DNA of 64,000 nucleotides from a virus: the IMG/VR virus record IMGVR_UViG_3300045988_133735. The stretch is one strand, 5' to 3'. Every line of letters begins with the position of its first letter. Positions within the stretch are counted from its first letter, which is position 1. This document shows, one piece after another, positions 1-64,000 of this stretch. The notes under the pieces were generated by a model that was not told where the DNA came from, made no database searches, and saw only the letters and a list, made by a program, of their open reading frames with translations. Made by a program: the position numbers and the translations under genes.

Positions 1-1485
1 CTCAACAACTTCTCTCTCTTTGTAGCCACGGAAGATAAAAATATATCCTGAATAATCGCTGTCCGCTTCAAAAGTCAACTTGTTCTCTTCGCCAACGGCA
101 GAGTATGCATCTTTTGAATCGTTCTTCCATAGTAGCTGGAAAATCTGTCCAGCCTTCAACTTGTCCACAGTAATAGTATCAGTGGTGATTTTATCCCCAG
201 AAACTTGCGTAAGGCTGTTGTTTACAGAAGTGGAATCAAGCGCCACTTTACCGTTTTTGTCAATGGATATAGCACCAGTCAAGTTAAGCTTTGTCGCCTT
301 GATTTTTACAGTATTTGTACTCTGGTTTATCAAAGTAGCAATGTTTTTTCCGGTATAATCCGTCTTAGCCACCTTTGAATCAATACTTTCAGTTGCTGTT
401 TTAATGTGCTCTTCAAGTTTTTTATTTGCATTTAATTCTGCAGCATCCGCATACTTTTGAGCTTCAGTTTTTGTGGCACACAGTATGATGGCATTCTCAT
501 TTTTTGAAATTCTAGATTCTGCAAGCGAAATTTTTGTATTTAGTCCGCTCATGTCCTCATTGTATTTTTTAGTGGTTACGCGGGCTTCAATCTGCTGCTT
601 TGTACTCTCCAAATCAGAATTATATTCCGTTTTAAAGCTTACAAGGTCACCATCTATTTTGCCAGCGGCATCCAGTGCCTCGTTTGCTTTTGTATCATCC
701 GTGTATTTTAGCGCCACAGCCCAGTCAGTCCGACTAAAGCTTTCAGTTATAGGACGCGCTGTCTGACATACAAGAACTTTATTATCACCAGAACTACTTG
801 CCCAGACATCACCACGGTTATATGGGGTTGAAGGCTTTGTGAAAAAAACACGTCTTGATCCATTTGCTGTATCGGTTTCAAGGCTTGCAGCTCTCAAAAC
901 TTTCAATAAATTCTTGTCACTAAGAGTCTCCCATATAAAAGTGTCCGTCCACCTATACGCATCATCAGCCTTCATGTCATAATAAAGGTCGCCAATGTGC
1001 ACTCTCTTTGCATCTTCCGTTACCCAATTTACTGTCGGAGCCGTATCAGTAGATGGTACACCACTATAAAACCATAAGCTGAGTTGTCCGTCTCCCTGAT
1101 CTTTCAGCGTTAAAAATTCACTGACATCCGTGTATTTAACAATAGTGTCAGCAAAATCTGTATCAATAATGGACAGCTGACTGCCAACCACGTTGACTTT
1201 GCTGTCCACTGTTTTCATTGTACCAATATTATCGGGGGAACATACCAGTCGCTTCATATCACCCTGCAATGCAGTCACAACCACACTCTGTCCAACCGTG
1301 TAAATCTGGTCAGATGTAATGTTATACTGGCTTCCAAACACGGATATTGTGTATGTATTCCCACTCACCGCAGTTACCACACCAGTCTGCGATTTGTCAA
1401 ACTTTGCGTCATTGAGCTTCTTTTCAATCGTGTCTACGATGACTTTACTCAACACGTCAATTGCATCTTGACTATTTTGTGACAT
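1..1485 (-). CDS. Tail fibre / host-recognition-like virion protein, first 495 codons (3' end lies beyond the left edge)
   Basis: Open minus-strand frame from ATG 1485-1483 down to base 1. AGGAGG at 1492-1497 lies 6 nt upstream. Sits directly downstream of the tape-measure-like gene and has a coiled-coil stretch typical of fibre shafts. Absent from the ORF track because it has no stop in the window. Confidence 0.5.
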   Translation of the reverse strand, partial: MSQNSQDAIDVLSKVIVDTIEKKLNDAKFDKSQTGVVTAVSGNTYTISVFGSQYNITSDQIYTVGQSVVVTALQGDMKRLVCSPDNIGTMKTVDSKVNVVGSQLSIIDTDFADTIVKYTDVSEFLTLKDQGDGQLSLWFYSGVPSTDTAPTVNWVTEDAKRVHIGDLYYDMKADDAYRWTDTFIWETLSDKNLLKVLRAASLETDTANGSRRVFFTKPSTPYNRGDVWASSSGDNKVLVCQTARPITESFSRTDWAVALKYTDDTKANEALDAAGKIDGDLVSFKTEYNSDLESTKQQIEARVTTKKYNEDMSGLNTKISLAESRISKNENAIILCATKTEAQKYADAAELNANKKLEEHIKTATESIDSKVAKTDYTGKNIATLINQSTNTVKIKATKLNLTGAISIDKNGKVALDSTSVNNSLTQVSGDKITTDTITVDKLKAGQIFQLLWKNDSKDAYSAVGEENKLTFEADSDYSGYIFIFRGYKEREVVE

Positions 1486-1580
1486 CTCGTCCCTCCTTTA
1501 TAAATGTATACTCGATCTCAACCTACCCAACCCACCCTGAGCCAAGTATACTTCGTATTTATTTTTGCTTATTGTACTGC

Positions 1581-4500
1581 TTAACGTCTATTCAGTTCCT
1601 GTACAACCTTGTTCGGCAGACGATTTACCAACTCACGAGCCAGTGCATCGCTATCACCAACGGGATTGTTCACATTCACATCACCAATAGACAGGGAAAT
1701 ACCACCAGCGTCGCGGCTTTGCACCATAGAAGCAGAACTATGTTTTGCCAATTGATCGCTGAACCACTTGTCTGGATTGCCGCCCATCTCAAACAGGCGA
1801 GAGGTAATATCAGCAGGAACAACACCATCGCCAGTCTCAAGATATGTATAACGTCCAGAAGCTGGCTTACGAACAATAAGTTCTGAACCTCTTTCGTCAA
1901 CGTTTGCAAAATGATTCGTTTTAGAAGATTTAAGACCATTCGCGTGACCACCCAAAAAGAAACCAGCAAAACCTCCCAAAAGAGTACCAATCAATGCTCC
2001 TACAGGTCCACCTATTGCCATACCCGCAGCTGCGCCCAGACCAGCACCAGTAAGAGTTGTAGCAGCCGTTTTGACTGTTTTATCTTCATTGGCGGTTGCG
2101 TCATTCTTTTTGTCTGTTTCGTCAGTTGCTTTATTCTCTTCTTTAGATACGATCTGTGTAGCGTTAATTGTGAGATTTGTTGCGCTCTTTTGTGTGTTTT
2201 CGGCAGTTTCAGAACTACTATTCGCAGTGTCTTTTGTATTCTCGGCAGTTTCTTTACTCTTGCCGAAAATATCCTTACACAGATTTACGATTCCACCAAT
2301 AGGACTTATGTCCCAGAAGAACGAAGCAACGGACTTTATTGCCTTCTTACCAAAGCCATCTTCTTTATTGGACCAGATTTTCTTCTGATTCTTCATGGCC
2401 TTTGTGCCGCCATAAATACCAAGCCCGCCAGCTGCAAGAATCGGAATCGCAGCGGGCCCAGCAGCAGCCAAGGCGCTTCCAGCTGTACCAATAAGTTTTC
2501 CAGCACCAGCAAGCAACTTACCTCCGCCACTAAGTAATGTAGTTCCAACCTTACCAATCCCGCCAAGAATCGTGGAACCAATCTTGCTCTTACTAACAGC
2601 ATTACCGACAGCCTTAAATCCGTTTACAACTGTGGAAACAATGCCGCCGCCTTCGCCGGAACCGCCGAATAGGCTTTGAGCGCCACCTTTGATCGTGTTC
2701 CAAATATTTGTAAACGCATTGATAATTCCATTGCCAGAACTTACAACCTGTTTTGTAATATTGTTATTCGCGGTTGTTAATATGTTCTTTAATGCGGTTC
2801 CCGTTTCTGTTGCAGTATCAACGAGCGTGGTTTTGACAGCGTTGACTGCCTGCTTGGCTGCATTAACATAAGATGTGCCAGAACTTGCAGCCTTTTCGCC
2901 ACCATTATTTAAGAATCCTTTTATCGTATTCCACAGACCTTTTGTGCCGAGATCTTTGTACTCACCAGTCTTAAACATGGAATACAGATTATTTAGTTTT
3001 GTTAGCGTATTTATCAGTGATTCAAGGTTTGTAATCAAATTCTGGATGCCGGTGATCGCGCTGCCAGTATTTAGACTTGCAATGATCTTATTGTGATATC
3101 CGTCCAGTGAGCCTTCCATCTGAGATAGACTCATCTTCTGGATCTGCGCAGTGTACTCAAGCTCCTTCTGGTAATCCTTCCAGCTCTTGCCGATATCATC
3201 CATGACCTCAGACAACTTGTCCTTGAACTCATTGTACTTCTTGATCTGGTCGTCAATAGCCTTTTCAGCGTCTTTATTATTCCATTCACGCTGCTTGTCG
3301 GCAAGGTCTTCGCGTGCAGTACGCACATCTTCGGCGTTTGCCTGCCACTCGTAACCATTCTCAGTGTACACACGGGTCGTGCGCTGTTGCTGGGCACGGG
3401 CGAGAGCATCTTGTGCCTTGGAAAGTTCAATGGCGCGTTCAGTAGCCTCATTATTTTCTTCCAGAGCTTCCTTCTGCTTATTCAGGGCTTCAATCCGCTT
3501 GTCGATGACTTTGCCCATAGCATCGCCCCAAATCTTGAGGTCGTTATTAGATTTGTCATTTGCGGACGAAAGGAGAGAGAGGAAAGAAGAAAGGATGTCT
3601 TTTGCATCAGATAGAGCAGACTTGAAACTTTCGACCGCATTTTTCGCGTCCTCCCAGTGAGCAATCAGTTTCGCCATCACTTGGGCATCGGTTTCTTGAA
3701 CATCTTGATATTTCTGATTATAAACAGCAGTCAGTTCATCTAAAGCTGCTTTCTTGGCAGCTTCTTTATCCTCATCAGATGCGTCAGAAGAATCAATACG
3801 ACCAACTGCACGGTCATATTTTTCTTTTGCAACCTTATATTCTAAAGTCGCCTTAACCAATACGTCGTACTCTTCTTCGGTAGGAGCACGTACAGCATCG
3901 TACATCTTCTTGAGATAATCACCGTATACAGTTCCATCAAATTCCTTCATTAGTGGTTCAAGCTGCTTCACATACATATCACGCAAACCAGTTGCGTTGA
4001 TTTTATATGTTCCATCATCTTGTATGAACTGATCGAGGAAAGACTGGTCAATTTGACCGAGCTCTTGAAGAGTATCTTGACTTTTAAGACTTCCGGTTTC
4101 CTGAATCTCTTCCAAAGCGCTACGGAAAGCACTAAATGTACTCTGGAATTTATCAATTTTAGTGTTTGCATCTTCGATGTCCGTGCCAAAACCGTTCCAG
4201 AAATCAGTCATGGAGATATCGCCTTTATTCAGTTGTTCAAGGCGATTTGACCACAGCTTAGCCAGACCGGTTTGCCCACTATCATTGGCAGCATTGATAA
4301 TTTTCCCAACAAGAATTTCAGCGGCCTTCTTGATCTTGTCATCATCGACATTGAGATTTCCGTTCTCATCAAGGAAAATGCCATCGAGTTCTGGGTGCTT
4401 GGTAACTAGTTCGGTGACTTTCTTTAGTGTATCGTAATCCGCAATCTGTTCTCCATTTGCATTATCAATTTTAGACAGATCATGAAGGATCTCCATGCCA

Positions 4501-7265
4501 GACTGGAATTCGTCTGTTTTACCAGTTGCTTCATCCAGCGCGGTATTTACACCTTCAATTGCATCCTTCAGTTGATTGAGCGAAATAGTCCCGTTCTTAG
4601 CGTGAGTGTCAAGATATTCAAGGACTTGATTGTACTGTCCGATCTTACCCGTGCCATCATTTGTAGCGGCAGCATGTTTTAGTTCTGCCTGAATCAGATC
4701 TCGACATGCAGTGGCATCTACAACCAATTCATTTCCTTGCTTTTTTAAACAAGAAGTATATTTGGAGTCAAGCCCCATGAGGGATTTCATCGTGTTAAGA
4801 CTTATGCTACCCCACTTGTTGTACTCCTCCATAGCAGAAGTCAGAGTGGACCATGCGTCAAGAAGTGTTTTAGAAGAATCCGCTGCCTTGTTCGAAGAAT
4901 CAGCGGCCTTTTTCGAAGAATTGCTAAACCCATCGAGCTGATTGCGTAAACCGGCAGCACCATTCATTGCGGCAGACATATTATTTCCAATAAGCGTTAA
5001 TCTGGTGTTCAATGCGTTCATAACACCGTCAATTTTAGCTTGAACAGCGTCAGCATCTTCTCCATTGGCTGCTCCCTGTGCAGCGGCTAATGCGGCAGCA
5101 AGTTCGCCTGTTCCGACAGTGGCATCTTTCAAAGCTGGGCATAAAGCAGTAAGCTTATTCTTTTCATCTTCAGTTGCTTCAGTAAATGTCTCGGCTTTTT
5201 CTGCAGCGTCTCCCTTTGCAATCGCATTTAGTTCTGATATCGCCTGAGAAATAGCTTCCATTTGAGCTTCTGCATATTGAGTTGCCAACAAATCTGCATA
5301 CGCACTTTGATTGACTTGGAGCTTTCCATTAACAAGTTCAAGAGTATTAAGATACTGGTCATCCATTTGTAAAAGAGCCTGCAACGAATCAACGCTCATG
5401 TACCCATACTGGTTGTATTCTTCAACAGCGCTAGAACAGGCTTTGTATGCTGATTGAATATTATCGATGACGCCCATTGTTTTTTCGAGTTTATCGGCGT
5501 AATCGTCAGCAGCTGCAGAGTTACTAATTTGCACAAGACCGAAACTTTCAAACACACCAATTAGAGACTCAAATGATATTTTATTCTCGTCTGCAGTTTT
5601 ATGGAGTTTTTCAAGCGCAGCTGTTTCGGTCTCAGTTTGATGAGAAGAGTCCTTATCAATGTTGATTATTGCCTCGCCACTCATTCCACTAAATGCATCA
5701 AGCCCATTGAATGTTTTCCAATCGCTTTGCTGAGAATCACCATTGTCGATATCATTCTTGATTTGTTTTATTTTTTCTGAGAATATATCAAGATTGGTAG
5801 TGTCAATACCTGTATTATCCTGTGCATTCGCCAGAGCTTTAGTGGCTGCAGTCATTGCGTTCGTGCCGGCAACATATTCGTCCTTGTACTGAGTGAAACT
5901 GTCAGCGTCAGTCTCGTAGCTGTTCATTTGCTCAGACACGGCAGAGGAAAGCTCTTCAACCTTGGTTTTCTGGGATTTAAAAGTTTCATTCAGAGCATCG
6001 AGTTCTTTCTTTTTATTTGCATACTCTTCAGAATCTTTTCCGCTAGAAGCTTCAATTTGGTCAAGTTCAACCTGAAGATTACGACGTTTTTGAGTAGTAT
6101 CTTCGAGTGCTGCTGCATACTCATGGAGAGATTCAGTCTTAGAAACTTTCTCTGCAACCTGATGAGTGCCAGCATTTGCACCACCCTCGGCATAAGAAAC
6201 ATTTACTGTGCGGGATTTCACAATACTGTCTTCTGTTTTATCATTCACAACAGCACTTGTGTCGGCATTTGCTTTATCGTTCGCGTCCTTCTCCAGTTGC
6301 TTCTTGAGTTCGAGTTGAGCCTGCAACATATCGTTGATGGCTTGTAACCGCTCGCGCTCGGCAGGATCAACGATATCCTCGATCTTTTTAACACCAGCGT
6401 CCTTCAGAGATTTGTTAAGCTCGTCAATCTTGGACTGAATCTCTTCAACATCCTTAGTGGCTTGCTGTGCAGCATCGTGAGAATCATTCATTGCAGCGAC
6501 AAGTTCTTCAGAATGCGTTTTTAGGTTCATAAGATAATCGACAATTTTAGTTGCGATAAAGGCAACAGCAGCTACACCAAGAGAGAGGAGAAGTTGTTTG
6601 CCATATTGAGCTACTACATTCCAGGCCTTTTGAGCCGCAGTAAGAGCTACTGTGGCGACCGTGCTCATCTGTTTAACGCTAATTTCTTTCAAGAATGCTT
6701 GAGAAAGTTTATAGACACCATTTTCTTGTTCTAAAATTCCAGCGTTGAACAGTTGTTGCGTTTTACTTGCATCGGAACAATGATTGGCGTAATCTTCCAT
6801 CAAAGCAATAGCATCTTGTGTGTTTGGAAGTGCGAGTACCCCTTTAGCGTCTTTTAACCCGCCTGCCTTCATGAATTCGTTCAGAACACCATTTGTAATG
6901 CCGTCTTTTTGAGATGCTATTTGTTCAAATAATTGAGAATTGAATTTTTCACCTGTTTGAACAGCATTTTTTGTATTTTCAATATAGTCCTCTAAGCCTT
7001 CATCAAAAGAAGACAAACTGAGAAATGCTTTTTGTTGAGCTTCGTCAAGATTTACAAATTGCGCAATAAATCCATCAATGCTTCCAATATCGTTAAAAAT
7101 TGAATGACTATCAAATTTTTTTGCATTTCCGATTTGATAATTTCCCAAGAGCATATATTTCTGAAGGATTTGCGGCAAATCTTTAAGCTGCTCTGACGCT
7201 TTTAATGTTTTATCAAGAGATCCATCTAAGGTCGTTAATTCACCTATTGACTTGTTGATTGTCAA
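1581..7265 (-). CDS. Giant (1894 aa) coiled-coil tail protein carrying the C-terminal hallmarks of a tape measure protein
   Basis: Long Ala/Glu/Lys/Gln coiled-coil composition. Gly-rich hydrophobic segments (..GGGKLLAGAGKLIGTAGSALAAAGPAAIPILAAGGLGIYGG..). C-terminal ..NVDERGSELIVRKPASG..GDGVVPA.. resembles the conserved tape-measure C-terminus. Starts with TTG and has no Shine-Dalgarno upstream. Confidence 0.6.
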   Translation of the reverse strand: MTINKSIGELTTLDGSLDKTLKASEQLKDLPQILQKYMLLGNYQIGNAKKFDSHSIFNDIGSIDGFIAQFVNLDEAQQKAFLSLSSFDEGLEDYIENTKNAVQTGEKFNSQLFEQIASQKDGITNGVLNEFMKAGGLKDAKGVLALPNTQDAIALMEDYANHCSDASKTQQLFNAGILEQENGVYKLSQAFLKEISVKQMSTVATVALTAAQKAWNVVAQYGKQLLLSLGVAAVAFIATKIVDYLMNLKTHSEELVAAMNDSHDAAQQATKDVEEIQSKIDELNKSLKDAGVKKIEDIVDPAERERLQAINDMLQAQLELKKQLEKDANDKANADTSAVVNDKTEDSIVKSRTVNVSYAEGGANAGTHQVAEKVSKTESLHEYAAALEDTTQKRRNLQVELDQIEASSGKDSEEYANKKKELDALNETFKSQKTKVEELSSAVSEQMNSYETDADSFTQYKDEYVAGTNAMTAATKALANAQDNTGIDTTNLDIFSEKIKQIKNDIDNGDSQQSDWKTFNGLDAFSGMSGEAIINIDKDSSHQTETETAALEKLHKTADENKISFESLIGVFESFGLVQISNSAAADDYADKLEKTMGVIDNIQSAYKACSSAVEEYNQYGYMSVDSLQALLQMDDQYLNTLELVNGKLQVNQSAYADLLATQYAEAQMEAISQAISELNAIAKGDAAEKAETFTEATEDEKNKLTALCPALKDATVGTGELAAALAAAQGAANGEDADAVQAKIDGVMNALNTRLTLIGNNMSAAMNGAAGLRNQLDGFSNSSKKAADSSNKAADSSKTLLDAWSTLTSAMEEYNKWGSISLNTMKSLMGLDSKYTSCLKKQGNELVVDATACRDLIQAELKHAAATNDGTGKIGQYNQVLEYLDTHAKNGTISLNQLKDAIEGVNTALDEATGKTDEFQSGMEILHDLSKIDNANGEQIADYDTLKKVTELVTKHPELDGIFLDENGNLNVDDDKIKKAAEILVGKIINAANDSGQTGLAKLWSNRLEQLNKGDISMTDFWNGFGTDIEDANTKIDKFQSTFSAFRSALEEIQETGSLKSQDTLQELGQIDQSFLDQFIQDDGTYKINATGLRDMYVKQLEPLMKEFDGTVYGDYLKKMYDAVRAPTEEEYDVLVKATLEYKVAKEKYDRAVGRIDSSDASDEDKEAAKKAALDELTAVYNQKYQDVQETDAQVMAKLIAHWEDAKNAVESFKSALSDAKDILSSFLSLLSSANDKSNNDLKIWGDAMGKVIDKRIEALNKQKEALEENNEATERAIELSKAQDALARAQQQRTTRVYTENGYEWQANAEDVRTAREDLADKQREWNNKDAEKAIDDQIKKYNEFKDKLSEVMDDIGKSWKDYQKELEYTAQIQKMSLSQMEGSLDGYHNKIIASLNTGSAITGIQNLITNLESLINTLTKLNNLYSMFKTGEYKDLGTKGLWNTIKGFLNNGGEKAASSGTSYVNAAKQAVNAVKTTLVDTATETGTALKNILTTANNNITKQVVSSGNGIINAFTNIWNTIKGGAQSLFGGSGEGGGIVSTVVNGFKAVGNAVSKSKIGSTILGGIGKVGTTLLSGGGKLLAGAGKLIGTAGSALAAAGPAAIPILAAGGLGIYGGTKAMKNQKKIWSNKEDGFGKKAIKSVASFFWDISPIGGIVNLCKDIFGKSKETAENTKDTANSSSETAENTQKSATNLTINATQIVSKEENKATDETDKKNDATANEDKTVKTAATTLTGAGLGAAAGMAIGGPVGALIGTLLGGFAGFFLGGHANGLKSSKTNHFANVDERGSELIVRKPASGRYTYLETGDGVVPADITSRLFEMGGNPDKWFSDQLAKHSSASMVQSRDAGGISLSIGDVNVNNPVGDSDALARELVNRLPNKVVQELNRR

Positions 7266-7275
7266 ACTGTATACT
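7247..7275 (+). promoter_or_regulatory. Sigma70-type promoter for the plus-strand cassette
   Basis: TTGACT (7247-7252), 17-nt spacer, TATACT (7270-7275). Overlaps the 5' end of the minus-strand giant ORF. The -35 lies in a small inverted repeat, TTGAC..GTCAA. Confidence 0.6.
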
Positions 7276-7323
7276 AATCTTAGTGGTCGGCAAAGATTAT
7301 TTGTGAAATAGGTGATAAGAATT

Positions 7324-7929
7324 ATGAGAATTGGTGAAATCGAAGCAGATATTGACTATAGACACGGCAAAGCGAATAAATGGGGCTTTTGGACAATAGG
7401 AGCTTTAACTGCTGAGGGAAAAAAGATTCTGAAAAAGTATCCAGACTATAAAATCCTAAAAGATGATTGGAGAGTAAAAAATGATGACGAATTTTTTGCA
7501 TCAGTTGTTTATGCCTATATGGTTGATTGTATTTTACAAGAATACAGCGACAACGAATATTTAATGAATGAATATGTAAAAGCAACCGAAGATAAACTAG
7601 CGACTCGCCCAAGCGGAAAAGGAGAGATGTCTCGCAAAGGTATAAACGAAGCATTCTTAAAGTCGTTCGAAGATTATATAAAAGAACAAAATAATCCCGG
7701 TATACTTAAAAGAGAACAAGAACAAGAAGAAAAAGAAAGAGCAGTAGCGCGAGCGCTTTCAGCCGAATACGAAGCAAAACATCCTCATATCACTTGTCCC
7801 TACTGCAAATCCACGAACACCGAAAAGATCAGCACCGTGAGCCGCGCTGTGTCTGTGTCCCTCGTGGGCGCTGCCAGCGGGAAGATCGGCAAACAGTGGC
7901 ACTGCAAAAACTGCGGCAGTAATTTTTAA
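7324..7929 (+). CDS. Hypothetical protein (201 aa) with C-terminal four-Cys zinc ribbon
   Basis: ATG 7324 with GGTGA 7 nt upstream (the track start 7312 is GTG). C-terminus reads CPYC..(36 aa)..CKNC. Confidence 0.55.
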   Translation: MRIGEIEADIDYRHGKANKWGFWTIGALTAEGKKILKKYPDYKILKDDWRVKNDDEFFASVVYAYMVDCILQEYSDNEYLMNEYVKATEDKLATRPSGKGEMSRKGINEAFLKSFEDYIKEQNNPGILKREQEQEEKERAVARALSAEYEAKHPHITCPYCKSTNTEKISTVSRAVSVSLVGAASGKIGKQWHCKNCGSNF

Positions 7930-7941
7930 AGGAGAATTAAA

Positions 7942-8277
7942 ATGAAAGTCAATCAGGACATTATGAACCTCATTTGCAAGCTTGAATACAGAATTGGCGA
8001 CACATGTGCAAATAGCGACTCGTACAACGGATGGACTGATGAATGGGGCGCTGATTTTCGGTATCCTGTAACCGTTGACGGCCATGGGAAATTCAGAGGT
8101 CGAATTGACGATCTTGGACTTGAACCGGAATCGCTTGGCGATATCTATTATAAATTTGGCGCAAACGAGATGCATATTGGGTACGGTATCAAGCATGTCC
8201 TAGAAGAGCTTGAAGATTTATATGGTCTTGATTTTGTAAAGCTTGAAGCAGAGCGGAAAGCAAAAGCGCAGAAGTGA
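7942..8277 (+). CDS. Hypothetical protein (111 aa)
   Basis: AAAGGAG lies 7 nt upstream of the ATG. Tightly packed after the previous plus-strand gene. Confidence 0.6.
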   Translation: MKVNQDIMNLICKLEYRIGDTCANSDSYNGWTDEWGADFRYPVTVDGHGKFRGRIDDLGLEPESLGDIYYKFGANEMHIGYGIKHVLEELEDLYGLDFVKLEAERKAKAQK

Positions 8278-8353
8278 TTGTATTACCAGCAAAACCTAGT
8301 AAACAATTCTATCGTAAGAACTGTGGGTATGAATGGTAAGGATGTGAACCAAG

Positions 8354-8920
8354 TTGTCTTTGGTGATGGCAATTGTATGCACTGACGGAATCGTTGTATC
8401 TGGCGATTTTAGAAGATCGAGATCTATCACAAATCCACAAACAGGGGATAAACAAGTTGTAGAATTTTACGACGATACGCACAAATTGATTAAAACAAAA
8501 TCCAATCGTGTAGTTGGCCATACTGGAGACTACTCTTTCAACAGCGGAGAATTAGTAGAAGACACGATATGCAGTGTGCTGCAATTGACAGACGCACTGA
8601 ATTCTCCAATTGATAGTGAGTTTGCGTATCTTGTTAGCTCCATTAGACATAACAAAAACTCACTCATTGAAGCTGGTATTATAAACGGACATAGAATTGT
8701 ATTGACATGGAAACAAGGCGAACCAATTAAACAGATAGTTATAAAAGGATGCGCAATTGGAGATATTGATGTATTCGAAAAATATAAAGAGGAATTCGAA
8801 TGTGAAATACAAGATATAACAATTAAAGAAGCTGTCCCTTTATTGCAAAAATATAACAGACTGATTGCGAGCGAAACGCCTACGATTAGTCCAGACTGTG
8901 AAGTAATGATCATTGAATAG
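8354..8920 (+). CDS. Proteasome beta / HslV-like Ntn-hydrolase fold candidate (188 aa)
   Basis: The N-terminus (M)SLVMAIVCTDGIVVSGDFRRS.. matches the remembered family pattern TTIxxxxxxDGVVxAxDxR. ..HKLIKTKSNRVVGHTGDYS.. resembles the Lys33/GxxGxxxD region. TTG start. The assignment is motif-level only. Confidence 0.4.
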   Translation: MSLVMAIVCTDGIVVSGDFRRSRSITNPQTGDKQVVEFYDDTHKLIKTKSNRVVGHTGDYSFNSGELVEDTICSVLQLTDALNSPIDSEFAYLVSSIRHNKNSLIEAGIINGHRIVLTWKQGEPIKQIVIKGCAIGDIDVFEKYKEEFECEIQDITIKEAVPLLQKYNRLIASETPTISPDCEVMIIE

Positions 8921-9160
8921 TTATGCTTGCCACCCGGAACAAACACATTTTATATAGTTTGCCCCATCTTTGGATAAAATATAATATTCGTCTTCATGCG
9001 GCTCGATACAGTTAATATTTTCTTCTTTTTCAAGTTCAACAAAACCTTTTTGATTACTTTCGCGATAATAAAATTTCTTATATGTCACTGTATCTCCTCC
9101 TTCCATCGAAATATAGCAAAAGCCCGGCCTCCCAGCAATAGGGAAGTCGGGCTTGTTCAT
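8921..9160 (-). CDS. Hypothetical protein (79 aa), uncertain
   Basis: ORF convergent with 8354-8920; the two stop codons abut. No recognisable SD before the ATG. Composition looks protein-like. Confidence 0.3.
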   Translation of the reverse strand: MNKPDFPIAGRPGFCYISMEGGDTVTYKKFYYRESNQKGFVELEKEENINCIEPHEDEYYILSKDGANYIKCVCSGWQA

Positions 9161-9179
9161 TATGATGACTGCACAGCAG

Positions 9180-9512
9180 TTACTTCAGAAGTTCAGCAAT
9201 CTCTTCAGCAGTCATACCGCTGGCCAGTGCATTGGCAACAATATCTTCTGCCTTTTTACGATTCAGCTCTGCCGCAATCTTTTCGTCAGCATCAGCCTTT
9301 TTCTTTTCGAGCTTTACAATCTCTTTGTTGAGTTTTTTCAACTCTGCTTCTTTTGCTTTACGCTGGGCGTTCAATGCAGCGATATTATCACCAATAGTTG
9401 CAATCTCCTGAGCAATAGATTCTGCGGCAGTATTCTTTTCAGCGATCTGTGCTGCGTAATCGATACCATCGAGAACCTTTGCTTTATTCTTGCTTCCTTT
9501 AGTACGTGCCAT
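9180..9512 (-). CDS. Lys/Ala/Glu-rich coiled-coil protein (110 aa)
   Basis: GGAGGT lies 8 nt upstream of ATG 9512-9510. Sits directly downstream of a perfect consensus promoter. Confidence 0.65.
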   Translation of the reverse strand: MARTKGSKNKAKVLDGIDYAAQIAEKNTAAESIAQEIATIGDNIAALNAQRKAKEAELKKLNKEIVKLEKKKADADEKIAAELNRKKAEDIVANALASGMTAEEIAELLK

Positions 9513-9566
9513 AATAAAATACCTCCACTACATGCGTTTTGTTTACATGTTGTTTTTAATATTTTT

Positions 9567-9595
9567 ATTATAGCCAGAAATACTAAGATAGTCAA
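9567..9595 (-). promoter_or_regulatory. Perfect-consensus sigma70-type promoter (minus strand)
   Basis: On the minus strand: TTGACT (9595-9590), 17-nt spacer, TATAAT (9572-9567). Confidence 0.7.
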
Positions 9596-9847
9596 CAAAA
9601 ATATTTTTCCACTTTTGACGGCAGGGGAAAGACCGCCTGTAATTTTTCCGCTGGAGCGTGTTGCGCCAGCAGTGATTTGGAGCACCCCATAGTGAATCTG
9701 CGGCGTTGTTACGCACGTAGTTCCACTCCGACATTATGCTCTCTGAAGCGTCTCTGGCAGTGCCTATTATAATAATGTAGGCGCATGCAGAGCTTGCCTG
9801 CGGATTCCTTTCGGTTCCCGGACGAGAATTACCCAAACTCGCCGTGG

Positions 9848-12800
9848 CTAGGCCACCATGTTCGTCGGTTTTACTAAATACTCCCTCATGCTTCGCAATG
9901 ATATAATAAAATACCTGCGGAGCACTTGTTCCGTGTCACCACCCGGAGTATTGCTGGGCACAATCATGAAACCCGTCATTTTGGGTTTACCCAGCTGAGT
10001 TGCAAATGCTGTGATGCCCAGTCCAGCAGGAAGGGCACCAGTGAGATTAATGATTTTATCAAGAAGTTTAACAATGGATGTGAGGAAAGATACGCCGCCC
10101 TTCACGAGGCCAGAAGAGAGAACGTCTTGAGAAAGGACTTGGAAGCTTGCATCGAGCTGTGCGAGACGGCCATTGATACTGTCGAGATACTTCTCGTTCT
10201 CTTCCCATGCCACGTTGGCGCTGTTAGCAGCGGATTCCATAGCAGATTCAGCAACGTCAAAGTTGTTTAGAATAGCACTAACTGCATTTGCGTTTCTCTT
10301 TCCGCCAATCATTTCAGTAACATTTGCCTGCGTTACATCGGACAGACCACTCCATACTTGAGACAGCTCTTTCATGATTTGATATGTACTCTTGAAATTT
10401 TTGCTATCCAGCATGATGTCAACGCCAGTCAGAGATTTCAGTTCACTGCGGAGCTCAGACACAGAATTGGCCATACCGTCAACTTCAATACCTGCATTCT
10501 CTGCGTCACTTTTAGCAGCACGGAGATACATTGACAAACTTTTTAAAGTTGTACCGACCGTATCTGCATCTTGGATAACTGCGTTTGCAGCAGTACCAAG
10601 CGCGATAGTTTCTTCCAGCGTATTATTAGCGGCCGACATAGCAGCAGAACTGCGAGTCAAGATTTCGCCAAGGTCTTTTGCAGTAACGGGCTGTGTATTT
10701 GCGACAGCGTCAATTTTATTAACGACATCTTCTGCTTGATCGGCTAACAGTCCAAAGCCTTGTAAAGTAGAAATCAAATACGAAGACGAGGTGTTAACGT
10801 CATCGATATTATCGCCAACGTTACGAAGTAGGGTAGAGTAGGTTGCTAAATTCTCGGCGTCTTCATCAGAATAACCAAGCCGCTTCCAATCTGCGGTTGA
10901 ATTAACATAGTCACTTATAGATACGCCTAACTTTTGAGCCTGTTCTGCGGCACGTCCCATATACTCTTCAAGGGATTTTCCTGTATACTCACTGACTTTT
11001 CTTAACTCAGTTACTGCCGTATCAATTTCGACCACATTCTGATACACGATCCGCAACGCGTCTTGCATCTTGTGCAGTGCTGCCATAGTGATCATAGTAC
11101 TCAAATGCTGGCCAAACAGTTTTTCGAACACATCAAGCAGATTTTTTGATTCGAGACCCAACTTTTTAGATTCAGCGCGAAGCTCTGCATATTTCTTTTT
11201 CAGTTCACCAATTTTCTCTGGTGCGTCACTTTGATTCAATGCTTCAAGCAACTCATAGAGAGACTTTCCAACGTCTGTTCCGTCAAGCTTTTTATGTTCT
11301 GCAATATAATCATGAATAGTTGCCTTCAGATTAGCGACTTCCATTGATGCCTTATTTATAGATTTTTCACGAGAGGCTTCTTTATTGAAATCTTTTGCTT
11401 CTTGTGTTGCTTCTCTATAGGCGAGGTGTAATTGATTTATTGCATCCGTTACAGAATTAATTTTATCTGGAGATATACCAAGGTTATTCTGTGCCCATCC
11501 TTTGGCAGCTGATACCGGATCTGAAGATTCGTTTATCGTATCGAGTAAAGTTTTGAGCTTTGAATCTTTTTCTTGTAGTTTGCCATAAAAAGAATAATCA
11601 GTACCATAATTCTTCTGGACATCCTTCATTGTGGCCCTATTTTGAGATATTGCATCGCTGACAGATTTTAAGTTTGATATCTTTGTACTTTCTCGTTTTG
11701 CGGCTTGGTTTTCCGCCTCTTCGACGGCTTTAACTTTTCTTTCGATTTCTTCCCAAATCTTTTTGACTTCTACAAGTTTTTCTTTATAAGCGTCAGTTTG
11801 AGGCTCAAGCTCATTTAACTGCTTGAGAAGATTATCGATACCATCAAATTTGACATTCTGGAGACTTCCATCGGCCTGCATCTGTCGAGCAACTTCAACA
11901 CCCTCGGCAATTTTGATACCTTCGCGTTCAAGTTTCTTATAATTGCTCTTCCAAATGGTGTATTGCGCGTTGGCTTTGTAAGATTCACGCTTTAGCTCAT
12001 TATAATCAACTGCATAATTCTCGTATGTGTTTGGATTTTGAGCGCTAAGTGTGGCCGCTTTGGTGATAACTCCATTAATAGAATTCTTTAATTTCTCGTT
12101 AGAACTGCCAGAGGCTTCTTCTGCAAGCTGATAGAACTTCTTTTCAATACTATCAACGGCTTTCGTAAGGTCTTTTTGCTTCTTTTCTACGGTATCTATA
12201 ACTGCCACAACAGATTTCCAGTTTTCTTCTGCGGCTTGAATTGCGTTGTTGTACTCTTCTGTACCAACCTTTGCTTTAGCGATCTGTGATACAAGTTCTT
12301 GCTGCTTTTGAAGCGCGACTTGGATATCCGTCGCCGTTTTACCCTCCGCTGCGGCTTCTTCTACTGTTCCATAAGTTTTTTGAGCGCCGGACAGTTGATT
12401 TACAAGATTTTGATATTGGTCGTTGCGTTTATTTTCTACGGCACGATTAGATGAACGGTATTCCTTTTCAGCCAAATCTGCTATATCGCGAACGTCTGTA
12501 AACTGATAGGGATTTACACCAGTGGAATCTTGGAAATTAAACATCAATTCAGAAAGACGAGTTTCTTCTTCTGCCAACTGCTTGTTTACTTCATCCAAAT
12601 CCTCTTTATCTTTTGCATCAACAAATCTACCTCTTTGTTTTTGCAGAGATATGATTTTCTGATAACTTGAAACAATATCGTCGATAGCTTTACTTCCATC
12701 AGAATTATCCTTCTTCTCTTGTGCAATAATATCGCGGGCAAGAAGTTTATTTTCTGCTTCTTCTTGCTTTTTGGTTGCCTCAGCGGCTTTTTCTTTCGCT

Positions 12801-15481
12801 TCTGTTTCTTCTTGTAATGCTTTTGTCGCTTCTTGTTGAATCTTTATGGCTACCTGTTGTTTTGCAATATCAAATTTATTATCAGAACTTGCTTGTGCAT
12901 AATAATATTTAAGTGCCTGTTTACGAATACTAGTGACTTTTAATGGATTATATCCAACTTCGCTTGCAGAAAGCATTTTTTCATTAAGCTCTGCTTCATC
13001 GGCAGAAATTTGATCTTCAATTTGGTGTAAGTCAAATGCCTGCTCTGGCTTTGTATATCTTCCACGTTTGCTTTCTAAACTAGTAAGTTCTCGATAGATA
13101 GATTCAATGGCTTTTAAATTATCTAACTCTGCTTGATCATATTTCTTCTGTGCAGTAACTACATCTCGATTAAAAGATCTATTTTCAGCATCAGCCTTTT
13201 TTTGAGCAGCATCAGCGATTTTTTGTTGAAGCTGTTCTTCTTGCTGCAACAATCTATTAGCTTCTTGTTGTGCTTTTACGTCTATAATGTTTGAATCTAT
13301 TTTGGATTTTGTGGTTCCCTTCTTCTTGGATTCTTTGCCAGCCGCTTCTTTAATTGCATCAACAATCTTCGCATTTTTCAGAATCAGATTGCCCGCGATA
13401 TCGAATTCCTTTTTCGAAATCTCAACATCATCAATCTTGACATCAGCTGCTTTGATTTTTACAGAGCCATTAAGTTTCAGGGGATCTGGTCTCTTGATAT
13501 CTTCATCTTTGAGTTCGACCTTGCCCTTTAAATCAATGACATCAGGTTTTTTAACATCATCCTTTACGTTCTTCTTTTTGCCCTTGGCGGTATCGTTAAC
13601 CGTAACGTTAGACACTTTGCCTTCCAGTTCGACTGCCGTTTTCGGAGGAGTGATGTCAGAAACCTTAAGTTCAACCTTACCGGGGATTTTCACAGATCCC
13701 TTCGGAGGAGTTACGTCTTCTACTTTAAGAGTTACCTTGCCGGGAATATTAACCGGTGCAGTCGGATCAACCGTGACAGTTCCGGGAATAGACACAGGAT
13801 TTTTGACATCCACGACAACGTCTGCATCTGTGATAGTAACTTTACCACGTATCGGCACAACATCATTAGCATTACTTTGATTATCATTCTTAGGGATATC
13901 TGGTTTATCAGGTTCATTTAACGATTTATTCAACTCATCTTTAACATGTTTTGCTGCATCTTTTTTAAGATGGAGATCAATAGGGGCTGAAATATCTTTA
14001 AACGCCTCATCAACTTTAAGCTGAAGAACGGCCGGATCAATATCGAATTTAACGTCTTTTACATTATAGACCCCGTCTTCAATCTGATTTTTTCCACCAC
14101 TATTTTGAGCGGCTTGCATTTTAATTTCTTGATTCTTGATAAAATCTGCGAGGTTTGTTGTTTCTGCAAATTTTGCAATTTTATCTGTATCAAATTTCTT
14201 GAAAAGGGCTTCATATTGCATGAGTTCATTCGAAAGTCCTTCGCGTGTTAGCACTGTTGCGGCGAGAATGCTTTTTTCTAAATCCACAGCAGTTTTACGC
14301 GCATCATTGATTGCATTCTGTTTATCTGCAATATTGCTCAATACCTTATCGAGTTTTTGCCCATACGTTTCAATAGTCGAAGCGTCTAAATGCCCAGAAG
14401 TGTCTGTTTTTTGTGCAGCGTTCGCTTCTTTTTGGACGTCTTTTATTTCTGCCTTAACAGCCTTTGCACTAGAGTTAATTTCTGATATTTTAGCATGGAC
14501 ATTCCCAAGCTCACCTGATACATTGTCCAGGACAGAATTGAACGATATTTTATTATCACCAGTTAATCCGTTTATTAACTTGGAAAAATCCATGACTTGG
14601 TCAGTTGTTTTAAATGCGTCTTTTGATTTATCAATAATCTCATCTAAAAAATCATCGATGGACATGAATTCTTTCAGCTTTTTGTTTAAATCAAAACCCT
14701 GTGCATTAAAGACATCCAATTTATCTTTGAATTTGTCTGAATCAAATGCAGAATATACAGAATCTAAAATTGATTTTAATTCTTTTGCCTTACTTCCAAG
14801 CTGAGTAAATTGATCATTAAATGCATTTATATTAATTTTATCGTCATCTAACCAATTGTCTGCATATAATCCAGCCCAAATATCTTTTATTTCATTTACA
14901 AGATTTTCGACTTGAGATAAATTTCTTTTCTTTGTTGTATCTGAAATTTTATAATTCAATAAATCGTTGATATTAAAAGTCCCAGATAAACCACCAACAA
15001 ATTCATCACTTACCTCATTCGCAACTTGTTTAGCAATTGTTTTGAATTCTTTCGTAGGGAATATATCATTTACAAAAGAACCCAATCGATCTGTATTACT
15101 TGTTAAATTTTTTAGATAATAACTTAATTGTTGATTGACTTCTTTTAGTTGATTTTTTAACTGCTTAGTCAACTCACTCGAAAAATCATCAACGTTAACA
15201 CCAACAGTAACTTTCGGAATATCGCCAATGCCGTTAATTTGCTGTTGAATATCAGTTTTTAGTTTTTCAGTATCGACAACAGGCGTTATACTTGCAGTTG
15301 CCTTGATGTTTTTTAATTTATCTTCGACCTTCTTTTTTATGCCATCAACATTAGGGTCAATATCAATCTGTGGCTTTTCACCGCTTTGTTTTACTTTTCG
15401 CTCAATGCTCGTCTTTAACTCTGTTGGTTTGATTTGTGGATCTACCTTAACTTTGATACTCAGTTCTGGTTCACGCGCCAT
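9848..15481 (-). CDS. Giant (1877 aa) coiled-coil protein with a tape-measure core region near its C-terminus
   Basis: Residues ~1480-1720 (..QKLGVSISDY..ISTLQGFGL..NKIDAVANTQPVTAKDLGEILTRSSAAMSAANNTLEETIALGTAANAVIQDADTVGTTLKSLSMYLRAA..) look like the TP901-type tape-measure core, followed by a hydrophobic segment. The N-terminal ~1450 aa is coiled coil with internal repeats. Confidence 0.6.
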   Translation of the reverse strand: MAREPELSIKVKVDPQIKPTELKTSIERKVKQSGEKPQIDIDPNVDGIKKKVEDKLKNIKATASITPVVDTEKLKTDIQQQINGIGDIPKVTVGVNVDDFSSELTKQLKNQLKEVNQQLSYYLKNLTSNTDRLGSFVNDIFPTKEFKTIAKQVANEVSDEFVGGLSGTFNINDLLNYKISDTTKKRNLSQVENLVNEIKDIWAGLYADNWLDDDKININAFNDQFTQLGSKAKELKSILDSVYSAFDSDKFKDKLDVFNAQGFDLNKKLKEFMSIDDFLDEIIDKSKDAFKTTDQVMDFSKLINGLTGDNKISFNSVLDNVSGELGNVHAKISEINSSAKAVKAEIKDVQKEANAAQKTDTSGHLDASTIETYGQKLDKVLSNIADKQNAINDARKTAVDLEKSILAATVLTREGLSNELMQYEALFKKFDTDKIAKFAETTNLADFIKNQEIKMQAAQNSGGKNQIEDGVYNVKDVKFDIDPAVLQLKVDEAFKDISAPIDLHLKKDAAKHVKDELNKSLNEPDKPDIPKNDNQSNANDVVPIRGKVTITDADVVVDVKNPVSIPGTVTVDPTAPVNIPGKVTLKVEDVTPPKGSVKIPGKVELKVSDITPPKTAVELEGKVSNVTVNDTAKGKKKNVKDDVKKPDVIDLKGKVELKDEDIKRPDPLKLNGSVKIKAADVKIDDVEISKKEFDIAGNLILKNAKIVDAIKEAAGKESKKKGTTKSKIDSNIIDVKAQQEANRLLQQEEQLQQKIADAAQKKADAENRSFNRDVVTAQKKYDQAELDNLKAIESIYRELTSLESKRGRYTKPEQAFDLHQIEDQISADEAELNEKMLSASEVGYNPLKVTSIRKQALKYYYAQASSDNKFDIAKQQVAIKIQQEATKALQEETEAKEKAAEATKKQEEAENKLLARDIIAQEKKDNSDGSKAIDDIVSSYQKIISLQKQRGRFVDAKDKEDLDEVNKQLAEEETRLSELMFNFQDSTGVNPYQFTDVRDIADLAEKEYRSSNRAVENKRNDQYQNLVNQLSGAQKTYGTVEEAAAEGKTATDIQVALQKQQELVSQIAKAKVGTEEYNNAIQAAEENWKSVVAVIDTVEKKQKDLTKAVDSIEKKFYQLAEEASGSSNEKLKNSINGVITKAATLSAQNPNTYENYAVDYNELKRESYKANAQYTIWKSNYKKLEREGIKIAEGVEVARQMQADGSLQNVKFDGIDNLLKQLNELEPQTDAYKEKLVEVKKIWEEIERKVKAVEEAENQAAKRESTKISNLKSVSDAISQNRATMKDVQKNYGTDYSFYGKLQEKDSKLKTLLDTINESSDPVSAAKGWAQNNLGISPDKINSVTDAINQLHLAYREATQEAKDFNKEASREKSINKASMEVANLKATIHDYIAEHKKLDGTDVGKSLYELLEALNQSDAPEKIGELKKKYAELRAESKKLGLESKNLLDVFEKLFGQHLSTMITMAALHKMQDALRIVYQNVVEIDTAVTELRKVSEYTGKSLEEYMGRAAEQAQKLGVSISDYVNSTADWKRLGYSDEDAENLATYSTLLRNVGDNIDDVNTSSSYLISTLQGFGLLADQAEDVVNKIDAVANTQPVTAKDLGEILTRSSAAMSAANNTLEETIALGTAANAVIQDADTVGTTLKSLSMYLRAAKSDAENAGIEVDGMANSVSELRSELKSLTGVDIMLDSKNFKSTYQIMKELSQVWSGLSDVTQANVTEMIGGKRNANAVSAILNNFDVAESAMESAANSANVAWEENEKYLDSINGRLAQLDASFQVLSQDVLSSGLVKGGVSFLTSIVKLLDKIINLTGALPAGLGITAFATQLGKPKMTGFMIVPSNTPGGDTEQVLRRYFIISLRSMREYLVKPTNMVA

Positions 15482-15548
15482 ATTATATTCCTCCTTTGGA
15501 GCCGAATCTAAAAAAAGCAGGCTTTAATAAGTCTGCTCATCTTTTTAA

Positions 15549-16013
15549 TTATTTGTCGTGCTCGATTCGATTTTTTAGTAGCTTTACAATATCAGCGTAT
15601 CGATAATCGATGTCGTCTTGTGTGTTTTCCATGAATGGACGTGGTTTTGTCCACTTATATTTTCTATAATTCCACGGATTGTAAGCGCCTTCTTCGATTA
15701 TACGTGCCAAACTATCTGGTTTGTTTTTGAAATTTGGAGCGTCTAAGCGTGGTCCATCAATGGGAGCTTCTTCATACACATATAGCGTGTGATCTCGAAC
15801 TTTGTGTTTTAGATTTTTATCGTCTACTAAGCCACCAGATCCCTCGCGCCGTTCATATTCGACGGGGGAGTAGGTTGAATACACGTCTTTCTGTACATGA
15901 GATTTAAGCCGCTCTTTTACAGTGCTTGCAATTTCGTTTTTTAGTGCAAGATTTGCACGCCTCATGATTTCAGTCTGAAGAGCATCCACCGTGGTAGCTG
16001 TAAACTTTGCCAT
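15549..16013 (-). CDS. Virion-module protein (154 aa), function unknown
   Basis: ATG 16013-16011 with AAGGAG 7 nt upstream. The longer track ORF start at 16085 has no SD. Confidence 0.5.
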   Translation of the reverse strand: MAKFTATTVDALQTEIMRRANLALKNEIASTVKERLKSHVQKDVYSTYSPVEYERREGSGGLVDDKNLKHKVRDHTLYVYEEAPIDGPRLDAPNFKNKPDSLARIIEEGAYNPWNYRKYKWTKPRPFMENTQDDIDYRYADIVKLLKNRIEHDK

Positions 16014-16017
16014 AATC

Positions 16018-16539
16018 TTACTCCTTGTCTTTGGTGACCACTGTGGCGTGAATTCCATCAAGTACGCCTTCTGGAGTTTTAACATTATAGCTGTTATCGA
16101 AAACGGGCTTTGTCATGTTCTCTTCAGAAATAGTTTTAATCATTTCTTTCATATTAAACTGCTCGCCAATACCATTCAGCACATCGGCTGCTAACTTCAT
16201 CAACTCCTCAAACGGCTGATTCTTTGCAGTTGCCTCGAACAGCGCCATATACTGCTGACGTTCAATCTCGATCTTCTCACGGCAAGCCTTGTTCAGCGTA
16301 CCAAGAATATACTTGCGAGGAGCTTCGTTCATCATCTTTGTGGTCTCATCAGAAAATGCCAGCTCGCTCAGCGCGTTCTGATCCATGCCGGTTGTATCAG
16401 TGTCTGTAAAGTAGACAACAGCAGCAATACGGAAAGCATAATCATATAGTGCGGGATCATACTTGCCATTACGCTTTGACAGGTCTACAACACCATCAAC
16501 AAACTGGATGCGCTCTTCTAGGTTCAGATTATATTTCAT
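16018..16539 (-). CDS. Tail assembly chaperone-like protein (173 aa), assigned by position
   Basis: Acidic protein between the major tail gene and the tape-measure-like gene. AGGAGG lies upstream of the ATG. Confidence 0.4.
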   Translation of the reverse strand: MKYNLNLEERIQFVDGVVDLSKRNGKYDPALYDYAFRIAAVVYFTDTDTTGMDQNALSELAFSDETTKMMNEAPRKYILGTLNKACREKIEIERQQYMALFEATAKNQPFEELMKLAADVLNGIGEQFNMKEMIKTISEENMTKPVFDNSYNVKTPEGVLDGIHATVVTKDKE

Positions 16540-16544
16540 AATTA

Positions 16545-17096
16545 TTAGTCCTCCTGTGTAATTTTATTTCGTTCAAGTCTCATCAGTGCGGCAGTCGCAA
16601 TACACATCGCGTCAGCTTCATCAGAAGAGACATTTTCACCATAGTGTTCGGCTACATAGTCAATAGCCTGCTGTTTTAGTTCGGGGCGTTTTACTTGCCG
16701 CCCCTGTTTGAAATCGAGCATTTTGCGCCATTCAGTCGGCTTTATGATTTCATATGGGATATTGAATAGTTCACACGCTCCAATAATCGCCCCCTGCAAC
16801 TGCGCAAGCTGAATTACTGTCTTGGCTGATGCTTGCAGCGCCACGTCTTCAATTACGACAAGATCGGGATTGTTGGTTTTGATGCGGCTCTGTATCATCT
16901 GGCGCATAATGGCGCGACGCTCAACTGGGTCTTTGGTTTTACTTAAATCAATTAGCGAGTGATATACAGTGCCGTCGTCTAATGTACAAACACCGGTCTT
17001 TATTAGCGCTTGGTCAAAAGCTAAGATTTTTATAATAAACACTTCCTTTTTGTTTTGGAATATGGTAGAATTCAAACTTGAAGAACACCTGCACAC
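16545..17096 (-). CDS. ruvC: RuvC-like Holliday junction resolvase
   Basis: ..KILAFDQALIKTG..(D)..VVIEDVALQ..LAQLQGAI..KPTEWRK..SSDEADAMCIA.. follows the RuvC/RNase H-fold acidic motif order. The true start is uncertain (GTG 17096, GTG 17042, or ATT/ATA after AAGGAAG). Confidence 0.75.
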   Translation of the reverse strand: MCRCSSSLNSTIFQNKKEVFIIKILAFDQALIKTGVCTLDDGTVYHSLIDLSKTKDPVERRAIMRQMIQSRIKTNNPDLVVIEDVALQASAKTVIQLAQLQGAIIGACELFNIPYEIIKPTEWRKMLDFKQGRQVKRPELKQQAIDYVAEHYGENVSSDEADAMCIATAALMRLERNKITQED

Positions 17097-17186
17097 CCCT
17101 CTTGGGGCTTATTCAATCATGTGGACGTTATCGTAGGGGCTTCCCGGAAATCCAGTAGTTCGGCTGCTGGTAGAAAGGAGGACCCT

Positions 17187-17288
17187 ATGGAGTTTAACTT
17201 TGCGACTCTGCGAGAAATCGTTGGTTTTGTAGCTGATTTGACAGTCATTGTCTTGTTCACTATGAAAGTAAGCCAGCGCCGGGCGTAA
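17187..17288 (+). CDS. Small hydrophobic peptide (33 aa), tentative
   Basis: GAAAGGAGG lies 6 nt upstream of the ATG. Peptide is MEFNFATLREIVGFVADLTVIVLFTMKVSQRRA: one TM-like helix with a basic tail. It lies antisense inside a 370-nt gap of the late operon. Confidence 0.3.
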   Translation: MEFNFATLREIVGFVADLTVIVLFTMKVSQRRA

Positions 17289-17419
17289 GCGGTGCCATCT
17301 GTCCGAGTTTTTACTGAAGCCTCTATGCAAATTAGAGAGCTGGTCCGCTGTGTGGGTGTTCTTCTTATTTGTGAGTTTCCTCATATCAACGCATGACTGC
17401 TCAAGCGGTCGTGCGCTCA

Positions 17420-17452
17420 TAAAAGGGGTAGAGCCCCGAAAGACTCTACCTC
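17420..17452 (-). terminator. Rho-independent terminator after the major tail gene
   Basis: Minus strand: GGTAGAG-tctttcgggg-CTCTACC followed by CCTTTTAT. Confidence 0.6.
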
Positions 17453-17470
17453 TGATTTACTATTCGACAA

Positions 17471-18196
17471 TTACTCACCATCAAAGACCAAGTCGAACAT
17501 GTTGCCATCAGCATCAGCCAGAACGTCGAAGGTCATGGTCAGGGAAACTGGATCGCCGGTATTCTGCCAGGACAGCTCGAAACCAGCCTGCGGAACAGCC
17601 TTATACCAAATCGGATGGGCCTCGATAATGACATCGTCTTCGGTCTTGTAGGGAATAGAACCCTCGACACGATATGCCTTGGGGAAGTGCTTGGAATCGA
17701 GGTGCACCACCTGAGGCTTAGCAGACTTCTTGTAGTAATACACAATATAGTCAACGCCGCTCTCGACGGTAACGGTGACTTCCTTCTCAGACACGGTAGC
17801 TGTCAGCTCGGTACCCAGATCGTCGTCGGCCTTGAAGACCTGCACGTAATCACCAGCAGCAGCCTCGCTCAGAGTCAGCTTGGCAGTGTCGGCAGCGGTA
17901 ACCTTCTCGCGCTTCAGGAAGTTTGCAGTGGTACCCAGATCGTTACCAGACAGCATCTGGAAGACCTTGACGGGATACACCTGAGCCTCGATGGTCAGAG
18001 TGCCGGTACGAGAACCGTCGAACTGCACGCGGTTGGGAGCTCCCTGACCGCCAGTAGCAAACACACGGTCACCTTCGAAAGAAGTAGAGGTGACGTTAGC
18101 CCAATCGACATTTAGGAACATCTTCTTGGTGGAATAGTTCTTCAGCATCAGGTCAGCAACTTCGCGGTTGGCAAAATTAGCATTCTTGTTAGCCAT
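17471..18196 (-). CDS. Major tail (tube) protein
   Basis: 241 aa with AGGAGG upstream. Strongly C/G-ending codon usage suggests high expression. Sits between the neck genes and the chaperone/tape-measure genes. No sheath gene is nearby, so the tail is probably non-contractile. Confidence 0.65.
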   Translation of the reverse strand: MANKNANFANREVADLMLKNYSTKKMFLNVDWANVTSTSFEGDRVFATGGQGAPNRVQFDGSRTGTLTIEAQVYPVKVFQMLSGNDLGTTANFLKREKVTAADTAKLTLSEAAAGDYVQVFKADDDLGTELTATVSEKEVTVTVESGVDYIVYYYKKSAKPQVVHLDSKHFPKAYRVEGSIPYKTEDDVIIEAHPIWYKAVPQAGFELSWQNTGDPVSLTMTFDVLADADGNMFDLVFDGE

Positions 18197-18201
18197 AATT
18201 G

Positions 18202-19002
18202 TTATCCTCCTATGTTTTCATCTTTTTTATCGATGCGTTCTATCCACTGTGACGGGTCATACTTTCCGCCCCAAACTGAATAGTTCATCTCTGCGATATT
18301 TAATTGTTTTGCCTTCATCAGTTGGGAGAACGTGTCTCGTATCTGACCAATGGTGAGGGCACAAATATTTGAATAATTCAGGCTCTGATGAAATGTACAC
18401 AACAACGAGATCATATTAGGCAACTCCAAATTGGGGTCGCCTTTTTTTGTTTTTGCGAACTCTTTCTTCTTTTTCTGAAATTTCTCCCAAAACAGCCGGT
18501 CTTTCTCGGTTTTAAACTTTGGATTCTCTTCGGGCATATCGTCATCCGCAATATCAAGTAGCTGCAAAATTACTTGAACAACTGTCTTGTAATTTGATTT
18601 GTTAACAAAGCCGCCAATTGACGCATTGCCTTTTGAATCGACTTGTTTATCAATCAAAATTGCGCGATATTTTTCATCCCACTCCAAATTACCGAAAATA
18701 AAAAGAGCCAAACCCGAAATCAATTCGGATCTGGCTTCTTCGGTGGCTGTTAGGATATCAAACATTGTCATTTCATTTTTTTGTTCATTTGTGAACTGAT
18801 TCCACGGATTTTCTATCTTGGCATCTGTCGAGAAGTCCGTGAAATATTTTTCTGGTGTATACAAAAATAAAGTCAATACCCGCTGATACTGGTTGTAGCC
18901 GAGCTTCAAAATATCTCCAAGAATAGGGGAGTGAATTCGACCTACTTCGCGCAGCATGACCCCATAAGGGCTGATATGGTCTATATAATTTAATCGAATC
19001 AT
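18202..19002 (-). CDS. Neck/tail-terminator module protein (266 aa), function unknown
   Basis: ATGA overlap with the upstream gene; assigned by position. Confidence 0.45.
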   Translation of the reverse strand: MIRLNYIDHISPYGVMLREVGRIHSPILGDILKLGYNQYQRVLTLFLYTPEKYFTDFSTDAKIENPWNQFTNEQKNEMTMFDILTATEEARSELISGLALFIFGNLEWDEKYRAILIDKQVDSKGNASIGGFVNKSNYKTVVQVILQLLDIADDDMPEENPKFKTEKDRLFWEKFQKKKKEFAKTKKGDPNLELPNMISLLCTFHQSLNYSNICALTIGQIRDTFSQLMKAKQLNIAEMNYSVWGGKYDPSQWIERIDKKDENIGG

Positions 19003-19499
19003 CGCCTTGCCCTCCGAAAAGTTCCAACGCGATAAACAAGCATACGACCATAATAGGGCTGTGCTGGTTTATAAATACTGCTACCCACCCATTCAAGTGG
19101 ACCAATTCCAAATTCAGCGTTGCCGTTTAAAATCTTATCAACGTCACTTACGAGAACATCGATCCGAGTACCGGCTTGTCCTTTGCGGCGATAGGTCTGC
19201 ATGAGATTTTTGCTGCAATATGCAAACACATAGATCGTCATGTCTGTAATCGTGTCGCCATTAGTTTCTTCCGGCACCACCTCAACGCACAAAAATGTCT
19301 TGGAATTCTCTTGGGTGTCTGGAACAAACTCATATTTGAACACACAGCCGCCCTTTCCTGACCCATCCTTACCAAGCAGGGCAGTTTCAGGATCTTCAAT
19401 ATCGTCAACGTCCCCTAGAAGAACATCGAGAATATTATCATCGTTTATCAGCTTTGATATTACTTTGTTTTTGAAAGAACCGATCTCTTCCAAATTCAT
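18999..19499 (-). CDS. Neck module protein (166 aa), function unknown
   Basis: Tight packing in the head-tail joining region. Confidence 0.45.
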   Translation of the reverse strand: MNLEEIGSFKNKVISKLINDDNILDVLLGDVDDIEDPETALLGKDGSGKGGCVFKYEFVPDTQENSKTFLCVEVVPEETNGDTITDMTIYVFAYCSKNLMQTYRRKGQAGTRIDVLVSDVDKILNGNAEFGIGPLEWVGSSIYKPAQPYYGRMLVYRVGTFRRARR

Positions 19500-19500
19500 A

Positions 19501-20523
19501 TCAGATCACCTCCAAATCAATATCGGCGGTTAATTTACCTGACTGAACTGTCAAAGATACAATGGTTCCAATCAGCTTGGGATTATCAGCGCAAACTACT
19601 TTACATTTTGCGCTAGACACAGAATCCTCCGCGTTCTTAAAATGGATCTCATCAGGAACATGATCGCCCTGTAAAGTCCAATTTGCCATCTCACACGTTT
19701 CGCCATCGATTTTCGCTGTAAACAGCTTACCGAAACCGCCGGCTTGAACTGTCGGAGTTCCAGTAAAATCAATACTGAGAACATATTCTGGCTCAGCCTC
19801 CTGCGGTGGATAGACGACCTCTGGCGGAATTTCTTCTGTATCTTCAATAGGAACATAGTCACATATCATCTTCTCAGCGTTGTCAGTCTCTGGATTATAT
19901 AGATCCTGTTCGACGTTAAAAGAGAGAAATCCGACTTGTTCGTTATTGTAGTCAATGCGGCTTGTCATCTGGTCGACCGAAGTAATACGATATGTTTTAG
20001 GCACATCGTTAATAATTTCCAGCATTAGTCGCTTACCAATATTAAGATTGGCAGAGTATTCATCGAAAGGCATCTGGATACGGAATTCACGAGTAGAATA
20101 ACTCATCTGCTTGTTCTCTTCCAAATTGGAATAATACGGCTTTTCAACTGTAGCCCACAAAGAATGAATTTCGTGAGAATTATCGTCTTGCCATTTGATT
20201 TCCTTTCGACAAATCTGAATACGTCCACGTACTGTAATCTCATCTTCCGGGTCTCTTTCTGTAATCAACCAGTGGCTCTTGCTCCAATAGACGATGCTTC
20301 CAATAGAAAAGTCTTCACCCGGTAGAGTATGGATGATCTTTTGATCCATAACAGTTGAAGAAATAATATTCAGTTTACGCGGGATATCATCAATCGTCAC
20401 ATCTTTAAAAGAAGGACTGACTGGAGCCAACTTGTTTTGGTCATGAATTGACTTGTTAATTATTCTGTCACGCTGGGTTAGTCCATTAAGTTTAAGCATT
20501 TTTCTATATTCTGATCGAGTCAT
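19501..20523 (-). CDS. Neck/minor structural protein (340 aa), function unknown
   Basis: Lies between the capsid and tail genes. Confidence 0.45.
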   Translation of the reverse strand: MTRSEYRKMLKLNGLTQRDRIINKSIHDQNKLAPVSPSFKDVTIDDIPRKLNIISSTVMDQKIIHTLPGEDFSIGSIVYWSKSHWLITERDPEDEITVRGRIQICRKEIKWQDDNSHEIHSLWATVEKPYYSNLEENKQMSYSTREFRIQMPFDEYSANLNIGKRLMLEIINDVPKTYRITSVDQMTSRIDYNNEQVGFLSFNVEQDLYNPETDNAEKMICDYVPIEDTEEIPPEVVYPPQEAEPEYVLSIDFTGTPTVQAGGFGKLFTAKIDGETCEMANWTLQGDHVPDEIHFKNAEDSVSSAKCKVVCADNPKLIGTIVSLTVQSGKLTADIDLEVI

Positions 20524-20534
20524 AAGCCACCGCC

Positions 20535-20969
20535 TTACTCAGTCAACTCAGAAACCTTGTTTACTCTGAACGAGTAGCCATTCATTTCGGCTTTCAATTT
20601 CCGTTCTGAATACTGTAACAAGTCTTTCATCTGCTCCAATAGCTTAGCGGGGGAGAACATAGAGAAATCTTTTGTACTCATGGCATTTTTTAGTGCGTCA
20701 GAATTAAAGACGTAAGGCTCTAACCAGTGAACAATCATACTCAGGGCGAGAATACTCTGCTCCTTGCGAGACAGCGTAATGTTAAACATCTCAAGCTCTT
20801 CATCATAATCAGTCAGGTCTTTAGCACAGATATCTGCAAAATCGTCAATTGCTGCCTGAAGCAGGTCTTTTTCGACGGCAGCAAACATTTCGTCTGTGTA
20901 GCCTTCTTTGTCATAATCTTTGATTCGCCCACGACAGCGGGCATAGATACTTTCAAAAGTGGTTGCCAT
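20535..20969 (-). CDS. Head-tail connector-like protein (144 aa), assigned by position
   Basis: Second gene after the major capsid gene. Confidence 0.4.
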   Translation of the reverse strand: MATTFESIYARCRGRIKDYDKEGYTDEMFAAVEKDLLQAAIDDFADICAKDLTDYDEELEMFNITLSRKEQSILALSMIVHWLEPYVFNSDALKNAMSTKDFSMFSPAKLLEQMKDLLQYSERKLKAEMNGYSFRVNKVSELTE

Positions 20970-20985
20970 AGCCCGCCTCCTTTAT

Positions 20986-21519
20986 TTAGATGGTATCTTC
21001 CAGTTCAACATCCAGAGAGTCCTCCAGCGCCTTGATAGCACTGCGACTGTCCAGCTCGCCAGAATCAATCTTCTTCTTAGCCTCAGATGCGATGGCGTCC
21101 TTGGTACCGCCCGGCAAAGTGGGCACGATCTCCTTGATTTCGTCGGCGGACATATTAAATACATCCTCGAAGTCATCAGTAGACAGACTGTTCTGATAGT
21201 AACGACCAACACCCAGCTTCTTAATAACTGCGGGGTCATCAATCAGAATCCAATTCTCCTCAAAGAAGCGGCGCTGATTACCACGCATAGAAACGAGCTC
21301 GCGATACTCCATCTCCTGAATTTCACCTAGACCGCTCCACTCGACCACATAGCCGGGGTTCAGTGAGGACTTATAGATCAGGTTGCCAGAGACACCACTT
21401 CGGCACTCAACCATAGTTTCATTTGTAATCTCTGCGGTAGAAACAACGGGCTGCTCAACGGGGGTTTTTGCAGTAGTTGCCTTGGGAGCCGCAGCTTTTG
21501 TAGTTGCACGTCTTGCCAT
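20986..21519 (-). CDS. Capsid-associated protein (177 aa), function unknown
   Basis: Ala/Lys/Thr/Pro-rich N-terminus. High-expression codon bias like the capsid gene. AGGAGG upstream. Confidence 0.45.
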   Translation of the reverse strand: MARRATTKAAAPKATTAKTPVEQPVVSTAEITNETMVECRSGVSGNLIYKSSLNPGYVVEWSGLGEIQEMEYRELVSMRGNQRRFFEENWILIDDPAVIKKLGVGRYYQNSLSTDDFEDVFNMSADEIKEIVPTLPGGTKDAIASEAKKKIDSGELDSRSAIKALEDSLDVELEDTI

Positions 21520-21532
21520 TATTTCCTCCTAT

Positions 21533-21564
21533 ATAATAAGAAGCGGCAGGGAAGCCCCTACCGC
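21533..21564 (-). terminator. Rho-independent terminator/attenuator after the major capsid gene
   Basis: Minus strand: GCGGTAGGG-gctt-CCCTGCCGC followed by TTCTTATTAT. Confidence 0.6.
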
Positions 21565-21588
21565 CCATGTAACATTTTAATTTGATGA

Positions 21589-22584
21589 TCAGGACAGCTT
21601 GTACACGCCAAAGTCACGATCAAAGATAACGGCAATACCGGTGCGCTTCATCATCAGGAATTCCTGAGTCATATCAGCGTTGTCCATGGGGTTGCCCATC
21701 AGCATAGTGACGTCGCCCTCGGTAACGCGCTTAATGGGCTTGGTATCGCCAGCAAACACGTAGATGACATCGTCGCTCAGCAGGAAGTCGTCGGTGCCGT
21801 CCTTGTGACGCTGCTTCACAGCCACCAGAGGAGTGCCGGCCAGATGACCAATATAGCCCATTGCGTAAACATCTTCCTTAGCGGAATCAGACATGGTAGC
21901 AGTCTTGATCTTGCGCAGAGCCTTCTTAGTGCCGATAATAACAGCAGACTCACCAGTAGAAGTCTCAACGTGCTCGATCAGATCCAGCAGCTTCTCCTCG
22001 TCATAAGTACCGGTCACAGTATAGGGAGCCTGCAGCTTGGAGAACATGCCGGTGAAAGCAGCATATGCAGCATCCAGCTCCTGCTTGGTGAAAGACTTGC
22101 CGACCAGATCAACGAACTTGTTAAAGTCGATACGGCCAGCCAGCACGCGGTTCAGTTCCTCATAGATCTTCACGGCACGCAGCTGAGTATTGACAGTGAT
22201 GTCCTGACCACCCTCGATGCGCTGACGACGAATGCCCTGAGTACCTTCAGCGATATCAGCAACAGCAAACAGGCACTCCTTCTCGATATGGAACTTGTTG
22301 GTGTCGCCCAGAGACATATTGCGATCCTCGACCATGTTCATGAAGAACTCGTCGCCCTTCAGACCTTCCTCGTGGATAACATTCACCAGTTCCTCAACAA
22401 TTGCGAAAACCTGAGCGCACTTGCCGTCGCGAACAGCCTTCAGATCCAGCTTTGTGGAGCCACCATTTGCCTCAATCAGAGCCTTGCGCAGAGCCTCCTG
22501 AGTATCATTAACAGAGTAATCACCGGCGACGTGACCCTTGTAGCCATCAACAGCCAGCTTGATCAGATTAGAATCAATAGCCAT
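21589..22584 (-). CDS. Major capsid protein (HK97-fold candidate)
   Basis: 331 aa, downstream of the portal and scaffold-like genes. Very strong C/G-ending codon bias. Flanked by terminator hairpins. Confidence 0.65.
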   Translation of the reverse strand: MAIDSNLIKLAVDGYKGHVAGDYSVNDTQEALRKALIEANGGSTKLDLKAVRDGKCAQVFAIVEELVNVIHEEGLKGDEFFMNMVEDRNMSLGDTNKFHIEKECLFAVADIAEGTQGIRRQRIEGGQDITVNTQLRAVKIYEELNRVLAGRIDFNKFVDLVGKSFTKQELDAAYAAFTGMFSKLQAPYTVTGTYDEEKLLDLIEHVETSTGESAVIIGTKKALRKIKTATMSDSAKEDVYAMGYIGHLAGTPLVAVKQRHKDGTDDFLLSDDVIYVFAGDTKPIKRVTEGDVTMLMGNPMDNADMTQEFLMMKRTGIAVIFDRDFGVYKLS

Positions 22585-22602
22585 GGTATAAACCTCCTAT
22601 AA

Positions 22603-22634
22603 TAAAAATGGCCGCCCGCTATTGCACGGACGGC
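22603..22634 (-). terminator. Rho-independent terminator/attenuator
   Basis: Minus strand: GCCGTCCG-tgcaatag-CGGGCGGC followed by CATTTTTATTAT. Confidence 0.55.
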
Positions 22635-22661
22635 GTTATGTTAATTTCTTGAACTTTGGGA

Positions 22662-23174
22662 TCACTTCAGGCTAATGTAGAAGTATGTATACTTGCCATC
22701 GCCAAAGCCGACAGTCTCCTTCTCCAGAATGGTGCCGAAAGTGGTGTCATCAGCGGCATCGGTCTGAACGGTAATCTTGGTAGAACCAGCGGTATAACCA
22801 ACAGTCTTGCCAATCTCGGGAGTGCCCTCGAAAGCCTCAGCGGTCACAGAGAAGCCACCCTTAGAGTCCAGAGAATATGCGCGAATGGTCTTACCGGCTT
22901 CATTGACCCACTCAGTCAGATAGTGAGCGACAGTCTGATCATAGAACAGCTCTTCCTCTGCAATCACATACAGATCCTCCTTCACGGCACCAGCTGCGGG
23001 AGCAGTTGCCTTATAAGCCTCACGACCCAGCTTCTCGCCCAGAACAACGATATTACCGTTATCAATTGCTGCGGGAGCATCGCTAGAATAGAAAATCACA
23101 CTTGCCAGCTGCTCACCATTCTTGGTGCCACCCAGATTATCAGTGCGCACAACAGCATGCTTAATATTTGCCAT
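22662..23174 (-). CDS. Capsid decoration or auxiliary head protein (170 aa), assigned by position
   Basis: Lies between the scaffold-like gene and the major capsid gene, with the same high-expression codon bias. Confidence 0.4.
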   Translation of the reverse strand: MANIKHAVVRTDNLGGTKNGEQLASVIFYSSDAPAAIDNGNIVVLGEKLGREAYKATAPAAGAVKEDLYVIAEEELFYDQTVAHYLTEWVNEAGKTIRAYSLDSKGGFSVTAEAFEGTPEIGKTVGYTAGSTKITVQTDAADDTTFGTILEKETVGFGDGKYTYFYISLK

Positions 23175-23204
23175 AATTATGTACCTCCTAAAATTTTGAA
23201 TTAT

Positions 23205-24839
23205 TTACTTGCCGAGATAGTGTTCCATCAGGCCACCATACGCGGCGTCTGAACCGTTCTGGGTGCCACCCACGCCAAAGCGGACAGTTCCTCTATTGTT
23301 AGTAGTGGGAACATAAGAGAACTCAGCGGACTGACGACCAACCAGCGCATAGCACTTAGTCTCCAGCTCGGCATAAGTAATCTCCGTGTTCTCCTTCAGT
23401 GCGGTATATTCCGCATTTGCGCCCAGCTTTTCATCCATAATAGAGAACAGCTCGTCGCGCTTAGCCTTTTCTGCTGCGGCGACTGCCTCAGCTTCGGCCT
23501 GCTGATATGCTTCCAGCTTAGGTTTGATTTCACTAACTTCATTAGCTGCTTTAGTAAAGCTGTCAGACAGCTCAGCGATTTTGTCAGTCAGAGTAGTAAA
23601 GGCGGCAATAGTGCCAGGCATCACTTCACCCTCATCCCAATCCTCATATGCAACCTTCATGCGCTTGATATTCTCATAATCCAGAACAACATTGTCGCCA
23701 TTCATAGAGTAGGGAATGCCCATCAGCTGCCATGTCTTGGAGCAACGAACCACCACTGTCTCAGGCATCAGATCTTCAAAATAGAAATCTGGAATCATAT
23801 ACTCAGAATCCCAACTAGAAGGATGAGTGTGCTCGGCAAGCTTAGTACCGATCTCGTCCATCAGCTGAACTGTAGTTAGAGTAAACTCATTGTTTTCAGT
23901 AGCGGTGGGCTCATCTTCAAATGCCGGTGCTGTATTTTCAGTCGGAACAGATTCACCCTCGCCCTCATTTTCTGCAGCATTTTCAGCCGCAGGAGTCTCA
24001 CCTTCGCCATCTGCCGAAGTAGTATTCTCAGCAGTCTGGACGTCGGGCTCCTGTACTGTATTTTCTGCCGGAGGAGTCACGGTTTCAGGATTTTCGACCA
24101 CGGTCGTATTCTTCTCGTTTTCATTCATTGGTGTTTTATCTCCTTTCTCCTCATCGGATGGATTTTCATTTTTTGCAGAATAATTCTGCTGGAGAGCCTG
24201 ATACTCATAGAGACGCTCTCGAATTTGAGATGTGATATCGTCAACAGAAAAATTGGCGGTTACACAGCTCCCAGTCATTGCGGGCTGAATCTTCGGATCG
24301 GTGGTCGACAGAATGCAGCAACCATCAAACTTAAAAGACGAAACGGGAGTGATTCCGTCATCGCGTTTCGCCTCGCAAACCATATCGGTCAGTTCAACGC
24401 TGTGGTTTTTTGTCACATCGCGAGTGAAGATATCTACTGGGTCGCCAAATTTTGTCCAGATCAAACCATCGACACGCAAATATTCACGTTCTGTGCCGGT
24501 TCCGTCATCTTTAATAATCCAACGCGGGTTACAAGATTCAGGAATCACACCATAAGCCTGCCCTGCATACAGATATTTGACATCGGTATCGGTGATTCGT
24601 AGCTCGTGCTCATGCCCTTTGAAGTCTTTATCTTCATCGTCCAATTCATTCACTACATAACCAAGAATCGGCATATTGGCGATAGTCGGGACAGCTTTGT
24701 TGATAACATCTTTCGTGAAACTGGTCTTATTAAGATTTGCTCCTGTGTGCATCACATCAATACAGACATCTATGAAGCGAAAATCAGAAGTTTCATATTC
24801 ATTCTTCTTTGAAAAAGAGATTGGATATCGTTGATTCAT
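23205..24839 (-). CDS. Prohead protease/scaffold-like fusion protein (544 aa)
   Basis: N-terminal globular ~200 aa, then an acidic low-complexity linker (..ENPETVTPPAENTVQEPDVQTAENTTSADGEGETPAAENAAENEGEGES..), then a C-terminal coiled coil. Sits just after the portal gene. Confidence 0.4.
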   Translation of the reverse strand: MNQRYPISFSKKNEYETSDFRFIDVCIDVMHTGANLNKTSFTKDVINKAVPTIANMPILGYVVNELDDEDKDFKGHEHELRITDTDVKYLYAGQAYGVIPESCNPRWIIKDDGTGTEREYLRVDGLIWTKFGDPVDIFTRDVTKNHSVELTDMVCEAKRDDGITPVSSFKFDGCCILSTTDPKIQPAMTGSCVTANFSVDDITSQIRERLYEYQALQQNYSAKNENPSDEEKGDKTPMNENEKNTTVVENPETVTPPAENTVQEPDVQTAENTTSADGEGETPAAENAAENEGEGESVPTENTAPAFEDEPTATENNEFTLTTVQLMDEIGTKLAEHTHPSSWDSEYMIPDFYFEDLMPETVVVRCSKTWQLMGIPYSMNGDNVVLDYENIKRMKVAYEDWDEGEVMPGTIAAFTTLTDKIAELSDSFTKAANEVSEIKPKLEAYQQAEAEAVAAAEKAKRDELFSIMDEKLGANAEYTALKENTEITYAELETKCYALVGRQSAEFSYVPTTNNRGTVRFGVGGTQNGSDAAYGGLMEHYLGK

Positions 24840-25051
24840 TCTGTTTTCACCTCCTCGCCCGCAAAATAAAAGCCCTGACGAATTGCAATCTGCAACTCAG
24901 CCAGAGCATTTTCAAATACATTATCATTGATAAATACATAGTTGTTCGGCGGATCTTTTCGTAGCAGGAGAGCGCCGTGTTCTATCAAAAACTTCGACAT
25001 CCCGGCGGCGTGAGAACCATGCACGACTATTTCACATAGATATTGTGCCAT
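24836..25051 (-). CDS. Hypothetical protein (71 aa)
   Basis: Packed between the portal and scaffold-like genes with overlapping stop/start codons. Confidence 0.45.
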   Translation of the reverse strand: MAQYLCEIVVHGSHAAGMSKFLIEHGALLLRKDPPNNYVFINDNVFENALAELQIAIRQGFYFAGEEVKTE

Positions 25052-25052
25052 G

Positions 25053-26573
25053 TTACTCCTCCTGTCTATCTGCTGTTACTTCGCCAGCGTCACTTAATTG
25101 CTTGCCTTCACTTGCATTAGATGGGCGTCCGCCCTCGTTTACAGCGCCAGATTGTGTATTAGAACTTTTAAGCGGAACTTCAACATTATTTAAGCCGAGT
25201 ACATCATTTTCAAGATAAGCCATATTTTCATAATCCGTACCAGCAAACCCGGCGGTTGCAAGGATAGCGCTACGTGTTGGAATGCCATATTGGGCGTCCT
25301 TTAGATATCGCTCATGCATTTCGGCACGGTTGTAATGTGTCACCGGCAGGAAATTGATACGGAATTTATAAGAACTTGATACGCTCTTGAGTTTACGATT
25401 TACCCAACGCTCCAGCTGACGAATCACCGCGAATACAATCATTTGGTCATTTACAGTACACAGATTCAGCGTTGAAGCAGCCGGATCGTCACCGCCGCCA
25501 AACAAGATTTTGTTTACACCAGCCTGCGCAAATAGTGTTGCTTCGGCCTTTGCAACCTCGTTCGTATCACTATTTACACCGCTTTTGTCAAAATTCCAGT
25601 CAGTTAATTTCATGGGCGTCAAAATCGCACCAATATTCGGCGGCAACACATTACTCATCATGTCGTAGAACTCTTTGGCAGTTTCATAGTCAATCAGGAA
25701 CGAACCATCTTCGTCACTGATAGGGATTTCCATCGCAATGGCTTTGTAGTTGTTGGCTTCGCTTGCGTTCTTGCTAATGGCGCGGTAATCCTCAATATCC
25801 GCCAGAGCACTAAATAGACTCACAAACGGCGGAATGGGGATATAGTCATGTTCATTTACCTTAATACAGATTGACTTAGAACTATCCAATTCTTGCCATT
25901 TATATAACTGAGTATTGGTTTTATAGGTGTTATACATGGTTTGGAACTCAGGCGGATAATTCAGTAGCTTGTCTTGGTTTGAATCAAAATATGAAAAGTT
26001 AAATGCAAAGTTGTATACACCATCTTCAATGCTGCTGATTTTACAATAGTCTGCATCTAGGTTCTGGAAAGCAAAACTATCATTTGTCTCCCATGCGTAT
26101 CCATAATAAACGTCGTCGCGAAATGCAATCGTCAAAATCTTGGTTGCTTCGTGTGGAATATTCATCAGTTCAACAGCTGTGGAGCTTGCGTAGTATGCTT
26201 TCTTAAACTTATTCTGATTGATGCTTTTAGATCGATCAAGACCGTAGGGAACAAGCTCATAAGAGAATGTAGACATATTCGCAAAATATTGAATCAGCCG
26301 ACGATAGTAGTTTGAAATATTGAACAGATATTTGCTCATATTCCGCAGTTGCTTTTCGTAACTAGCTGGATTAGCAAGATACTTCACGATTTGATCCTTC
26401 GTATACTTGGTATATGTCGGATTGGTCTCTGATGTGGATTCAAGATTACGAATACCGATTTTTGATAAGTTAGCATAGACACCACTTACCAAATCAGAAT
26501 ATGTAACATAAGAGGTTTTTCCACTTTTGGAATTCGTGACCATGACCTTTTTATTCATTATATTTTCAGCCAT
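25053..26573 (-). CDS. Portal protein
   Basis: 506 aa, immediately downstream of TerL (1-nt overlap). Size and position are typical of a portal. Confidence 0.6.
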   Translation of the reverse strand: MAENIMNKKVMVTNSKSGKTSYVTYSDLVSGVYANLSKIGIRNLESTSETNPTYTKYTKDQIVKYLANPASYEKQLRNMSKYLFNISNYYRRLIQYFANMSTFSYELVPYGLDRSKSINQNKFKKAYYASSTAVELMNIPHEATKILTIAFRDDVYYGYAWETNDSFAFQNLDADYCKISSIEDGVYNFAFNFSYFDSNQDKLLNYPPEFQTMYNTYKTNTQLYKWQELDSSKSICIKVNEHDYIPIPPFVSLFSALADIEDYRAISKNASEANNYKAIAMEIPISDEDGSFLIDYETAKEFYDMMSNVLPPNIGAILTPMKLTDWNFDKSGVNSDTNEVAKAEATLFAQAGVNKILFGGGDDPAASTLNLCTVNDQMIVFAVIRQLERWVNRKLKSVSSSYKFRINFLPVTHYNRAEMHERYLKDAQYGIPTRSAILATAGFAGTDYENMAYLENDVLGLNNVEVPLKSSNTQSGAVNEGGRPSNASEGKQLSDAGEVTADRQEE

Positions 26574-28330
26574 TACAGCCCTCCCTTCTTCAATATTGGC
26601 GCACGGAAGTTAAAATCAAGCAGCTTCGGTTTGTTATGCCGTTTCTCCATGCTGCGCTCAACTTGCTGCGCAATATAATAATTGTAGGACAGGGAAGAGT
26701 AACGGTCTTTGCGACATCCAGATTTCTCCTTGACCTTGATTACGTTATTTACTGTTTCGTAGCCCAAATTAACAAGTTCGTTCACTGCAAGACCGGTGTT
26801 GATATATGGCATTTGTAGAGCAGCTCGTTCGCTGGGTGACATTTTATCATACCCTTTATACAACTTGCGTAGCTGATCTTCGCAGCTATACTCGCTTTGT
26901 AAAAGGTGGATTCGCCCCTGCTGGAAACCACTACGTAGACCAATAGCAACATCACTATTAAATTGTGCGCTACCCATAATAGCCCAAATGACCTTCTTAG
27001 CGGCCTTATCAGAACAACGATCAGCAATTTCTGAATTGTTGCAGCAGCTGATTGCCGGATAAGTTTCGCCAGTTTCAGGATCGTAGATATCACGCATAAG
27101 TAGGTCGATCAGCGGAATACCAACTGAGCGAGCGTCGATGCCGAGATAATCACAGTTAAAATATTCAAAGTAGCGGCGCAGTTTCAGTGCTTGATCTTGT
27201 ACGCTCATACCTTCAACGTTCTCTGAGTAAACGAAATTACTTGTATAACGTCCAGATTTGTTTGGTATCATACAATTAAGGAAGATACTTGTTGCGTCAT
27301 TGTCATTTTTCTTGGAACTCATCAATGCGATATCGGCAGTTAAAATGCGAATCTCTCCGTTTTTCTTTTTGGGGATATCTGTTGCAGTAGGGGAGAGCAC
27401 GATATTTGGCGCGTAGTATGCTTTTTCGATAACGCGAGTTTTGTTGATGTCGTCGAACTGGAATAGCCCACCTTCAATTGAGCCAATCCATTCAGTCAGC
27501 ATTTCCATTGAGAACTTCAGGTCGGAAAAACTTGATTCGGACATTTCATCTTCGACGGCCTCTTTCAACAACAAACCTTCTTTGATACTCATTCTGTAAT
27601 CAAAAGCACAACAATAATATTTTTTACTACGATCAATCATATTTACAAAATAGTCCTTACATTTTTCGTAGCTCCAGTGATTCTGGAACCATGCAGAACT
27701 AAGATAAAACTCTTGATTTCGTTCAGCCATGTGTTTATATTCTGGTTTGTCTAAATATCCGGGATGGCGAACAATATTTAGGAATTTTTTCAAAACCATA
27801 TTGATGATATCTTCATCCATCATGCGGTATTCGTCGACCAAAATTAAATTTGCTCGTGCACCACGCGCAGAGTCGGTAGCCGTCACAACTTTAACGTAAC
27901 TGCCATTTTTGAATATAATTTCTGCTTTCTGATTGTTGATGTCGACTTTTTTGATTTCGGATTGTAATAAAGGACTGTTTGGTACAAGTTCCTTCATTAT
28001 TTTTTCGTCCAAAATATTGATAGATTGTGTTCGCACTTTACATGCAATAATACACTTCGTGCCCGGCCACAATAGGCATTTAATCACAATAAAGACAGCG
28101 GTTAAAAAAGATTTGCCTAGACCGCGAGCAGCAATGAAACAAAAGCCTGTACTTCGAACCATTAAATACAACAAAATCTGCTGAAATAATTTCAAATTCA
28201 GATTCAAATATTCTTTGGCGAAGCGTTGCGGATTTTTTCTATAATATCCACAATACCAAGCAACTGCATTCATTATTTTTTCTGATTTACTATTTGCTAC
28301 TTCTTTGTCTGTTAATTTTTCTTTTGTCAA
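26573..28330 (-). CDS. terL: Terminase large subunit
   Basis: Walker A-like ..AARGLGKSF.., Walker B-like ..ANLILVDEY... 585 aa, just upstream of the portal gene. Confidence 0.85.
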   Translation of the reverse strand: MTKEKLTDKEVANSKSEKIMNAVAWYCGYYRKNPQRFAKEYLNLNLKLFQQILLYLMVRSTGFCFIAARGLGKSFLTAVFIVIKCLLWPGTKCIIACKVRTQSINILDEKIMKELVPNSPLLQSEIKKVDINNQKAEIIFKNGSYVKVVTATDSARGARANLILVDEYRMMDEDIINMVLKKFLNIVRHPGYLDKPEYKHMAERNQEFYLSSAWFQNHWSYEKCKDYFVNMIDRSKKYYCCAFDYRMSIKEGLLLKEAVEDEMSESSFSDLKFSMEMLTEWIGSIEGGLFQFDDINKTRVIEKAYYAPNIVLSPTATDIPKKKNGEIRILTADIALMSSKKNDNDATSIFLNCMIPNKSGRYTSNFVYSENVEGMSVQDQALKLRRYFEYFNCDYLGIDARSVGIPLIDLLMRDIYDPETGETYPAISCCNNSEIADRCSDKAAKKVIWAIMGSAQFNSDVAIGLRSGFQQGRIHLLQSEYSCEDQLRKLYKGYDKMSPSERAALQMPYINTGLAVNELVNLGYETVNNVIKVKEKSGCRKDRYSSLSYNYYIAQQVERSMEKRHNKPKLLDFNFRAPILKKGGL

Positions 28331-29325
28331 GGAGAACCACCGCCCTCACTGATACCAAAGATGGTTTCACGTAAGCTGGTGTCTGCGGTGTCGTCTTCTA
28401 TAGCTTCTGGTTTATGCGCGGTATACTTTTCCATTTCCTCATCAAATTCGGTTTGATATGGATTGTTTAAATGAAACATTTTTAAAAGTGAACCAAGTAC
28501 CCACACTCTAAAATACTTTCCAATCCCATCGACATCCTGCCATTCAGGCGCGGGTTCTGGAATTGGTCTCTCTTCCTCCCATTTTTGAATCAATGTTCCG
28601 AAAGTGTTAGTTTCAGCCAGCGCGTTATCGTTCGTCTGATTCGGTTTAATCTGAGCTGAACCCATTAGATTCTGAAGGTTGTCGTTTGCCTCTTTTATTT
28701 TCTTTGTGTCGCCTGTAGCGTCTGCCTTTTCACAATTGAGTTCACCCTTTGCAATGCGCTTGAAGAGAATTTCCTGTGCAGCAGTTTTACACTCGTGGCG
28801 AGTAATTAGATTCTGATAGTGATCCTCGAGAAATAAATAATCTTGTTCATCCAGACCAGCGCCCCAGAAATTTCTCATTTTTTGTGTCACTTTTGTATTT
28901 GCAACACGACCAGCAGCCAAGGCTTCTTTTTTCTTCCGATCGATCACATCGTCATAAGATTTTCCTGCATGCTGCTTCATATTGAGTCGTCCCATATAGG
29001 TATTGATTTTTGGAGTATATGTTTGAGCATGATCAGAAGCTTCAAGTATTTTATCATCTACATAAGTATCAAACATCATAGCTAAACGATCGATCGCTTC
29101 ATCTTCGTTGTTGTATTTCTTTGCATAGAAATCAAACATTTGCTCACGGCACTCGTTACACCATGGCAGATATCCATCGTTACCCATAAACCACTGACTC
29201 TGCGTTTTTGAGAAATTTCCCTTGCGCACATCATAGATCTTTCCGCAGCACATACATTTACCACCACTCCATGAGGCAGGGACCTTAATGCGTGGCGGTT
29301 TCTTTTCAACGGCGGTTCTGGCCAT
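28327..29325 (-). CDS. Small terminase candidate / Zn-ribbon DNA-binding protein (332 aa)
   Basis: Position immediately upstream of terL with a 4-nt overlap. CxxC..CxxC near the N-terminus. The function is assigned by position only. Confidence 0.3.
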   Translation of the reverse strand: MARTAVEKKPPRIKVPASWSGGKCMCCGKIYDVRKGNFSKTQSQWFMGNDGYLPWCNECREQMFDFYAKKYNNEDEAIDRLAMMFDTYVDDKILEASDHAQTYTPKINTYMGRLNMKQHAGKSYDDVIDRKKKEALAAGRVANTKVTQKMRNFWGAGLDEQDYLFLEDHYQNLITRHECKTAAQEILFKRIAKGELNCEKADATGDTKKIKEANDNLQNLMGSAQIKPNQTNDNALAETNTFGTLIQKWEEERPIPEPAPEWQDVDGIGKYFRVWVLGSLLKMFHLNNPYQTEFDEEMEKYTAHKPEAIEDDTADTSLRETIFGISEGGGSP

Positions 29326-29566
29326 AGTCCTTCACCACCGTTCCGTCATCTGACATATTGTCGAAGCGATACTTGATATCATCCCACAGTTTTAAAATTT
29401 CATTGAGCTTCTTTGTCTTGTGGAACTTTGTATATACAGAGCCCGTAGTTGGATGCTCTCCGATCTCCTCATAAAAAATTCCCATTGCACGAATAAAGAA
29501 CGCGCAGCGGCGGGAATAACAGTAGAAGTAATCGCCTCCTAAATCTTTATGAAATTTTTCTTCCAT
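29306..29566 (-). CDS. Hypothetical protein (86 aa)
   Basis: First ORF after the terminator at 29.7 kb, so probably the first late gene. Confidence 0.45.
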   Translation of the reverse strand: MEEKFHKDLGGDYFYCYSRRCAFFIRAMGIFYEEIGEHPTTGSVYTKFHKTKKLNEILKLWDDIKYRFDNMSDDGTVVKDYGQNRR

Positions 29567-29697
29567 CTCCGAATTTTGGAACCCCCTTTACAATTTAATT
29601 TCATGGGTACAGGTATGCGAGTCGAACGCATCTAAGATTTCTCTTTTGTCTCAGCTTATGAGGCTGGCCAGCACACCGGCGCTGTCACCTGCGACAT

Positions 29698-29731
29698 ATA
29701 AAAACGCCCTGAGCAGTTAAGCCCAGAGCGT
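29698..29731 (-). terminator. Rho-independent terminator ending the leftward early/middle operon
   Basis: Minus strand: ACGCTCTGGGC-ttaact-GCTCAGGGCGT (11 bp including G-U pairs) followed by TTTTTAT. Confidence 0.65.
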
Positions 29732-29740
29732 CTAAATCTG

Positions 29741-30940
29741 TTAAATTACTATCTTTGCTGGCTTTTCAAGCTTCACATCATACAGACAAGTCAAACCATC
29801 ATCAGCAATAACGGCTACGGCTTGCTGTGGGATATCATTCTTACGAATACCGACAGCGTAACCATCAGTACCGCATACGCAGCCGCTTTCAATAACCTTT
29901 GTCCCGTGCACAGTTGTCATTCCGTTTGTGTGGCGATGCCCGAGGAAGACTAAATCAATCGGCTGTTTCACCATCATGGTCAAGTGTTCGACGACGTTGG
30001 CAGGGGAGTCTTTATCTCCATGTGCATACATCACCAGACTATTACGAGCCTTAAATCCACCAAACGTAGGATCAAGCTTCTCTGTTTTTACTTCAATGCC
30101 AGCCAGATTCTGTAGCCGTGCCTTCATATAGAACGGAATCAGCGCTTCGAGTTCGTCTCCGGCAACTTGTTCTTCCTTGTTGGGAAAAACCCGTGAATGA
30201 TTGCCGCTGACCGAATACACATCAATGTGTTGGCATACTTCGTACAGTTCTGCTACAAAGTTGCTCACCAACTCTGCGGCTGTCATAACCTGTTCGATAC
30301 TATTTTCATTGTTCTGAACTCGAGTGTTGATATGAATATGGCCATTGATAAGATCACCAAGCAACAGCACATGAATCTTTTCAGCGGCATGTCTCTCAAC
30401 AATGTTAAATACCTGAGTGACATAGCTTTCCAGCCTTGCCTTTAAAATTTCCTTATCAAACTTGTTCCATGCGGAGTCAATGCCAACGCCTGTATGTAAG
30501 TCAGATAGGCACACAATTAAGTCATGTCCGCTGCCTTCGTACTGTACGATATTCAGAAAATCATTCTTGTCGTAGGGCACAACAGCACTTGCGATCATTT
30601 CCTTGATGGATTCAGCACGCGCAATATCACGATAAACCTTGTTTGTTGCCGCCCGCTCGTCTCGCATCTTGACCTGTTCTATCTTCAACCGCTGCAACTC
30701 GTCTGCCACAGTGCTACCGCACATATGTTCAAGCGCGTAGTCGTAGCCGGCTTTCCACGATTTGTACTTTTTTCGATAAGCACATTCCCCAAAATTGGAA
30801 TTTGTAGCTTCGTTCAAAACTACGGCTGCTTGATCCCATGTTAATTTTCGCTCAGAGCACGCATTGCCAATACGCATCATGTACTCGTCAAAGGATTCGT
30901 CATCCGTCTTTCTGAATTCATTCTTTTTAATTTCGTCCAT
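29741..30940 (-). CDS. Calcineurin-like metallophosphoesterase (SbcD/Mre11-type fold)
   Basis: Ordered motifs SDLHTG, LLGDLINGH, SGNHS, AHGD and LGHRHT. Confidence 0.8.
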   Translation of the reverse strand: MDEIKKNEFRKTDDESFDEYMMRIGNACSERKLTWDQAAVVLNEATNSNFGECAYRKKYKSWKAGYDYALEHMCGSTVADELQRLKIEQVKMRDERAATNKVYRDIARAESIKEMIASAVVPYDKNDFLNIVQYEGSGHDLIVCLSDLHTGVGIDSAWNKFDKEILKARLESYVTQVFNIVERHAAEKIHVLLLGDLINGHIHINTRVQNNENSIEQVMTAAELVSNFVAELYEVCQHIDVYSVSGNHSRVFPNKEEQVAGDELEALIPFYMKARLQNLAGIEVKTEKLDPTFGGFKARNSLVMYAHGDKDSPANVVEHLTMMVKQPIDLVFLGHRHTNGMTTVHGTKVIESGCVCGTDGYAVGIRKNDIPQQAVAVIADDGLTCLYDVKLEKPAKIVI

Positions 30941-30948
30941 TCTGCACC

Positions 30949-31146
30949 TCAGATCTCAAAATTAGAGTTGGTGCGATGAGTGCGATTTAGCTCGCGCAAT
31001 GCCTTCTCGGCTTCAACATTGCCGGGCAGCTGGGTTAGAACAGACTTGATTTCTTCCGCGTACCATTTATGAGTAGTGCGAGTAATATGCACATTAGGGA
31101 TGATCTTCCGCAGGTAAGTTGCTTCGTTCTTAGTAATTTCAATCAT
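30949..31146 (-). CDS. Hypothetical protein (65 aa)
   Basis: ORF with AAGGAG upstream. Confidence 0.45.
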   Translation of the reverse strand: MIEITKNEATYLRKIIPNVHITRTTHKWYAEEIKSVLTQLPGNVEAEKALRELNRTHRTNSNFEI

Positions 31147-31234
31147 ATGTATTAAATCTCCTTTTAAATTTAAAGTTGAAAGAGATATACCCTTTCATAT
31201 ATTAAGAAAATAAAGTTAATTTCGTGTATCTTCG

Positions 31235-32029
31235 TCAATTCCGTTTGATTTTTGCTAACCGTGCCTTCTCTTTGTCTGTAGCACACTCTTTGCAATATAG
31301 ACTGGCATTCGGTCTCTTTGCGATATACTTTTCACCACAAACAGTACAATAACATTCTTTGGGATCAAACAATTCCCGTGCCACTTTACTGAGGTTCAGT
31401 CGGTTGTTCTCAAGTGTTACATTGAAGGTGTATGCAATTACGTCATCTTTATCAAGTGCAAAATTCGGATATGTATATAAGCAGCCAATATCGTCTGTTC
31501 CAGTTCGATAGAGTAGATGATGCACATCAGACAGTTCGTACATGCCGCGTACTGTGTTATATCCATCGTCCCAGTTGGACCCACCGCGATACATGATTTC
31601 GGTCTGTTCATCAAAACATTTCCCAAACCGCTTCATTTTAAAATCAGTGTCTAATGCCACCGTGTCACTGCCATACAATCGGCAGAAGAAGATAATTCCA
31701 AGCAAGACTCTAAGTTGTGCCCAGTTGATGTGATAGCGGCGACGAGCGTCGGTGATATAATCTAAATCTTTCTGATATAAAACAACTTGATGTACGTCAA
31801 GTATTGGTGCGTTATTTTTGCGCCCTCGGCTGAATGTTTGAATCAGATGGCTGCGATCATAACTGACAGACTCGGGGTTTCGCATTCGTTCATAATAAAT
31901 CGTGGCACATTCAATAGGGGAGAGGCTTGTCCGCTTTAATAAATTACGCAGCATCAGGTTTGACTCGTGATAGTATTTCCAATTGTCAAGAAGCATATTT
32001 TCGTTGCAATAAAATGTCGTATAAGCCAT
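31235..32029 (-). CDS. Hypothetical protein (264 aa) with C-terminal CxxC..CxxC zinc ribbon
   Basis: AAGGAGG upstream. C-terminus reads CTVCGEKYIAKRPNASLYCKEC. Confidence 0.5.
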   Translation of the reverse strand: MAYTTFYCNENMLLDNWKYYHESNLMLRNLLKRTSLSPIECATIYYERMRNPESVSYDRSHLIQTFSRGRKNNAPILDVHQVVLYQKDLDYITDARRRYHINWAQLRVLLGIIFFCRLYGSDTVALDTDFKMKRFGKCFDEQTEIMYRGGSNWDDGYNTVRGMYELSDVHHLLYRTGTDDIGCLYTYPNFALDKDDVIAYTFNVTLENNRLNLSKVARELFDPKECYCTVCGEKYIAKRPNASLYCKECATDKEKARLAKIKRN

Positions 32030-32038
32030 TTAACCTCC

Positions 32039-32314
32039 TTACTCGATTGGTACAATATTGCCATCAATATAACGACAAAGCTGTCCATGTTCGTTATAGT
32101 ATGGAGCCATATAGCTCGCTCCTGCACCACCACTAATGTAATAATACATAACTTTTGTATCCTTGGCGTACACGATAGAAGTATTCAAAATATGATAAAA
32201 ATTGTCACTATAATTGTCGGCCCAATTACCATATTGGTCTTCTTTTGTACCGCAGCCAGTCAGCAAACATCCTATCAAACAGATGGAAATCAATATAACA
32301 AAAACCCTCTTCAT
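32039..32314 (-). CDS. Small lipoprotein (91 aa)
   Basis: Signal peptide MKRVFVILISICLIGCLLTGC with an L-T-G-C lipobox. Confidence 0.6.
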   Translation of the reverse strand: MKRVFVILISICLIGCLLTGCGTKEDQYGNWADNYSDNFYHILNTSIVYAKDTKVMYYYISGGAGASYMAPYYNEHGQLCRYIDGNIVPIE

Positions 32315-32571
32315 TCTGTTTTGTCCTCCCAGCCCACAGATTCATGAGCGAATTTTTGGATACGTTGAGCTTCGTCCCAGCTAAACATCATCTCGCCGCA
32401 ATTCGCACATTTCATGGCGGTAACATTTGAGGCTTCGAGTTCCTGTCCACGGCAGTGGAATTTATATGTCAGCCCATTTGTCAGTGTCATAGTTCCGCCG
32501 CACTTGGGGCATTCCATCTGCTGCGGGGTTTCTGCGTGCTGTGGTTTCTTTTTTTTGAACAGATTAAACAT
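32311..32571 (-). CDS. YgiT/MqsA-type zinc-ribbon protein (86 aa)
   Basis: CPKCGG..(35 aa)..CANCGE spacing resembles the MqsA N-terminal zinc finger. Confidence 0.45.
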   Translation of the reverse strand: MFNLFKKKKPQHAETPQQMECPKCGGTMTLTNGLTYKFHCRGQELEASNVTAMKCANCGEMMFSWDEAQRIQKFAHESVGWEDKTE

Positions 32572-32854
32572 CGATATTCACCTCTGCTGATTCTGGATAA
32601 AATTCTGAATCACCTGAAACATTTTTGCATTGTTGGATTATCTCATTAACCTTTGTTGTATACGCAGTTTTACAATCGGCGCAATAGAATATATTAACGT
32701 TCTGAATTTTGATTTCTTGATGAGGTGTATTTTTGTTTTTGACTTTTATATCCTTTATAACAGCAGGATATACTCTTGTTGAATAACAAAATGGACAATA
32801 AAACATATTCTTTTCAAGTTCAGCTATATTTATAAAATATTTAAAATCATTCAT
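32564..32854 (-). CDS. Zinc-ribbon protein (96 aa)
   Basis: CPFC..(37 aa)..CADC. Confidence 0.45.
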   Translation of the reverse strand: MNDFKYFINIAELEKNMFYCPFCYSTRVYPAVIKDIKVKNKNTPHQEIKIQNVNIFYCADCKTAYTTKVNEIIQQCKNVSGDSEFYPESAEVNIDV

Positions 32855-32855
32855 A

Positions 32856-35414
32856 TCATTTCACCCTCGCCTCATAAATTTTTGGTTCAGCTAAACTATA
32901 TCGTTGACCAAGGTATTCATACTTGCCATTCGGGTCGTGAACTGGTAACTGCACTGGAACGGGTTTGATATTTTCAACTACGCCAGCACCAGCCATGTGC
33001 CACAAGAACTTTTTAAACTTGTTAGGATATTTTTCATAGCACAGCACCACTAGAATGTTAGCCAACTCACGAACATCGGGGCAGACCAGCTTGCACTTGT
33101 TACGATACACGTTATAGATTGCTTGCCAGTTGGTTTCATAGGTCTTTGCTTCTTCTTTCGTCATGATGCCTTCAAGCTCTTTACGATAGAGTTTCCAGTT
33201 TTTAGCTTTCTTTTCGAGCTCTAACTGGTTCTTGCGGTATTTATTAAAGTCCAGAAAGATGGCTTCGATCTCATTAAATACATCCTGATCATAGCCGATT
33301 TCAGAATCGTACATTATGTGCCAATTAAAACTGCCAGCGGGCTCTTTATGCCAACGGACACCACGCTCCCAACGCTCGAGACTCATACAGAGCAGATTCA
33401 TATTGCTATGTGCTTTACTGAGATTATGTAAACGTGCGTAGTAAGGGCCATTGTATTTGAAAAAATAAGGCATTCCGCTTGCTTTTGCCCATTTGCTGAT
33501 TTGACGAGGAATAGGGTAGAGTACGCCAGTTTTTGCGAAATCCACAGCTTTTCCGTTTGCAACAGAGAGAAGATCAATATAATCTTCATACAGTTGCTTG
33601 GTCTCTTCTGTACGAGCAACACGATTGTGATATACGGAAGCCATATTGCTAATCTCACCAATCATGCTTTTCAACCCACGAAGAGTACAGGCAAGTTTAT
33701 TTTCAAGGTTATCTACCTGAGCGAGACTGGTGACTTTATCTTCGATATCGATCGTAACATATCCATCGTCTGGAATAGTATTGATAATAATTGATTCATT
33801 TGATAACAAGGTAAGGTCCCCGTCGTAGTCGGCCCCTGAAAGTCTCGCAGGAACGATAGATTTTACATTGATCATACAGCAATTAACGAGATGATTGCAA
33901 TATTTTTGAGTCAAATCGTTATCAACACCCTTTAATTTGACATGTTCTTGGTGGCAGATGTGGGGGTTGCGTCCCAATGCGCGTTCACCCAAAATGACAC
34001 CACGTCGATCAAAACTATAAAATTCATCAGAATCAAGGCACCCATTTATGGGAAGGCCAGCAATTGCTTCCATTAATGCAATTTGGTCAGGAAGTAGAAA
34101 TTTAAATGTTGCATCAAAAAACAATTTTCCACACTTGAATCCATTACGATATTTATCAAGAAGGCTATGAAAATAATCTTTAACGCTAGGTTCGTGAGCC
34201 ATATCAGGATTACGAATAATAGCAGCGACGTAATGATTAAGAGGTTCAGTATTATCAGCCAGCGCACCAAGAAAACAGTATGTAAAAATAGGGTCCCCAC
34301 TTACGATTTTTTCATACCAATCTACAGACTTATCCGCCAAGTGTTTGAATTCTTCAAATGGAACTGAGGAAAGATCTTGTATGAGCTGATAATTACCAAG
34401 GCTAACTAAATTTTCCTTATCTGCTTGATAGTTCCATTTTGCAATGCCTAACGCATGATCGTATTTTAAGGAGAGCTCTTTATAGTGATTCCAGTCACTT
34501 ACAGTACCGGTATGCTTAAAATACTTATAACCTTTATACATACTTTCACAAGCAATAAACATTGGCTCAGCATCACGGGTTACAGAATGCTTTACACCCC
34601 AAATATCAGTAATTTCGGTAACACCACGTTCTTCATAAAAAGCAACATAGTCCATTTCATTAAAAACGCCTTTAAAATATGGCATACGGAAAACCATGCT
34701 ATTAATTCGTTCGGTTGTTCCAATCCGCTGTTCAACTTCACGCATCAAGGAAGGATGTGCGATGCCACATCCGTCAAACATGTTGATTTCAATATCTGTT
34801 TCTTTTTTAGCAATAGCCTTTTGCTTCCATGTGCGTTTAGTGCCAGTTTTTCGATCTGTAAATTCAACCTCTTCATCATGGACATATTTGATTTTTTGAT
34901 TCGGAATAGTCGTGAACGTATCTGGAACAATAACAATTTTTGGGAACCATTCTCTGAGTGCAATACAATGGCAACTCGAAAGTACAAGACCACGATAAGC
35001 ATAGTATTTGCTTAAAACGGTTGGATTGTCACTAAAATCCAAATCCATACTAATTCGTTTATTTACTTCTGGCCAAACATGAGATTCAACCATTGAAAAA
35101 ATAAATTGGCGAATCATAGAGGCACTTCTGTCTCCAAAAGAGAAATGATATTTACCGATTTTTGCGCCATGCTCAATTAAGTGACGAACTACTTTTGGTT
35201 TGTTTTGCGCTCCAGTTGCGTCGATAAATACAATAAATGGATTATAATCATCATAGTTATTAGATACGATTCTAATTTGACGAAGTAACATTGTATCAGA
35301 TTGAAGCACCTGATATTGAATATCGTTCGCAACTTCAGTAGGAATCTTATAATTATATTTTATAAACAAGCTTAGAGGATACTTGCGTACTGTATAACTT
35401 TTAGGACTGATCAA
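32856..35414 (-). CDS. YonO / RdRP-like single-subunit (double-psi beta-barrel) RNA polymerase
   Basis: 852 aa. ..LGRNPHICHQEHVKLKGV.. followed by ..LSGADYDGDL.. (codons at 33816-33836) matches the RNPxxHPGD ... GGDxDGD signature of the cellular RdRP/YonO family. Confidence 0.75.
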   Translation of the reverse strand: MISPKSYTVRKYPLSLFIKYNYKIPTEVANDIQYQVLQSDTMLLRQIRIVSNNYDDYNPFIVFIDATGAQNKPKVVRHLIEHGAKIGKYHFSFGDRSASMIRQFIFSMVESHVWPEVNKRISMDLDFSDNPTVLSKYYAYRGLVLSSCHCIALREWFPKIVIVPDTFTTIPNQKIKYVHDEEVEFTDRKTGTKRTWKQKAIAKKETDIEINMFDGCGIAHPSLMREVEQRIGTTERINSMVFRMPYFKGVFNEMDYVAFYEERGVTEITDIWGVKHSVTRDAEPMFIACESMYKGYKYFKHTGTVSDWNHYKELSLKYDHALGIAKWNYQADKENLVSLGNYQLIQDLSSVPFEEFKHLADKSVDWYEKIVSGDPIFTYCFLGALADNTEPLNHYVAAIIRNPDMAHEPSVKDYFHSLLDKYRNGFKCGKLFFDATFKFLLPDQIALMEAIAGLPINGCLDSDEFYSFDRRGVILGERALGRNPHICHQEHVKLKGVDNDLTQKYCNHLVNCCMINVKSIVPARLSGADYDGDLTLLSNESIIINTIPDDGYVTIDIEDKVTSLAQVDNLENKLACTLRGLKSMIGEISNMASVYHNRVARTEETKQLYEDYIDLLSVANGKAVDFAKTGVLYPIPRQISKWAKASGMPYFFKYNGPYYARLHNLSKAHSNMNLLCMSLERWERGVRWHKEPAGSFNWHIMYDSEIGYDQDVFNEIEAIFLDFNKYRKNQLELEKKAKNWKLYRKELEGIMTKEEAKTYETNWQAIYNVYRNKCKLVCPDVRELANILVVLCYEKYPNKFKKFLWHMAGAGVVENIKPVPVQLPVHDPNGKYEYLGQRYSLAEPKIYEARVK

Positions 35415-35417
35415 GTT

Positions 35418-36320
35418 TTATCCCACGCTCCTTTTTGTTTTCTTTCCTCCTGGTGGAGTTGTAATTGCAGCAACGTCATCCCACCCATTAAATATTCGAT
35501 TATAAATTACACCTCTCGTTAAACCTAGATTAAGAATATCCGCCCATTCAGAATATGTATGAGTCTCTCCATTATAAGTAACGTGATGAGTGTCTGTTTT
35601 ATTATTATTTTGTGTTTTTATATCAGTCCATCTACAATTCTCTGGACAATAATTGCCATTGACATCAATTCTATCAATTGACAAGCCAGAGTTTTCTTTA
35701 TAACCATTTGCAAAAGACCACTCACAAAATGCCAATGCACTATTTTTCCATTCATCACAAACCGTTATACCTCGTGCACCATAATGGGGATAACTTTCAC
35801 ACTTTTGATTATAACAACGGTCCATCATACCAGAGTATGTTTGATACATTGGTAATTTCCAAGCTCCGCCTTGTGTTGCATTAATACATCCACAACTTTG
35901 CGTATATCCATGCCTTAAAAGATCAGTTCTTGCAACGGTTTCATTCCCACAATCGCATTTACATCTCCATTGTGTGGTTGTTTTCCCTTTGGGCGAAATA
36001 TAATCTGCCGCTCGTTCAATAACTGTTAATTTCCCAAATCGTTTTCCGGTTAAATCAATTAGACGAGAGCCCTTATATTCGCAATTCTTATCTCCACAAG
36101 TTTTTGCCATCCCTCGTCTTAAAATATCATCTCTTGCAATTCTCGTTCGTCCACAATCGCACTGACAAACCCACTGCCTAAATTTTTGACGACCATTATA
36201 TTTGATTACTTTTTCATCAAGAGCTTTAATAACTGTAAGATGTTCGAATTTCTTTCCAATCATTTTTTCTCTTGCTTTTATATCTGCTGGCGTGACTTCA
36301 ATAATTGTTTCATCAGCCAT
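35418..36320 (-). CDS. DNA-binding protein with duplicated Cys-rich repeats and an HNH/AP2-like C-terminal half
   Basis: Two copies of GK[KR]FxxLTVI..W.C.CDCG......D.LR.G....CG. Then ..YGARGITVCDEW..SIDRIDVNGNYCPENCRW.. and ..YSEWADILNL.. Confidence 0.35.
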   Translation of the reverse strand: MADETIIEVTPADIKAREKMIGKKFEHLTVIKALDEKVIKYNGRQKFRQWVCQCDCGRTRIARDDILRRGMAKTCGDKNCEYKGSRLIDLTGKRFGKLTVIERAADYISPKGKTTTQWRCKCDCGNETVARTDLLRHGYTQSCGCINATQGGAWKLPMYQTYSGMMDRCYNQKCESYPHYGARGITVCDEWKNSALAFCEWSFANGYKENSGLSIDRIDVNGNYCPENCRWTDIKTQNNNKTDTHHVTYNGETHTYSEWADILNLGLTRGVIYNRIFNGWDDVAAITTPPGGKKTKRSVG

Positions 36321-36334
36321 TTTTCTAAACTCCT

Positions 36335-36673
36335 TTACTTTAATTTGTTATGGAAGTGATCGTCATCGCCAGAGTCATCATCGCTGTCATCCAACTCGCT
36401 ATTGCACACAACGTAATAACAATCAATTGCACTGCTAATATAAAATACAAGAAGGGGAGTAATAACCAGCGCCACGAATAACACTTTTCCAATAATCTGA
36501 TAGGCCAAGTAGAAGATTACCAGTGTCTCAGCAGCGTGCAGTATCCAATTAAACCAGTCTTTGCTATTGATAAAAGCAGATACCGCAATAGTCAAAGGAA
36601 TATTTGTACTCATCATGCCCTGCTGGCCGTCTTCGTCTTGCAGATCGTCAGACTTCTTAGGATCTTTATCCAC
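36335..36673 (-). CDS. Small membrane protein (112 aa)
   Basis: GTG start with AAGGAGG 9 nt upstream. At least two hydrophobic helices and an acidic C-terminus. Confidence 0.5.
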   Translation of the reverse strand: MDKDPKKSDDLQDEDGQQGMMSTNIPLTIAVSAFINSKDWFNWILHAAETLVIFYLAYQIIGKVLFVALVITPLLVFYISSAIDCYYVVCNSELDDSDDDSGDDDHFHNKLK

Positions 36674-36687
36674 TGTTGCATTCCTCC

Positions 36688-36864
36688 TTACTCTTCATCA
36701 TCCCACTCGCGGCGTTGCTTGTGGGATTTTTTACTATATTTAGACGCCGGAGCTTCCTGCGCTTTTTCGATCTCCTGCATAAACTGGTTTTCAATCATGC
36801 GCTGTTTGCGGGCTGCTCTCATATATGTACTCTTAGAATTCTTATCTCGTTTGCGGTCACTCAT
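36688..36864 (-). CDS. Small basic protein (58 aa)
   Basis: ATG 36864 overlaps the upstream stop as ATGA. GAGGAGG lies 9 nt upstream. The track start at 36909 is less likely. Confidence 0.4.
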   Translation of the reverse strand: MSDRKRDKNSKSTYMRAARKQRMIENQFMQEIEKAQEAPASKYSKKSHKQRREWDDEE

Positions 36865-37135
36865 CGCCGTAATCCTCCTCACTGTCGTTATCGTATTCTT
36901 CCAACCCATATAGCTTATGATATAAATATCGGGTCAAAGAAGGGGACATAGGCGTATAGTCTTCCATCCAGAGCGTATCATACAGTGAAGCATCACCAAT
37001 AACTTCCTGCCAGTCCGCGTATACTTGAATCGCGTCAATGATATTTTCTACTGTGACACTATAATTACGCACCGCATCAACTACGGCGAATCCAATATTA
37101 AAAATATCCTGTTTTGAAAATTCTTCTTCTTTCAT
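36857..37135 (-). CDS. Hypothetical acidic protein (92 aa)
   Basis: ATG 37135 lies 7 nt after GGAGGA. First gene after the C[RHK]SLL series and lacks the tail. Confidence 0.5.
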   Translation of the reverse strand: MKEEEFSKQDIFNIGFAVVDAVRNYSVTVENIIDAIQVYADWQEVIGDASLYDTLWMEDYTPMSPSLTRYLYHKLYGLEEYDNDSEEDYGDE

Positions 37136-37146
37136 AATAGTCCTCC

Positions 37147-37368
37147 TTATAGAAGCGATTTGCACCGAAGTGGCTTCTTTAGTTTATCTAATTGGTTGTA
37201 AATATCTGCGATTTGCTCTTCTATAGTTTTTATTCTATCCCATGCGGATTCTTCTACAGGTTGTTCTTTGGGTATGACAATAGCTGAATTTTTTGCTAAA
37301 TCGCTCGATATCCAATAACCATAAGGGTTCTCCGGATTTCCAATAAAATCTAAGTCAATAACATCCAT
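37147..37368 (-). CDS. Small protein with C-terminal tail ..KKPLRCKSLL (tail family member)
   Basis: 73 aa. AGGAG lies 8 nt upstream of the ATG. Tail codons TGC AAA TCG CTT CTA TAA. Confidence 0.6.
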   Translation of the reverse strand: MDVIDLDFIGNPENPYGYWISSDLAKNSAIVIPKEQPVEESAWDRIKTIEEQIADIYNQLDKLKKPLRCKSLL

Positions 37369-37380
37369 TTGGCGTCTCCT

Positions 37381-37608
37381 TTACAGTAAACTGTGACATA
37401 CAAATGATTTCTTTTTCTTTATTTCAATACTTACTTCAGGACACCGCTCACGAAAAAAATCATATATTGCTTTATCTGAAATGCAATCAAGTCCAACTAA
37501 CTGTCCATCCGAAATTAACAATTCATCATCATAAGACCTGATACTGTCTCCGCGAGCGACCGCATCTATCAGAAGTCTTGCTCCTTCTTCTGTCCATTCA
37601 ATAATCAT
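37381..37608 (-). CDS. Small protein with C-terminal tail ..KKSFVCHSLL (tail family member)
   Basis: 75 aa from ATG 37608, which overlaps the upstream stop as ATGA. Tail codons TGT CAC AGT TTA CTG TAA. Confidence 0.6.
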   Translation of the reverse strand: MIIEWTEEGARLLIDAVARGDSIRSYDDELLISDGQLVGLDCISDKAIYDFFRERCPEVSIEIKKKKSFVCHSLL

Positions 37609-37817
37609 AAAAGGCTCCTGCAAATAAACGATTTCGAATTTCTAATCATATACACAATTTGATCGTATATTTCTTTATCGGTTCTTCCCCAAAATCCATA
37701 GTATTCAAAATCTGGTTTAATTTTGCTTTCATCTATATCAGGTGCAAATGGATAAAGCTTTTTATATTCTCTGACGAAACCTTTAATCATATTGAGTTCA
37801 TCAATCTCATCTCTCAT
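37605..37817 (-). CDS. Small protein with C-terminal tail ..SKSFICRSLL (tail family member)
   Basis: 70 aa. Tail codons TGC AGG AGC CTT TTA TGA contain the SD and ATG of the next ORF. Confidence 0.6.
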   Translation of the reverse strand: MRDEIDELNMIKGFVREYKKLYPFAPDIDESKIKPDFEYYGFWGRTDKEIYDQIVYMIRNSKSFICRSLL

Positions 37818-38221
37818 AATAGGCTCCTACATCTGAGTGGCCGTCTACTGGTTCGAATAATATCTTCCAAGCATTCTGGCACGACAGAAAACCCTTTAAA
37901 CAAATCAAACGTATTGCGGTATATTAAATCATCTATATTTATCTGTCGCATTTTATTTTCACAGATGTATCGAACATCAGCTTCTCCATACAGCTTAGTG
38001 AATAATTTGCAATATTCAAACGACTTGGCCAATCCAAGATCTTCATCAAAGTAGAACATAGTACACTGTGCATTCATTTTACTATAGTCAAACTTTTCAC
38101 GAAATTCATCCGGCGATTTGCATATTACGATTACTTTGCGGTGTTTTTGTACAGTGTCTAAATTATCATACCAGTTACATACTGCTTGGTAGTTCTCTGG
38201 CTTTACGAATAATACTCTCAT
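37814..38221 (-). CDS. Small protein with C-terminal tail ..RRPLRCRSLL (tail family member)
   Basis: 135 aa. Tail codons TGT AGG AGC CTA TTA TGA. Confidence 0.6.
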   Translation of the reverse strand: MRVLFVKPENYQAVCNWYDNLDTVQKHRKVIVICKSPDEFREKFDYSKMNAQCTMFYFDEDLGLAKSFEYCKLFTKLYGEADVRYICENKMRQINIDDLIYRNTFDLFKGFSVVPECLEDIIRTSRRPLRCRSLL

Positions 38222-38251
38222 TGCGGTTTCCTCTGTGGCGCTGCGGCGCTC

Positions 38252-38671
38252 TTATAACAAGCTGTGGCATACTAGATTCTTTTTATTTCGTTCATGCCAT
38301 GATGCTTTGATTTTTACGACATGATCTGGGGTCCACATATAGTCAAGCTCGATAGGATGTGCTAAATCCAGATTGCTATCCTTATTAACAAGTCGGTAAT
38401 AATTCATATCATTAAGCTGATCGAATTCTTTTGCAAGCCGTGTCGCTACATCACTCATGGAATTATATGTATACCCGGGTCCAAACCATATCTGATGAAA
38501 TATTTTTGAACCATCGTTTGCTCTTAAATACCACGCTCTAAGATCGCGATACGATTTGAATGGCATGACCCACACCATGTTGTTGTCACTTAATGGGACA
38601 TAGATTCCGTTTTTGGCGTCATAATTTGCAGAAGTCAGCATTGCGACTCTGGCGGTTACAGTGTAATTCAT
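38252..38671 (-). CDS. Small protein with C-terminal tail ..KKNLVCHSLL (tail family member)
   Basis: 139 aa. Tail codons TGC CAC AGC TTG TTA TAA, then a 30-nt spacer with a GC hairpin and AGAGGAA. Confidence 0.6.
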   Translation of the reverse strand: MNYTVTARVAMLTSANYDAKNGIYVPLSDNNMVWVMPFKSYRDLRAWYLRANDGSKIFHQIWFGPGYTYNSMSDVATRLAKEFDQLNDMNYYRLVNKDSNLDLAHPIELDYMWTPDHVVKIKASWHERNKKNLVCHSLL

Positions 38672-38931
38672 AGTAAACTCCTACACGTGAGAGGTTTTAA
38701 ATACCATGGCGTTGGTTTTGGCTCCCACTGGTTAAACAAACGTTCAAAGTAGAACCTTTCGTTTTTCTCGTCCAAGCACAATCTCACGTCGTGATAATTC
38801 ACATATTTAGCGTCGGTATCGGCGAAACATTTTAAAATAGCGGACATCTCATTGTAAGTTTCTTTGAAGTAACTGGAACGTCCCGTCTGTACGTAATCAA
38901 TCGCTTCTTTTATAATTTCTTCTCGTGTCAT
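38668..38931 (-). CDS. Small protein with C-terminal tail ..LKPLTCRSLL (tail family member)
   Basis: 87 aa. Tail codons TGT AGG AGT TTA CTA TGA. Confidence 0.6.
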   Translation of the reverse strand: MTREEIIKEAIDYVQTGRSSYFKETYNEMSAILKCFADTDAKYVNYHDVRLCLDEKNERFYFERLFNQWEPKPTPWYLKPLTCRSLL

Positions 38932-38958
38932 ACTATTGGGTTCCTCTAACTGTTGAAT

Positions 38959-39306
38959 TTATAATAGGCTATGGCAAACAAATGATTTTTTAGATTGCAT
39001 TGTATACTTGCCGACTAATTGAAGATATTTTTTGTAGATTGCCTCTGCGGCGTCTCCATCAATTGTTTCTATATGTTGTTCAGACATTATATCGACTTTG
39101 AAACGTTCTATTGATGAATCAAGTATGGAAGCTAATTCTGAATCATAATGTATGTATCTGCGGTCTACATCGACATGAATTACAATAGAATCTATTTTTT
39201 TATTAAGTTCTTCGCTAAGCTGTTCACAGATATCCTTACTTGCGAGTTCTAGTATTTCTTTCTCATTCTTCTTGTAATTAGTCATTCCAAAAACATCTGT
39301 TATCAT
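38959..39306 (-). CDS. Small protein with C-terminal tail ..SKKSFVCHSLL (tail family member)
   Basis: 115 aa. Tail codons TGC CAT AGC CTA TTA TAA, then a 27-nt spacer with AGAGGAA. Confidence 0.6.
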   Translation of the reverse strand: MITDVFGMTNYKKNEKEILELASKDICEQLSEELNKKIDSIVIHVDVDRRYIHYDSELASILDSSIERFKVDIMSEQHIETIDGDAAEAIYKKYLQLVGKYTMQSKKSFVCHSLL

Positions 39307-39788
39307 AGCAAACTCCTACAGGTCAGTTGCACTGTTGGTCTTCCTATGGTTGGATCGTCCGCGTCCTCGATTTCTGGGTGAAACGCAACTTCGGATGGAT
39401 CATATGTAGCTATAGAGCAGGCGGCAATATTACGACCTCCTATGATATGTTGCATACATAAATCAACATCGTCGATTACAACTTGTTTTGCGTTATATCC
39501 AAAGCTGGCGAGTTGGAAATCTAAGGCGTTAAAAACTCGAATAGTCAGTCGTTTTCCCTCAGTATCAACATAGACTTCTCGCGAATCAACTCTGTATCCT
39601 CTATATGTCCATTTCCCGCAAGATGATTCGCATAAAAATATTATTGTTTTTGTCACTAGCTCCACATTAAGAGATGTTGGTACAATAATATCACAGTCAT
39701 TTTCAATTGCGTATTTACATATTTGATAGGTGCGACCACCGCCGCGTGGGGCGAATATTTTATACATACTTTGTAAAGCCTCTATCAA
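39303..39788 (-). CDS. Small protein with C-terminal tail ..TVQLTCRSLL (tail family member)
   Basis: 161 aa. TTG start overlaps the upstream stop. Tail codons TGT AGG AGT TTG CTA TGA. Confidence 0.55.
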   Translation of the reverse strand: MIEALQSMYKIFAPRGGGRTYQICKYAIENDCDIIVPTSLNVELVTKTIIFLCESSCGKWTYRGYRVDSREVYVDTEGKRLTIRVFNALDFQLASFGYNAKQVVIDDVDLCMQHIIGGRNIAACSIATYDPSEVAFHPEIEDADDPTIGRPTVQLTCRSLL

Positions 39789-40381
39789 TCTTCTGTGAAA
39801 TCAGAAAATGGAATAAATTCAATATTGTCTGGAAGCTCAATAGTGAGACTTCTTGCGACTGCAATACCATGTTCTGTGTGATAAAATGTCATATACCGAG
39901 CGAGTTGCTTCAATGCTTTTGTGTCAAAATCATGTAATTTACATTCGACTGGGATAAGTTCTCCATTACGGTCAATCCATGCGTCGGGTTTGTGCTTCGG
40001 ATTGTCTCTGTGATCCACAATTTTCCCACATCCAAGCTCTTCTGCTTTCTTTTTAAATAAATCTTGATAATAAAATTCATTATGCATAAGTTCTTTTAAT
40101 TTTGCACAAAAAACATATTGTCGCATCATTTCAAAACTGTCGGACCATTCGTTCTGTAAATAATCAATTGCTCTATTAAGGTCAAATAAAGACTTTTTAT
40201 TGTCACACATAGCCATCATTTCAAGAAACCAATATTTATCTAAAATAAGTCCGTCATGATTTTTTATTATCATATTATCTCCATGTAAATTTTTGAACAC
40301 TGTATACTTTTCATCATTGAAATTTATTTCTTCATATGGAAATTCTAATTTGATAGTTTTTTGGTTGTCAGTCATATTCAT
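39785..40381 (-). CDS. PD-(D/E)xK nuclease-like protein (198 aa)
   Basis: ..KPDAWIDRNGELIPVECKLH.. fits the D...(hydrophobic)ExK pattern. Confidence 0.4.
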   Translation of the reverse strand: MNMTDNQKTIKLEFPYEEINFNDEKYTVFKNLHGDNMIIKNHDGLILDKYWFLEMMAMCDNKKSLFDLNRAIDYLQNEWSDSFEMMRQYVFCAKLKELMHNEFYYQDLFKKKAEELGCGKIVDHRDNPKHKPDAWIDRNGELIPVECKLHDFDTKALKQLARYMTFYHTEHGIAVARSLTIELPDNIEFIPFSDFTED

Positions 40382-40824
40382 TCTCCTACTGCATGCGCAG
40401 CACTATGTAATTTGCCAAATGGTGTAATCAAATATCGATGTAGGGCTGTGTCTTCCATCTCTTTTTGTAACTGATGGAACTTAGCCATATTATCAAGATA
40501 AGAGGGAAGCACTTTTTCTACGATCTCATAGGTCAAGGCGTATATCTGCAACCATTCTTTCATCGTCATTCCACGATGCACCATAGGACGAATCATCTGC
40601 TCAATCTGGTCGCGGATATAATCAATAGAGAAAAAATCAATTTCGTGTAGTATACTCATTCTTTCTATGTAGTTCTTAAATAACTCCACTGTCTGTTCGG
40701 CTTCGGCTTCTCGGTAGCGGTCGTACAATTCTTTTGCAAGACTATCAATGGCGTCATAGTTCCATCCGTCAGTAGAAGACCAGTAGTCCGCTACTTTCAG
40801 GCCGCTTATTTTTACTTCTATCAT
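40378..40824 (-). CDS. Hypothetical protein (148 aa)
   Basis: ATG 40824 with AAGGAG 9 nt upstream. The longer track ORF would overlap the phoH-like gene. Confidence 0.5.
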   Translation of the reverse strand: MIEVKISGLKVADYWSSTDGWNYDAIDSLAKELYDRYREAEAEQTVELFKNYIERMSILHEIDFFSIDYIRDQIEQMIRPMVHRGMTMKEWLQIYALTYEIVEKVLPSYLDNMAKFHQLQKEMEDTALHRYLITPFGKLHSAAHAVGE

Positions 40825-40837
40825 CTTGCGCGACTCC

Positions 40838-42163
40838 TTAATCGAGCAGATCAGCCAGACGGGCAGTCTCAGAACGTTCCGTAATAGGCAAGTAAACCGT
40901 TCCAAAGCGTTCATTTCCTGTCAGTTTATCAATCAACTTCTGAATGCCGTTATTTCGTTCGAAAGCTACATCGTCAATCTGTCTCAAGTCACCGTTAATC
41001 CACAGTGTGCTGCCCTCGCCAACTCGACCAATCAATAACTGAATATGCTGCTTAGTGAGGTTTTCCGCTTCACTGCAGTAAATTATAGATCGATTGAAGC
41101 TGCGTCCACGAATAAAGCCGAGCGGCTGAATCTCTACCCATCCATCAGTGATAGCTCGCTCCAATGCAACCTCGCCGCCAAGACAGTCGGCTAGAATTGC
41201 TGCGAATGGATATACCTTTTCAAGCATAGAGCCGGGAAGGAAGCCAATTTCTTTTGTGTCTTTGACCTCGATATTGTTGCGAACCCAAACGATCTTGTCG
41301 TATTTGCCCTTTTCGATCAGATCAACAGCGTGATTAACCATCAGGAAGTCCTTACCGCTGCCATATACACCAAGAAGCAGTTTGATTGTAATGTCGTCAT
41401 TCTGAAGTAGGTCAAAGGCGAGCTTTTGCTGATTGTTGAGTGGTTTGATCTTGCCAGAGTAGGCGGTGTTCAGGTTCTTGTATTTAATAGGTACATAGCG
41501 CGAGCCATCCCAGCGAAGCCCAGCCGTGTTGCCATCTGCGTCTGCATTTGGAATCAATACATAACCGTTTGTTGGTGTATCAAACAAGTTCTTTTGCTCG
41601 ATATCTTTGGAGTAAGCCATCGCCAGCGCTTCCTCGCCACCGTCTTCTAGAGCAACCTCTGTCCAGCCAGCGTAGTCATTGTGAGCACCGCCGTGATCAA
41701 GAGATAGTTCACAGGGCAGTTTCATAACCCGTTGCGCAAGATTGAAGCAGCTTAGGTCACTGGTAACAAAACGGAAGGAATCAATCAGCGTGGTAAGTTC
41801 GGCGGCTTCATTGGCACTGTCGGCGTCTAACTCTTTTGGAAGGTTGTCCAGTTTGTTCTGCAGTTCATTCAGATACCATCGAGCAGCAGCCATAATCGTT
41901 CCGTCGTTGTTGTCTTTGACTGGGACATCATTCAGGATCGAGAATAGCTGATGGTAATCAATAGATACTACTGTGTACGCTGCTGGATGTTCGGCGAGCA
42001 GACGAGTAACGGTGTGAGCCTTAGCTTTGGTGGCTTCATCCTTCTTGCCACTGGTCTTGATGTCTTCCAGCTCATAGAGAGTGATGTCAGCAATTAGAAA
42101 CTGCTGCGCAAGCAACGTGTCAGGTGGGATATCTAGTAAGGCAGAGGTGTCATAGAATTTCAT
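40838..42163 (-). CDS. phoH: PIN-domain / PhoH-like NTPase fusion (PhoH2 architecture)
   Basis: N-terminal MKFYDTSALLD.. (PIN). C-terminal ..GVYGSGKD..IGFLPGSMLEKVYP..IQPLGFIRGRSF..IIYCSEAENLT..INGDLRQID.. matches the remembered PhoH signature blocks. Confidence 0.8.
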   Translation of the reverse strand: MKFYDTSALLDIPPDTLLAQQFLIADITLYELEDIKTSGKKDEATKAKAHTVTRLLAEHPAAYTVVSIDYHQLFSILNDVPVKDNNDGTIMAAARWYLNELQNKLDNLPKELDADSANEAAELTTLIDSFRFVTSDLSCFNLAQRVMKLPCELSLDHGGAHNDYAGWTEVALEDGGEEALAMAYSKDIEQKNLFDTPTNGYVLIPNADADGNTAGLRWDGSRYVPIKYKNLNTAYSGKIKPLNNQQKLAFDLLQNDDITIKLLLGVYGSGKDFLMVNHAVDLIEKGKYDKIVWVRNNIEVKDTKEIGFLPGSMLEKVYPFAAILADCLGGEVALERAITDGWVEIQPLGFIRGRSFNRSIIYCSEAENLTKQHIQLLIGRVGEGSTLWINGDLRQIDDVAFERNNGIQKLIDKLTGNERFGTVYLPITERSETARLADLLD

Positions 42164-42322
42164 AGTGGATCATTGTCCTCCTTGATAAGGATATAGTGGG
42201 TGTCGCTTTATGGTTAATATGTTTAAGTACTGTTTGTAATGGCGAAATTTTGAGCTGCCAGAACATAGCGGACGAGAAATGCTCTCAGCAGCACAAACAT
42301 AACTTAAATATATCATATCTAT

Positions 42323-42351
42323 ATTATACACCAGATTTTTGTTATTTGCAA
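42323..42351 (-). promoter_or_regulatory. Sigma70-type promoter of the leftward early operon
   Basis: Minus strand: TTGCAA (42351-42346), 17-nt spacer, TATAAT (42328-42323). Confidence 0.65.
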
Positions 42352-43112
42352 GCGAAATTGCATATATTTTCCGGGGCGATACGTTGTTTTTTGGCGATGC
42401 TGCGCAGGACGGCTGCTTAATGGAGCGTTTAACGGCGTTTATGCGCGAAATGTGCGTTTTTAGTGGCATTTTTAACGACTTTAGGACAAAATTTAACGTT
42501 TTTGATCAAAAAATGAGCGAAATTTGATCGATCTGGGAAGGTGATTTTGGTCTTTGTGGGGCACTAGCGTGATGAAATAACAATGATAGGGGCAATTTGT
42601 AACAATATAATACCATGCAATTTTAAACGATAATACGTTGTTTACCGGGTGAGGCTTCGGGACGTTTTTGAGCTTTGCAGCAGTGCACGGTGATACTTGA
42701 AAATACTACAGTGTACGATGTGCTGTGTGATTTTGATGGGTGGAAATAGGGGCTGCAGAGCGGTGGTTGACATGTCTGTGGGGATCAAAATTGGGAAGTG
42801 AGGTGCTGCACTGATGGATGTAGAAATGTTGTGAACTGCGTGGCGAGCTCGGGAGGTTTGGGACGTGATGGGGAGATAGAACAACTAAGCCCTTCGGGCT
42901 TCGCGCGGGCTGACCCCGGATTTTCAACCTGCCCCCCTCTTGCCCTGTCTATCATCCATTTTTTCTAGGATTCATGCGGCTTTTCGGCTAATATGACCTT
43001 TTGTTAAAAGGTGGGATTAGGTAGTCCCTGAATACGGAATTTATACCTATTTATATATAGGCGACTTCCATTCTGTTTTTGTGGGCGGTGGATTTTGCCG
43101 TTTGTGCGCTTG

Positions 43113-43140
43113 TTGCAAAAATAAATAGATGGTCTATACT
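43113..43140 (+). promoter_or_regulatory. Sigma70-type promoter, rightward
   Basis: TTGCAA (43113-43118), 16-nt spacer, TATACT (43135-43140). It would start a ~740-nt ORF-free leader or RNA before the gene at 43889. Confidence 0.5.
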
Positions 43141-43888
43141 GTAGACACTCCAAGGGGAGCGGGAAACACCGGGAACGGCACCCACACCCCGGGGAGTAGT
43201 CGCACCTTGAAAATTGCAAAGTTTGGATTTTCCCATGTGGGCGGTTTATACCGCGCCGGGTATCCGGTCAAGGTTTATGCCTTGCCATTTTCAAAACATG
43301 GGTTTCCTATCTGAGCGATTAGTGCGCCCAAACCCCGATGGCCAAACATTACAGGCATAATTCCCAAGAACGTGGGAGAAGTGCGGGGGGCGGAGTACCT
43401 TGAAAACTGAACAAAAGGCAGAACCTAAGATAACACCACGGGGACTGTTATGCGTAAGCATAGTTTTGTAGAAAACGCCAAGGCCAGAGCTGGCGATAAT
43501 AGATACAATACCAAAGATAGCAACGGTTGTTTGATGGCGTAGAACCGCCTAGAGGAGAAAAAAGCTCTTGTACCACCCCTACTATAAGCTAGAATAGCGG
43601 GCAAGGGTGCAAGCAAAAGAACACCATTAGTTCCAGATGGTTAAAGTGCGCCAAGACTAACTAACGCACGATGGACAGCACACGGGCTGTATAAGTCCGT
43701 GCCATAATGGAACACGGGCAACAGTGCAATGGCCTAGAGAAAAGCACATACCCAAAAGCATATAAGCTACAAGTGTGGCTTTACATAAAAGAGACGGTCA
43801 TCGGTATGCACTCTCCAAAAGCGTACCGTACCAGAGCGCTAAACAATCCGGTTTGGTGCAAGTTTTTATAAGATGAGAGGTAACTATT

Positions 43889-44740
43889 ATGCTGAAAGTT
43901 TATGCTGACTACGATGCCATTGCTAAGGCGGGCAAGCTGAACGAACTGACCATCCCTGAACTGGTAAAGTTCTTGAACGACCAGAAAACCGTTCTGACCG
44001 CTGAGCAGTCTCAGAACGTCACCGCTACGCTCAACAAGGCAGTCGAAAATTCCAACAAGGCCGCCTGTGATGCAAAGTGTGCTGAGTTCTGTGCTATGGA
44101 ACGCGCTGAAATGTGGCGCTCCTACGCTCCTAACCCCTACTACGCCGGCGTGAAGATCACCATTGACCCCAAGAGCAATGCTCTGTCCACCCAGGATGCA
44201 AAGATGCTTATCAAGTTCAAGACCCTCGAAAAGTATTACCAGACCATGAACGCTGTTGAAACCAACGACAAGGGAGAGCCTATGCCCAACAAGGCGGTTT
44301 CTCTCTGCTCCGATGGCCGTTACGAAAAGCTGATTATGCTGTTCAACGGTATGCTCTCTGAGGAGACTGCAACCGAACTCAACGCGGCCAAGATGGTTCG
44401 TAGCACTAAGGTCGAGGAGACTCTCAAAGATATGGGTTTGGACTGCTTTATCGGCACTGTCAATAAGGGCAAGCGCCTTGCGCAGCTCCAGGCTATTTGG
44501 AACACTATGCTCCCCGAGGAACTGTCTGCAACTTGCACCGCGCTGTCTTGTGACGTCAAATATCTCAAGATTGCAGCAAACCGCGCAAAACAGGGCTCTG
44601 TCAAGGGCATCGGCGACAAGGCCATGATTGACGAGATTGTTGTCACCATCTCTAAGGGTCTGTCTTTTGATGGCAAGGCGCGTTCCTCTAAGTACTACTT
44701 TGCAAGCAAGAGCAAGTTCTTTGCCAAGGCTGAGCAGTAA
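43889..44740 (+). CDS. Probably abundant early protein (283 aa), function unknown
   Basis: GAGAGG upstream. Very strong C/G-ending codon bias (CTG, GAC, AAG, ACC), unlike its neighbours. Confidence 0.6.
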   Translation: MLKVYADYDAIAKAGKLNELTIPELVKFLNDQKTVLTAEQSQNVTATLNKAVENSNKAACDAKCAEFCAMERAEMWRSYAPNPYYAGVKITIDPKSNALSTQDAKMLIKFKTLEKYYQTMNAVETNDKGEPMPNKAVSLCSDGRYEKLIMLFNGMLSEETATELNAAKMVRSTKVEETLKDMGLDCFIGTVNKGKRLAQLQAIWNTMLPEELSATCTALSCDVKYLKIAANRAKQGSVKGIGDKAMIDEIVVTISKGLSFDGKARSSKYYFASKSKFFAKAEQ

Positions 44741-44858
44741 CACGCACAATCGGATACCCTTTCGAGGTCGCACCGTTCAAAGCGGCCTCTTTCCAACGCA
44801 GTATGCGTAGCGTCTTAGAGTGTGGCGCATTTTGCACACTCAGAAAAGAGGTTTTACT

Positions 44859-45299
44859 ATGGAAAGTTATAACGTCAGACTGATGTGCGGTGCGCAGTTT
44901 ACAGACGTACCCGACAGTGTCATGTTTCAGATGCTGGAACAGCTCAACGTGCGAGACGTTGCAAGCTATGAGACAGGCGAAGTCCTGTACCAGAGCAAGG
45001 CCGCCAAGGCCGAGGATGGCAAGGTCAGTGGTATCACTCGTGCAAGCGTCGCCGTTCGTGGCGTTAAAGAGTACGACGAACCTATCGTTTTGCCCATGGC
45101 GAAAGAGTGGCTTATCATCACTCATGCCGACATTCCTACTTGCTCTTACAGAACTGACGATGAACAGTATGCAACGAAGCGTTTCGAAAGAAGTGTTTCT
45201 AGCATGTGGTACGATGGCCCGTTCTATGACGAAGTTCGTTTGTATCACAACGGACGTGTCATTCGTGCGGCTGTTCTGGGACACGAAATCGTTCTGTGA
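44859..45299 (+). CDS. Hypothetical protein (146 aa)
   Basis: ATG 44859 with AAGAGG 8 nt upstream. Confidence 0.55.
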   Translation: MESYNVRLMCGAQFTDVPDSVMFQMLEQLNVRDVASYETGEVLYQSKAAKAEDGKVSGITRASVAVRGVKEYDEPIVLPMAKEWLIITHADIPTCSYRTDDEQYATKRFERSVSSMWYDGPFYDEVRLYHNGRVIRAAVLGHEIVL

Positions 45300-45706
45300 A
45301 AAGGGACGTTGAACAGATGTACATGATTCAAGAAAAATTCAATTGCTGAAAGGAGCCCCGCCGGGTATGAAACTCCAAATAATACATAGTGTCCTGAGCA
45401 TGACGTAAAACTGCTTGTGTCCGCACAATGCTATGAAATAATGGACAATACCATTATATGCGGGAATACGTAGGGACAAACCATAGCATTCCACCTAAGT
45501 CCTGCACTACCAAAGGGCTGAAAAGGCAAGTGCAAAATATATAAATGGCCCTGATTATATGCAAGTTTATGAGCGTAGCCTTGCATGTATGAGAGATAGG
45601 TATGGCAACCGAAAATGCCCGCTCACTCCCGCAAATTCAGAACGCCTTGACGTGGCGCGGGGGCTTTAAACTAAGATTCTGAAAAGAAAGAGAGGTAATG
45701 CGCTAA

Positions 45707-46294
45707 ATGTTTAAAGACAGAAATGGCATAGTTATCCAGTGCGTCAATCGTAAAGGAATGACGTACAATGGGTGCAAAGTCCCGTATATGGGACTGTACG
45801 GCACGCTCAACGGCAATGAATTTGTTGCGGAGCCTCGTCTGAACGTGAAAACCGGAGAGATGCGACTCAAGCATCGTGATTTAAAAACCAAGGCTCGCTG
45901 GGACGACATTCCCGACAAAAAAATTGTAACTCTCATTGTCTTAGCTGCAAAAGCCGGATGTGTTCAGCTTTATAAGTGGGATACAAAAATGGTTTCTCCT
46001 GACCAAAACAAAGCTAAAAAAGAAGCTGCATTTTGGTGTAAAGAAGCCGCAAATCCTGATACCATTCGCAGGTTTAAGGTAAAAGTTAAGTACCAAAATT
46101 CGCCCATGACAACTCACGAATATGGAACAAGAAGCCATATCCTTTATGGCGAATCCATCGACATGAATGGCAAGATCAAAAAAATCGAACAAGTACAAAA
46201 TTATATGGACGGAACTGGCATGAGTTCTTCTTTTGATAACAGAGATAGAAGGCCATTAAATCCGGTTTTTCCAGTCAAAAGTGGAAAGCGTTAA
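45707..46294 (+). CDS. Hypothetical protein (195 aa)
   Basis: AGAGAGG upstream. Confidence 0.55.
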   Translation: MFKDRNGIVIQCVNRKGMTYNGCKVPYMGLYGTLNGNEFVAEPRLNVKTGEMRLKHRDLKTKARWDDIPDKKIVTLIVLAAKAGCVQLYKWDTKMVSPDQNKAKKEAAFWCKEAANPDTIRRFKVKVKYQNSPMTTHEYGTRSHILYGESIDMNGKIKKIEQVQNYMDGTGMSSSFDNRDRRPLNPVFPVKSGKR

Positions 46295-46298
46295 TGAG

Positions 46299-46556
46299 TT
46301 ATTTATTGTTACCGTGATTCCATTGACCGTCTGAACCTAATTTTGGACTTGAATCATTCCCCAAATTTGAGTTTAAACAAGTGATTTTATCGGATTGAAG
46401 CTGTTTGAGTTCTTTCGGCGTAAATCGAACTTTGATAAATGTTCCATTCTTTTTCGCAATTCCTTGTCGTTTGTTACATAAATGCTTATAACATAATCCA
46501 TCTTGAAAAACTGGGTTGTTACATTTAGGTCTATAACAAGTTAATTTCGGTTTCAT
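46299..46556 (-). CDS. Cys-rich small protein (85 aa) on the opposite strand
   Basis: AAGAGGTGA lies upstream of ATG 46556. N-terminal CxxxxCN..C...HLC. It is an AT-rich insert within the plus-strand region. Confidence 0.5.
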   Translation of the reverse strand: MKPKLTCYRPKCNNPVFQDGLCYKHLCNKRQGIAKKNGTFIKVRFTPKELKQLQSDKITCLNSNLGNDSSPKLGSDGQWNHGNNK

Positions 46557-46616
46557 AGTATCACCTCTTAGCTAGATTATAGTTTAAATTTTTAATAAAA
46601 TCAATTGGTCAACCCC

Positions 46617-46654
46617 AACGTCATTCGATTAAATTCGGTTGACGTTTTCTTTTT
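46617..46654 (+). terminator. Rho-independent terminator (plus strand)
   Basis: AACGTCA-(16-nt loop with inner CGA/TCG pairing)-TGACGTT followed by TTCTTTTT. Confidence 0.5.
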
Positions 46655-46687
46655 ACCTCTTTTCTCTGCTCCAAAAGGAGCGATACT

Positions 46688-46768
46688 GGGCGATTCACGG
46701 TACCAGGGCAGACGAAACCGTGGCCAATGCGAAAGCATCATACACACACACGAAAGGACAAAAAAATG
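46688..46768 (+). promoter_or_regulatory. Conserved 5'-leader RNA motif, copy A
   Basis: GGGCGATTCACGGTACCAGGGCAGACGAAACCGTGGCCA ... ACACACA ... AAAAAATGAAA. See copy B at 51158-51225. Confidence 0.5.
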
Positions 46769-47092
46769 AAAATTATTAACTGCACACCCCACGCTATTTC
46801 TTTCGTCGCCGACAACGGTGATGTCATTCGCACAATTCCTGCAAGCGGAATCCTGCCTCGTGTGGCTACCTCTTACACGGTAGCGGTCACTGTTGACGGT
46901 ATCCCTGATGAAATCACTGTGTATGGTGATGTCGAAGGACTTCCAGCAGAAGAGCCCGAAACAATTCTGGTCGTGTCTGCCCTCGTGGCAAATGCGTGCA
47001 AGAACCGCAAGGATCTTCGCATTCCCGGGCGACAAGTTCGTGATGAAGCTGGCCATGTTATTGGATGCAAGAGCCTGAGCCGTCCTTGCTAA
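46766..47092 (+). CDS. Hypothetical protein (108 aa)
   Basis: ATG 46766 with GAAAGGA 8 nt upstream. Confidence 0.55.
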   Translation: MKIINCTPHAISFVADNGDVIRTIPASGILPRVATSYTVAVTVDGIPDEITVYGDVEGLPAEEPETILVVSALVANACKNRKDLRIPGRQVRDEAGHVIGCKSLSRPC

Positions 47093-47107
47093 AAAGAGGT
47101 GTAAGCC

Positions 47108-47242
47108 ATGGCAATCATTGCAATCGAATCCGCCCTCGATGTCGCAATTATGTTTGGCGACAAAGAACTAGCGGAAATCTACACCGAAGCCTTAGAAGAG
47201 GCGGGCGTCCACTACGAAAGCCATGCCAAGTGTTGGGCATGA
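47108..47242 (+). CDS. Small protein (44 aa), tentative
   Basis: AAGAGGTG lies 7 nt upstream. Below the ORF-track length cut-off. Confidence 0.4.
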   Translation: MAIIAIESALDVAIMFGDKELAEIYTEALEEAGVHYESHAKCWA

Positions 47243-47275
47243 CGAAAGAAGCGAAAATATTATTATAGCCTTAAC

Positions 47276-47304
47276 TATGATTGTAGTGTGGGCTGTGGTA
47301 TAAT
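47276..47304 (+). promoter_or_regulatory. Extended -10 promoter candidate
   Basis: TGG-TATAAT (47296-47304) with a weak -35, TATGAT. Confidence 0.4.
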
Positions 47305-47342
47305 AAGGGAAGAAAACCCTTAAAGAAAGGAGAAGAAACATC

Positions 47343-47705
47343 ATGGATGCAAGAATGATTAGTTTTTGGGGTTGCGAAACTAACCCATGCGCAAACCCTG
47401 ATACGGCAAATAACGGAGGGGGATACTCTCAACCGTCCGGTGGAATCCTTGTTGCTCTCGAAAACGGTGAATATCTTATCGTCACCGTGGATGATATGTC
47501 TTGCGGCGATTTTGGCAGCAGAATCGGTTGGACTATCGACAGTTCAGACAGTCGCAGATGGGGCGGCTGTTATGGCACCATGAACGATGCTATGGTGGAT
47601 AACGAATGGACGGAAGAGTCTCTGGATTCCGTGTCTGGTGTGTACGGGATTGATGCCCGTGCAATGTTGTCGGATGCAATTTTGGCTGTGCATATTGCCG
47701 CATAA
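47343..47705 (+). CDS. Hypothetical protein (120 aa)
   Basis: AAAGGAGAAG upstream. Confidence 0.55.
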   Translation: MDARMISFWGCETNPCANPDTANNGGGYSQPSGGILVALENGEYLIVTVDDMSCGDFGSRIGWTIDSSDSRRWGGCYGTMNDAMVDNEWTEESLDSVSGVYGIDARAMLSDAILAVHIAA

Positions 47706-47786
47706 CGATAACGGAATGTTTCCGTCAAGAAGAGTCTTGTAAGTTAATTCTTGCAAGGCTCTTTTTTATTTGAAAGGAGCATTATT

Positions 47787-47903
47787 ATGGATTACTTTAG
47801 CAGTCAGACCATTTTCTTTTGTGGTATCGTTGTTGGTATTGGATTTGCCGTATCGATTCAGCTCGCAATCAAAGAGCTGTTCCACCAGCGGCGTCCCCAC
47901 TAA
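47787..47903 (+). CDS. Small membrane peptide (38 aa), tentative
   Basis: GAAAGGAG lies 8 nt upstream. One hydrophobic helix and a basic C-terminus. Confidence 0.4.
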   Translation: MDYFSSQTIFFCGIVVGIGFAVSIQLAIKELFHQRRPH

Positions 47904-47943
47904 CAGCGTCTCACCAGTGCACACAGAAAGGAAGCGTATCATC

Positions 47944-48498
47944 ATGAAAGCAATTCGGAAATCCCTCCAAGGCGTAGCAGTCGTTATCGCAAGTATTTTT
48001 GCAGCGGCTACCGTATTTGCAATCCCTGTTAATGCAGCAGAACCCTCAACCTACATCCAGTCTGGCACGATCTGGAGTGAAAGCGCCGGCGAGTACCAAG
48101 TACTCGATGATGCTGGCGAGTTGTGGGGCTTTACCGCTGGCGTTTATGACTATGTCGTTGGACAATACGTCGAGATGACTATGTCAGACGCGGGGACCCC
48201 AGATAACATCTACGACGACACTCTCATTGCCGTGTCTTCTGTATGGCGCGACTATGAAAGCGACATCGTTGGCCCCTTTGGCTACTACGTCGTTGATGGA
48301 TGGATTGCAACCGATAACACAAGCTGCCTCAGCTGCTGGGTGAGGGATTCTTACGGATCTTTATGGTTCTGGAATGCCTATTGCCCCAAGCAGAAGGGCG
48401 AGCACGTTGTTCTCATTATGAACAGCAATGGCACACCCGATCAATTCTCAGATGATTCTATCGAGGACATCTTGTGGAGCGAAGACGAGGTAGACTGA
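47944..48498 (+). CDS. Secreted protein (184 aa) with signal peptide
   Basis: MKAIRKSLQGVAVVIASIFAAATVFAIPVNA-AEP.. GAAAGGAAG lies upstream of ATG 47944. Confidence 0.55.
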   Translation: MKAIRKSLQGVAVVIASIFAAATVFAIPVNAAEPSTYIQSGTIWSESAGEYQVLDDAGELWGFTAGVYDYVVGQYVEMTMSDAGTPDNIYDDTLIAVSSVWRDYESDIVGPFGYYVVDGWIATDNTSCLSCWVRDSYGSLWFWNAYCPKQKGEHVVLIMNSNGTPDQFSDDSIEDILWSEDEVD

Positions 48499-48499
48499 A

Positions 48500-48628
48500 A
48501 TGGATTCTATGAAATTTGATATGCTATCTATTGCGGCCGCTCTGTATGAAGGCGGCTGGCGTTCCACTATTGATGACTACGAACGACTTGTAAGAGACTA
48601 TCGCATGTCCCAGAAAGAAGAGAGGTAA
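48500..48628 (+). CDS. Small protein (42 aa), tentative
   Basis: The ATG starts 2 nt after the upstream stop, with GAGG upstream. Confidence 0.35.
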   Translation: MDSMKFDMLSIAAALYEGGWRSTIDDYERLVRDYRMSQKEER

Positions 48629-48634
48629 TCTATT

Positions 48635-49129
48635 ATGAATCAATTGAAAGTACTTCAGTATGCACAGGCAGCCGCTATGGACAAGTGGTGGCTTTATGAT
48701 GGGCTTGCCGACAAGTTCACTGGCGAAAAGGCTGGCGAGATGGCACGTGAAATGGCGAACAAAGTCATGAATGACGTCAAAGAAATCGGCGTCATGATTG
48801 ATGCAGAAGAAAAGCGTCTCCGTGCCGAGGCTGAAAAACAGCGCAAGCAGGAGCAGGCCACAAGAGCGCCGCAGGCACAGCAGGAGAAAGCGCCGCAGCA
48901 GCAGGAGCGTCCCACTGCCGGACGTATTGTGGATGATGGCACGAAATGGACTGTTGCTATCCGATATAAGGATGGGAGCGAAACCGTTTCCCGATTCTCT
49001 CATGAGGACATCGCCCGCAAGGCATACGAAACAATCCGGATGTTGGATAGGGGGATTGCCAAATCGAATCTTTCCCGTATGACCTTGACCCACAAGAACA
49101 GCGTCGTGAAAGCATACGAAAGAGATTGA
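48635..49129 (+). CDS. Hypothetical protein (164 aa) with a Gln/Ala/Lys-rich linker
   Basis: AGAGAGG upstream. Confidence 0.55.
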   Translation: MNQLKVLQYAQAAAMDKWWLYDGLADKFTGEKAGEMAREMANKVMNDVKEIGVMIDAEEKRLRAEAEKQRKQEQATRAPQAQQEKAPQQQERPTAGRIVDDGTKWTVAIRYKDGSETVSRFSHEDIARKAYETIRMLDRGIAKSNLSRMTLTHKNSVVKAYERD

Positions 49130-49153
49130 CATGATGGAAAGGAGCACAACCGT

Positions 49154-49555
49154 ATGATCGTCAGTGAAATCTACGAAACCATGGCGGGCGACCTTTATGG
49201 CGTGGTTCTGAATGAGGATATCAAAATCATTCGGGTTGTCAAAATCAATGACCGCGAACTTACCCCTGACTTTTTCCGGCGAGCAAGAATGGGATTCCTT
49301 ACTGAGCATTCGTATGATCGGTTGCCCAAGGAAAAGATGTGGCGGTGTATTGAATCAAACTGCCGTCTGGTAGCAACCATTACAAACTGCCACGGATTTA
49401 TCGTTCATGCAGACCACGATATGACCCGCAGCAGCCGTAAGATGTTCGGTAAGAGAGCTCGAATGAATTACGATCGCAGATACAACGGAGGCGATTATGG
49501 TGGAACAATTCACAGTCAAGCCAACTACTGCCGCAAAGCAAACCAGTTCGCCTAA
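49154..49555 (+). CDS. Hypothetical protein (133 aa)
   Basis: GAAAGGAG upstream. Confidence 0.55.
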   Translation: MIVSEIYETMAGDLYGVVLNEDIKIIRVVKINDRELTPDFFRRARMGFLTEHSYDRLPKEKMWRCIESNCRLVATITNCHGFIVHADHDMTRSSRKMFGKRARMNYDRRYNGGDYGGTIHSQANYCRKANQFA

Positions 49556-49757
49556 AGCAATCGCAGTGTGTCCTATCTCGAATTTCGGCGGTTATGAAAT
49601 CTATGAATGTGACGATGAGCGCGTTCATGTAGGTATCAACAACGGCGATACAATCGAGGACTATGGGACACGCCAAGTCAAATATACGTCAAGCGGGCGT
49701 ACGTACTTCAATCTGGGCGGGCAGCGTCACTATCTTGATGATTTCATCAGAGTTTAA
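49497..49757 (+). CDS. Hypothetical protein (86 aa)
   Basis: GGAGG lies 6 nt upstream. 59-nt overlap with the previous ORF. Confidence 0.45.
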   Translation: MVEQFTVKPTTAAKQTSSPKAIAVCPISNFGGYEIYECDDERVHVGINNGDTIEDYGTRQVKYTSSGRTYFNLGGQRHYLDDFIRV

Positions 49758-49769
49758 GGAGAATAGAAA

Positions 49770-50048
49770 ATGCTTGAATGGCAAGAGCTTTGTAGCCACG
49801 CCATCTGGGTCACAGTTGGAATCTTTGTTGTTCCATATGCTGGGCTTCAGATTTGTCGGGGGTTTTATTACCTAGATGAGTTCCCGCGATTCAATCGAGT
49901 CTGTCGGGGGTTGTATCGTGCAGTGAAAAATCTAGTGGATGGCATCGTAGCCGTCTATCAGGATTGTCCGTGTGAATTCGTTCTGTATACCACAGCGGCG
50001 ATTGTAATCATTGCTGTTGCGATAAATAAAGCGGCGGCACTCATTTAA
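49770..50048 (+). CDS. Small membrane protein (92 aa)
   Basis: AAGGAG upstream. Two hydrophobic helices. Confidence 0.5.
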   Translation: MLEWQELCSHAIWVTVGIFVVPYAGLQICRGFYYLDEFPRFNRVCRGLYRAVKNLVDGIVAVYQDCPCEFVLYTTAAIVIIAVAINKAAALI

Positions 50049-50092
50049 GAGTACGCCACTACTACACACATCAAAAGAGAGAGGTAAGAAAA

Positions 50093-50512
50093 ATGTTGTT
50101 TTATCGTACTAAGCGTGAGGCCAACAACAAACCCATGTATCGCGGCAAGGGCAAGCGCAAGGATGAGGAAATTTGGAGTATCTACATCGCAGACGAACTG
50201 TTCACCGAGGCCGAAGTCAAGCGGTTGAATCTGAATCTGGCTTACCTCGAACAGGTTGAAATCTCCCGGCGGCAGACACACCATCAGGGCTGTTATCGTG
50301 TGGCGAATTTTGACGCCAACATTACGGCTGTGAAACCGGTAAAGCAGGCTCCGGTCAAGATTCTTCCTAAGCAGGCCGAGATTGAAGTTGTCAAGCGTCT
50401 GAATGACCGGCGCGTATATAAGAAGCATAAGTGCCTTTGCCCCGACAATCGGCCGACGACCAAATTCGTTCGATACCGTGTTGCAAATGATGCGGCGGTG
50501 GCAAACAAGTAA
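50093..50512 (+). CDS. Basic protein (139 aa), function unknown
   Basis: GAGAGAGG upstream. Confidence 0.5.
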   Translation: MLFYRTKREANNKPMYRGKGKRKDEEIWSIYIADELFTEAEVKRLNLNLAYLEQVEISRRQTHHQGCYRVANFDANITAVKPVKQAPVKILPKQAEIEVVKRLNDRRVYKKHKCLCPDNRPTTKFVRYRVANDAAVANK

Positions 50513-51157
50513 GAATTTCCAGCAATTTCCTACATACATAATGCGAGTCCAGATGATATTATAAACGAAGTTTTCGCAGAGGGAACTCCGGTAGTGTGAA
50601 AACGCACCGCCGGGGTTTAATGCGGCTACTGGTTCTGCAGAACTGGTACTGGTCCCAAGCCCAGAAATGCAATCGCAAGTGGGGCACATAGCGTCACGAT
50701 CGAAGCGGTAGCACAAACAGAAGGGCGCTCCACTGATCCTAATGAAATTGACACTGATTTGATGTGATGGCCACACAAATATAATCAGAAGACTAAAGTA
50801 GATTAGGCAGTTCCACATTAAGTGAGCGAAACTAAACGAAAGGAGGGTTTATAGCTTGAATTGTAAAATCAGTTACCGCTCGCTAGGAGTGGTCTTTGGT
50901 GCAAGGGTCGCGTCTTACTCCAATGAGAAAATTTTCATGGGATGGCGATACAAACTGTTTTGACGTTTAACTGAAATTTCCAAATTAAATAGAATTGACG
51001 TTGCAAGTGCTCGTTGCATCCGAGCATAAGTTCGCATCATACATACGAGTTTAGCGGTAGTCGCAAATAGGCGTAATCGACCTATAAGGTTCGCTATAAT
51101 GCGGGGCTGGGTGATTCCCGAACGGACAAGTTAAACGTATGTTAAGGATAAGAAACC

Positions 51158-51225
51158 GGGCGACTGGTGGTACCGGGGCAGACGTAACCACATCCACTAC
51201 TTGCGTAGCAAACACACAAAAAATG
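51158..51225 (+). promoter_or_regulatory. Conserved 5'-leader RNA motif, copy B
   Basis: GGGCGACTGGTGGTACCGGGGCAGACGTAACCACATCCA ... ACACACAAAAAATGAAA. About 29 of 39 core positions are identical to copy A, and the differences fall in paired positions. Confidence 0.5.
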
Positions 51226-51240
51226 AAAGGATACACAATT

Positions 51241-51468
51241 ATGGACATCACAAAACTGATTGAATCTCTTCCGTTAGAAATCAAAGACTACGTCATCGAC
51301 TGGCAGGATATCCAGATGGGTGAGCAGCATGGAATGTGCGTGATGCTTGACTGTATCTTGTCGCCGGGTCAGAAAGCGCTCCTACAAGGCAACAGGCATA
51401 TCATGGGATTGGAATGTGTTGCTCAGTACGCCCCTGAAATCAAGCATTCTTACTTCTACATGGTATGA
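51241..51468 (+). CDS. Hypothetical protein (75 aa; alternative start 51223)
   Basis: AAAGGA lies 9 nt upstream of ATG 51241. An in-frame ATG at 51223 lies inside the leader motif. Confidence 0.5.
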   Translation: MDITKLIESLPLEIKDYVIDWQDIQMGEQHGMCVMLDCILSPGQKALLQGNRHIMGLECVAQYAPEIKHSYFYMV

Positions 51469-51526
51469 GCGCTGCTATGTATAATCCGCAAAGAACGCAG
51501 CGGGTAAAAAGGAGGAAGTTGTAACA

Positions 51527-51787
51527 ATGATGGTGTATATTTTTGATAATTCTTATTCCAGGCGAGCCGAAGGTCAGCCGTGGGTGATGTTTAATCATTA
51601 CAATGGGGATGTTTATGGCAGTCGTGAGCGTGCTATGAAAAAGTTGGCCGAAATGGCAAAATCGGTGAGTGCAGACCCAGAGTGTTATGACGTTGAATTT
51701 GATGGCAATCTTCGTTATCGTTGGAAAAACTGGAGCGGTGATGAGTTCGAACGCTATATTCAGATCGAATCAAGAGAAGTGAAGTGA
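51527..51787 (+). CDS. Hypothetical protein (86 aa), paralogue of 52010-52291
   Basis: AAGGAGGAAG upstream. Confidence 0.55.
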   Translation: MMVYIFDNSYSRRAEGQPWVMFNHYNGDVYGSRERAMKKLAEMAKSVSADPECYDVEFDGNLRYRWKNWSGDEFERYIQIESREVK

Positions 51788-51993
51788 GGGCCTGCAGCAT
51801 GGATGATTATGCAGACGCTAGCTATCAGCTCCAGCATTACAAGATTACATTTCATGGGGAACTTGAAGGTAATTGGCTGAACTTTAAAACATATCACCGT
51901 GCATTCGCCAGCTACGATTGTGCACGAAAGTGGGCGGCTAATGTGTTATATCGAAATCGCAAATATCGCGGCGTTAAGATTGAAATGGAATGA
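51784..51993 (+). CDS. Hypothetical protein (about 64-69 aa)
   Basis: GTG 51784 overlaps the upstream stop. ATG 51799 is an alternative start. Confidence 0.4.
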   Translation: MRACSMDDYADASYQLQHYKITFHGELEGNWLNFKTYHRAFASYDCARKWAANVLYRNRKYRGVKIEME

Positions 51994-52009
51994 AAGTGGC
52001 GTAACAACT

Positions 52010-52291
52010 ATGAATACCTCTGTATATATCGTTGAGAGTTCTTATTACAAGCATGACGATAAATTCTCTTGTAATGAATACACTCACAGCATTATGTCCG
52101 TACACAAGAATTTTGAGGACGCGCTTGATGTTCTTCGCGCTATTCATAAGAAAGCAACTCAGACTCCCGACGCTTTTGATATTAGGCTTGATGAAAAAGT
52201 ATATAGACCATATGTGATTTATCGTTGGTTGAACGAAGAAAACAAACAATACGATCGTCTTGTACAAATCATCACTCGTGACCTGACTTGA
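52010..52291 (+). CDS. Hypothetical protein (93 aa), paralogue of 51527-51787
   Basis: ATG 52010. Shares the VYI..SY......A...L......D......YRW......(Y/F)(D/E)R..QI..R pattern with 51527-51787. Confidence 0.45.
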   Translation: MNTSVYIVESSYYKHDDKFSCNEYTHSIMSVHKNFEDALDVLRAIHKKATQTPDAFDIRLDEKVYRPYVIYRWLNEENKQYDRLVQIITRDLT

Positions 52292-52306
52292 AAGGAGGCG
52301 CACGCC

Positions 52307-52621
52307 GTGATTATCAATATGACGGAACTTCCCATTATGAGCTGGTCGCCGGAACAGCTCGAAGCAGCTCGTAAGCTCTGTACGGATGGTATCATTCGTG
52401 GCTATGAGATGCCCACAATTCTTCCGAGTGATTCGTCTCTTCGGGTTCGTTTTATCGCATGGAATACCGCCGATGAAGTCAAAGCGTTAGATCCCGAAGC
52501 AATTATCATTCAGGGCGAACCTGTTTTCGTAGCCGCATTCATTGAGCGGTACGGTAGAAGAACAAAATGTTACTCGCCCTGCTATAAGGACGATAAGTTC
52601 GTGCAGTTCAGGAGGTTTTAA
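52307..52621 (+). CDS. Hypothetical protein (104 aa)
   Basis: GTG start with AAAGGAGG 8 nt upstream. Confidence 0.5.
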   Translation: MIINMTELPIMSWSPEQLEAARKLCTDGIIRGYEMPTILPSDSSLRVRFIAWNTADEVKALDPEAIIIQGEPVFVAAFIERYGRRTKCYSPCYKDDKFVQFRRF

Positions 52622-52646
52622 CGCTGTAGCGTGTAAGGAGTCCCTA

Positions 52647-52859
52647 ATGAAACCATTAAGAGATAATCCTATCGAAGAAGGAATAGATGCTTTCTTTGAA
52701 GAAAAACAAAGACTCGAAGAAGAAAAGCAAGAACTTGAAAATGAAATTCGAGAATACGAAGAGAAATATTTGGACCAATATTATGATCGGTTAGAGGAGG
52801 AAGAACGGGAATTCAACTTGGAGTTTGATCGGGAATTATGGGAGGATGAAGTATTATGA
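52647..52859 (+). CDS. Hyper-acidic coiled-coil protein (70 aa)
   Basis: TAAGGAG lies 6 nt upstream of ATG 52647. About 40 percent of residues are Glu/Asp. Confidence 0.55.
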   Translation: MKPLRDNPIEEGIDAFFEEKQRLEEEKQELENEIREYEEKYLDQYYDRLEEEEREFNLEFDRELWEDEVL

Positions 52860-53140
52860 GCACAGTAGATACATCGTCGCGTTGGAAGCTCGGTAAGGAT
52901 ATGATTTCCAGCGATACGATTCTTGATTCTGTTACGTTCGATGACTTGATTCTGGCTCTGAAATGCAACTGTGAGCACATCACGCCGGACGCAGTCATTG
53001 TTCAGGCAACAGAAATCATCAATCAGCGGCTGGAAGATGTCAAATATCTGATCGAAAACAACATTGACGAGATCATTGCGCTGGCATCGGATGAACCGCT
53101 TGAAGATGCTGGCCACGATGATATCACACTCGAAGAGTAG
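52856..53140 (+). CDS. Hypothetical acidic protein (94 aa)
   Basis: ATGA overlap. GGGAGGA upstream. Confidence 0.55.
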   Translation: MSTVDTSSRWKLGKDMISSDTILDSVTFDDLILALKCNCEHITPDAVIVQATEIINQRLEDVKYLIENNIDEIIALASDEPLEDAGHDDITLEE

Positions 53141-53149
53141 GAGTAAGAT

Positions 53150-53422
53150 ATGTTTGTCTTGACTGAAATTGTGGCCAATAATGTTTCTGCATACGTTGGC
53201 AATATCCATGTATCAAACAATGTGGAAGAGCTTCAGAAAATTATGAATGCCGATTTTGACCACGATTTGAAAGAAGCAAATGATCTTTGGATGGATTGCG
53301 GATCTAATCTCAATGATAAGCCGCTGTCTATTTGTCACACATATTCTGCAAGAATCAAAACGTTAAAAGAATTCAAAAGCTGGTCGATTATGAAAGTGCC
53401 AGGGGAGGCGGCGCAGCCGTGA
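53150..53422 (+). CDS. Hypothetical protein (90 aa)
   Basis: TAGGAG upstream. Confidence 0.55.
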   Translation: MFVLTEIVANNVSAYVGNIHVSNNVEELQKIMNADFDHDLKEANDLWMDCGSNLNDKPLSICHTYSARIKTLKEFKSWSIMKVPGEAAQP

Positions 53423-53706
53423 GAAACTTATCTAAACAGAACCGCAAAAAGATCTTTGATCTGATCAAACGTGATTGTACATTTGTTGGTTCTTACGATT
53501 TGGAACATTCTGAAGAAACTGTTTTGACCTATCTCCCGAAACCCGGCACACAGATTCACAAAGATGTTGAGGAAGTTCGTGTCGTAAAAAATCGTAAGAC
53601 CGGGAACTGGGTTGAATCCGTTGTTGACATTCGGTGGAAGCACGGCATGACTTTGGTGGAAGCCGAAATGATCGAGCGAAAATATCAATGCAAGTCTAAC
53701 AAGTAA
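53419..53706 (+). CDS. Hypothetical protein (95 aa)
   Basis: GTG 53419 overlaps the upstream TGA. GGGGAGG lies 10 nt upstream. Confidence 0.45.
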   Translation: MRNLSKQNRKKIFDLIKRDCTFVGSYDLEHSEETVLTYLPKPGTQIHKDVEEVRVVKNRKTGNWVESVVDIRWKHGMTLVEAEMIERKYQCKSNK

Positions 53707-53720
53707 GGAGGGACGCAGTT

Positions 53721-54089
53721 GTGACACTCGAACAGGCATGCGGCATCGTTTGCAATACTGTTGATAAGCGAACGGGCAGAGAACTCGATCATCGTGAAAT
53801 TTATGCTCGTTATATCGACTATCTGGGTGGTCTGGATAAGGTCAAACAGTACATTCCTATTTCACTGAAAGAGCTGCGGCGAGCCTACAAGAAGGACAAG
53901 CTGTTCAATAATACTGGTCTGGGTTTGTGGCAGAATGCAGCTGGTTATACTGCTGGCGACCCGGTATGTTTCTTTGGCGGGATTTGGATGCTGTATAAAC
54001 AAAACGATATCGATGTGGCGAGTTGTGCACAGGGCGTCTGCATCCTGAAAGAAGCGGCGAGAATGTTGATTGAAAGGGGTGAAGTATAA
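53721..54089 (+). CDS. Hypothetical protein (122 aa)
   Basis: GTG start with AAGGAGGG upstream. Confidence 0.5.
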   Translation: MTLEQACGIVCNTVDKRTGRELDHREIYARYIDYLGGLDKVKQYIPISLKELRRAYKKDKLFNNTGLGLWQNAAGYTAGDPVCFFGGIWMLYKQNDIDVASCAQGVCILKEAARMLIERGEV

Positions 54090-54367
54090 TGAAATCAATC
54101 GAAGTTACATATGACGTCGCTAAGTGGAATAGCGAAACAGGTCGCTGGGAAGACGGCGAGGCGGGTGCTCGACTGGACTTCCTCGATGACTATATCGTTG
54201 GTGAACTTCAAGCAACCCTGAGTGCAAAAGCAAAACAGAGGTACAAGCCAACTAGCTGGCATACGCTTCTCGATTTCCTGTCAAAGTTGGAAGAGCTTCG
54301 TGGGCGGAGTTTTTCGCCGGGCTCAATCAAAACGATCGAAGTGATTCCTGAAGGAGGTGACAACTGA
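54089..54367 (+). CDS. Hypothetical protein (92 aa)
   Basis: 1-nt overlap with the upstream stop. Confidence 0.5.
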   Translation: MKSIEVTYDVAKWNSETGRWEDGEAGARLDFLDDYIVGELQATLSAKAKQRYKPTSWHTLLDFLSKLEELRGRSFSPGSIKTIEVIPEGGDN

Positions 54368-54783
54368 TGAAAGTATCAATTGAAGAGAAGCGCGCCGAAG
54401 CCATCAAGCGGATGAAAGCGTTTGGATTCTTTCATGAAGCAATCGAACTGTTCGAGGCAGACGGTACGCCGCTTTCCAGTGAGCCGCCTTGGGGTGCATT
54501 TTACGCTCTGGACGATAAACAGAAAGCAGCTGTCCACGAATTTGAAGAAGAGTACGGCGGACTTGTTTACAGTGTGATCCGGTCATTCCATCAAGAGCTT
54601 GGCATCATTGATAACTTGCTTTATGTCAGTGATGAAAAAGATGAATGGCCGATGGATTTGGACGACATTGAAAATATGTGTCCTTGTGTCTATGCTGTCA
54701 ATTACAATACGCCAGAATTTTCCGAGTTTGGTTCAATCGGCGTGAAAATGGGTGCTGGAGCAGGGCTGATTCGCATTAGTTAA
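54367..54783 (+). CDS. Hypothetical protein (138 aa)
   Basis: 1-nt overlap. GAAGGAGG upstream. Confidence 0.55.
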   Translation: MKVSIEEKRAEAIKRMKAFGFFHEAIELFEADGTPLSSEPPWGAFYALDDKQKAAVHEFEEEYGGLVYSVIRSFHQELGIIDNLLYVSDEKDEWPMDLDDIENMCPCVYAVNYNTPEFSEFGSIGVKMGAGAGLIRIS

Positions 54784-54851
54784 ACTTCTTTAAGTGTTAC
54801 TTAATTCACCCCATACAGTTGTAAAATCTTCAAAAACCTGCGCTAACTCAC

Positions 54852-54880
54852 TTGACTATAACATCATACCGTTGTATAAT
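54852..54880 (+). promoter_or_regulatory. Perfect-consensus sigma70-type promoter
   Basis: TTGACT (54852-54857), 17-nt spacer, TATAAT (54875-54880). Confidence 0.7.
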
Positions 54881-55079
54881 AGAAGCTGAAGAGCTATATA
54901 TTTTGATCAGTTTGGGCGAATTGGTCAATATGCAACGAAATGTATATTTATTCAAATGTTCAATCATTCAATTCACAATTCAAAAAAATCAGAAACGAAA
55001 TAGCGAATGGGTTTGGGCGAAGTCCAATCGCGAAGCGCCTCTGATTTGAAGCCGTGGCGAGCGATGAGCGAGTGGCGGC

Positions 55080-55268
55080 GAAAAAAATTTAGAAAAAGAA
55101 TAGGATGTTTGATGTAGTGATGATGATGTGATAGTGATGGTTGTGTAGTAAGAGGATTATAGGAGTTAAAAGGATTGTTAAGGGAAAAAGAACCATCAGG
55201 GAGAACGGAGAGAAGGAAGCGAAAGCGAAGAAGCAGCGGAGAAGAAAGCAGGGAAGGAGAAAACCTTT
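55080..55268 (+). other. Cytosine-free / polypurine GGA-rich leader tract
   Basis: No C between 55080 and 55192 (113 nt). 55193-55265 is almost pure purine with almost no T. At least 10 GGA/AGGA motifs. Confidence 0.7.
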
Positions 55269-55616
55269 ATGACTAGTTTTGAGTGCGGCCAGTACAAATT
55301 CACCCTCGATAAGTTCGTTGAGCTGGTTCAGCAGTACGATCAGTTCTCGATTCGGAGCGGTGATGATTCGTCGTTCGCCATGATTCGAGTTCCGACCAAG
55401 TGGGTTAAGATCGAGAAGGGCGCGGCTGGTGAGGACTTTATCACTTGTCGTAACAAGCGTAAGCGAGATGGTCATCTGTTCGAGATCAACGGCGACAAGG
55501 TGACTTACGAGATCAAAAGTACTGTTGGAGGTTTGGAGGGGTATCTTAAGTCGGACCTCGGCGAAGCCGCGTTCTACGTTTCGATGTGGTCGGATAGCGG
55601 CGACACAGACAAATAA
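55269..55616 (+). CDS. Hypothetical protein (115 aa)
   Basis: GGAAGGAGAAAA upstream. Confidence 0.55.
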   Translation: MTSFECGQYKFTLDKFVELVQQYDQFSIRSGDDSSFAMIRVPTKWVKIEKGAAGEDFITCRNKRKRDGHLFEINGDKVTYEIKSTVGGLEGYLKSDLGEAAFYVSMWSDSGDTDK

Positions 55617-55640
55617 TAACGAAAGAAGGAACGATAAATC

Positions 55641-55985
55641 GTGGAAGAAATCATAATGAAAGCCATTCCTGAGCACGGCGGCGTGTCGATGACTCGAGCC
55701 GAACAGGAAACCATTATCACGATCGGGGCGCTGGACAAGATTGCCGAGGTATGTTCTAACGATCCAATCTATTGGCGCAAGCTCGATGCTATGTGTGAAA
55801 AGTCTCCCGATGACTATAAGCTGACGAAGATTCATCGCACCAAGGACGGTTTGATTCTGTGCAAGTGGTACACAGTGCCGCGCAAACTGCTTGGGTTCAG
55901 ATCTTCACGTGTCTATACGGAAGAGCAGCGGGCACAGATTGCAGAACGATTCAAACAGTATCGAGAAGCGAAGGTCGAGCTTTGA
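55641..55985 (+). CDS. Hypothetical protein (about 110-114 aa)
   Basis: Start is GTG 55641 or ATG 55656. Confidence 0.5.
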   Translation: MEEIIMKAIPEHGGVSMTRAEQETIITIGALDKIAEVCSNDPIYWRKLDAMCEKSPDDYKLTKIHRTKDGLILCKWYTVPRKLLGFRSSRVYTEEQRAQIAERFKQYREAKVEL

Positions 55986-56690
55986 TCGCTTCCAGAATCA
56001 ATTCTTAGCCTGAAACGTCCTTATACGATAAGGGTTTCTCAGACATATAGTGATTCTGTAATGAAACTGCTATATCAGCACCAAATATGTGTCTACACCC
56101 CTTATTGCATAAGGGGGAAATGGCATAATATGAAACGAGGTGATATCGTGAAGGCATTCGATAACACATCTTAGGCGAATACACTCGTGGCAATCACCGC
56201 AAGACAGTTATCGTAAAACATCGAGATGAATACGTATTTCAGTTACGGCTGCCGGTTGACCGACAGTTACGCAAAGGTAGGATGAGGTATCCCGGGGCGG
56301 AGGGGCCTGCTTTCAGCCTCTGAACGAGTCGACGGAGTCAGACCCAGAACCACTGAACGCCGAGCAAGGCGATTTGGTTGCAAAACGCCCGAAACTCAAC
56401 AAAGTAGCTCATCAAAGTTCGACAGAAGCTCATCAATTGAACTCAATCAACGCGAGTTGAACGGGTACTGATCAACTTCGGGACCTTTTTAAGATCAATC
56501 TTGAGAGCTTAAAAGAGCAACAACATCATTTAGATCTCGATGAATAATAATGCATAAATATGCAGAAAGGACGAATAATATACAATGATTTATGCATAGC
56601 TAATTGAGGCGCTGCCTAACGCCTATTATAAATAAGGTAGTCGACAAAAATGACACAAAAAATATATTTAAGTTCTGTTTATAATGACAA

Positions 56691-56719
56691 TTGACGACAC
56701 AGAGAAAATGTGTTATCAT
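56691..56719 (+). promoter_or_regulatory. Sigma70-type promoter with extended -10
   Basis: TTGACG (56691-56696), 17-nt spacer ending in TGT, TATCAT (56714-56719). Confidence 0.6.
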
Positions 56720-56764
56720 CATTTCACAAACAGGACTTAAATATACATAAGGGAGGAAAAACAA

Positions 56765-58264
56765 GTGAATGAGAACGAAAACGTAGCGATGCAGCTGGCG
56801 ACCACAAGGAAGTTCGGCGAGCTTGAGATTCAGGTCTACGAGAATCCGGCGGTCGGTCACAGCAGGGTACAGGATGATTTCTGGATGACACGGGAGCAGA
56901 TTGGCACTGCATTGGAATACGATAAGCCGAATGAACGTATCGGCAAGATTCATCAACGTAACGCAGATCGTCTTGACCCACTTTCAACTTTGGTCAAAAT
57001 GACCAAGGTTGAAGGCAATAGAACGGTAAAACGTGAAATTATTTGTTACAATCTGCGTGGTGTTATGGAGATCTGCCGCTACAGCACCCAGCCTAAAGCG
57101 AACGCCTTCATTGATTTCTGCTGGGATGTGATGGTCGCTCTGATGCAGGGCGAAACCGTATCTCTGGACAGAGGGAAGATGAGTGATGTAGAGTTGCGGC
57201 GACAGGCACGCTTTGATGTTATGACTCAAGGCATTGAAGAACTTCGCCAGTCTCAGATTCAGCTTTGTTCTCAGATGGCCGAGATGGAAGAAAAGCGCCG
57301 GCAGGACAGGGAAGCTCTTGAGAATTTGATCCATTTCACAAAAGCAGACCTTGAGAAGGCAGAACGCATTGTGAGCAAGAACGACATCATTATCTCCACA
57401 ATTGAACAGATCAAGAAGCAGCTGGCAACGACTATCCAGCAGCCAACTTATCAGAATGGTTCTTATACTCCGCGTAAGACTTACATTCAGCCAGCAGAAA
57501 CTTCGTGGAAACATGACGTTAAGGAGATGGTGAGAAAAATCTCCCACATTGAGGGTGTGCCCCAAAAAGACATCTTTAACGGCATGTACAAAACCTTCGA
57601 GAAAGAGTTCGGATGGTCGGTATACGAAGAACGAAAGCTCTACGCGAAGAAAAAGGATATTTCGGATATTTATTCGATCCCGCTCATTGATATTGTGGAG
57701 ATGGCCAACGATAACATTCGGTCAAGTTTCTATTGCCGACTCAAGGATCGCTATGAGAACGATCTTTTTGATCCCGAGGAAGCAAAGAGGCAGCCGCATG
57801 TGAGCAAGCGAAATCCGCCGATGATCCCTGCCAGCATGATTCCTACACGGCATAAGTTTGAAGATTTTCCGAGTGTGTTGTCTCCTGAAAATCCGGGCGG
57901 CAATGATATCAAGGTTGTAGCAGAGGTTCAGGCAGTTGAAGTTGAAGCTCCAACGGTTGAAACGCCGGTGGCTGAAGCTCTGGTGGTCAAAGAACCGAAA
58001 AAGAAATATTACTACAAGCCGAGCATTACACTTCCGATCGTTGAACCCATTGCAAAAAAGCTGGGTGATAAGACGATTGGGTATTGGGTTACCTATGCAA
58101 AGATCTATGACACGATCGGCGTTGTCAAGATGGATCGTATGCGCAAGGCGTATGTACGTTCTCATAATAAGCCGCCCAAGGCTACTCCTGATATTTTCCA
58201 ACATTCTGATAAGAATATGAAAGTGTTTAAGGAAGCCGCAAAGATTGTGGCGGCAGCTATCTAA
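56765..58264 (+). CDS. Bro-N / antirepressor-family protein (499 aa)
   Basis: N-terminal ..FGELEIQVYEN....DFWMTREQIGTALEY..P...I.KIH.RN.. resembles the Bro-N/ANT fold. GTG start with GGGAGGAAAAA upstream. Confidence 0.55.
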   Translation: MNENENVAMQLATTRKFGELEIQVYENPAVGHSRVQDDFWMTREQIGTALEYDKPNERIGKIHQRNADRLDPLSTLVKMTKVEGNRTVKREIICYNLRGVMEICRYSTQPKANAFIDFCWDVMVALMQGETVSLDRGKMSDVELRRQARFDVMTQGIEELRQSQIQLCSQMAEMEEKRRQDREALENLIHFTKADLEKAERIVSKNDIIISTIEQIKKQLATTIQQPTYQNGSYTPRKTYIQPAETSWKHDVKEMVRKISHIEGVPQKDIFNGMYKTFEKEFGWSVYEERKLYAKKKDISDIYSIPLIDIVEMANDNIRSSFYCRLKDRYENDLFDPEEAKRQPHVSKRNPPMIPASMIPTRHKFEDFPSVLSPENPGGNDIKVVAEVQAVEVEAPTVETPVAEALVVKEPKKKYYYKPSITLPIVEPIAKKLGDKTIGYWVTYAKIYDTIGVVKMDRMRKAYVRSHNKPPKATPDIFQHSDKNMKVFKEAAKIVAAAI

Positions 58265-58513
58265 GCTATCTACTTTCCTCCATTGTCCTTGGGACTGACA
58301 GCCGGGAAAGACCGGCATATATCCGGGTGTAGCGAAGCTGGTATCGCGCCAAATTTGGGATTTGGAGATTTCGCCCGTTCAAGTCGGGTCACTCGGACCA
58401 TGGTGCAGGGTCTTTCCTTTCTACCTGTGCCTATTGTGTGTATAAAACGGTTTCCATTAGACGAAACCGCGTGGCTGAAAATGCCGAGCAGGTACGATAA
58501 TCCTGCCTTATAT

Positions 58514-58900
58514 GGGCCCGAAAGGTTTTCGACAGGGCTATGAAAATTCACAATTCGCAGGTCGGCCATCACCTTACGAGGCAAAAAACAATAAACGCTA
58601 ACTACAATAGTTATCGCTGCGCGGCTTGATGCCGTGCCCAAAACAGCATCCTGATAGGCAGGTAAATGTTTGATGGTTCAAAGAATAAATCCCGGAACCC
58701 GATGTAAACGGTAATAAACACCGGCGTTCTCGGACGCTAAAACCGAGTGGTGGAGTGATGTAACAAACCGTTACGTCCCTGGGTTTGCTGTGTTGGCGGC
58801 ATGAATTCCTTTCAAAAATTCTAAATGCTAACTATTGCGTAAGAAGATTGTGTACGAGTAATAGTTCTGGACGTGGGTTCGAATCCCACCGGGTCCACCA
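58514..58900 (+). ncRNA. ssrA: tmRNA (transfer-messenger RNA)
   Basis: 5' GGGCCCGAAAGGTTTTCGACAGGG and 3' GGACGTGGGTTCGAATCCCACCGGGTCCACCA. The acceptor stem has a G3-U70 pair. Candidate tag frame GCT AAC TAC AAT AGT TAT CGC TGC GCG GCT TGA (58597-58629) gives ANYNSYRCAA. 387 nt. Confidence 0.85.
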
Positions 58901-59263
58901 GTGGCGCAAGCCGCAAAGCTAGGTTCGATGCGACAGCGTAGTGTAGTGCGAGGTCGCTGGGGTGGCGCAATTCCACCGTGGATGCAATGCATTCATAACG
59001 CTTTGACCGAAATTGTGCGAACAGACTGCGACGGGGTAGCTCCTCGTGGAGTGAGGGTCTGGTGACAACATGAGTAGGCGATAGGATGACCTGCGAAAGT
59101 GGTCTAGTCAGTTTGGTGCCCGGACTGGCGGAGAGTGGATTTAAAAGGGCAGCCTTTGAGGATGGACTCTGGGGAAGACAAAATGTACCTAGTTGTATCT
59201 GCTGACGCGGTTAAGTCGCATTGCACATCGCCGATGCTGTTACATGGTTAAATCCTCCTCTCT

Positions 59264-59339
59264 GTGGCGTTAGTTCAGTTGGCAGAACACTTGGCTCATA
59301 ACCGAGTAGTCGTGGGTTCAAAGCCCTCACGCCGCACCA
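59264..59339 (+). tRNA. tRNA with CAT anticodon (elongator Met or Ile2), CCA encoded
   Basis: Cloverleaf folded by hand: acceptor GTGGCGT/ACGCCGC, D arm GTTC/GAAC, anticodon loop CTCATAA, T loop TTCAAAG. One U-U mismatch in the T stem. Not initiator-like. Confidence 0.75.
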
Positions 59340-59368
59340 TTTCGTGTACGAATATCAACAAATCAAAA

Positions 59369-59390
59369 AGAGGTAAATCAAAATGGCTGA
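59369..59390 (+). repeat. 22-bp perfect direct repeat, copy 1 (AGAGGTAAATCAAAATGGCTGA)
   Basis: Identical to 59625-59646. Contains the SD and the ATG GCT GA start. Confidence 0.9.
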
Positions 59391-59646
59391 GAATGCAGCT
59401 AAAAATACCGAAAGATATCAATCCTATAAACTTCAATGGATGTTGGATCATGGACACACATTAGAGGAAATTTTTAGAGAACTCTACATGATTCAAAAGG
59501 AATACTTGGAAGACGGAGAGTCATGCCCAAGCATTTGGACGTTGTTGGATCGATGGGAAAAGGATATTGGGTTTGGTGGAGAATGTTGGGCTTGCTTTGA
59601 TGAATGGCTGGAGAATGAAGGTAGAGAGGTAAATCAAAATGGCTGA
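59383..59646 (+). CDS. Hypothetical protein (87 aa) bracketed by the 22-bp repeats
   Basis: The SD and start lie in repeat copy 1. The stop lies in repeat copy 2. Confidence 0.55.
   Translation: MAENAAKNTERYQSYKLQWMLDHGHTLEEIFRELYMIQKEYLEDGESCPSIWTLLDRWEKDIGFGGECWACFDEWLENEGREVNQNG
59625..59646 (+). repeat. 22-bp perfect direct repeat, copy 2
   Basis: Identical to 59369-59390. Supplies the SD and start of the radical SAM gene. Confidence 0.9.
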
Positions 59647-60310
59647 CAAGTATCTCAGTATCATTACAAACTTCGGCTGCCACTATAGCTGCCCTGAGTG
59701 TATTGTCCGCAATAACAAGCTCAAGATGACACCGACAGACGAGTATTCTTCTTATATGCAGTTAGAGCATGTTCTGAAGAACGAATGTAATGACTGTAAT
59801 TGGGTATCTGTGTCTGGCGGCGGTGATCCACTTTATCACTGGTGGGAACATCAGGCGTGGTGGACAGGATTCTTTTCGGTGTGTAAAGAACTTGGTCGCA
59901 AGATTGAGTTGCATACGAGCTATTATGATTTTGATCATGATGATGGAATTTTAATGTTTCCATTCGAACAGTTTGATAGAGTTGTGTATCATTTGCATTG
60001 TGCAGAGGAGCTTTATAAGATTTGTCGCCGGGGTAAAGAAATCGTTCGAGTGGTATTCGTTGTGGACGATTCTATGGACGAATACGAAGTTAGCAGGATT
60101 TCAGCTATTGTTCAAGAAAGCGACGATATCGACGAGCTTACATTCCGGCAACGCGTGGATGCAAACTATAAGCCGACCTATCATTTGCGCGGTCTCCTGC
60201 TGGCGGGGCATAAAAAGGCTTGGTGGTATGTGACACAGTGCGATTACAATACTTACTTCCACAACGGTAAACTGTACACGAAGTACACGGATATCTTTGA
60301 GAAGGAGTAA
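59639..60310 (+). CDS. Radical SAM domain protein (223 aa; NrdG/QueE-sized)
   Basis: N-terminal CHYSCPEC (CxxxCxxC) and ..VSGGGDPL.. (a SAM-binding GGE-like motif). Confidence 0.5.
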   Translation: MADKYLSIITNFGCHYSCPECIVRNNKLKMTPTDEYSSYMQLEHVLKNECNDCNWVSVSGGGDPLYHWWEHQAWWTGFFSVCKELGRKIELHTSYYDFDHDDGILMFPFEQFDRVVYHLHCAEELYKICRRGKEIVRVVFVVDDSMDEYEVSRISAIVQESDDIDELTFRQRVDANYKPTYHLRGLLLAGHKKAWWYVTQCDYNTYFHNGKLYTKYTDIFEKE

Positions 60311-60315
60311 TTCAG

Positions 60316-60624
60316 ATGTACATTGTCGTAAGCGATTATACCAACGAAAAAGTTGACATCTACAAATCAGTAAGTTTCGATAAAGCATTTCAGGCGAGAA
60401 GCGATGCGATTGATTTTGCTGCCCGTAGCTATCAGAGCTTCTTTGACAATATGCCCAGCGATGAAGCTGCACGGTATGAAAACGCAACGCGAATTAACAC
60501 TGACTCTTATGCGGATTTCTGTGGGTGTGCTTTGTGTCCGTATCCCGAGTATGCTATCGGAGCTGCGGTTGATAATGGTGAAGATAATCACATGTACTAC
60601 ATGGTATTTAAGGTGGAGGAGTGA
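60316..60624 (+). CDS. Hypothetical protein (102 aa)
   Basis: GAAGGAG upstream. Confidence 0.55.
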   Translation: MYIVVSDYTNEKVDIYKSVSFDKAFQARSDAIDFAARSYQSFFDNMPSDEAARYENATRINTDSYADFCGCALCPYPEYAIGAAVDNGEDNHMYYMVFKVEE

Positions 60625-60628
60625 TTTC

Positions 60629-60730
60629 ATGAAGCGATACCTTGTAAGCGTTTGGATACGACAGTCTTATTCCATTTGTGGCAAAAAGCTGAGACCGGAT
60701 TCTGAGGTAGTAAGTTATGAAAAAACATAA
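60629..60730 (+). CDS. Small basic peptide (33 aa), tentative
   Basis: GGTGGAGGAG lies 8 nt upstream of ATG 60629. Confidence 0.35.
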   Translation: MKRYLVSVWIRQSYSICGKKLRPDSEVVSYEKT

Positions 60731-60941
60731 AGATTTATTGCTGGCAGCCTGCGCATCGGCTGTTTCGTTTTTGAGTCTCGATGATGTTTTTGAGAAACTT
60801 CTACGGCACATCTCGCTTGTTCAAATGGCAACAGGAAACATAAGTTCTCTTTACGGACGTGTCAGCGAGTTGGCTCTTTCGGTATCTGTGGCTCTGTCGC
60901 TTGCGATTGGAGCTGTGGTATATATTTTATTCAAAAATTAA
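60717..60941 (+). CDS. Small membrane protein (74 aa)
   Basis: Two hydrophobic segments. Sits upstream of the SPFH gene. Confidence 0.5.
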   Translation: MKKHKDLLLAACASAVSFLSLDDVFEKLLRHISLVQMATGNISSLYGRVSELALSVSVALSLAIGAVVYILFKN

Positions 60942-60953
60942 AAGGAGGAACGA

Positions 60954-61865
60954 ATGAAGAAGTTCAAAAAGATTTTCGTGGTTTCGTGTGCAATCGTGAT
61001 GGCGTTGACCTTTACGGGGTGTACCAAGAAAGAGGTGTATACAATCGAACCTCATGAAACTGCATTTCTGATTTCACTCTCTGAGGGCGGTGGGAAACAG
61101 GCGTCCTTTGAGAGTGAGGCAATGCTCGCTGAAGCAAAGGTGGCAGCCAAACAGGTGTACATTACTTACTCGAAGCGACATCTGTCGCCGACTGACATCA
61201 TTGGTACTTGGGTACCGGATAACATGTTGGTTGTCGTCAATAGAACTCCTGTTACTCGTGAATGGTCCGAGGGCAAGGACAGTGGCACCAGCACTGTCAA
61301 CCAGTCCATCTCTGCCGAAAGCAAGGAGTCTATTGGCTTCTCTGTCGGTATGAACTGCTCTGCTCAGATCTACACTGAAAACGATGCAGTCAAGTTCCTG
61401 TATTCCTACAACAACAAACAGCTCTCCGAGATTATGGATACTGAAATCCGTGCTCGTGTTGAAGCTGACTTTGTTGAAATGTGCGCCAAGTACACCATGA
61501 ATGAGATCCTTGAGAAGAAGGCCGAGATCATGGAGTATGTCCGCAAGGATGTGACTGAGTATTTTGCAGAACGCGGTATCACGATTACTGTCCTTGGTAT
61601 GAAGGATGGCATTGAGTACGACGATGCGTCTGTTCAGGCTGCTATTAACAAGTCCTTTGTGGCTGAGCGCAATGATGAGGCGCAGGAGATTGAGAATCAG
61701 ACTAAGATTTCCAAGGCGAACGCAGAAGCCGAGGCGAATAAAATCATCTCTGAGTCTCTGACTGACCGGCTGATTCAGCAGCAGATGTATGAAAAGTGGG
61801 ATGGTAAGCTTCCTACTTATGTCGGCGGCGATGCCAGCATTCCTGTACTGAACGATATGAAGTAA
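60954..61865 (+). CDS. SPFH/band-7 (stomatin-prohibitin-like) domain lipoprotein
   Basis: Signal peptide ending ..LTFTGC. The central region, with a coiled-coil ..AERNDEAQEIENQTKISKANAEAEANKII.., is typical of SPFH proteins. AAAGGAGG upstream. Confidence 0.6.
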   Translation: MKKFKKIFVVSCAIVMALTFTGCTKKEVYTIEPHETAFLISLSEGGGKQASFESEAMLAEAKVAAKQVYITYSKRHLSPTDIIGTWVPDNMLVVVNRTPVTREWSEGKDSGTSTVNQSISAESKESIGFSVGMNCSAQIYTENDAVKFLYSYNNKQLSEIMDTEIRARVEADFVEMCAKYTMNEILEKKAEIMEYVRKDVTEYFAERGITITVLGMKDGIEYDDASVQAAINKSFVAERNDEAQEIENQTKISKANAEAEANKIISESLTDRLIQQQMYEKWDGKLPTYVGGDASIPVLNDMK

Positions 61866-61954
61866 CCTCGTAGGAACGGAGACATTAAACCCGTGTCCTG
61901 AGATCAACACAAGATCTAAAAACTGTGTGGCAGCTCGGAAAGACGAGCAAGTAT

Positions 61955-62037
61955 GTTTCGGTGCTGGAATCGGCAGACAGGGGAGTCTCAAAAACTTCTG
62001 CGAAAGCATGTGGGTTCAAGTCCCATCCGAAACACCA
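61955..62037 (+). tRNA. tRNA-Leu (CAA), class II, CCA encoded
   Basis: Acceptor GTTTCGG/CCGAAAC, 3-bp D stem CTG/CAG, anticodon loop CTCAAAA, long variable arm TGC-GAAA-GCA, T loop TTCAAGT. Confidence 0.8.
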
Positions 62038-62160
62038 TGGGTGAGTTGCGTCGCCCAAAAATCTCCTTTTCCTCACAAATGCTTAGTGGCTCATGAGTTC
62101 CAGACATGAATCACCGTGACTGAACAAGTCGTAGCAGGTACGCAATCCTGTTTTTGATAA

Positions 62161-62246
62161 GTCGGTATGGTGGAATAGGCGAGACACGTCTGCTTTAGGG
62201 ACAGATGCTTAAGTGCATGTGAGTTCAAATCTCACTACCGACACCA
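62161..62246 (+). tRNA. tRNA-Leu (TAG), class II, CCA encoded
   Basis: Acceptor GTCGGTA/TACCGAC, D stem GTG/CAC, anticodon loop TTTAGGG with a C-A mismatch at 31-39, long variable arm, T arm GTGAG/CTCAC. Confidence 0.7.
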
Positions 62247-62304
62247 ATCTCGCATGGGTAGGATCTTTAGCGGTCAGATCCGGCCGCGCCTGTGCGAGAT
62301 ACCA
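62247..62304 (+). ncRNA. 58-nt tRNA-like mini-element ending in ACCA (tentative)
   Basis: Starts at the base after the preceding tRNA. An 8-bp closing helix ATCTCGCA/TGCGAGAT encloses the hairpin GGATCT-ttagcggtc-AGATCC and GGC-cgc-GCC. No canonical D or T arms. Confidence 0.25.
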
Positions 62305-62396
62305 CCCCCCTGTGGGGAATGTTAAATTTTTCCATGTACGTTATTCTCGGCTCGCTCGAAAGAGTGCAGCGTGCCTTTGTAAGCCGAGTATTTTAT

Positions 62397-62465
62397 GTGG
62401 CTGTAGCTCAGATGGTAGAGCAGCAAGCTAACTGCGCGCCGTTGGTTCAAGTCCAACCAGTCACT
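62397..62465 (+). pseudogene. Aberrant tRNA-like gene with truncated anticodon arm
   Basis: Canonical acceptor (GTGGCTG/CAGTCAC), D arm (GCTC-AGATGGTA-GAGC) and T arm (GTTGG-TTCAAGT-CCAAC). Only 19 nt lie between the D and T arms, where 22-23 are expected. The best fold is a 3-bp stem GCA/TGC around AGCTAAC. No CCA is encoded. Confidence 0.4.
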
Positions 62466-62584
62466 CCGATGCCCGCTTATAGGGTCTCATTCCTCCTATT
62501 CGGGCTTTACCTCTTTTCTTCCTTGTTATTCCCGGCTCCATGGCGAATGCTGTGGCAATAAGGCGTAGTAAGCTGGGTTTATAT

Positions 62585-62659
62585 GCAGCGGTCGTACATC
62601 GGCTAGTATATCAGCCTTCCAAGCTGAGGAGGTGGGTTCGACTCCCATTCGCTGCTCCA
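62585..62659 (+). tRNA. tRNA-Gly (TCC), CCA encoded
   Basis: Acceptor GCAGCGG/TCGCTGC, anticodon stem TCAGC/GCTGA, loop CTTCCAA, T loop TTCGACT. Confidence 0.8.
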
Positions 62660-62967
62660 TCGTGTGCGACGGTTTGAGACTCCTACATGCAAATCCAGCC
62701 GGGTAAGTCCGTCCACAACCGGTGTAGGTAGACATCTTTACTCATTAGGTCTCTAACTAAATGAGGAATAGAAAATCAGTTGTTCCAGCTAGATCGGGGA
62801 TTGGCCGTTCATTGGCAAACGACAGGCATCACACCGGTAAATGATGCTGAGCCAAATAGGAAGGGGAATAAGGTGCAAGTCGAGTAGCTGTCGGACGAAT
62901 ACTCTTCAGGTAGCCAGTAAACTGGAACGTAAAACGAATGTTGGCTGTTTCTGATTTTCTTTTATAT

Positions 62968-63054
62968 GCTACCATGATGTAACTGGCAGGCATGAGGGAC
63001 TTAAAATCCCTTGCTGGAAACAGCGTGCGGGTTCAAGTCCCGCTGGTAGCACCA
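62968..63054 (+). tRNA. tRNA-Leu (TAA), class II, CCA encoded
   Basis: Acceptor GCTACCA/TGGTAGC, anticodon stem AGGGA/TCCCT, loop CTTAAAA, long variable arm, T arm GCGGG/CCCGC. Confidence 0.8.
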
Positions 63055-63095
63055 TTGTTCGAATATCAACACATAAAAAATAGGAGCAAAACAAC

Positions 63096-63344
63096 ATGAA
63101 TATCGTTATTGAAACTAAGGACGACAAATATGTAGCCGGTGTTTATGCTGACGAGGGAGAGAATACCGAAAACGATACGATCATTGATTGTGCTGTAAAC
63201 GGGCTTCTTGCTATTATTCGTTTTTATATTCTTAAAGACGAAACCCTTACGATGGAAAACAAGAAGAATGTTGTGTCTGACCTATGCGATGAAATTAAGA
63301 AAAAGCTTTTGGAAGCAATTGAAGAGGAGAGCGCAGTCGTATGA
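63096..63344 (+). CDS. Hypothetical acidic protein (82 aa)
   Basis: TAGGAG upstream. Confidence 0.55.
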   Translation: MNIVIETKDDKYVAGVYADEGENTENDTIIDCAVNGLLAIIRFYILKDETLTMENKKNVVSDLCDEIKKKLLEAIEEESAVV

Positions 63345-63730
63345 ATTCTATTATCAGTCCGTGGGTGTTTTATCTGATTGGCATGGCTGACACCATTCAG
63401 ATTTTGGCGCTTTTCGCTTCTATTTGTTTTGTTGCCATCTCTGGTTATTTGTGGTTTGATTGGATGAATGATTTCGCTCGTTATGGAGAAAAGGATGAAG
63501 ATGTTTTAAGAGAGCGCAAGATTGTTGTAAAGGTGTCAATTGCGGCAATTGTGAGCCTAGCGATTCTTGTCTTTACCCCTTCTTCCAAGACCTGTTATAA
63601 AATGCTCGCCGCCAATATGTTTACAGAAAAGAATGTAACTGCTGCAACTGAATATGTCACTGACGTAATCGACTATGCAGTCGACAAAGTAAAAGAACTT
63701 GACCCTGCAACTGAAAATGAAAGGAGCTAA
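63341..63730 (+). CDS. Membrane protein (129 aa)
   Basis: ATGA overlap. Three hydrophobic helices. Confidence 0.55.
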   Translation: MNSIISPWVFYLIGMADTIQILALFASICFVAISGYLWFDWMNDFARYGEKDEDVLRERKIVVKVSIAAIVSLAILVFTPSSKTCYKMLAANMFTEKNVTAATEYVTDVIDYAVDKVKELDPATENERS

Positions 63731-63735
63731 ACATT

Positions 63736-64000
63736 ATGATCACCATGTCACATGAGGAAGTTCTTGAGACGATTCCGTTTATGTTTGTTTGCGAAACTCG
63801 GGAAGGTGCTCGTTGGAACAGTGGTACTCGCCGTAGGCTCTGGAACGAACAGTTTACCAAACAGGAACAAGCAGCGTGTGCAAGTTTGTTTAAGATGGCG
63901 CATGAGTGGGCGCTCATTCGCGGTGTCCCTGATGTTGTTCGGATGGATCAGTCTACATATTGGCTGTGGATCAAGCTTGGCGAGTTTTGTGAAATGCTTT
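63736..64000 (+). CDS. Hypothetical protein, 5' part (runs off the right edge)
   Basis: ATG 63736 with AAGGAG 9 nt upstream. The frame is open to the end of the window. Confidence 0.5.
   Translation, partial: MITMSHEEVLETIPFMFVCETREGARWNSGTRRRLWNEQFTKQEQAACASLFKMAHEWALIRGVPDVVRMDQSTYWLWIKLGEFCEML

Follow-up and report, generated by a model that had tools for sequence, protein, structure and literature searches.

A predicted group I intron with a bidirectional gene cassette in the tape-measure gene of a phage clade

The tape-measure gene of the phage represented by IMG/VR record IMGVR_UViG_3300045988_133735 is most probably divided into two exons by a group I intron, the body of which is occupied by genes on both strands. 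The window analysed is the whole 64,000-nt stretch of this record, and it contains two giant minus-strand open reading frames, ORF A (9848-15481) and ORF B (1581-7265), which on this reading are exons 1 and 2 of a single gene split at 9988-7263. In the proposed mechanism, a late transcript would span the entire 2.7 kb of intervening DNA, and the first ~395 nt of the intron would fold into a catalytic core situated wholly at its 5' end. A guide strand within this core, GAUUGU directly followed by GCCCAG, is predicted to pair with exon 1 at its end (CUGGGU, the U·G pair falling on the cleavage site) and with the first bases of exon 2 (ACAAUC), while a terminal G at 7263 would mark the 3' splice site, which is presumably recruited to the core from a distance. 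Exon ligation would yield the RNA junction CUGGGU-ACAAUC (...CAGCUGGGU joined to ACAAUCAACAAG, corresponding to CAGCTGGGTACAATCAACAAGTCAATG in intron-less DNA) and a 3,724-residue protein that reads ...AFATQLG-TINKSIGE... across the junction, with the predicted junction peptide ATQLGTINK (...AFATQLGTINKSIGELTTLDGSLDK). The rest of the intron would be cargo, arranged in two operons whose own promoters could drive their expression separately from that of the late tail gene.

Probably One Gene in Two Reading Frames

ORF A encodes 1877 aa from an ATG preceded by a canonical ribosome-binding site (AAAGGAGG, then 8 nt) and, as the original prediction stated, carries a TP901-type tape-measure core near its C-terminus, after which comes a 46-residue tail. 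The core is matched by Pfam PhageMin_Tail (PF10145) at aa 1513-1727 with 79.5 bits and by NCBIfam TIGR01760 (tape_meas_TP901) at aa 1483-1829 with 83.9 bits (cut-off 28.8 bits); PHROGs tape-measure matches and virion structural genes upstream are further marks of a TP901-type tape-measure gene. The tail, which had been singled out as atypical, is the read-through translation of the intron's first 138 nt plus a stop codon (9848..9988, minus strand; 46 codons and the stop in the exon 1 frame, giving KPKMTGFMIV... / KPKMTGFMIVPSNTPGGDTEQVLR), and what is conserved in this stretch is the nucleotide sequence, with covariation of the RNA type, and not a protein. Exon 1 itself (9989..15481, minus strand) comprises 1831 codons and ends with ...CAG CUG GGU, at which base protein homology to relatives stops.

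ORF B encodes 1894 aa and, again in agreement with the original description, begins with TTG, has no ribosome-binding site, stays open upstream to 7355, and has hydrophobic, long coiled-coil, and Gly-rich TM-like segments as well as an ERGSELIV block in its C-terminal region. Its similarity to an uninterrupted tape-measure protein is weak, yet it aligns collinearly over the last 1,650 aa of that protein, the ERGSELIV block included. The corresponding exon 2 (1581..7262, minus strand) has 1893 codons plus the stop and starts with ACA AUC AAC AAG.

Two explanations had been offered for this arrangement, namely that one ancestral gene was split by an insertion and is now expressed in two pieces or rejoined at the RNA or protein level, or that the phage uses two very long ruler-like proteins, and a search of related phages for an uninterrupted gene had been suggested. 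A single ORF is indeed present in more distant relatives (~50% identity in the tape-measure core), where it runs ~1,650 aa past the core; since ORF B is collinear with the C-terminal part of this ORF, the interruption is the derived state. Together with the frame-restoring group I splice-site logic described below, these relatives support the first explanation, with rejoining at the RNA level; the second, with two independent rulers, is unsupported because ORF B lacks a conserved start.

Of the 80 related IMG/VR contigs that the scan retained, 56 (about 45-150 kb each) have the same interruption at the identical nucleotide, as does GenBank record MT837120, and the arrangement is therefore not an assembly accident. 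MT837120 was the sole match when the insert was used as a BLASTN query against a database of 50,697 phage records. In comparison with it, the coding DNA is diverged up to ...ACUCAGCUGGGU, whereas the next ~400 nt are nearly identical and include compensatory changes. Introns at this site in relatives measure 2,071-5,196 nt, and their removal in silico keeps exon 2 in frame with exon 1 in 51/51 relatives, with at least 300 codons open on both sides in 43 of them. Six of the remaining eight are explained by a second intron upstream, the end of the fetched locus, or a shortfall of one codon; the early stops in exon 2 of the other two, L014 and L019, are unaccounted for. The frame is still maintained where exon sequences have fallen to 55% identity.

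Predicted Splice-Site Signals

The predicted group I intron (7263..9988, minus strand) is 2,726 nt long. Its internal guide sequence (9953..9965, minus strand), consisting of GAUUGU as the P10 strand and GCCCAGC as the P1 strand, is invariant in all relatives. P1 is formed by seven pairs between GCUGGGU at the end of exon 1 and GCCCAGC, with U·G as the last pair at the splice site, as in group I introns, and the helix is invariant in 24/24 aligned and in all 58 copies. P10 pairs the start of exon 2, ACAAUC, with the GAUUGU immediately 5' of the P1 strand, which is likewise the group I arrangement; where exon 2 instead starts with ACAGUC or ACAAUA, P10 can still form or has one pair fewer. The last base of the intron is G in 51/51 relatives, and the rest of that "codon" varies and reads TAG in several.

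A subterminal AU-rich hairpin (7275..7299, minus strand), the loop of which (YGACCAY) is conserved and the stem of which covaries among relatives, lies 12 nt upstream of the 3' splice site. No covarying partner for its GACCA loop was found in the RNA core, no conserved P9.0 pairing was found, and fold energies do not discriminate which strand uses the hairpin. The 3' end of the intron doubles as the promoter and 5' leader of an antisense gene, and its conservation could thus largely be explained by these other functions.

The Conserved RNA Core

A conserved, covarying structured RNA of ~395 nt, a candidate ribozyme core extending from P1 to P9.1 (9594..9988, minus strand), begins exactly where protein homology ends. 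Relatives match the window in this RNA with a median identity of 86%, versus 76% for the neighbouring stretch of exon 1, and its minimum free energy has a z-score of -2.6. A manually built structure of group I type, comprising P1, P2, a P3/P7 pseudoknot, P6, P8, P9, and P9.1, is paired in 98.1% of cells as opposed to 36-44% in slid controls, and nine of its pairs show compensatory change, which is seen in peripheral helices around an invariant core. The GNRA loop of P2 varies among GUGA, GCGA, and GUAA, the junctions have canonical lengths (J3/4 3 nt, J6/7 2 nt, J8/7 6 nt), and the stretch GCUUCAGAGAGCAUAAUGUCGG is similar to the group I R element. The spacing from P7 to P3' is only 4 nt, so that P7.1/P7.2 are absent. 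P1, P3, P4, P6, and P7 are invariant among the aligned copies, and covariation therefore speaks neither for nor against these helices. An alternative P4 (GCC-A-CGG with CCG-CA-GGC) was rejected because it clashes with helix H1, which has two compensatory pairs.

Rfam searches returned no intron family for the whole window, the insert, the core alone, or nine related loci, and the core of the window does not match Intron_gpI (RF00028) at the gathering score, nor when the limit is relaxed to E <= 10. In one relative (L061), a compact insertion of 271 nt also went undetected. In calibration, the td intron of T4 reached 40.3 bits with Intron_gpI, under the 50-bit cut-off, and hence the miss counts as weak counter-evidence. 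The intron of a sister-clade locus (L046), in which the same types of cargo lie behind a different RNA, was aligned end to end to Intron_gpI, a weak detection at 21.7 bits and E 0.0023. Taken together, the T4 td and L046 scores indicate that the Rfam model is insensitive to phage introns, and the numbers of such introns counted in viromes are probably too low.

The absence of an Rfam match at any threshold could also mean that the excised RNA is of another kind, such as a new ribozyme class, a trans-spliced transcript pair, or a degenerate relative of group I introns dependent on a protein cofactor. P7 (GAGCA/UGCUC, in place of the consensus GACUA/UAGUC) and J8/7 (AUGGGG) are indeed atypical, P4 is a weak three-pair candidate (CAUG/CAGG), and RNAalifold favours a competing pairing for the 3' strand of P7. 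The internal promoter after the core and the convergent transcription within the element (see below) would suit such an RNA as well, and the universally retained gene F1 could encode a cofactor. Nevertheless, the U·G pair in P1, the location of P10 on the same guide strand, and the terminal G are specifically group I features, and the order of helices and the lengths of junctions follow the group I plan, matching the Rfam-aligned L046 intron element by element. An RNA of another kind is consequently improbable, and the element is best regarded as a probable genuine group I ribozyme.

Translation of the Second Half

Were the two halves translated separately, as in the split ribonucleotide reductase of Aeromonas phage Aeh1, the tape measure would consist of two chains. 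Both halves are open over thousands of codons in many contigs, and codon 7 of ORF B is an in-frame ATG in the majority of relatives; but this codon is ATA in the window and 10 relatives. The called TTG is no better conserved, since the first codon of ORF B is TTG, ATG, TCG, ACG, TAG, or AAG depending on the relative, and no ribosome-binding site was found for ORF B, in contrast to the strong sites of ORF A and the cargo genes. Separate translation would, moreover, leave the 12-nt guide to both exon ends, the invariant G, and the covarying 395-nt RNA unexplained, and it is slightly less plausible even than an excised RNA of another kind.

Cargo Genes and Their Promoters

The 2.6-kb spacer between the two reading frames holds genes on both strands, as had been reported. 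In the window, these form two convergent operons with sigma-70-like promoters, and across relatives the intron body carries 3-9 non-endonuclease genes on both strands. The best promoter match of the region (TTGACT-17-TATAAT, 11/12; 9567..9595, minus strand) immediately follows the RNA core; in relatives its place is taken by one of two conserved promoter types. This promoter is followed on the minus strand by a gene for a 110-aa protein (9180..9512) with a Lys-rich N-terminus, a coiled coil, a GGAGG ribosome-binding site, and homologues in many related introns, and by a gene for a 79-aa protein (8921..9160) that is present in 14 related introns.

The antisense operon would be read from the second-best match of the region (TTGACT-17-TATACT, 10/12; 7247..7275, plus strand), which straddles the 3' splice site so that its -35 box lies within exon 2; both hexamers are conserved in relatives. 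Its three plus-strand genes, all antisense to the tape-measure gene, are F1 (7324..7929), encoding a 201-aa protein with a helical domain and a C-terminal zinc ribbon; a gene for a 111-aa protein (7942..8277) found in 36 related introns; and a gene for a 188-aa protein (8354..8920) found in 10 related introns. The 188-aa protein matches the connectase N-terminal domain weakly, with a score below threshold, and may have an Ntn-hydrolase-like N-terminus, while Pfam and further profile searches found no family for the 110-, 79-, and 111-aa proteins. F1 is the sole cargo gene to be present in 51/51 introns. It has 239 homologues, all unnamed and at least one of them free-standing in a bacterial chromosome, and its AlphaFold2 model (pLDDT 82) found no fold match in the PDB.

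Accessory-type genes on both strands, together with the early exon 2 stops in two relatives, are what might be expected had a mobile cassette simply broken the gene, in which case the contigs would represent defective phages or remnants. This is very improbable given that 56 contigs share the architecture, that their exons are open and in frame despite the divergence noted above, and that the flanking RNA is structurally constrained. In addition, no target-site duplications or terminal inverted repeats were found at the insert, and Pfam detected no transposase or TnpB in the five cargo proteins of the window or in seven representatives of the other cargo families of relatives. Homing endonucleases were likewise not found in the cargo by Pfam, PHROGs, NCBIfam, or PADLOC.

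Several other explanations were rejected outright: a group II intron (no Rfam group II match, domain V, reverse transcriptase domain, or insert ORF above 205 aa); an intein or split intein (stops in all frames of the insert, genes on both strands, no Hint or intein domain); ribosomal bypass (2.7 kb being far too long); recoding of the stop codon (none of the six window tRNAs found by ARAGORN is a suppressor, and a TAA follows within 27 codons of the ORF A TAG); and an IStron (no transposase, no P7.1/P7.2).

Implications

Gene callers would report two giant "tape measures" from this locus, one with a spurious 46-residue tail and the other with a spurious TTG start. In general, tape-measure proteins correspond to roughly 0.15 nm of tail per residue, and the 3,724 residues of the spliced product would thus predict a very long tail of about 550 nm. 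The predicted intron would add a large clade of human-gut phages of ~145-150 kb, probably infecting Clostridia, to those with documented tape-measure introns; what is unusual is that the body of a group I-type intron would form a cassette of many genes, bidirectionally transcribed and highly variable, in which no homing endonuclease can be recognised. The intron is situated at the exact edge of the TP901 domain, on a mosaic boundary at which exon 2 is swapped between otherwise similar phages, in line with the view that selfish elements delimit regions of genetic exchange.

A more tentative reading, and one that may well be wrong, is that the intron is no longer a simple selfish element but a protected landing pad in an essential late gene, a hypervariable island of accessory genes equipped with recombination arms. 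The island genes, an aspartyl protease, a MazF-type toxin, a membrane protein, and Ntn-hydrolase-like and zinc-ribbon proteins, would be transcribed independently and may serve defence, counter-defence, or superinfection exclusion. The RNA core and F1 would act as the arms through which phages shuffle cargo among themselves, along with the C-terminal half of the tape measure. In a variant of this scheme, F1 would be a new homing or maintenance factor, the promoter of which is completed only by the target exon.

Comparison With Known Systems

In the T4 nrdB (sunY) intron, the 3' splice site lies far from the core because an ORF is located downstream of the core, and its selection depends on P10 together with the terminal G and 3'-terminal elements. 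The intron of the window resembles it in having ORFs downstream of the core and a distant 3' splice site; the T4 intron, unlike that of the window, contains a single same-strand endonuclease ORF and totals ~1 kb.

The Aeh1 nrdA gene, according to a passage in PMC10448857, is an essential gene left in pieces by insertion of a homing endonuclease; the halves of the gene are translated separately with no RNA splicing. As far as that account goes, the two loci are alike in that an essential phage gene appears as two ORFs parted by selfish DNA, and unlike in that here the second half lacks a start signal and the spacer has the splice-site logic of an intron.

IStrons (CdISt1, BcISt1, and relatives) occur in Clostridia and their phages, where splicing makes their insertion harmless (PMC4227781). 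Like them, the intron of the window has a complete, though here only predicted, ribozyme at its 5' end and long cargo that stops shortly before the 3' splice site, and in both an AU-rich hairpin is found close to the 3' terminus. IStrons, however, combine an IA2 ribozyme with forward-strand IS200/IS605 or IS607 (TnpA/TnpB) cargo and occupy many genomic sites, whereas the intron of the window has no detected transposase, bidirectional cargo, and one site in one gene.

The original prediction regarded the arrangement as unusual. An intron in a tape-measure gene is not in itself unusual, as the group I introns TMP-IVS1 to IVS3 have been described in prophage tape-measure genes of the Bacillus cereus group (Tourasse and Kolsto, 2008; PMC2504315) and splicing has been demonstrated for the interrupted tape-measure gene of vibriophage ICP1 (Barth et al., 2023; PMC10448857); the contents of the present intron are. 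It shares with these introns a location in a conserved tape-measure stretch, site-adapted P1 and P10, and variable content in a kept context, and some of their copies likewise have no homing endonuclease. Those introns are of the IA1 or IA2 type, 0.3-1.5 kb in length, and contain no more than one or two homing endonuclease genes. In contrast, the intron of the window has no P7.1/P7.2 and escapes Rfam, and with its counterparts in relatives it spans a size range of 2.1-5.2 kb and has bidirectional multi-gene cargo with its own promoters. The mechanism proposed for this gene is thus one already known from documented tape-measure introns, encountered here in an unusual, cargo-bearing form.

Two Probable Halves of a Tape-Measure Gene

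The two giant minus-strand ORFs of the window, ORF A (15481-9848, 1877 aa), which comes first in transcription order, and ORF B (7265-1581, 1894 aa), which comes second, are quite probably one gene split by a spliced group I-type intron, predicted at 9988-7263. ORF A starts with an ATG situated 8 nt downstream of AAAGGAGG, and the TP901-type core proposed near its C-terminus was recovered by Pfam (PhageMin_Tail, aa 1513-1727), NCBIfam (TIGR01760 tape_meas_TP901, aa 1483-1829) and tape-measure PHROGs, whose profiles extend far past the match (e.g., phrog_4211, positions 580-943 of 2625). ORF B begins, as originally described, with TTG in a frame open upstream to 7355, and no purine-rich ribosome-binding site precedes this TTG. 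Its matches to tape-measure profiles are weak (PHROGs); it runs collinear to the last 1,650 residues of a relative's uninterrupted tape-measure protein, in an alignment that takes in the repeated Y..GY.s.D.LQ.L units and bears out the predicted long coiled coil and C-terminal ERGSELIV block. The spacer holds genes on both strands, as had been noted (three plus-strand and two minus-strand ORFs), and virion structural genes lie upstream of the tape-measure ORFs. Amid these tail and virion genes, directly upstream of the tape-measure chaperone region, is a RuvC-like Holliday-junction resolvase gene (16545-17096, minus strand; phrog_159, E 2e-25).

The GenBank relative MT837120, a phage scaffold from human faeces (7.7 kb), can be aligned to the end of ORF A; its coding DNA is clearly diverged from the window as far as ...ACTCAGCTGGGT, past which ~400 nt are almost identical, with paired changes (e.g., GGTGGCCT-AGCCACGG versus GGCAGCGTAAGCTGTGG). 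A scan of IMG/VR yielded 80 loci, many on contigs of ~145-150 kb, and in 56 of them the same RNA directly follows the same base, with 2.1-5.2 kb of variable DNA separating it from an ORF B homologue. The search for an uninterrupted gene in related phages was also successful: more distant relatives (loci L066-L081, ~50% identity in the tape-measure core) carry a single ORF running ~1,650 residues past the core, and the split is, judged from this comparison, a derived state of one gene. Related tape-measure genes also occur on contigs (L085-L091) binned into MAGs of Peptococcaceae, Oscillospiraceae, Acutalibacteraceae, Ruminococcus, Lachnospiraceae and one Prevotella, which points to gut Clostridia as likely hosts, phage-contig binning being unreliable.

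Structure of the Conserved RNA Core

The conserved RNA at the 5' end of the predicted intron (9988-9594, ~395 nt) lies in a 411-nt segment (10000-9590) that folds better than its shuffles (z = -2.6). RNAalifold returned P1, a hairpin within the P1 loop, a CCGAC/GUCGG helix that we assign as P3, three hairpins in the P4-P6 region, P8 and a 3' hairpin, and a group-I-type model was completed by hand on alignment A2. In this model, the P2 loop varies between GUGA, GCGA and GUAA, so that GNRA is always maintained; J3/4 is GAA, J6/7 is CA and J8/7 is AUGGGG (6 nt); a long stretch of variable sequence extends P6 (AAGC/GCUU); P7, G(A)GAGCA/UGCUCC, contains a bulged A and is 4 nt from P3'; P9 is variable; and the P9.1 loop, CU(C/U)UCCC, is able to pair with GAGGGAG upstream of P3. 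AAUCCGCAGGCAAGC resembles a Q element, and GCUUCAGAGAGCAUAAUGUCGG is like GUUCACAGACUAAAUGUCGG, which we take to be the Tetrahymena R element, a lead rather than a test. Among 24 sequences, the model pairs are filled in 98.1% of cases, against 36-44% with slid partners; nine pairs are changed on both sides, every one in peripheral helices, and P1, P3, P4, P6 and P7 are invariant. An unvarying centre inside a covarying periphery is the pattern a ribozyme would show, and because the central helices do not vary, covariation gives no proof of the central pseudoknot. P4 is a weak helix, and the proposed 3' strand of P7 is paired differently by RNAalifold.

Rfam scans of the window, of the insert and of the core by itself gave no intron family, even when relaxed to E <= 10, and those of nine related loci gave none at the gathering score. 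The controls make this a real but weak negative: the T4 td intron scored 40.3 bits against a 50-bit gathering score and was detected in E-value mode only, a compact 271-nt insertion of a relative was undetected, and an element of a sister clade (L046:7269-7557) was aligned across the whole Rfam model at 21.7 bits (E 0.0023), its elements following the order and spacing of our manual model of the window RNA. That the window RNA merely works like a group I intron, without being one, has the Rfam result on its side and this shared architecture on the other, and is less likely than a divergent group I-type RNA.

Predicted Splice Sites and Reading Frame

In every copy, exon 1 ends in CAGCUGGGU, and GAUUGUGCCCAGC is situated 30 nt inside the insert. 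P1 is formed by GCCCAGC and GCUGGGU, with U·G as the last pair, and P10 by GAUUGU, which adjoins GCCCAGC, and ACAAUC, which begins at 7262, 2,726 nt downstream; through these pairings the joined exons, CUGGGUACAAUC, are the complement of a single 12-nt guide, with one wobble, at the cleavage site. By our own estimate, the chance expectation for six P10 bases at this exact position is ~4^-6. Variants of exon 2 read ACAGUC (pair kept as G·U) or ACAAUA (last pair lost). The base preceding exon 2 is G in 51/51 copies, and as its two preceding bases are variable, ORF B seems to open with TTG, ATG, TCG, ACG, AAG or even TAG, depending on the copy. Judged across these copies, the invariant G behaves like the G that closes a group I intron and not like part of a start codon.

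When exons are joined in silico, the frame is kept in all 51 copies, and both sides are open for at least 300 codons in 43. Four of the other eight have a second intron upstream (one of these ends where the fetched locus ends, as does one further copy), one falls a single codon short, and two (L014 and L019) meet stops in exon 2 after 44 and 198 codons, respectively, which may reflect an additional intron, a frameshift or faulty assembly. The window product would comprise 1831 + 1893 = 3,724 residues, with ...AFATQLG joined to TINKSIGELTTL..., and the "atypical tail" attributed to ORF A is present as the translated first 138 nt of the intron. Splice-site logic and frame restoration thus support the original prediction's first option, a split gene rejoined at the RNA level; its second, two very long ruler proteins, is not supported, since the first codon of ORF B varies and includes TAG.

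Cargo, Promoters and the 3' End

The two best sigma-70-type matches within 7100-10100 are candidate promoters. One (TTGACT-17-TATAAT, 9595-9567, minus strand) stands directly after the core and would serve genes of 110 and 79 aa; the other (TTGACT-17-TATACT, 7247-7275, plus strand) straddles the 3' splice site (7262/7263) before a candidate plus-strand operon (7324-7929, 7942-8277, 8354-8920), and the two operons converge at 8920/8921. Since the latter promoter has its -35 box within exon 2, two conserved codons there, AAG UCA, do double duty, and conservation of this 3' end is not independent evidence for an intron; the invariant G and P10, read from the alignments, are. An AU-rich hairpin (7299-7275) separates the plus-strand promoter from the first gene of its operon; it has a covarying stem, a conserved YGACCAY loop and equal fold energies for both strands, and perhaps serves the antisense leader, or the intron RNA by drawing the remote 3' splice site towards the core.

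The sole universal cargo of the 51 introns is F1, the antisense zinc-ribbon protein (7324-7929, plus strand). A retropepsin-like aspartyl protease (PF13975) occurs in ~32 loci and a MazF/PemK toxin (PF02452) in four, and further variable cargo includes a membrane protein, a 302-aa zinc-finger protein, an Ntn-like protein and several small proteins. Pfam detected no LAGLIDADG, GIY-YIG, HNH, His-Cys or PD-(D/E)xK endonuclease and no transposase in the window's five cargo proteins or in seven representatives of other families; PADLOC and NCBIfam, applied to a subset of cargo proteins, added solely a weak candidate-defence match for the aspartyl protease. F1 has 239 homologues, all unnamed, and no PDB fold matches its AlphaFold2 model (pLDDT 82). 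At least one homologue is free-standing in a bacterial chromosome (L082:10001-10663, GCA_041328755.1), where short ORFs form a small island flanked by groES/groEL on one side and, on the other, by a diacylglycerol-kinase gene, itself directly downstream of a ClpB-like ATPase gene, with SIR2 and HicAB genes nearby.

In the sister clade of L046 (tape-measure core ~66% identical), a different and apparently more canonical group I RNA interrupts the gene within a few codons of the same place (7236-10200 in L046; likewise L047-L050 and L055). The same promoter type stands behind it, with cargo of the same families (a 112-aa coiled-coil gene, a 302-aa zinc-finger gene, a 111-aa gene and a zinc-ribbon gene), so that one cargo is found behind two different ribozyme cores. 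Some relatives also carry a second insertion in exon 1, between ORF A residues 1643 and 1644, which is absent from the window and undetected by Rfam. Its long form (1,316 nt, L060:6649-7964, likewise L062-L064) encodes a 321-aa multi-CxxC protein with a GDYWH motif, endonuclease-like, and its short form (271 nt, L061:6649-6919) is ORF-less, with a P1-like pairing GUCGGU/GCCGAC.

A Mosaic Boundary

Median identity to the window is 76% over 385 nt of exon 1 (a stretch that stops 15 nt short of the intron), 86% in the RNA core and 54% over 400 nt of exon 2 past its conserved first 20 nt. In several contigs exon 1 is 85-95% identical yet the start of exon 2 is essentially unrelated, and in locus L065 exon 1 identity is 55% but core identity 82%. 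By these comparisons the intron coincides with a mosaic boundary and falls exactly where the TP901 domain ends on its C-terminal side. That the core has diverged less than the gene around it would fit either lateral spread or service as a recombination joint; Barth et al. (PMC10448857) treat nuclease and intron loci as boundaries of exchange and point out that tape-measure genes are often interrupted.

Other Features of the Window

The plus-strand half of the window holds a gathering-level Rfam match to the type-P5 twister ribozyme (50575-50664, plus strand; 47.1 bits against a 37.6-bit cut-off). Within 58323-63054 (plus strand), the phage encodes a tmRNA (58514-58900, tag ANYNSYRCAA) along with six to seven tRNAs (Pro, Met, three Leu, Gly), among which there is no suppressor.

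Comparison With Known Systems

Group I introns occupy three sites in the tape-measure genes of B. cereus-group prophages, some of them lacking endonuclease genes (PMC2504315), the interrupted tape-measure gene of ICP1 is spliced (PMC10448857), and Cluster J mycobacteriophages have introns in capsid and tail genes. With the prophage and ICP1 examples, a split tape measure is already a known kind, and the central puzzle has an ordinary answer; the expectation that the arrangement would be unusual holds for the multi-gene bidirectional cargo, and it is the cargo and the mosaic-boundary position that merit follow-up. IStrons, found in Clostridia and their phages, share with the window element a 5' ribozyme and 3' cargo, whereas their cargo is a transposon and their ribozyme of type IA2 (PMC4227781). 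What is new here is the phage clade, the divergent core and a large bidirectional multi-gene cargo that has promoters of its own and lacks a recognisable endonuclease.

Follow-up and report, generated by a model that had tools for sequence, protein, structure and literature searches.

A probable group I intron with an exchangeable cargo bay in the tape-measure gene of an SPbeta-like Faecalibacterium phage

The window analysed here, a 64,000-nt stretch of viral DNA (IMG/VR record IMGVR_UViG_3300045988_133735), comes from a common SPbeta-like temperate phage of Faecalibacterium. Its positions 9988..7263 on the minus strand are very probably a group I intron with a cargo bay, which splits one tape-measure gene of 3,724 codons. 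The preliminary description had placed a gene cassette between two tail genes; the cassette is better read as intron cargo within one minus-strand gene. The exon boundaries, the geometry of P1, P10 and omega-G, the covarying fold, the constant ends and variable middle of the cargo, and the conserved promoters were taken from the sequence and its comparison with relatives; the rest we infer.

The phage is found as a prophage, integrated in metagenome scaffolds of 200-350 kb, and the intron element was located on 53 viral contigs in IMG/VR, whose lengths range from 15 to 150 kb, the majority being 80-150 kb. Exact copies of two cargo sequences, cc110 and the 55-aa ORF, also lie on an 805-kb contig whose 55-aa ORF is named Faecalibacterium prausnitzii by NCBI. 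The phage encodes a YonO-type RNA polymerase (gene at 32856-35414). As the late operon of SPbeta is transcribed by YonO (PMC5467207), the late genes here are, by analogy, probably read by the phage's own enzyme.

A probable single tape-measure gene in two exons

9989-15481, minus: tape-measure exon 1, 1,831 codons, with a PhageMin_Tail domain at residues 1513-1727
7263-9988, minus: group I intron, 2,726 nt; first base A 9988 (after exon U 9989), last base omega-G 7263
1581-7262, minus: tape-measure exon 2, 1,893 codons

Both giant tail ORFs belong to one gene, as its exons: joined, 15481..9989 and 7262..1581 give a single 3,724-aa ORF with no internal stops, and the frame across the same junction is open in 22 of 23 relatives. 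The spliced mRNA would join ...CAGCUGGGU to ACAAUCAAC.... In Lactococcus phage LW81 and Brevibacillus phage Sundance the tape-measure protein is uninterrupted, and its alignment spans the junction; LW81 ATKFGGLGKSIS aligns with ATQLG|TINKSIG free of gaps there, the closest gap being one residue, eight positions upstream. The match of ORF7 to the tape-measure profile phrog_4211 is limited to positions 580-943 of 2,625.

But could these be two separate genes after all? An ordinary moron cassette in intergenic space, with both giant tail genes translated separately and nothing spliced, would fit the public gene calls, which list two ORFs of 1,877 and 1,894 aa; the promoters and hairpin described below would suit a moron, and Rfam detects no intron here. 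We nevertheless consider this reading quite improbable. The second ORF lacks a Shine-Dalgarno sequence, its annotated TTG start (7265) spans the proposed splice site, and its start differs among gene callers in near-identical loci. The 1,877-aa ORF consists of exon 1 plus 46 codons of intron read-through, ending at TAG 9850-9848; the nucleotides of this tail are nearly invariant, the flanking coding sequence is ~80% identical, and the conservation is of the RNA type and not of the protein type. Moreover, uninterrupted homologues align continuously across the splice point, and P1, P10 and omega-G are present at 23/23 loci. Ribosomes that continue from exon 1 through these 46 codons would cross P1-P3 and could interfere with folding.

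Predicted splice sites and ribozyme core

A structured RNA of ~380 nt begins before the upstream 'ORF' has ended, in its 3'-terminal part. All elements of the intron RNA lie on the minus strand:

9609-9988, minus: ribozyme core, 380 nt
9969-9988, minus: P1a hairpin
9953-9966, minus: internal guide sequence UGAUUGU-GCCCAGC
9930-9947, minus: P2
9888-9925, minus: P2.1
9864-9868, minus: P3 5' strand
9844-9856, minus: hpA, extra hairpin
9821-9843, minus: hpB, extra hairpin
9801-9820, minus: P4-P5-P4'
9752-9792, minus: P6
9736-9743, minus: P7 5' strand
9728-9732, minus: P3 3' strand
9692-9726, minus: P8
9679-9685, minus: P7 3' strand
9648-9672, minus: P9
9620-9637, minus: P9.1
7275-7299, minus: 3'-terminal intron hairpin, conserved loop (Y)YGACCA

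The guide sequence forms both P1 and P10 across 23 loci. GCCCAGC (9959-9953) pairs with the end of exon 1, GCUGGGU, in a 7-bp P1 whose terminal exon U faces G; this P1, with its U.G pair, is identical at 23/23 loci. UGAUUGU (9966-9960) pairs with the start of exon 2, ACAAUCA, in a 7-bp P10, which measures 5-7 bp across the 23 loci, A>G changes in the exon leaving G.U pairs. The intron ends in G at 23/23 loci. Its 3'-terminal hairpin, with (A/U)UAUAC-N5-G between it and exon 2, occurs in 17 sequence variants, most of which re-form the same hairpin through compensatory stem changes. Developmental excision of DNA has precedents in skin within sigK and SPbeta within spsM, and a tyrosine-integrase gene stands beside the tape-measure fragments in some relatives. 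That a recombinase removes the element before late expression, with no RNA intron involved, is nonetheless scarcely credible here: the cassette holds no recombinase, the junctions ...CTGGGT|AAACCC and ...AGTTTG|ACAATC share no core repeat, and the conservation falls on RNA helices and the guide.

The core of the proposed intron, whose P, Q and R motifs we set beside the consensus of Rfam RF00028 and T4 td, can be drawn as P3-P9, in the same helix layout as td. Its Q motif reads AAUCCGCAGGCAAG against AAuCCGCAGCCAA in the consensus, and its R motif UUCAGAGAGCAUAAUGUCGG against GGUUCAaAGACUAAAcGgCaG. P5 has only 2 bp, and hpA and hpB occupy the position of the canonical 3-nt J3/4, which is atypical for group I. 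RF00028 did not detect the core in 451 nt searched with a threshold as loose as E<=10; T4 td is found by it at 42.5 bits. The 68 core pairs drawn are 98.4% paired across 46 variants, compared with 37-46% when partners are slid, and 11 of them show changes on both sides. P2.1, hpA, P6, P8, P9, P9.1 and the 3' hairpin come in 8-30 variants each, nearly all of which, where examined, refold as hairpins. Among the sampled variants no pair of the catalytic helices P1, P3, P4, P5 and P7 changes in both partners, so the covariation supports the peripheral helices only.

A decayed intron or insertion that no longer splices, leaving the gene broken and the prophage either defective or reliant on the truncated 1,877-aa product, would be in keeping with the atypical extra hairpins and with the failure to find a homing endonuclease or an Rfam match. 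It is very improbable, as many diverged relatives have kept both reading frames intact, 1,831 codons in exon 1 and 1,893 in exon 2, the core is conserved more than the exons (84-97% identity where exon 2 reaches only ~62%), helices are maintained by compensatory changes, and so many viral contigs carry the element.

Every relative found has the intron; neither an intron-less allele or empty site nor a spliced transcript was found. The more distant L057 and L058 carry an unrelated core at the same site or within a few codons of it, which matches RF00028 end to end (E 4.5e-4) and is followed by the cc110 module. A second intron, at residue 1643/1644, occurs in other relatives; the ORF-less copy in L036 measures 272 nt.

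Cargo genes and their putative promoters

7247-7275, plus: sigma-A-type promoter TTGACT-17-TATACT, straddling the 3' splice site
7312/7324-7929, plus: Zn201/205, Zn-ribbon protein, antisense to the intron, adjoining the 3' splice site; 23/23 introns
7942-8277, plus: p111, 111-aa protein, antisense; 15/23 introns
8354-8920, plus: p188, 188-aa proteasome-beta-like Ntn hydrolase, antisense; variable cargo, 4/23 introns
8921-9088, minus: 55-aa ORF, start GTG 9088, Shine-Dalgarno GGAGGAG; 3/23 introns only
8921-9160, minus: 79-aa ORF, doubtful; its credible part is the 55-aa version
9120-9154, both strands: GC-rich hairpin between the convergent units
9180-9512, minus: cc110, 110-aa coiled-coil protein, on the intron sense strand; 23/23 complete introns
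9567-9595, minus: sigma-A-type promoter TTGACT-17-TATAAT of the cc110 gene

Both promoters, the five ORFs and the stop codons of the two units, which abut at 8920/8921, are present as the preliminary description had them. Between 4000 and 13000 both promoters rank among the four promoter-like sites with the highest scores, and the minus-strand promoter comes first (11/12). The total of such sites, 22 against 19.6 +/- 4.4 expected, is not above chance, so the motif alone proves nothing; both promoters are, however, conserved in relatives. In all 23 complete relatives the plus-strand promoter consists of TTGACT and either TATAAT or TATACT, separated by 17 nt whose sequence varies; here exon 2 supplies the -35 (7247-7252) and the intron tail the -10 (7270-7275). 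The minus-strand promoter, TTGAC(T/A)-17-TATAAT, recurs in all listed sequence variants but one and in at least four upstream contexts, and its module also stands behind the unrelated core of L057 and L058. The hairpin is flanked by U-rich runs in both directions and kept in L001; the 79-nt stretch around it (9100-9178) folds at -26.4 and -28.1 kcal/mol (z -2.4 and -3.5). Judged from sequence, it is likely a bidirectional terminator, and with the conserved consensus promoters it makes the two convergent units look transcriptionally autonomous.

cc110 has an AT-hook-like N-terminus (ARTKGSKNK) followed by a coiled coil; its cluster counts 678 members, and its exact sequence occurs on 471 contigs. 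The doubts voiced about the 79-aa ORF were justified: the hairpin overlaps its first 24 codons, and the form found in public genomes is the 55-aa one (WP_270563447.1, F. prausnitzii). Zn201/205, with ATG 7324 behind AGGTGA, combines a helical N-domain with a C-terminal CxxC...CxxC zinc ribbon, and for p111 no relatives of known function were detected. The suggestion that the 188-aa protein is Ntn-hydrolase-like is borne out by its AF2 model (pLDDT 92), which matches the proteasome beta / Anbu / HslV fold with probability 1.0 and TM 0.6-0.73, and by invariant Ser2, Asp18 and Lys44, Ser2 being the candidate nucleophile. Searches of p188 against Pfam and PDB gave no sequence match; a 28% identical homologue is present in L057.

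The 23 complete introns measure 2.0-5.2 kb and always contain the sense coiled-coil gene and the antisense Zn-ribbon gene, with varying genes between them: 4-5 cargo genes here, 2-10 in relatives. The proposal of a moron, which conservation in all relatives as part of the tail module was to count against, thus holds in part. Own conserved promoters, the hairpin, the prophage state and the variable interior agree with it; on the other side, the genes are cargo of an intron inside one gene, the end genes occur in every complete intron, and comparison of relatives turned up no cassette-free site. A moron-like autonomy of these intron contents is plausible from the sequence, and since the phage occurs as a prophage, so is their expression from a lysogen. 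A role in defence had also been suggested; no known defence system was found among the cargo genes. Their combination matched no described system, as had been supposed.

Might the cargo instead serve a splicing intron, with DNA-binding cc110 and the Zn-ribbon protein forming a non-canonical homing, maturase or maintenance system? These are the only genes in 23/23 introns, cc110 accompanies two unrelated cores at one site, and a core more conserved than its flanks is what horizontal spread would give. Yet no nuclease fold or motif was found in either protein, a Zn-ribbon homologue is encoded by itself in a bacterial chromosome with no intron around it, and no empty target site came to light; we regard this as unlikely, if worth keeping in mind.

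Proposed mechanism and known systems

As we picture the intron at work, the late pre-mRNA, probably made by the YonO-type polymerase, would fold its 5' 380 nt into the ribozyme, and GTP would attack after U9989. The guide sequence would then align exon 2 through P10, and exon 1 would attack after G7263, restoring ...ATQLG-TINKSIG... and the full-length tape measure. The cargo bay would be the 2.3 kb from P9.1 to the terminal hairpin. Host sigma-A RNA polymerase may read both of its convergent units, the sense one with cc110 (and the 55-aa ORF) and the antisense one with the Zn-ribbon protein, p111 and the proteasome-like Ntn hydrolase, outside the late programme, for example in a lysogen or in early infection. 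Such accessory, moron-type genes would most likely act in conflict between phage and host or between phages. The intron would render their insertion into an essential gene phenotypically silent, and the invariant end genes, together with the intron core and exon 2, could offer homologous flanks for exchanging the middle genes.

p188 resembles proteasome-beta, Anbu and HslV in fold, in the position of the N-terminal nucleophile, in an Asp ~17 residues further on and in the Lys; it differs in its ~10-17% identity, in having Ser for Thr and in being encoded on its own among the variable cargo of the intron, with no ATPase partner.

Among ORF-bearing phage group I introns we compared T4 td / I-TevI and nrdD / I-TevII, the SPO1 DNA polymerase intron and the capsid and tail introns of Cluster J mycobacteriophages. 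Introns in structural genes of temperate phages, spliced during late expression, are documented, one with a bottom-strand ORF (PMC3706429). The present intron would likewise be self-splicing and lies in an essential gene, with the P1 U.G pair, omega-G, the P3-P9 order of td and its ORF region outside the core. Unlike these introns, it holds two convergent units with consensus host-type promoters, one of them split across the 3' splice site, has no homing endonuclease that we could find, exchanges its content between relatives, and possesses a core that escapes RF00028, with P3 and P4 set apart by two additional hairpins. We came across no earlier account of an intron whose bay houses exchangeable accessory genes equipped with host-type promoters of their own.

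IStrons of Clostridia, group I introns fused to IS605/IS607, silence the insertion phenotype by splicing (PMC10690162). As in our intron, the group I core comes first, at the 5' end, and is followed inside the intron by several genes that do not encode endonucleases. Here, in contrast, tnpA, tnpB, omega-RNA and transposon ends are all absent, the accessory cargo is variable and partly antisense, and the element is confined to a single position within a phage tail gene.

Finally, morons of temperate phages also have their own sigma-70/sigma-A-type promoters and a terminator-like hairpin, lie in the late structural region of a prophage and vary in gene content between relatives. Unlike them, the cargo described here lies inside a gene and not between genes, with end genes fixed in all relatives, and this position would be tolerated only because the intron removes the cargo from the mRNA.

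One tape-measure gene, probably in two exons

The cassette, preliminarily described as a moron-like unit lying between two giant tail ORFs, is very probably the cargo of a group I intron that splits a single tape-measure gene. The five ORFs of that description and the abutting stop codons at 8920/8921 are present as listed, and its interpretation is half right; it missed the main point, the intron cargo, and the two tail ORFs are exons of one gene. The features are as follows.

15481-9989, minus strand: exon 1
9988-7263, minus strand: predicted group I intron, 2,726 nt
9988-9609, minus strand: predicted RNA core of the intron
9180-9512, minus strand: cc110, coiled-coil protein gene
8921-9160, minus strand: 79-aa ORF (55-aa form, 8921-9088)
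8354-8920, plus strand: p188, proteasome-like protein gene
7942-8277, plus strand: p111
7312/7324-7929, plus strand: Zn-ribbon gene
7262-1581, minus strand: exon 2
9989/7262, minus strand: predicted ligated-exon junction sequence, CAGCTGGGT (exon 1) followed by ACAATCAACAAGTCAAT (exon 2)

Both giant ORFs flanking the cassette, 1581-7265 and 9848-15481, lie on the minus strand. The upstream one contains a PhageMin_Tail domain and matches only positions 580-943 of the tape-measure profile phrog_4211 (length 2,625), an indication that more of the protein ought to follow. Its downstream counterpart has only weak tape-measure matches and starts at a TTG lacking a Shine-Dalgarno sequence. Joining 15481-9989 to 7262-1581 yields a single ORF of 3,724 aa, with ATQLG before and TINKSIG after the junction, and the frame across the junction is open in 22 of the 23 related loci that hold both intron ends, the set used for comparing splice sites. 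The uninterrupted tape measure of Lactococcus phage LW81 aligns over the junction in a single HSP (...LPASFGIIVGLATKFGGLGKSIS... versus ...LPAGLG-ITAFATQLGTINKSIG...) without a gap at the splice point, and so does that of Brevibacillus phage Sundance. Removal of the intron, as expected of group I, restores a frame colinear with intron-less homologues. The two annotated 'tail proteins' of ~1,880 aa are really one tape measure of ~3,700 aa, altering predicted tail length and gene counts for a very common human-gut prophage lineage; the exact cc110 sequence occurs on 471 contigs, indexed in 965 blocks of the collection. The intron lies where a conserved part of the tape measure borders on a highly variable one. 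Excision at the DNA level was rejected, both junction repeats and a recombinase being absent.

Directly upstream of the tape-measure gene, two overlapping ORFs (15549-16085 and 16018-16539, minus strand; 178 and 173 aa) are candidate frameshifted tail-assembly chaperones; relatives have a YomN-family gene here.

Predicted splice sites and RNA core

Exon 1 ends on the minus strand in ...GCUGGGU, its last U being 9989, and a guide sequence, UGAUUGU-GCCCAGC, follows downstream at 9966-9953 (minus strand). Pairing of GCUGGGU with GCCCAGC forms a P1 of six Watson-Crick pairs and a terminal U.G, identical in all 23 loci and in 46/46 cores. The other half of the guide pairs with ACAAUCA, the first bases past G7263 and in frame with the downstream ORF, giving a P10 (UGAUUGU/ACAAUCA) of 7 bp in the window and 5-7 bp across the 23 loci, where the exon substitutions are G.U-compatible. 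The last intron base is G in every one of the 23, and the group I hallmarks of a U.G in P1 and of an omega-G with P10 are both present.

The core itself stands out in the alignment of window 9118-11169 with L001, a human-gut relative: the upstream ORF is almost invariant over its final ~140 nt, as are the ~240 nt that come next, the neighbouring coding sequence being ~80% identical, and the changes include compensatory ones (e.g. GGUGGC..GCCAC versus GGCAGC..GCUGU). Such near-invariance combined with compensation is typical of a structured RNA rather than a protein tail. An exact 31-mer of the core was found on 53 IMG/VR contigs of 15-150 kb, mostly 80-150 kb. RNAalifold agrees with our manual model on P1, the L1 hairpin, P3 (CCGAC/GUCGG), P6, P8, P9.1 and two more hairpins, while P4-P5 (CGGG-AA-CC-GAAA-GG-AA-UCCG) and P7 (G[A]GAGCAU/GUGCUCC, with an A bulged after the first pair) were drawn by homology. 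Over 46 distinct cores, the 68 drawn pairs are paired in 98.4% of cases, against 37-46% when the partners are slid; 11 pairs change on both sides, and none of 500 shuffles reached the covariation score. P2.1, hpA (a hairpin between P3 and P4), P6, P8, P9, P9.1 and the 3'-terminal hairpin each come in 8-30 sequence variants (17 for the 3' hairpin), and nearly all of those examined refold into hairpins. P1, P3, P4, P5 and P7 show no both-sided variation in the sample, hence covariation neither supports nor contradicts them.

All helices of the catalytic core can be drawn (P3/P7, P4-P6, the bulged A of P7), but P5 has only 2 bp, and two extra hairpins occupy the P3-P4 interval, for which a joiner of 3 nt would be normal. 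The elements follow one another as in T4 td, and the Q-like AAUCCGCAGGCAAG and R-like UUCAGAGAGCAUAAUGUCGG motifs are similar to the RF00028 consensus and also resemble T4 td. A group II intron was rejected: a reverse transcriptase is lacking, no hairpin resembling D5 lies near 7263-7420, and Rfam gave no match to D1-D4 or D5-D6. Judged from sequence, the group I intron is probably self-splicing.

Evidence against this assignment comes from Rfam. RF00028 gave no match to the core at the gathering score nor at E<=10, and no Rfam intron family of any kind appeared, when 64 kb, 3.3 kb or 451 nt were searched. We keep this failure as counter-evidence; controls show that the model has limited sensitivity. 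T4 td itself reaches only 42.5 bits, under the gathering score of 50, the 272-nt ORF-less intervening sequence of the related locus L036 is overlooked entirely, and the core of L058, from a more distant phage, scores 24.3 bits (E 4.5e-4) in a full-length alignment. This intron class escapes Rfam-based screens; with a model based on the 46 core variants, more of its members would be recovered.

Three further pairings were considered. Two copies of the heptamer GUGCUCC are present in the core, both on the minus strand, at 9919-9925 (5' strand of P2.1) and 9679-9685 (3' strand of P7), so P2.1 may compete with P7 for GAGAGCAU, either as an alternative fold or by coincidence. A stem joining the two promoter regions over a long distance (9592-9582 with 7284-7273) looks good in the window and was rejected as it fails in relatives, where its 3' strand is part of a local covarying hairpin. 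For the conserved GACCA loop, AAAAGUGG downstream of P9.1 was likewise dropped as a pairing partner, the variants GUAG and GAGG giving no support.

Cargo genes and their promoters

The 23 complete introns, 2,003-5,196 nt long, keep a constant order of core, sense genes, antisense genes and 3' hairpin. Both the sense gene cc110 and the antisense Zn-ribbon gene, which adjoins the 3' splice site, occur in 23/23; p111 is found in 15, a retropepsin-like protease in 14 and p188 in 4 of the 23, and further families comprise membrane and small proteins. Presence or absence between relatives, as expected of a moron, holds for the interior genes but not for the two end genes, and an empty site was not found: the ligated-exon pattern has 0 matches in IMG/VR and 8 in JGI metagenomes, none of them tape-measure-related, and no protein retrieved with a junction-spanning query covers both halves. 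One case from that query, at 58%, was discarded as an intron-less protein, since it reads into the intron.

No homing endonuclease (LAGLIDADG, GIY-YIG, HNH, His-Cys, PD-(D/E)xK or EDxHD) was detected in the five ORFs of the window and nine further cargo families, and searches of the cargo for transposase or TnpB domains gave zinc-ribbon similarities only, all weak. The gene combination, which the preliminary description did not recognise, matches no known system: PADLOC-DB 2.0 returned no significant defence match, only coiled-coil noise for cc110 and a sub-threshold retropepsin-type match (E 2e-3) for the protease of a relative, and Pfam, PHROGs and NCBIfam added nothing past zinc ribbons, coiled-coil noise and that retropepsin signal. 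PDB sequence searches with the cargo proteins were empty, as was Foldseek of the Zn-ribbon protein against PDB and BFVD, with no nuclease-like fold; the 239 homologues of this protein are unnamed. A 51%-identical member of that set stands alone in a bacterial chromosome (L060, GCA_041328755.1, 6001-6663) between a diacylglycerol-kinase (DAGK) gene and groES/groEL, with a SIR2_2 gene near and small variable ORFs around. The predicted structure of p188 is a confident proteasome-beta fold, an alpha-beta-beta-alpha sandwich with a candidate N-terminal nucleophile, and Ser2, Asp18, Lys44 and Gly136 do not vary across 21 homologues; by fold and residues, p188 belongs to the proteasome-beta clan of Ntn hydrolases and is a putative catalyst. 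'DNA polymerase' and 'helicase' members in the cluster of the 55-aa ORF are a clustering artefact.

Both promoters of the preliminary description were recovered, and their hexamers are kept in relatives over variable spacers. In a scan of 4000-13000, TTGACT-17-TATAAT at 9595-9567 (minus strand) ranks first with 11/12 and TTGACT-17-TATACT at 7247-7275 (plus strand) scores 10/12, tied second with two other sites; promoter-like sites in this region are at chance level (22 observed versus 19.6 +/- 4.4 expected). The cc110 promoter, TTGAC(T/A)-17-TATAAT, is kept in at least 4 unrelated upstream contexts with differing spacers, and the antisense promoter, TTGACT-17-TATA(A/C)T, in 23/23 loci. In the latter, AAGUCAA of exon 2 (Lys-Ser codons) serves as the -35 and is invariant although the exon 2 proteins are only 30-50% identical, and the -10 falls within the conserved tail of the intron. 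Between the convergent units, a strong hairpin at 9120-9154 has U-rich flanks on both strands. At the sequence level, autonomous promoters and a putative terminator thus appear within a late operon, and the units look autonomous, as the moron proposal had it, but they sit inside a gene as intron cargo.

The wider phage context bears on which polymerase reads them.

26573-28330: TerL
32856-35414, minus strand: YonO-type single-subunit RNA polymerase, 852 aa, RdRP-family domain PF05183
40838-42163: PhoH

The YonO-type polymerase places the phage in the SPbeta-like group, whose structural families YomU, YomW, YomN and YonB are carried by relatives. In SPbeta, the late structural operon is transcribed by YonO (PMC5467207); by analogy, the sigma-A promoters of the intron would be served by another polymerase. 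In metagenome scaffolds of 200-350 kb, the identical locus is embedded at a depth of 30-85 kb, and the exact cc110 and 55-aa sequences also occur on an 805-kb contig, the 55-aa ORF being a Faecalibacterium prausnitzii protein at NCBI; the phage is therefore temperate. Overall, we favour, with fair confidence, the reading that the cargo genes are accessory and are read by the RNA polymerase of the host.

Elsewhere in the window, a Twister-P5 ribozyme match (50575-50664, plus strand; 47.1 bits versus a Rfam gathering score of 37.6) is antisense to ORF 50045-50818. A tmRNA (58514-58900, tag ANYNSYRCAA*) clusters with tRNA-Pro, Met, Leu x3 and Gly at 58323-63054, and could be phage-encoded or mark the prophage/host border.

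Related insertions and comparison with known systems

Among GenBank phages, blastn of the core found MT837120 only. Identity of relatives to the window is 84-97% in the core where exon 2 is at ~62% and exon 1 at 64-96%. Two more distant SPbeta-like phages (L057, 10146-13929; L058, 9372-~11650) carry an unrelated group I core at the same site or no more than a few codons away; behind it come the same promoter and cc110 module (85-100% aa identity in cc110) and related Zn-ribbon, membrane and Ntn-like genes in unchanged orientation logic. The tape-measure gene of L058 seems to have two further breaks, at ~7799-8001 and 12060-12199. A second intervening sequence, absent from the window, interrupts the same gene at residue 1643/1644 of the upstream ORF in L036 (836-1108), L030, L039, L041, L050 and L072; it is 272 nt and ORF-less in L036 and ~1.3-1.7 kb elsewhere, with a similar Cys-rich ORF, which in L072, the one scanned, matches the treble-clef family DUF2116. 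Further, L057 has a tyrosine-integrase gene (6122-7111) in its tail module, just upstream of a tape-measure fragment, and some database proteins (P0077, P0116) combine integrase and PhageMin_Tail Pfam hits; this may be a further type of insertion in the gene.

A broader reading, which we put forward only tentatively and with some doubt, is that the group I intron would have turned into an exchangeable bay for accessory genes. Such a bay would be bounded by two fixed genes, for an AT-hook/coiled-coil protein and a Zn-ribbon protein, and would be common to two unrelated ribozyme cores at one tape-measure site. Its convergent units, driven by the host polymerase and with some genes antisense to the intron, would shuffle between phages, and one promoter would combine a -35 from the exon with a -10 from the intron. 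By means of splicing, a prophage would then be able to maintain a hotspot for conflict or lysogenic conversion within an essential late gene. As for the fixed pair of genes, it might form a new, nuclease-less system of intron maintenance or mobility. For Faecalibacterium, the bay provides a delimited group of genes in comparable settings, among them a retropepsin-like protease, membrane proteins and a proteasome-like hydrolase, which may act in phage conflict or lysogenic conversion.

Phage group I introns are usually viewed as endonuclease carriers or empty ribozymes. Mobile (homing) ones encode a homing endonuclease, whereas none was detected in the intron of the window. Morons lie between genes and are present or absent in similar phages; the unit described here is inside a gene, and its end genes are fixed. 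Introns in phage structural genes are known from the spliced tail and capsid introns of temperate mycobacteriophages, one of which has a bottom-strand ORF (PMC3706429); Moonbeam phage is no precedent, its introns being in terminase and polymerase genes, not in the tape measure. Our full-text literature search found no description of this element, nor of any intron whose accessory genes are several, exchangeable and under promoters of their own. The ability of a group I intron to carry non-endonuclease genes has been described for IStrons (PMC10690162), which hold IS200/605 or IS607 tnpA/tnpB, while neither was found in the intron of the window. An intron with several independently promoted, exchangeable and partly antisense genes and no endonuclease would widen the known uses of introns, and would be a phage counterpart to IStrons.

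Follow-up and report, generated by a model that had tools for sequence, protein, structure and literature searches.

In the type II CBASS systems of host defence, the C-terminus of the CD-NTase/cGAS enzyme is read by Cap2, an E1-E2 protein, and by Cap3, a JAB protein (bioRxiv 10.1101/2022.03.31.486616). The phage locus described here resembles these systems in that a ThiF/E1 enzyme and a protein with a JAMM motif are encoded among genes whose products share a C-terminal tail. However, the genes are carried by a phage, 10-20 different proteins per genome are tagged rather than a single enzyme, and the tail ends in Leu-Leu instead of Gly or Ala. Moreover, the E1 is a stand-alone protein of 224 aa, a separate ubiquitin-like (Ubl) protein is present, CD-NTase is absent and an E2 was not recognised. 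Operons of the Bil/Bub and ThiS/MoaD-like types likewise combine a beta-grasp-like protein bearing an invariant C-terminal motif with a JAMM protease and a ThiF-family E1; as in their JAMM-trimmed precursors, the Ubl of tagged phage lineages carries a short C-terminal extension. Unlike these Ubl-E1-(E2)-JAB operons, the phage block contains no recognisable E2 domain, its Ubl ends in D-N-A rather than G-G, and it comes together with a retron-type reverse transcriptase and an unknown protein of 500 aa. We know of no Ubl-E1-JAB system in which other proteins carry a C-terminal tag across the proteome.

Hyperplastic tandem sets of small, unrelated proteins that share one short terminal address peptide are also found with the CTS of T-even phages (PMC3012670). 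The CTS is N-terminal, targets the scaffolding core and is removed by the prohead protease, whereas the present tag is C-terminal, is found at two loci and falls into three or more classes. Like the ssrA/tmRNA tag and C-terminal degrons, it is a short hydrophobic peptide with a free carboxylate at an unstructured end; unlike the ssrA tag, it is written into particular genes instead of being appended as translation proceeds, differs in sequence from the phage's own tmRNA tag, is conserved as far as positions -5 and -7, and exists in classes specific to each genome. The initial annotation knew of no phage system built on such a tail, and a literature search likewise found no published description of one.

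The tagged cluster and its surroundings

The window (the whole stretch of 64,000 nucleotides analysed) contains 443 ORFs of 40 aa or more, and exactly eight of them have the C-terminus C-[R/H/K]-S-L-L. These eight lie side by side on the minus strand between 37147 and 39788, and all of their endings match those first listed for them:

39303-39767, minus strand: tagged gene 1, 154 aa, ending ..TVQLTCRSLL (39303-39788 in the ORF tool, from a TTG start)
38959-39306, minus strand: tagged gene 2, 115 aa, ending ..KKSFVCHSLL; stop TAA, separate Shine-Dalgarno downstream
38668-38931, minus strand: tagged gene 3, 87 aa, ending ..LKPLTCRSLL; ATGA stop/start overlap, tail codons AGG AGT forming the next gene's Shine-Dalgarno
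38252-38671, minus strand: tagged gene 4, 139 aa, ending ..KKNLVCHSLL; stop TAA, after which come a GC-rich palindrome and a Shine-Dalgarno, in this order
37814-38221, minus strand: tagged gene 5, 135 aa, ending ..RRPLRCRSLL; flavodoxin-like alpha/beta body
37605-37817, minus strand: tagged gene 6, 70 aa, ending ..SKSFICRSLL; Shine-Dalgarno within the tail, ATGA overlap
37381-37608, minus strand: tagged gene 7, 75 aa, ending ..KKSFVCHSLL; stop TAA (37381-37623 in the ORF tool)
37147-37368, minus strand: tagged gene 8, 73 aa, ending ..KKPLRCKSLL; Ser encoded by TCG, stop TAA

Judged from homologues, the true starts of tagged genes 1 and 7 are likely ATG 39767 and ATG 37608, respectively. The following untagged features surround the cluster or mark the window edge:

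36857-37135, minus strand: first untagged gene after the cluster (family 49; MKEEEF...EEDYGDE)
39785-42163, minus strand: three untagged ORFs upstream of the cluster, given in the next three lines
39785-40381, minus strand: 198-aa untagged protein
40378-40914, minus strand: 148-178 aa untagged protein
40838-42163, minus strand: PIN-PhoH ATPase (PhoH, 2.5e-37)
32856-35414, minus strand: YonO-like single-subunit RNA polymerase
63341-63730, plus strand: 129-aa gene at the right window edge (63341-64000)
within 63341-64000, plus strand: start of an untagged 88-aa gene at the same edge

Both flanking ORFs lack the tail, as had been noted, and end in ..EEDYGDE and ..PFSDFTED. Wherever family 49 occurs (27 related loci, covering all three tail classes), it is the gene at which the cluster stops on its downstream side. 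The host-type promoter proposed for these genes at 42351-42323 does match the consensus at 10 of 12 positions, but the region holds 33 promoter-like matches against 26.5 +/- 5.5 in shuffled sequence, which is no excess. Around 8354-8920 the gene call places coding on the minus strand, whereas the ORF earlier called Ntn-hydrolase-like there is a plus-strand one.

The tagged bodies had been judged unrelated by eye. Indeed, a BLASTP comparison of the eight tail-less sequences (eight-sequence database) gave a best E of 0.002 and nothing lower, and zero significant Pfam or PHROG matches were obtained for the eight proteins. Tagged gene 1 encodes a small P-loop-like domain with the motifs PRGGGRT and VVIDDVD and a terminase ATPase as a weak fold match (E = 0.02); in its AF2 model the alpha/beta core is folded, and pLDDT is below 50 throughout residues 112-154, a stretch that takes in the tail. 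For tagged gene 5, a PDB search gave no significant match, and the model has a mean pLDDT of 72, with residues 110-123 and 127-135 below 50. In both proteins modelled, the last 25-40 residues fall below that value, and the tag is thus predicted to be the free end of a flexible C-terminal segment.

Tail classes across the phage clade

With the YonO-like RNA polymerase as an anchor, 78 related loci were collected. A relaxed form of the tail pattern matched 410 plus-strand ORFs in these loci and only one on the minus strand, among 11,871 ORFs in total; the matches by exact pattern or shared C-terminal triplet all lie 1-4 kb upstream of the RNA polymerase gene. A chance origin of the tail is excluded. 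Of 81 related loci, 64 have the tail, which is attached to about 20 body families unrelated to one another, and each genome of this gut phage group carries roughly 10-20 small tagged proteins, many of them mutually unrelated. Its general form is Phi(-7)-x-[C/F](-5)-x-[S/P/T](-3)-L(-2)-[L/I/V](-1)-COOH, of which at least three classes exist:

class A tail: [FL]xC[RHK]SLL
class B tail: E[CY]xCxSLL
class C tail: xxFxSLL

One class is common to all tagged genes of a genome, and orthologous bodies end in a class A, B or C tail according to the genome that carries them. The family of tagged gene 1 occurs with all three, and a [CF]x[STP]L[LIV] ending is present in 113 of at least 120 of its homologues among the matches listed. 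Family 19 (tagged gene 2), found in 57 loci, carries the A or the B form of the tail to match the class of its genome. When tagged gene 5 is aligned across classes, a conserved body is seen with exchanged tails, and every full-length homologue retrieved from a database of 5.8 billion proteins keeps the tail. Cassette order varies between genomes, with bodies gained, lost and shuffled between positions; one family is known with and without the tail, a single copy having lost it through a CAA to TAA change. The initial view of a common C-terminal tag on a diversified set of proteins is therefore borne out by the pattern search it had suggested: the tail persists while the bodies turn over. A role in Cys modification, which it had also entertained, is unlikely as the tail's purpose, because class C has Phe at this position throughout and one class-A homologue of tagged gene 5 has changed Cys to Phe.

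Nor is the tag limited to one early operon. The window is collinear with class-A loci to its last base, at 90-97% nucleotide identity, and in related genomes a second tagged set, in a divergent arm beginning just beyond the window, adds 5-12 further tagged genes, the first of them between a few hundred bases and about 0.9 kb beyond base 64000. The class of this distal arm equals that of the RNA-polymerase-side cluster in 41 of 41 contigs (34 B, six A and one C), a concordance that could partly mirror lineage structure rather than co-adaptation. Genes between or beside the two clusters reach 96-100% identity across classes, and the DNA separating the clusters recombines between classes. The RNA polymerase is not class-linked: copies from class-A and class-B genomes can be as much as 99.8% identical. 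Taken at the level of sequence, these comparisons establish the ending as a protein-level recognition tag in this phage clade. The tail classes, their concerted change across a genome and the neighbouring Ubl/JAB/E1 module had no place in the initial account.

Codon usage and selection on the peptide

The codon spread reported for the window tails was confirmed at each residue: Cys is TGT or TGC, the basic residue AGG, CAC, CAT or AAA, Ser AGT, AGC or TCG, and Leu TTG, TTA, CTA, CTT or CTG. Across related loci there are 168 distinct tail DNA sequences, in which Ser uses six codons from both the AGY and TCN families, Leu uses six, and both TAA and TGA serve as stops. When counted within families, positions -5, -3, -2 and -1 show 12, 15, 20 and 13 extra synonymous codons against one, two, zero and four extra amino acids, whereas neighbouring positions show 4-13 synonymous against 14-27 amino-acid variants. 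This count, which the initial annotation had proposed, upholds its view that the peptide is conserved rather than a DNA repeat: the varied Ser, Leu and stop codons and the synonymous excess at the invariant positions indicate that selection acts on the peptide.

Conversely, the conserved entity might be a nucleic-acid element, such as a site of RNA processing, a linker through which cassettes recombine, or an element for ribosome binding or coupling, with the peptide as a by-product. In the four CRSLL genes the AGG-AGY codons do form the AGGAG Shine-Dalgarno of the next gene, whose ATG overlaps the stop (ATGA), and tails border every cassette while cassette order is permuted, so that they could act as short recombination homologies. 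The four CHSLL/CKSLL genes, however, have a TAA stop and a separate Shine-Dalgarno downstream; the ribosome-binding site thus fits inside the tail without explaining it. Single tagged genes also adjoin large untagged genes in the other arm, and synonymous variation is high precisely where amino acids are invariant. Given the exchange of Ser codon families and the variable Leu and stop codons, this account is extremely improbable and comes close to being refuted.

The Ubl/JAB/E1 block and possible readers of the tag

In related genomes, an untagged block (Ubl/fam10/JAB/E1/RT) sits between tagged genes of the second set, starting about 1.4 kb past base 64000. Its products are a ubiquitin-like protein, a JAMM/JAB protease and a ThiF/E1 enzyme, together with the 500-aa unknown and the retron-type reverse transcriptase; from collinear relatives, this genome probably carries it as well, outside the window. 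The E1 assignment comes from ThiF in Pfam (E = 1.6e-20) and the CBASS E1-E2 profiles (E = 1.6e-15). The JAB assignment comes from the motif E...H-S-H-x7-S-x2-D, invariant in 12 sequences, and a weak PADLOC match, a PDB profile search having returned nothing. The 75-aa Ubl has an invariant K-x-D-N-A end and, as best PDB matches, beta-grasp Ubls, which are weak. For the genes of the block, identity is about 90% inside a class but 38-73% from one class to another, E1 being the least class-divergent. Three lineages (L254, L256 and L257) contain the block and no tags in the 17-21 kb covered; their JAB proteins are short, at 187-219 aa, and D-N-A forms the very end of their Ubl. In all tagged lineages, JAB has 283-325 aa with a conserved C-terminal extension, and one to four residues follow D-N-A in the Ubl. 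Tags, JAB extension and family 14 may have been gained in a single evolutionary event, in which case the co-occurrence of tag and JAB extension is one data point.

If the tag were instead an ssrA-like degron for a host AAA+ protease (ClpXP, ClpCP, FtsH or Lon), early takeover proteins would be turned over rapidly. The free hydrophobic C-terminus on a disordered segment, the small size, unassigned function and possible early expression of the tagged proteins, and a phage tmRNA that connects the phage with tagging and proteolysis would all suit such a role. ClpX recognises the last few residues of ssrA, and strict conservation of the tail is similarly confined to its last few residues; conservation nevertheless reaches -5 and -7, beyond what ClpX reads. 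Moreover, the tail does not resemble the tmRNA tag (ANYNSYRCAA), which is the same in class A and C genomes and differs by one residue in a class-B contig, and tmRNA is sporadic in the clade (two of 65 loci). A constant host protease does not predict three genome-wide uniform classes among phages whose RNA polymerase, terminase and tRNA regions are nearly identical. We regard a degron as unlikely. A host hub reading free C-termini (a PDZ-type domain, the sliding clamp or RNA polymerase), on which effectors would be concentrated, shares the difficulty that class switching among otherwise near-identical phages is not predicted. The S-L-L-COOH end does match the class I PDZ ligand pattern (S/T-x-Phi-COOH), and the alternating hydrophobics at -7, -5 and -1 suggest binding by beta-strand addition. 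Yet bacterial PDZ domains are mostly outside the cytoplasm, while the tagged proteins have no signal peptide or membrane span apparent by eye; Pro is tolerated at -3, the Gln needed in a clamp motif is absent, and none of 50 window proteins scanned has a PDZ domain. Such docking is very doubtful.

A virion-packaging signal, docking the small proteins on scaffold, portal or capsid for injection with the DNA, would parallel the T4 internal-protein locus, in which tandem diverse small proteins share one short terminal peptide (PMC3012670), and cassette turnover and reordering are as expected of anti-defence cargo. A 544-aa head-module protein (23205-24839, adjoining the portal) is also among the more class-divergent conserved genes, at 81% between A and B and 66-73% to C, against 86-100% for its neighbours, but the divergence is limited, and chance could account for it. 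Tagged genes are located away from the structural module and interleave with the Ubl/JAB/E1 block rather than head genes; packaging is distinctly unlikely. That interleaving would equally suit tagged proteins as direct E1 substrates, their C-terminal Leu adenylated and ligated to a target in the manner of Cap2 and cGAS, with JAB reversing the step. To our knowledge, however, E1 substrates end in Gly, Ala or Asn, not Leu-Leu. A dedicated Ubl with an invariant C-terminus is at hand, no E2 domain was found, and the comparison of tagged and untagged lineages, with zero distinguishing E1 residues, argues against E1 as the reader. The prospect is a slim one.

Compared with these, a tag read by a co-evolving phage-encoded partner, most likely the Ubl/JAB/E1 module, is the explanation that we tentatively favour, while rating it below an even chance. 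A single partner would read all tags and co-evolve with them, and, given that phages nearly identical in other respects differ in class, it would be encoded by the phage. Judged by gene neighbourhood and phyletic pattern, the untagged block of the second cluster is the leading candidate, and within it JAB is the best candidate for the reader, since its conserved C-terminal extension is found only in tagged lineages. Tagged proteins could then be drawn into Ubl conjugation or deconjugation, be cut back by the JAB protease, or have their own C-terminus activated, as with Cap2 and cGAS. A precedent comes from type II CBASS, where an E1 enzyme and a JAB protease act on proteins that are not Ubls but combine a disordered C-terminal region with conservation at the extreme C-terminus (bioRxiv 10.1101/2022.03.31.486616). 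Counting against the block as reader, it exists without tags in some lineages and so has a function of its own, its Ubl is the obvious E1 substrate, and the low class divergence of E1 weighs in the same direction. Whichever partner is involved, the concerted, genome-wide change of the ending points to an undescribed address tag.

The shared C-terminal tail

Eight adjacent minus-strand genes (37147-39788) encode proteins ending in QLTCRSLL, SFVCHSLL, PLTCRSLL, NLVCHSLL, PLRCRSLL, SFICRSLL, SFVCHSLL and PLRCKSLL. The ORF table and a codon read-out thus agree with the initial annotation, which had described a common C-terminal tail on eight ORFs, spelled with differing codons. The ending C-[RHK]-S-L-L is found in 8 of the 443 window ORFs of at least 40 aa, all of them in this cluster, and the flanking genes end differently, as that annotation had also stated. 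The bodies had been judged dissimilar by eye; sequence comparison with the tails removed likewise detected no similarity among the eight, and none of the proteins has a significant Pfam or PHROG match. The tail is therefore a real feature and not a product of chance. In AF2 models of two tagged proteins, the body folds as alpha/beta, and the last 25-40 residues, tail included, have low confidence (pLDDT <50); neither model gave a significant PDB match, so structure assigns no function to the bodies.

Features of the window
23205-24839 (-): 544-aa head-module protein (PHROG 3313), adjoining the portal gene
32856-35414: YonO-like single-subunit RNA polymerase
35418-36320 (-): HNH endonuclease (PHROG 374, 3e-73), separating the RNA polymerase gene from the tagged cluster
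36335-37135 (-): three untagged genes after the cluster, all with strongly acidic tails (..EEDYGDE, ..REWDDEE and ..DDSDDDSGDDDHFHNKLK)
37147-39788 (-): the eight tagged genes
38222-38251 (-): intergenic GC-rich, hairpin-forming sequence 3' of the gene ending KKNLVCHSLL
50575-50664 (+): type-P5 twister ribozyme match (47.1 bits; gathering threshold 37.6), in the small plus-strand gene arm
58323-63054 (+): tRNA cluster of seven or eight genes, namely Pro, Met, three Leu, Gly and, detected by Rfam, a further one at 62397-62465; small ORFs and the SPFH gene lie among them
58514-58900 (+): phage tmRNA (ARAGORN; Rfam, 96 bits); its tag, ANYNSYRCAA, is unusual in having CAA instead of LAA at the end; flanked by tRNA-Pro and tRNA-Met
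60954-61865: SPFH/Band-7 lipoprotein-like gene

In the four genes ending in CRSLL, the codons AGG-AGY also supply AGGAG, the Shine-Dalgarno sequence for the gene that follows, whose ATG overlaps the TGA stop. In the four CHSLL/CKSLL genes the stop is TAA, and a distinct Shine-Dalgarno sequence lies downstream of it. Some tails thus harbour the ribosome-binding site of the following gene, which does not explain the tail, since it fits the Arg-Ser codons of the four CRSLL genes only.

Two other elements of the cluster region were observed. The hairpin after the KKNLVCHSLL gene has equivalents in relatives, where it is the perfect palindrome GCGCTGCAGCGC (imperfect, GCGCCGCAGCGC, in the window); its position is conserved across class-A genomes (defined below), and it may be a processing or attenuation site. 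The acidic endings of the three untagged genes, the middle one of which encodes a protein that is very basic apart from its tail, are a second, looser C-terminal theme.

Besides the polymerase and the HNH endonuclease, the window encodes a PIN-PhoH ATPase as well as terminase, portal and tape-measure proteins. This gene content, together with the YonJ- and YonG-type genes that one relative has in addition, points to a distant SPbeta-like phage of ~145 kb. No close DNA match was found among GenBank phages; among cultured phages, those of Thomasclavelia and Enterocloster are nearest, the closest being Thomasclavelia phages TR-TP1 and TR-TP2 (RNA polymerase identity 37%), and more remote relatives of the polymerase come from bins of Clostridia, Oscillospiraceae and Lachnospiraceae MAGs.

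Tail classes and selection on the peptide

With the RNA polymerase as anchor, 78 related IMG/VR loci were collected with 10-kb flanks. The exact C[RHK]SLL tail occurs in 26 of them, and a search for recurrent C-terminal triplets found SLL tails in almost all loci with a polymerase identity of 61% or more, always on the coding strand and 1-4 kb upstream of the polymerase. More distant polymerase relatives, including the TR-TP2 locus examined, showed no recurrent tail. The tagged genes of each genome use one of three tail classes.

Tail classes
Class A: [KR][KR]x[FL]xC[RHK]SLL
Class B: xxE[CY]xC[EDNRQ]SLL
Class C: xxxxxFxSLL

Rare variants (PLL, TLL, SLV, SLI and SML) widen the core to [C/F]-x-[S/P/T]-L-[L/I/V]-COOH. 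Some 20 unrelated body families bear the tail, in an order that varies between genomes, which bears out the expectation that the tail would persist while the bodies turn over. A given body family carries a class A, B or C tail according to the class of its genome; in alignments, body homology ends at one common point, beyond which the genome's own tail type begins. In a collection of 5.8 billion proteins, homologues of two tagged families were found only in this clade, with the tail kept (113 of the 120 homologues listed for a P-loop-like family); class C is represented there by at least 14 clusters. Among the genes flanking the polymerase, no partner was cleanly class-specific, the highest A-B identities being 83-99.8%.

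Selection acts on the peptide. Across 168 distinct tail DNA sequences, serine is written as AGT, AGC, TCA, TCG, TCT or TCC, leucine with six codons, and the stop as both TAA and TGA. Orthologous families show 12, 15, 20 and 13 extra synonymous codons at positions -5, -3, -2 and -1 and only 1, 2, 0 and 4 extra amino acids, against 4-13 synonymous and 14-27 amino-acid variants at the remaining positions between -20 and -4; these counts have only a slight bias from sequence selection. High synonymous and low amino-acid variation at the four positions identifies the tail as a peptide under purifying selection, in line with the initial annotation's preference for a conserved peptide over a DNA repeat. 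An element at the nucleic-acid level, whether a ribosome-binding site, a linker or an attC-like site, is excluded by the same codon data, in which nucleotide conservation does not exceed the needs of the peptide. With one spurious family of non-coding ORFs left aside, the pattern is missing from only 14 of 424 tail-family members: four have a Ser-to-Gly change, and ten belong to a single family that exists with and without the tail, one copy of which lost it through a CAA-to-TAA nonsense change.

The tag reaches well beyond the eight window genes. Anchors on genes of the divergent arm uncovered further tagged genes; homologues of the window gene at 63341-63730 then gave 57 loci spanning the DNA just past the window's right end, each with 5-12 more tagged genes whose tail class is that of the genome. 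In class C, the distal arm holds nine xxG[VI]xFxSLL genes, and one GenBank fragment holds twelve SLL genes. The two locus sets have 41 contigs in common, and in all 41 the polymerase-proximal cluster and the distal arm are of the same class (34 B, 6 A, 1 C), even though genes between and around the two clusters are up to 96-100% identical across classes. As far as base 64000, gene order in the window follows that of class-A arm loci collinearly (90-97% nucleotide identity); its genome thus very probably continues as in those relatives. The partial ORF at its end belongs to an untagged family.

Most distal tagged genes belong to one expanded family of paralogues (PHROG 7488; 85-98 aa, M-x-YKYKPGDKV...), of which each genome has 4-8 copies; these lie for example at 17603-19546, 17480-20252 and 17733-20330 in the related loci L197, L207 and L225; this expansion contrasts with the unrelated bodies of the window's cluster. 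The polymerase region is where the tail classes exchange sequence most freely. The HNH endonuclease beside the polymerase gene appears mobile, being found in only 28 of 81 loci. In some of the loci L006, L041, L047 and L069-L078, the polymerase ORF (gene at ~10001) is in two or three pieces, and in others its match spans 3.3-3.65 kb instead of 2.56 kb, which suggests inserted introns, inteins or homing-endonuclease genes. PhoH is likewise split in many class-B loci (ORFs of 176 and 274 aa).

A putative ubiquitin-like block among the distal tagged genes

Relatives collinear with the window carry, between their distal tagged genes, a conserved block of untagged genes; its E1 gene lies at a distance of ~1.4 kb or more from the point where the window stops.

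Genes of the block and its border
Family 6: 140 aa; no Pfam, PHROG, PADLOC or PDB match
Family 7: ~75 aa; ubiquitin-like (Ubl), with an invariant K-x-D-N-A end; best PDB matches, non-significant, ubiquilin, SAMP2 and PF1061, all beta-grasp Ubls
Family 10: ~500 aa; no Pfam, PHROG, PADLOC or PDB match; invariant Cys, His and Asp residues
Family 11: ~300 aa; JAMM/JAB protease; no variation in the motif E...H-S-H-x7-S-x2-D among 12 sequences of lineages with and without tags; weak PADLOC JAB match (E=0.0035); no match in a PDB profile search
Family 12: 224 aa; ThiF/E1; full-length Pfam PF00899 match (1.6e-20), CBASS Cap2 E1 profiles (PADLOC, 1.6e-15), motifs GxGxxG and DMDxVExKNxxNQ
Family 13: 411 aa; retron-type reverse transcriptase (PADLOC RT_II-A, 9e-38)
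Family 14: 112 aa; no Pfam, PHROG, PADLOC or PDB match
Family 15: 271 aa; tyrosine integrase (Pfam, 1.5e-17), located immediately outside the block

E1 and JAB enzymes act at protein C-termini. Searches of the 500-aa, 140-aa and 112-aa proteins against Pfam, PHROG, PADLOC and PDB found no match to an E2 domain, and for family 10, with its invariant residues, no fold was assigned; searches of the block proteins for remote homology to solved structures returned nothing significant. Block genes are ~90% identical within a class and 38-73% between classes, the E1 gene being the least class-divergent. No match to the E1 was found in TR-TP1 or TR-TP2. The reverse transcriptase gene (15689-16924 in L197, with equivalents elsewhere) directly follows the E1 gene, and its stop overlaps the start of the 112-aa gene. 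A diversity-generating retroelement was considered here and rejected: no TR/VR-type repeat lies nearby, and the enzyme matches retron profiles.

More distant lineages were reached through homologues of the 500-aa protein. Two of these lineages, one represented by loci L254 and L256 and the other by L257, keep the block and have no tagged genes in the fetched 17-21 kb; the block is thus older than the tags and has a Ubl substrate of its own. In these untagged lineages the JAB is short (187-219 aa) and the Ubl ends exactly in ..DNA. L258 and L259 have tagged genes and a JAB of 283-325 aa, as in all class A, B and C genomes, and in all of these the Ubl continues for 1-4 residues after DNA. The long JAB has a linker of low complexity and, at its C-terminus, the conserved motif KTVTGxAAPK...YY..NPxxL...NSSCxPY. 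Of all block features it is this extension that comes with the tags; the co-occurrence is suggestive rather than decisive because it may reflect a single evolutionary event. Positions separating tagged from untagged lineages number 12 in family 6, three in family 10, two in the reverse transcriptase and none in the E1, which makes the E1 unlikely as a class-specific reader; going by these sequence comparisons, family 6 appears a weaker candidate than the JAB extension.

In type II CBASS, E1 and JAB act on a non-Ubl enzyme with a disordered C-terminal region and a conserved extreme C-terminus (bioRxiv 10.1101/2022.03.31.486616). The tagged proteins share this anatomy, combining a C-terminal region disordered in the AF2 models with a conserved extreme end. 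They differ in that every tail ends in Leu, Ile or Val, not in the small Gly or Ala expected for an E1 adenylation site, and in that the E1 shows no tag-linked variation.

Reader, rivals and significance

The tail is a portable C-terminal tag with concerted classes, for which the most economical explanation is a single co-evolving reader of all tails, probably encoded by the phage. The adjacent Ubl/JAB/E1 module is the best candidate for that reader, an assignment made from gene neighbourhood and phyletic pattern and held at somewhat less than an even chance; that the phages run their own ubiquitin-like system, with clients defined by a tail address code, we regard as rather improbable. Under such a scheme, a small protein with a flexible [C/F]-x-S-L-L end would be recruited by the module, through the C-terminal extension of the JAB or a neighbouring block protein, and then be covalently modified, trimmed or ligated. 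New effector genes could join simply by gaining a tail of 5-8 residues, and tail and reader would drift together into the incompatible classes A, B and C, keeping the modules of co-infecting phages from cross-talk.

A hydrophobic free C-terminus on a floppy end would also suit a degron for a host protease, yet such a degron does not predict genome-wide classes in phages that are otherwise nearly identical. The tails, with their SLL ends, resemble neither an LAA-type end nor, despite a shared aromatic-x-Cys flavour, the tag of the phage's tmRNA, ANYNSYRCAA. A link to the tmRNA was rejected: it occurs only sporadically in the clade, in 2 of 65 related loci collected with a neighbouring gene as anchor, and does not track tail class, its tag being identical in class A and class C genomes and differing by one residue (ANNNSYRCAA) in a class-B contig. 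The initial annotation's suggestion of a Cys-modification site fails on class C, in which Phe replaces Cys at -5 throughout, as it also does in one class-A homologue; this excludes Cys chemistry in the form of an autoinducing-peptide-like thiolactone, metal binding or CaaX lipidation. The Cys of a CaaX box, moreover, stands at -4. The S-L-L/I/V endings fit the class I PDZ ligand pattern [S/T]-x-Phi-COOH, and Pro, atypical of that motif, replaces Ser in 30 of 200 unique tails. Pfam searches of 50 window proteins (20 also with PHROGs) found no PDZ, protease or adaptor domain, only PhoH, HNH, metallophosphatase, SPFH, portal, terminase and tape-measure domains, and ten distal-arm proteins (eight untagged from the block region and two tagged) likewise gave no PDZ match.

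For a virion-packaging tag, the closest anatomical analogue is the T4 capsid targeting sequence (CTS), a short conserved terminal peptide on unrelated, tandem small proteins (PMC3012670). The likeness lies in the terminal peptide common to otherwise unrelated tandem proteins; the CTS, however, is N-terminal and cleaved by the prohead protease, and the phage tag sits at the extreme C-terminus. The one point in favour of packaging is the modest class divergence of the head-module protein, which is 66-81% identical between tail classes next to a portal and terminase at 86-100%.

Among phages, short address tags that can be moved between proteins are rare; the one from T4, the CTS, has become a widely used tool. 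No prior description of the tail strings, of phage E1/JAB/retron combinations or of a virus-encoded Ubl pathway with a portable substrate tag was found in the literature. We see the tagging as a variation on known kinds, namely terminal address tags on diversified phage proteins and conserved C-termini handled by E1 and JAB, with a substantial chance that the system is more novel than that.

The 5-8 residue tag marks some 10-20 proteins of unknown function in abundant human-gut Clostridia phages and groups this dark matter into one functional set; the tail provides a ready regular expression for annotating such genes. Its three distinct versions make it a candidate orthogonal tag for targeting or controlling proteins in Gram-positive hosts, and its classes, a co-evolution experiment run by nature, point to a reader. 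Should this be the Ubl/JAB/E1 module, bacterial ubiquitin-like signalling would extend from host defence (CBASS, Bil) to the side of the virus, with a new logic of substrate choice. If the address-code reading is true, these phages would encode a bacterial Ubl pathway with a portable, proteome-wide C-terminal substrate tag.
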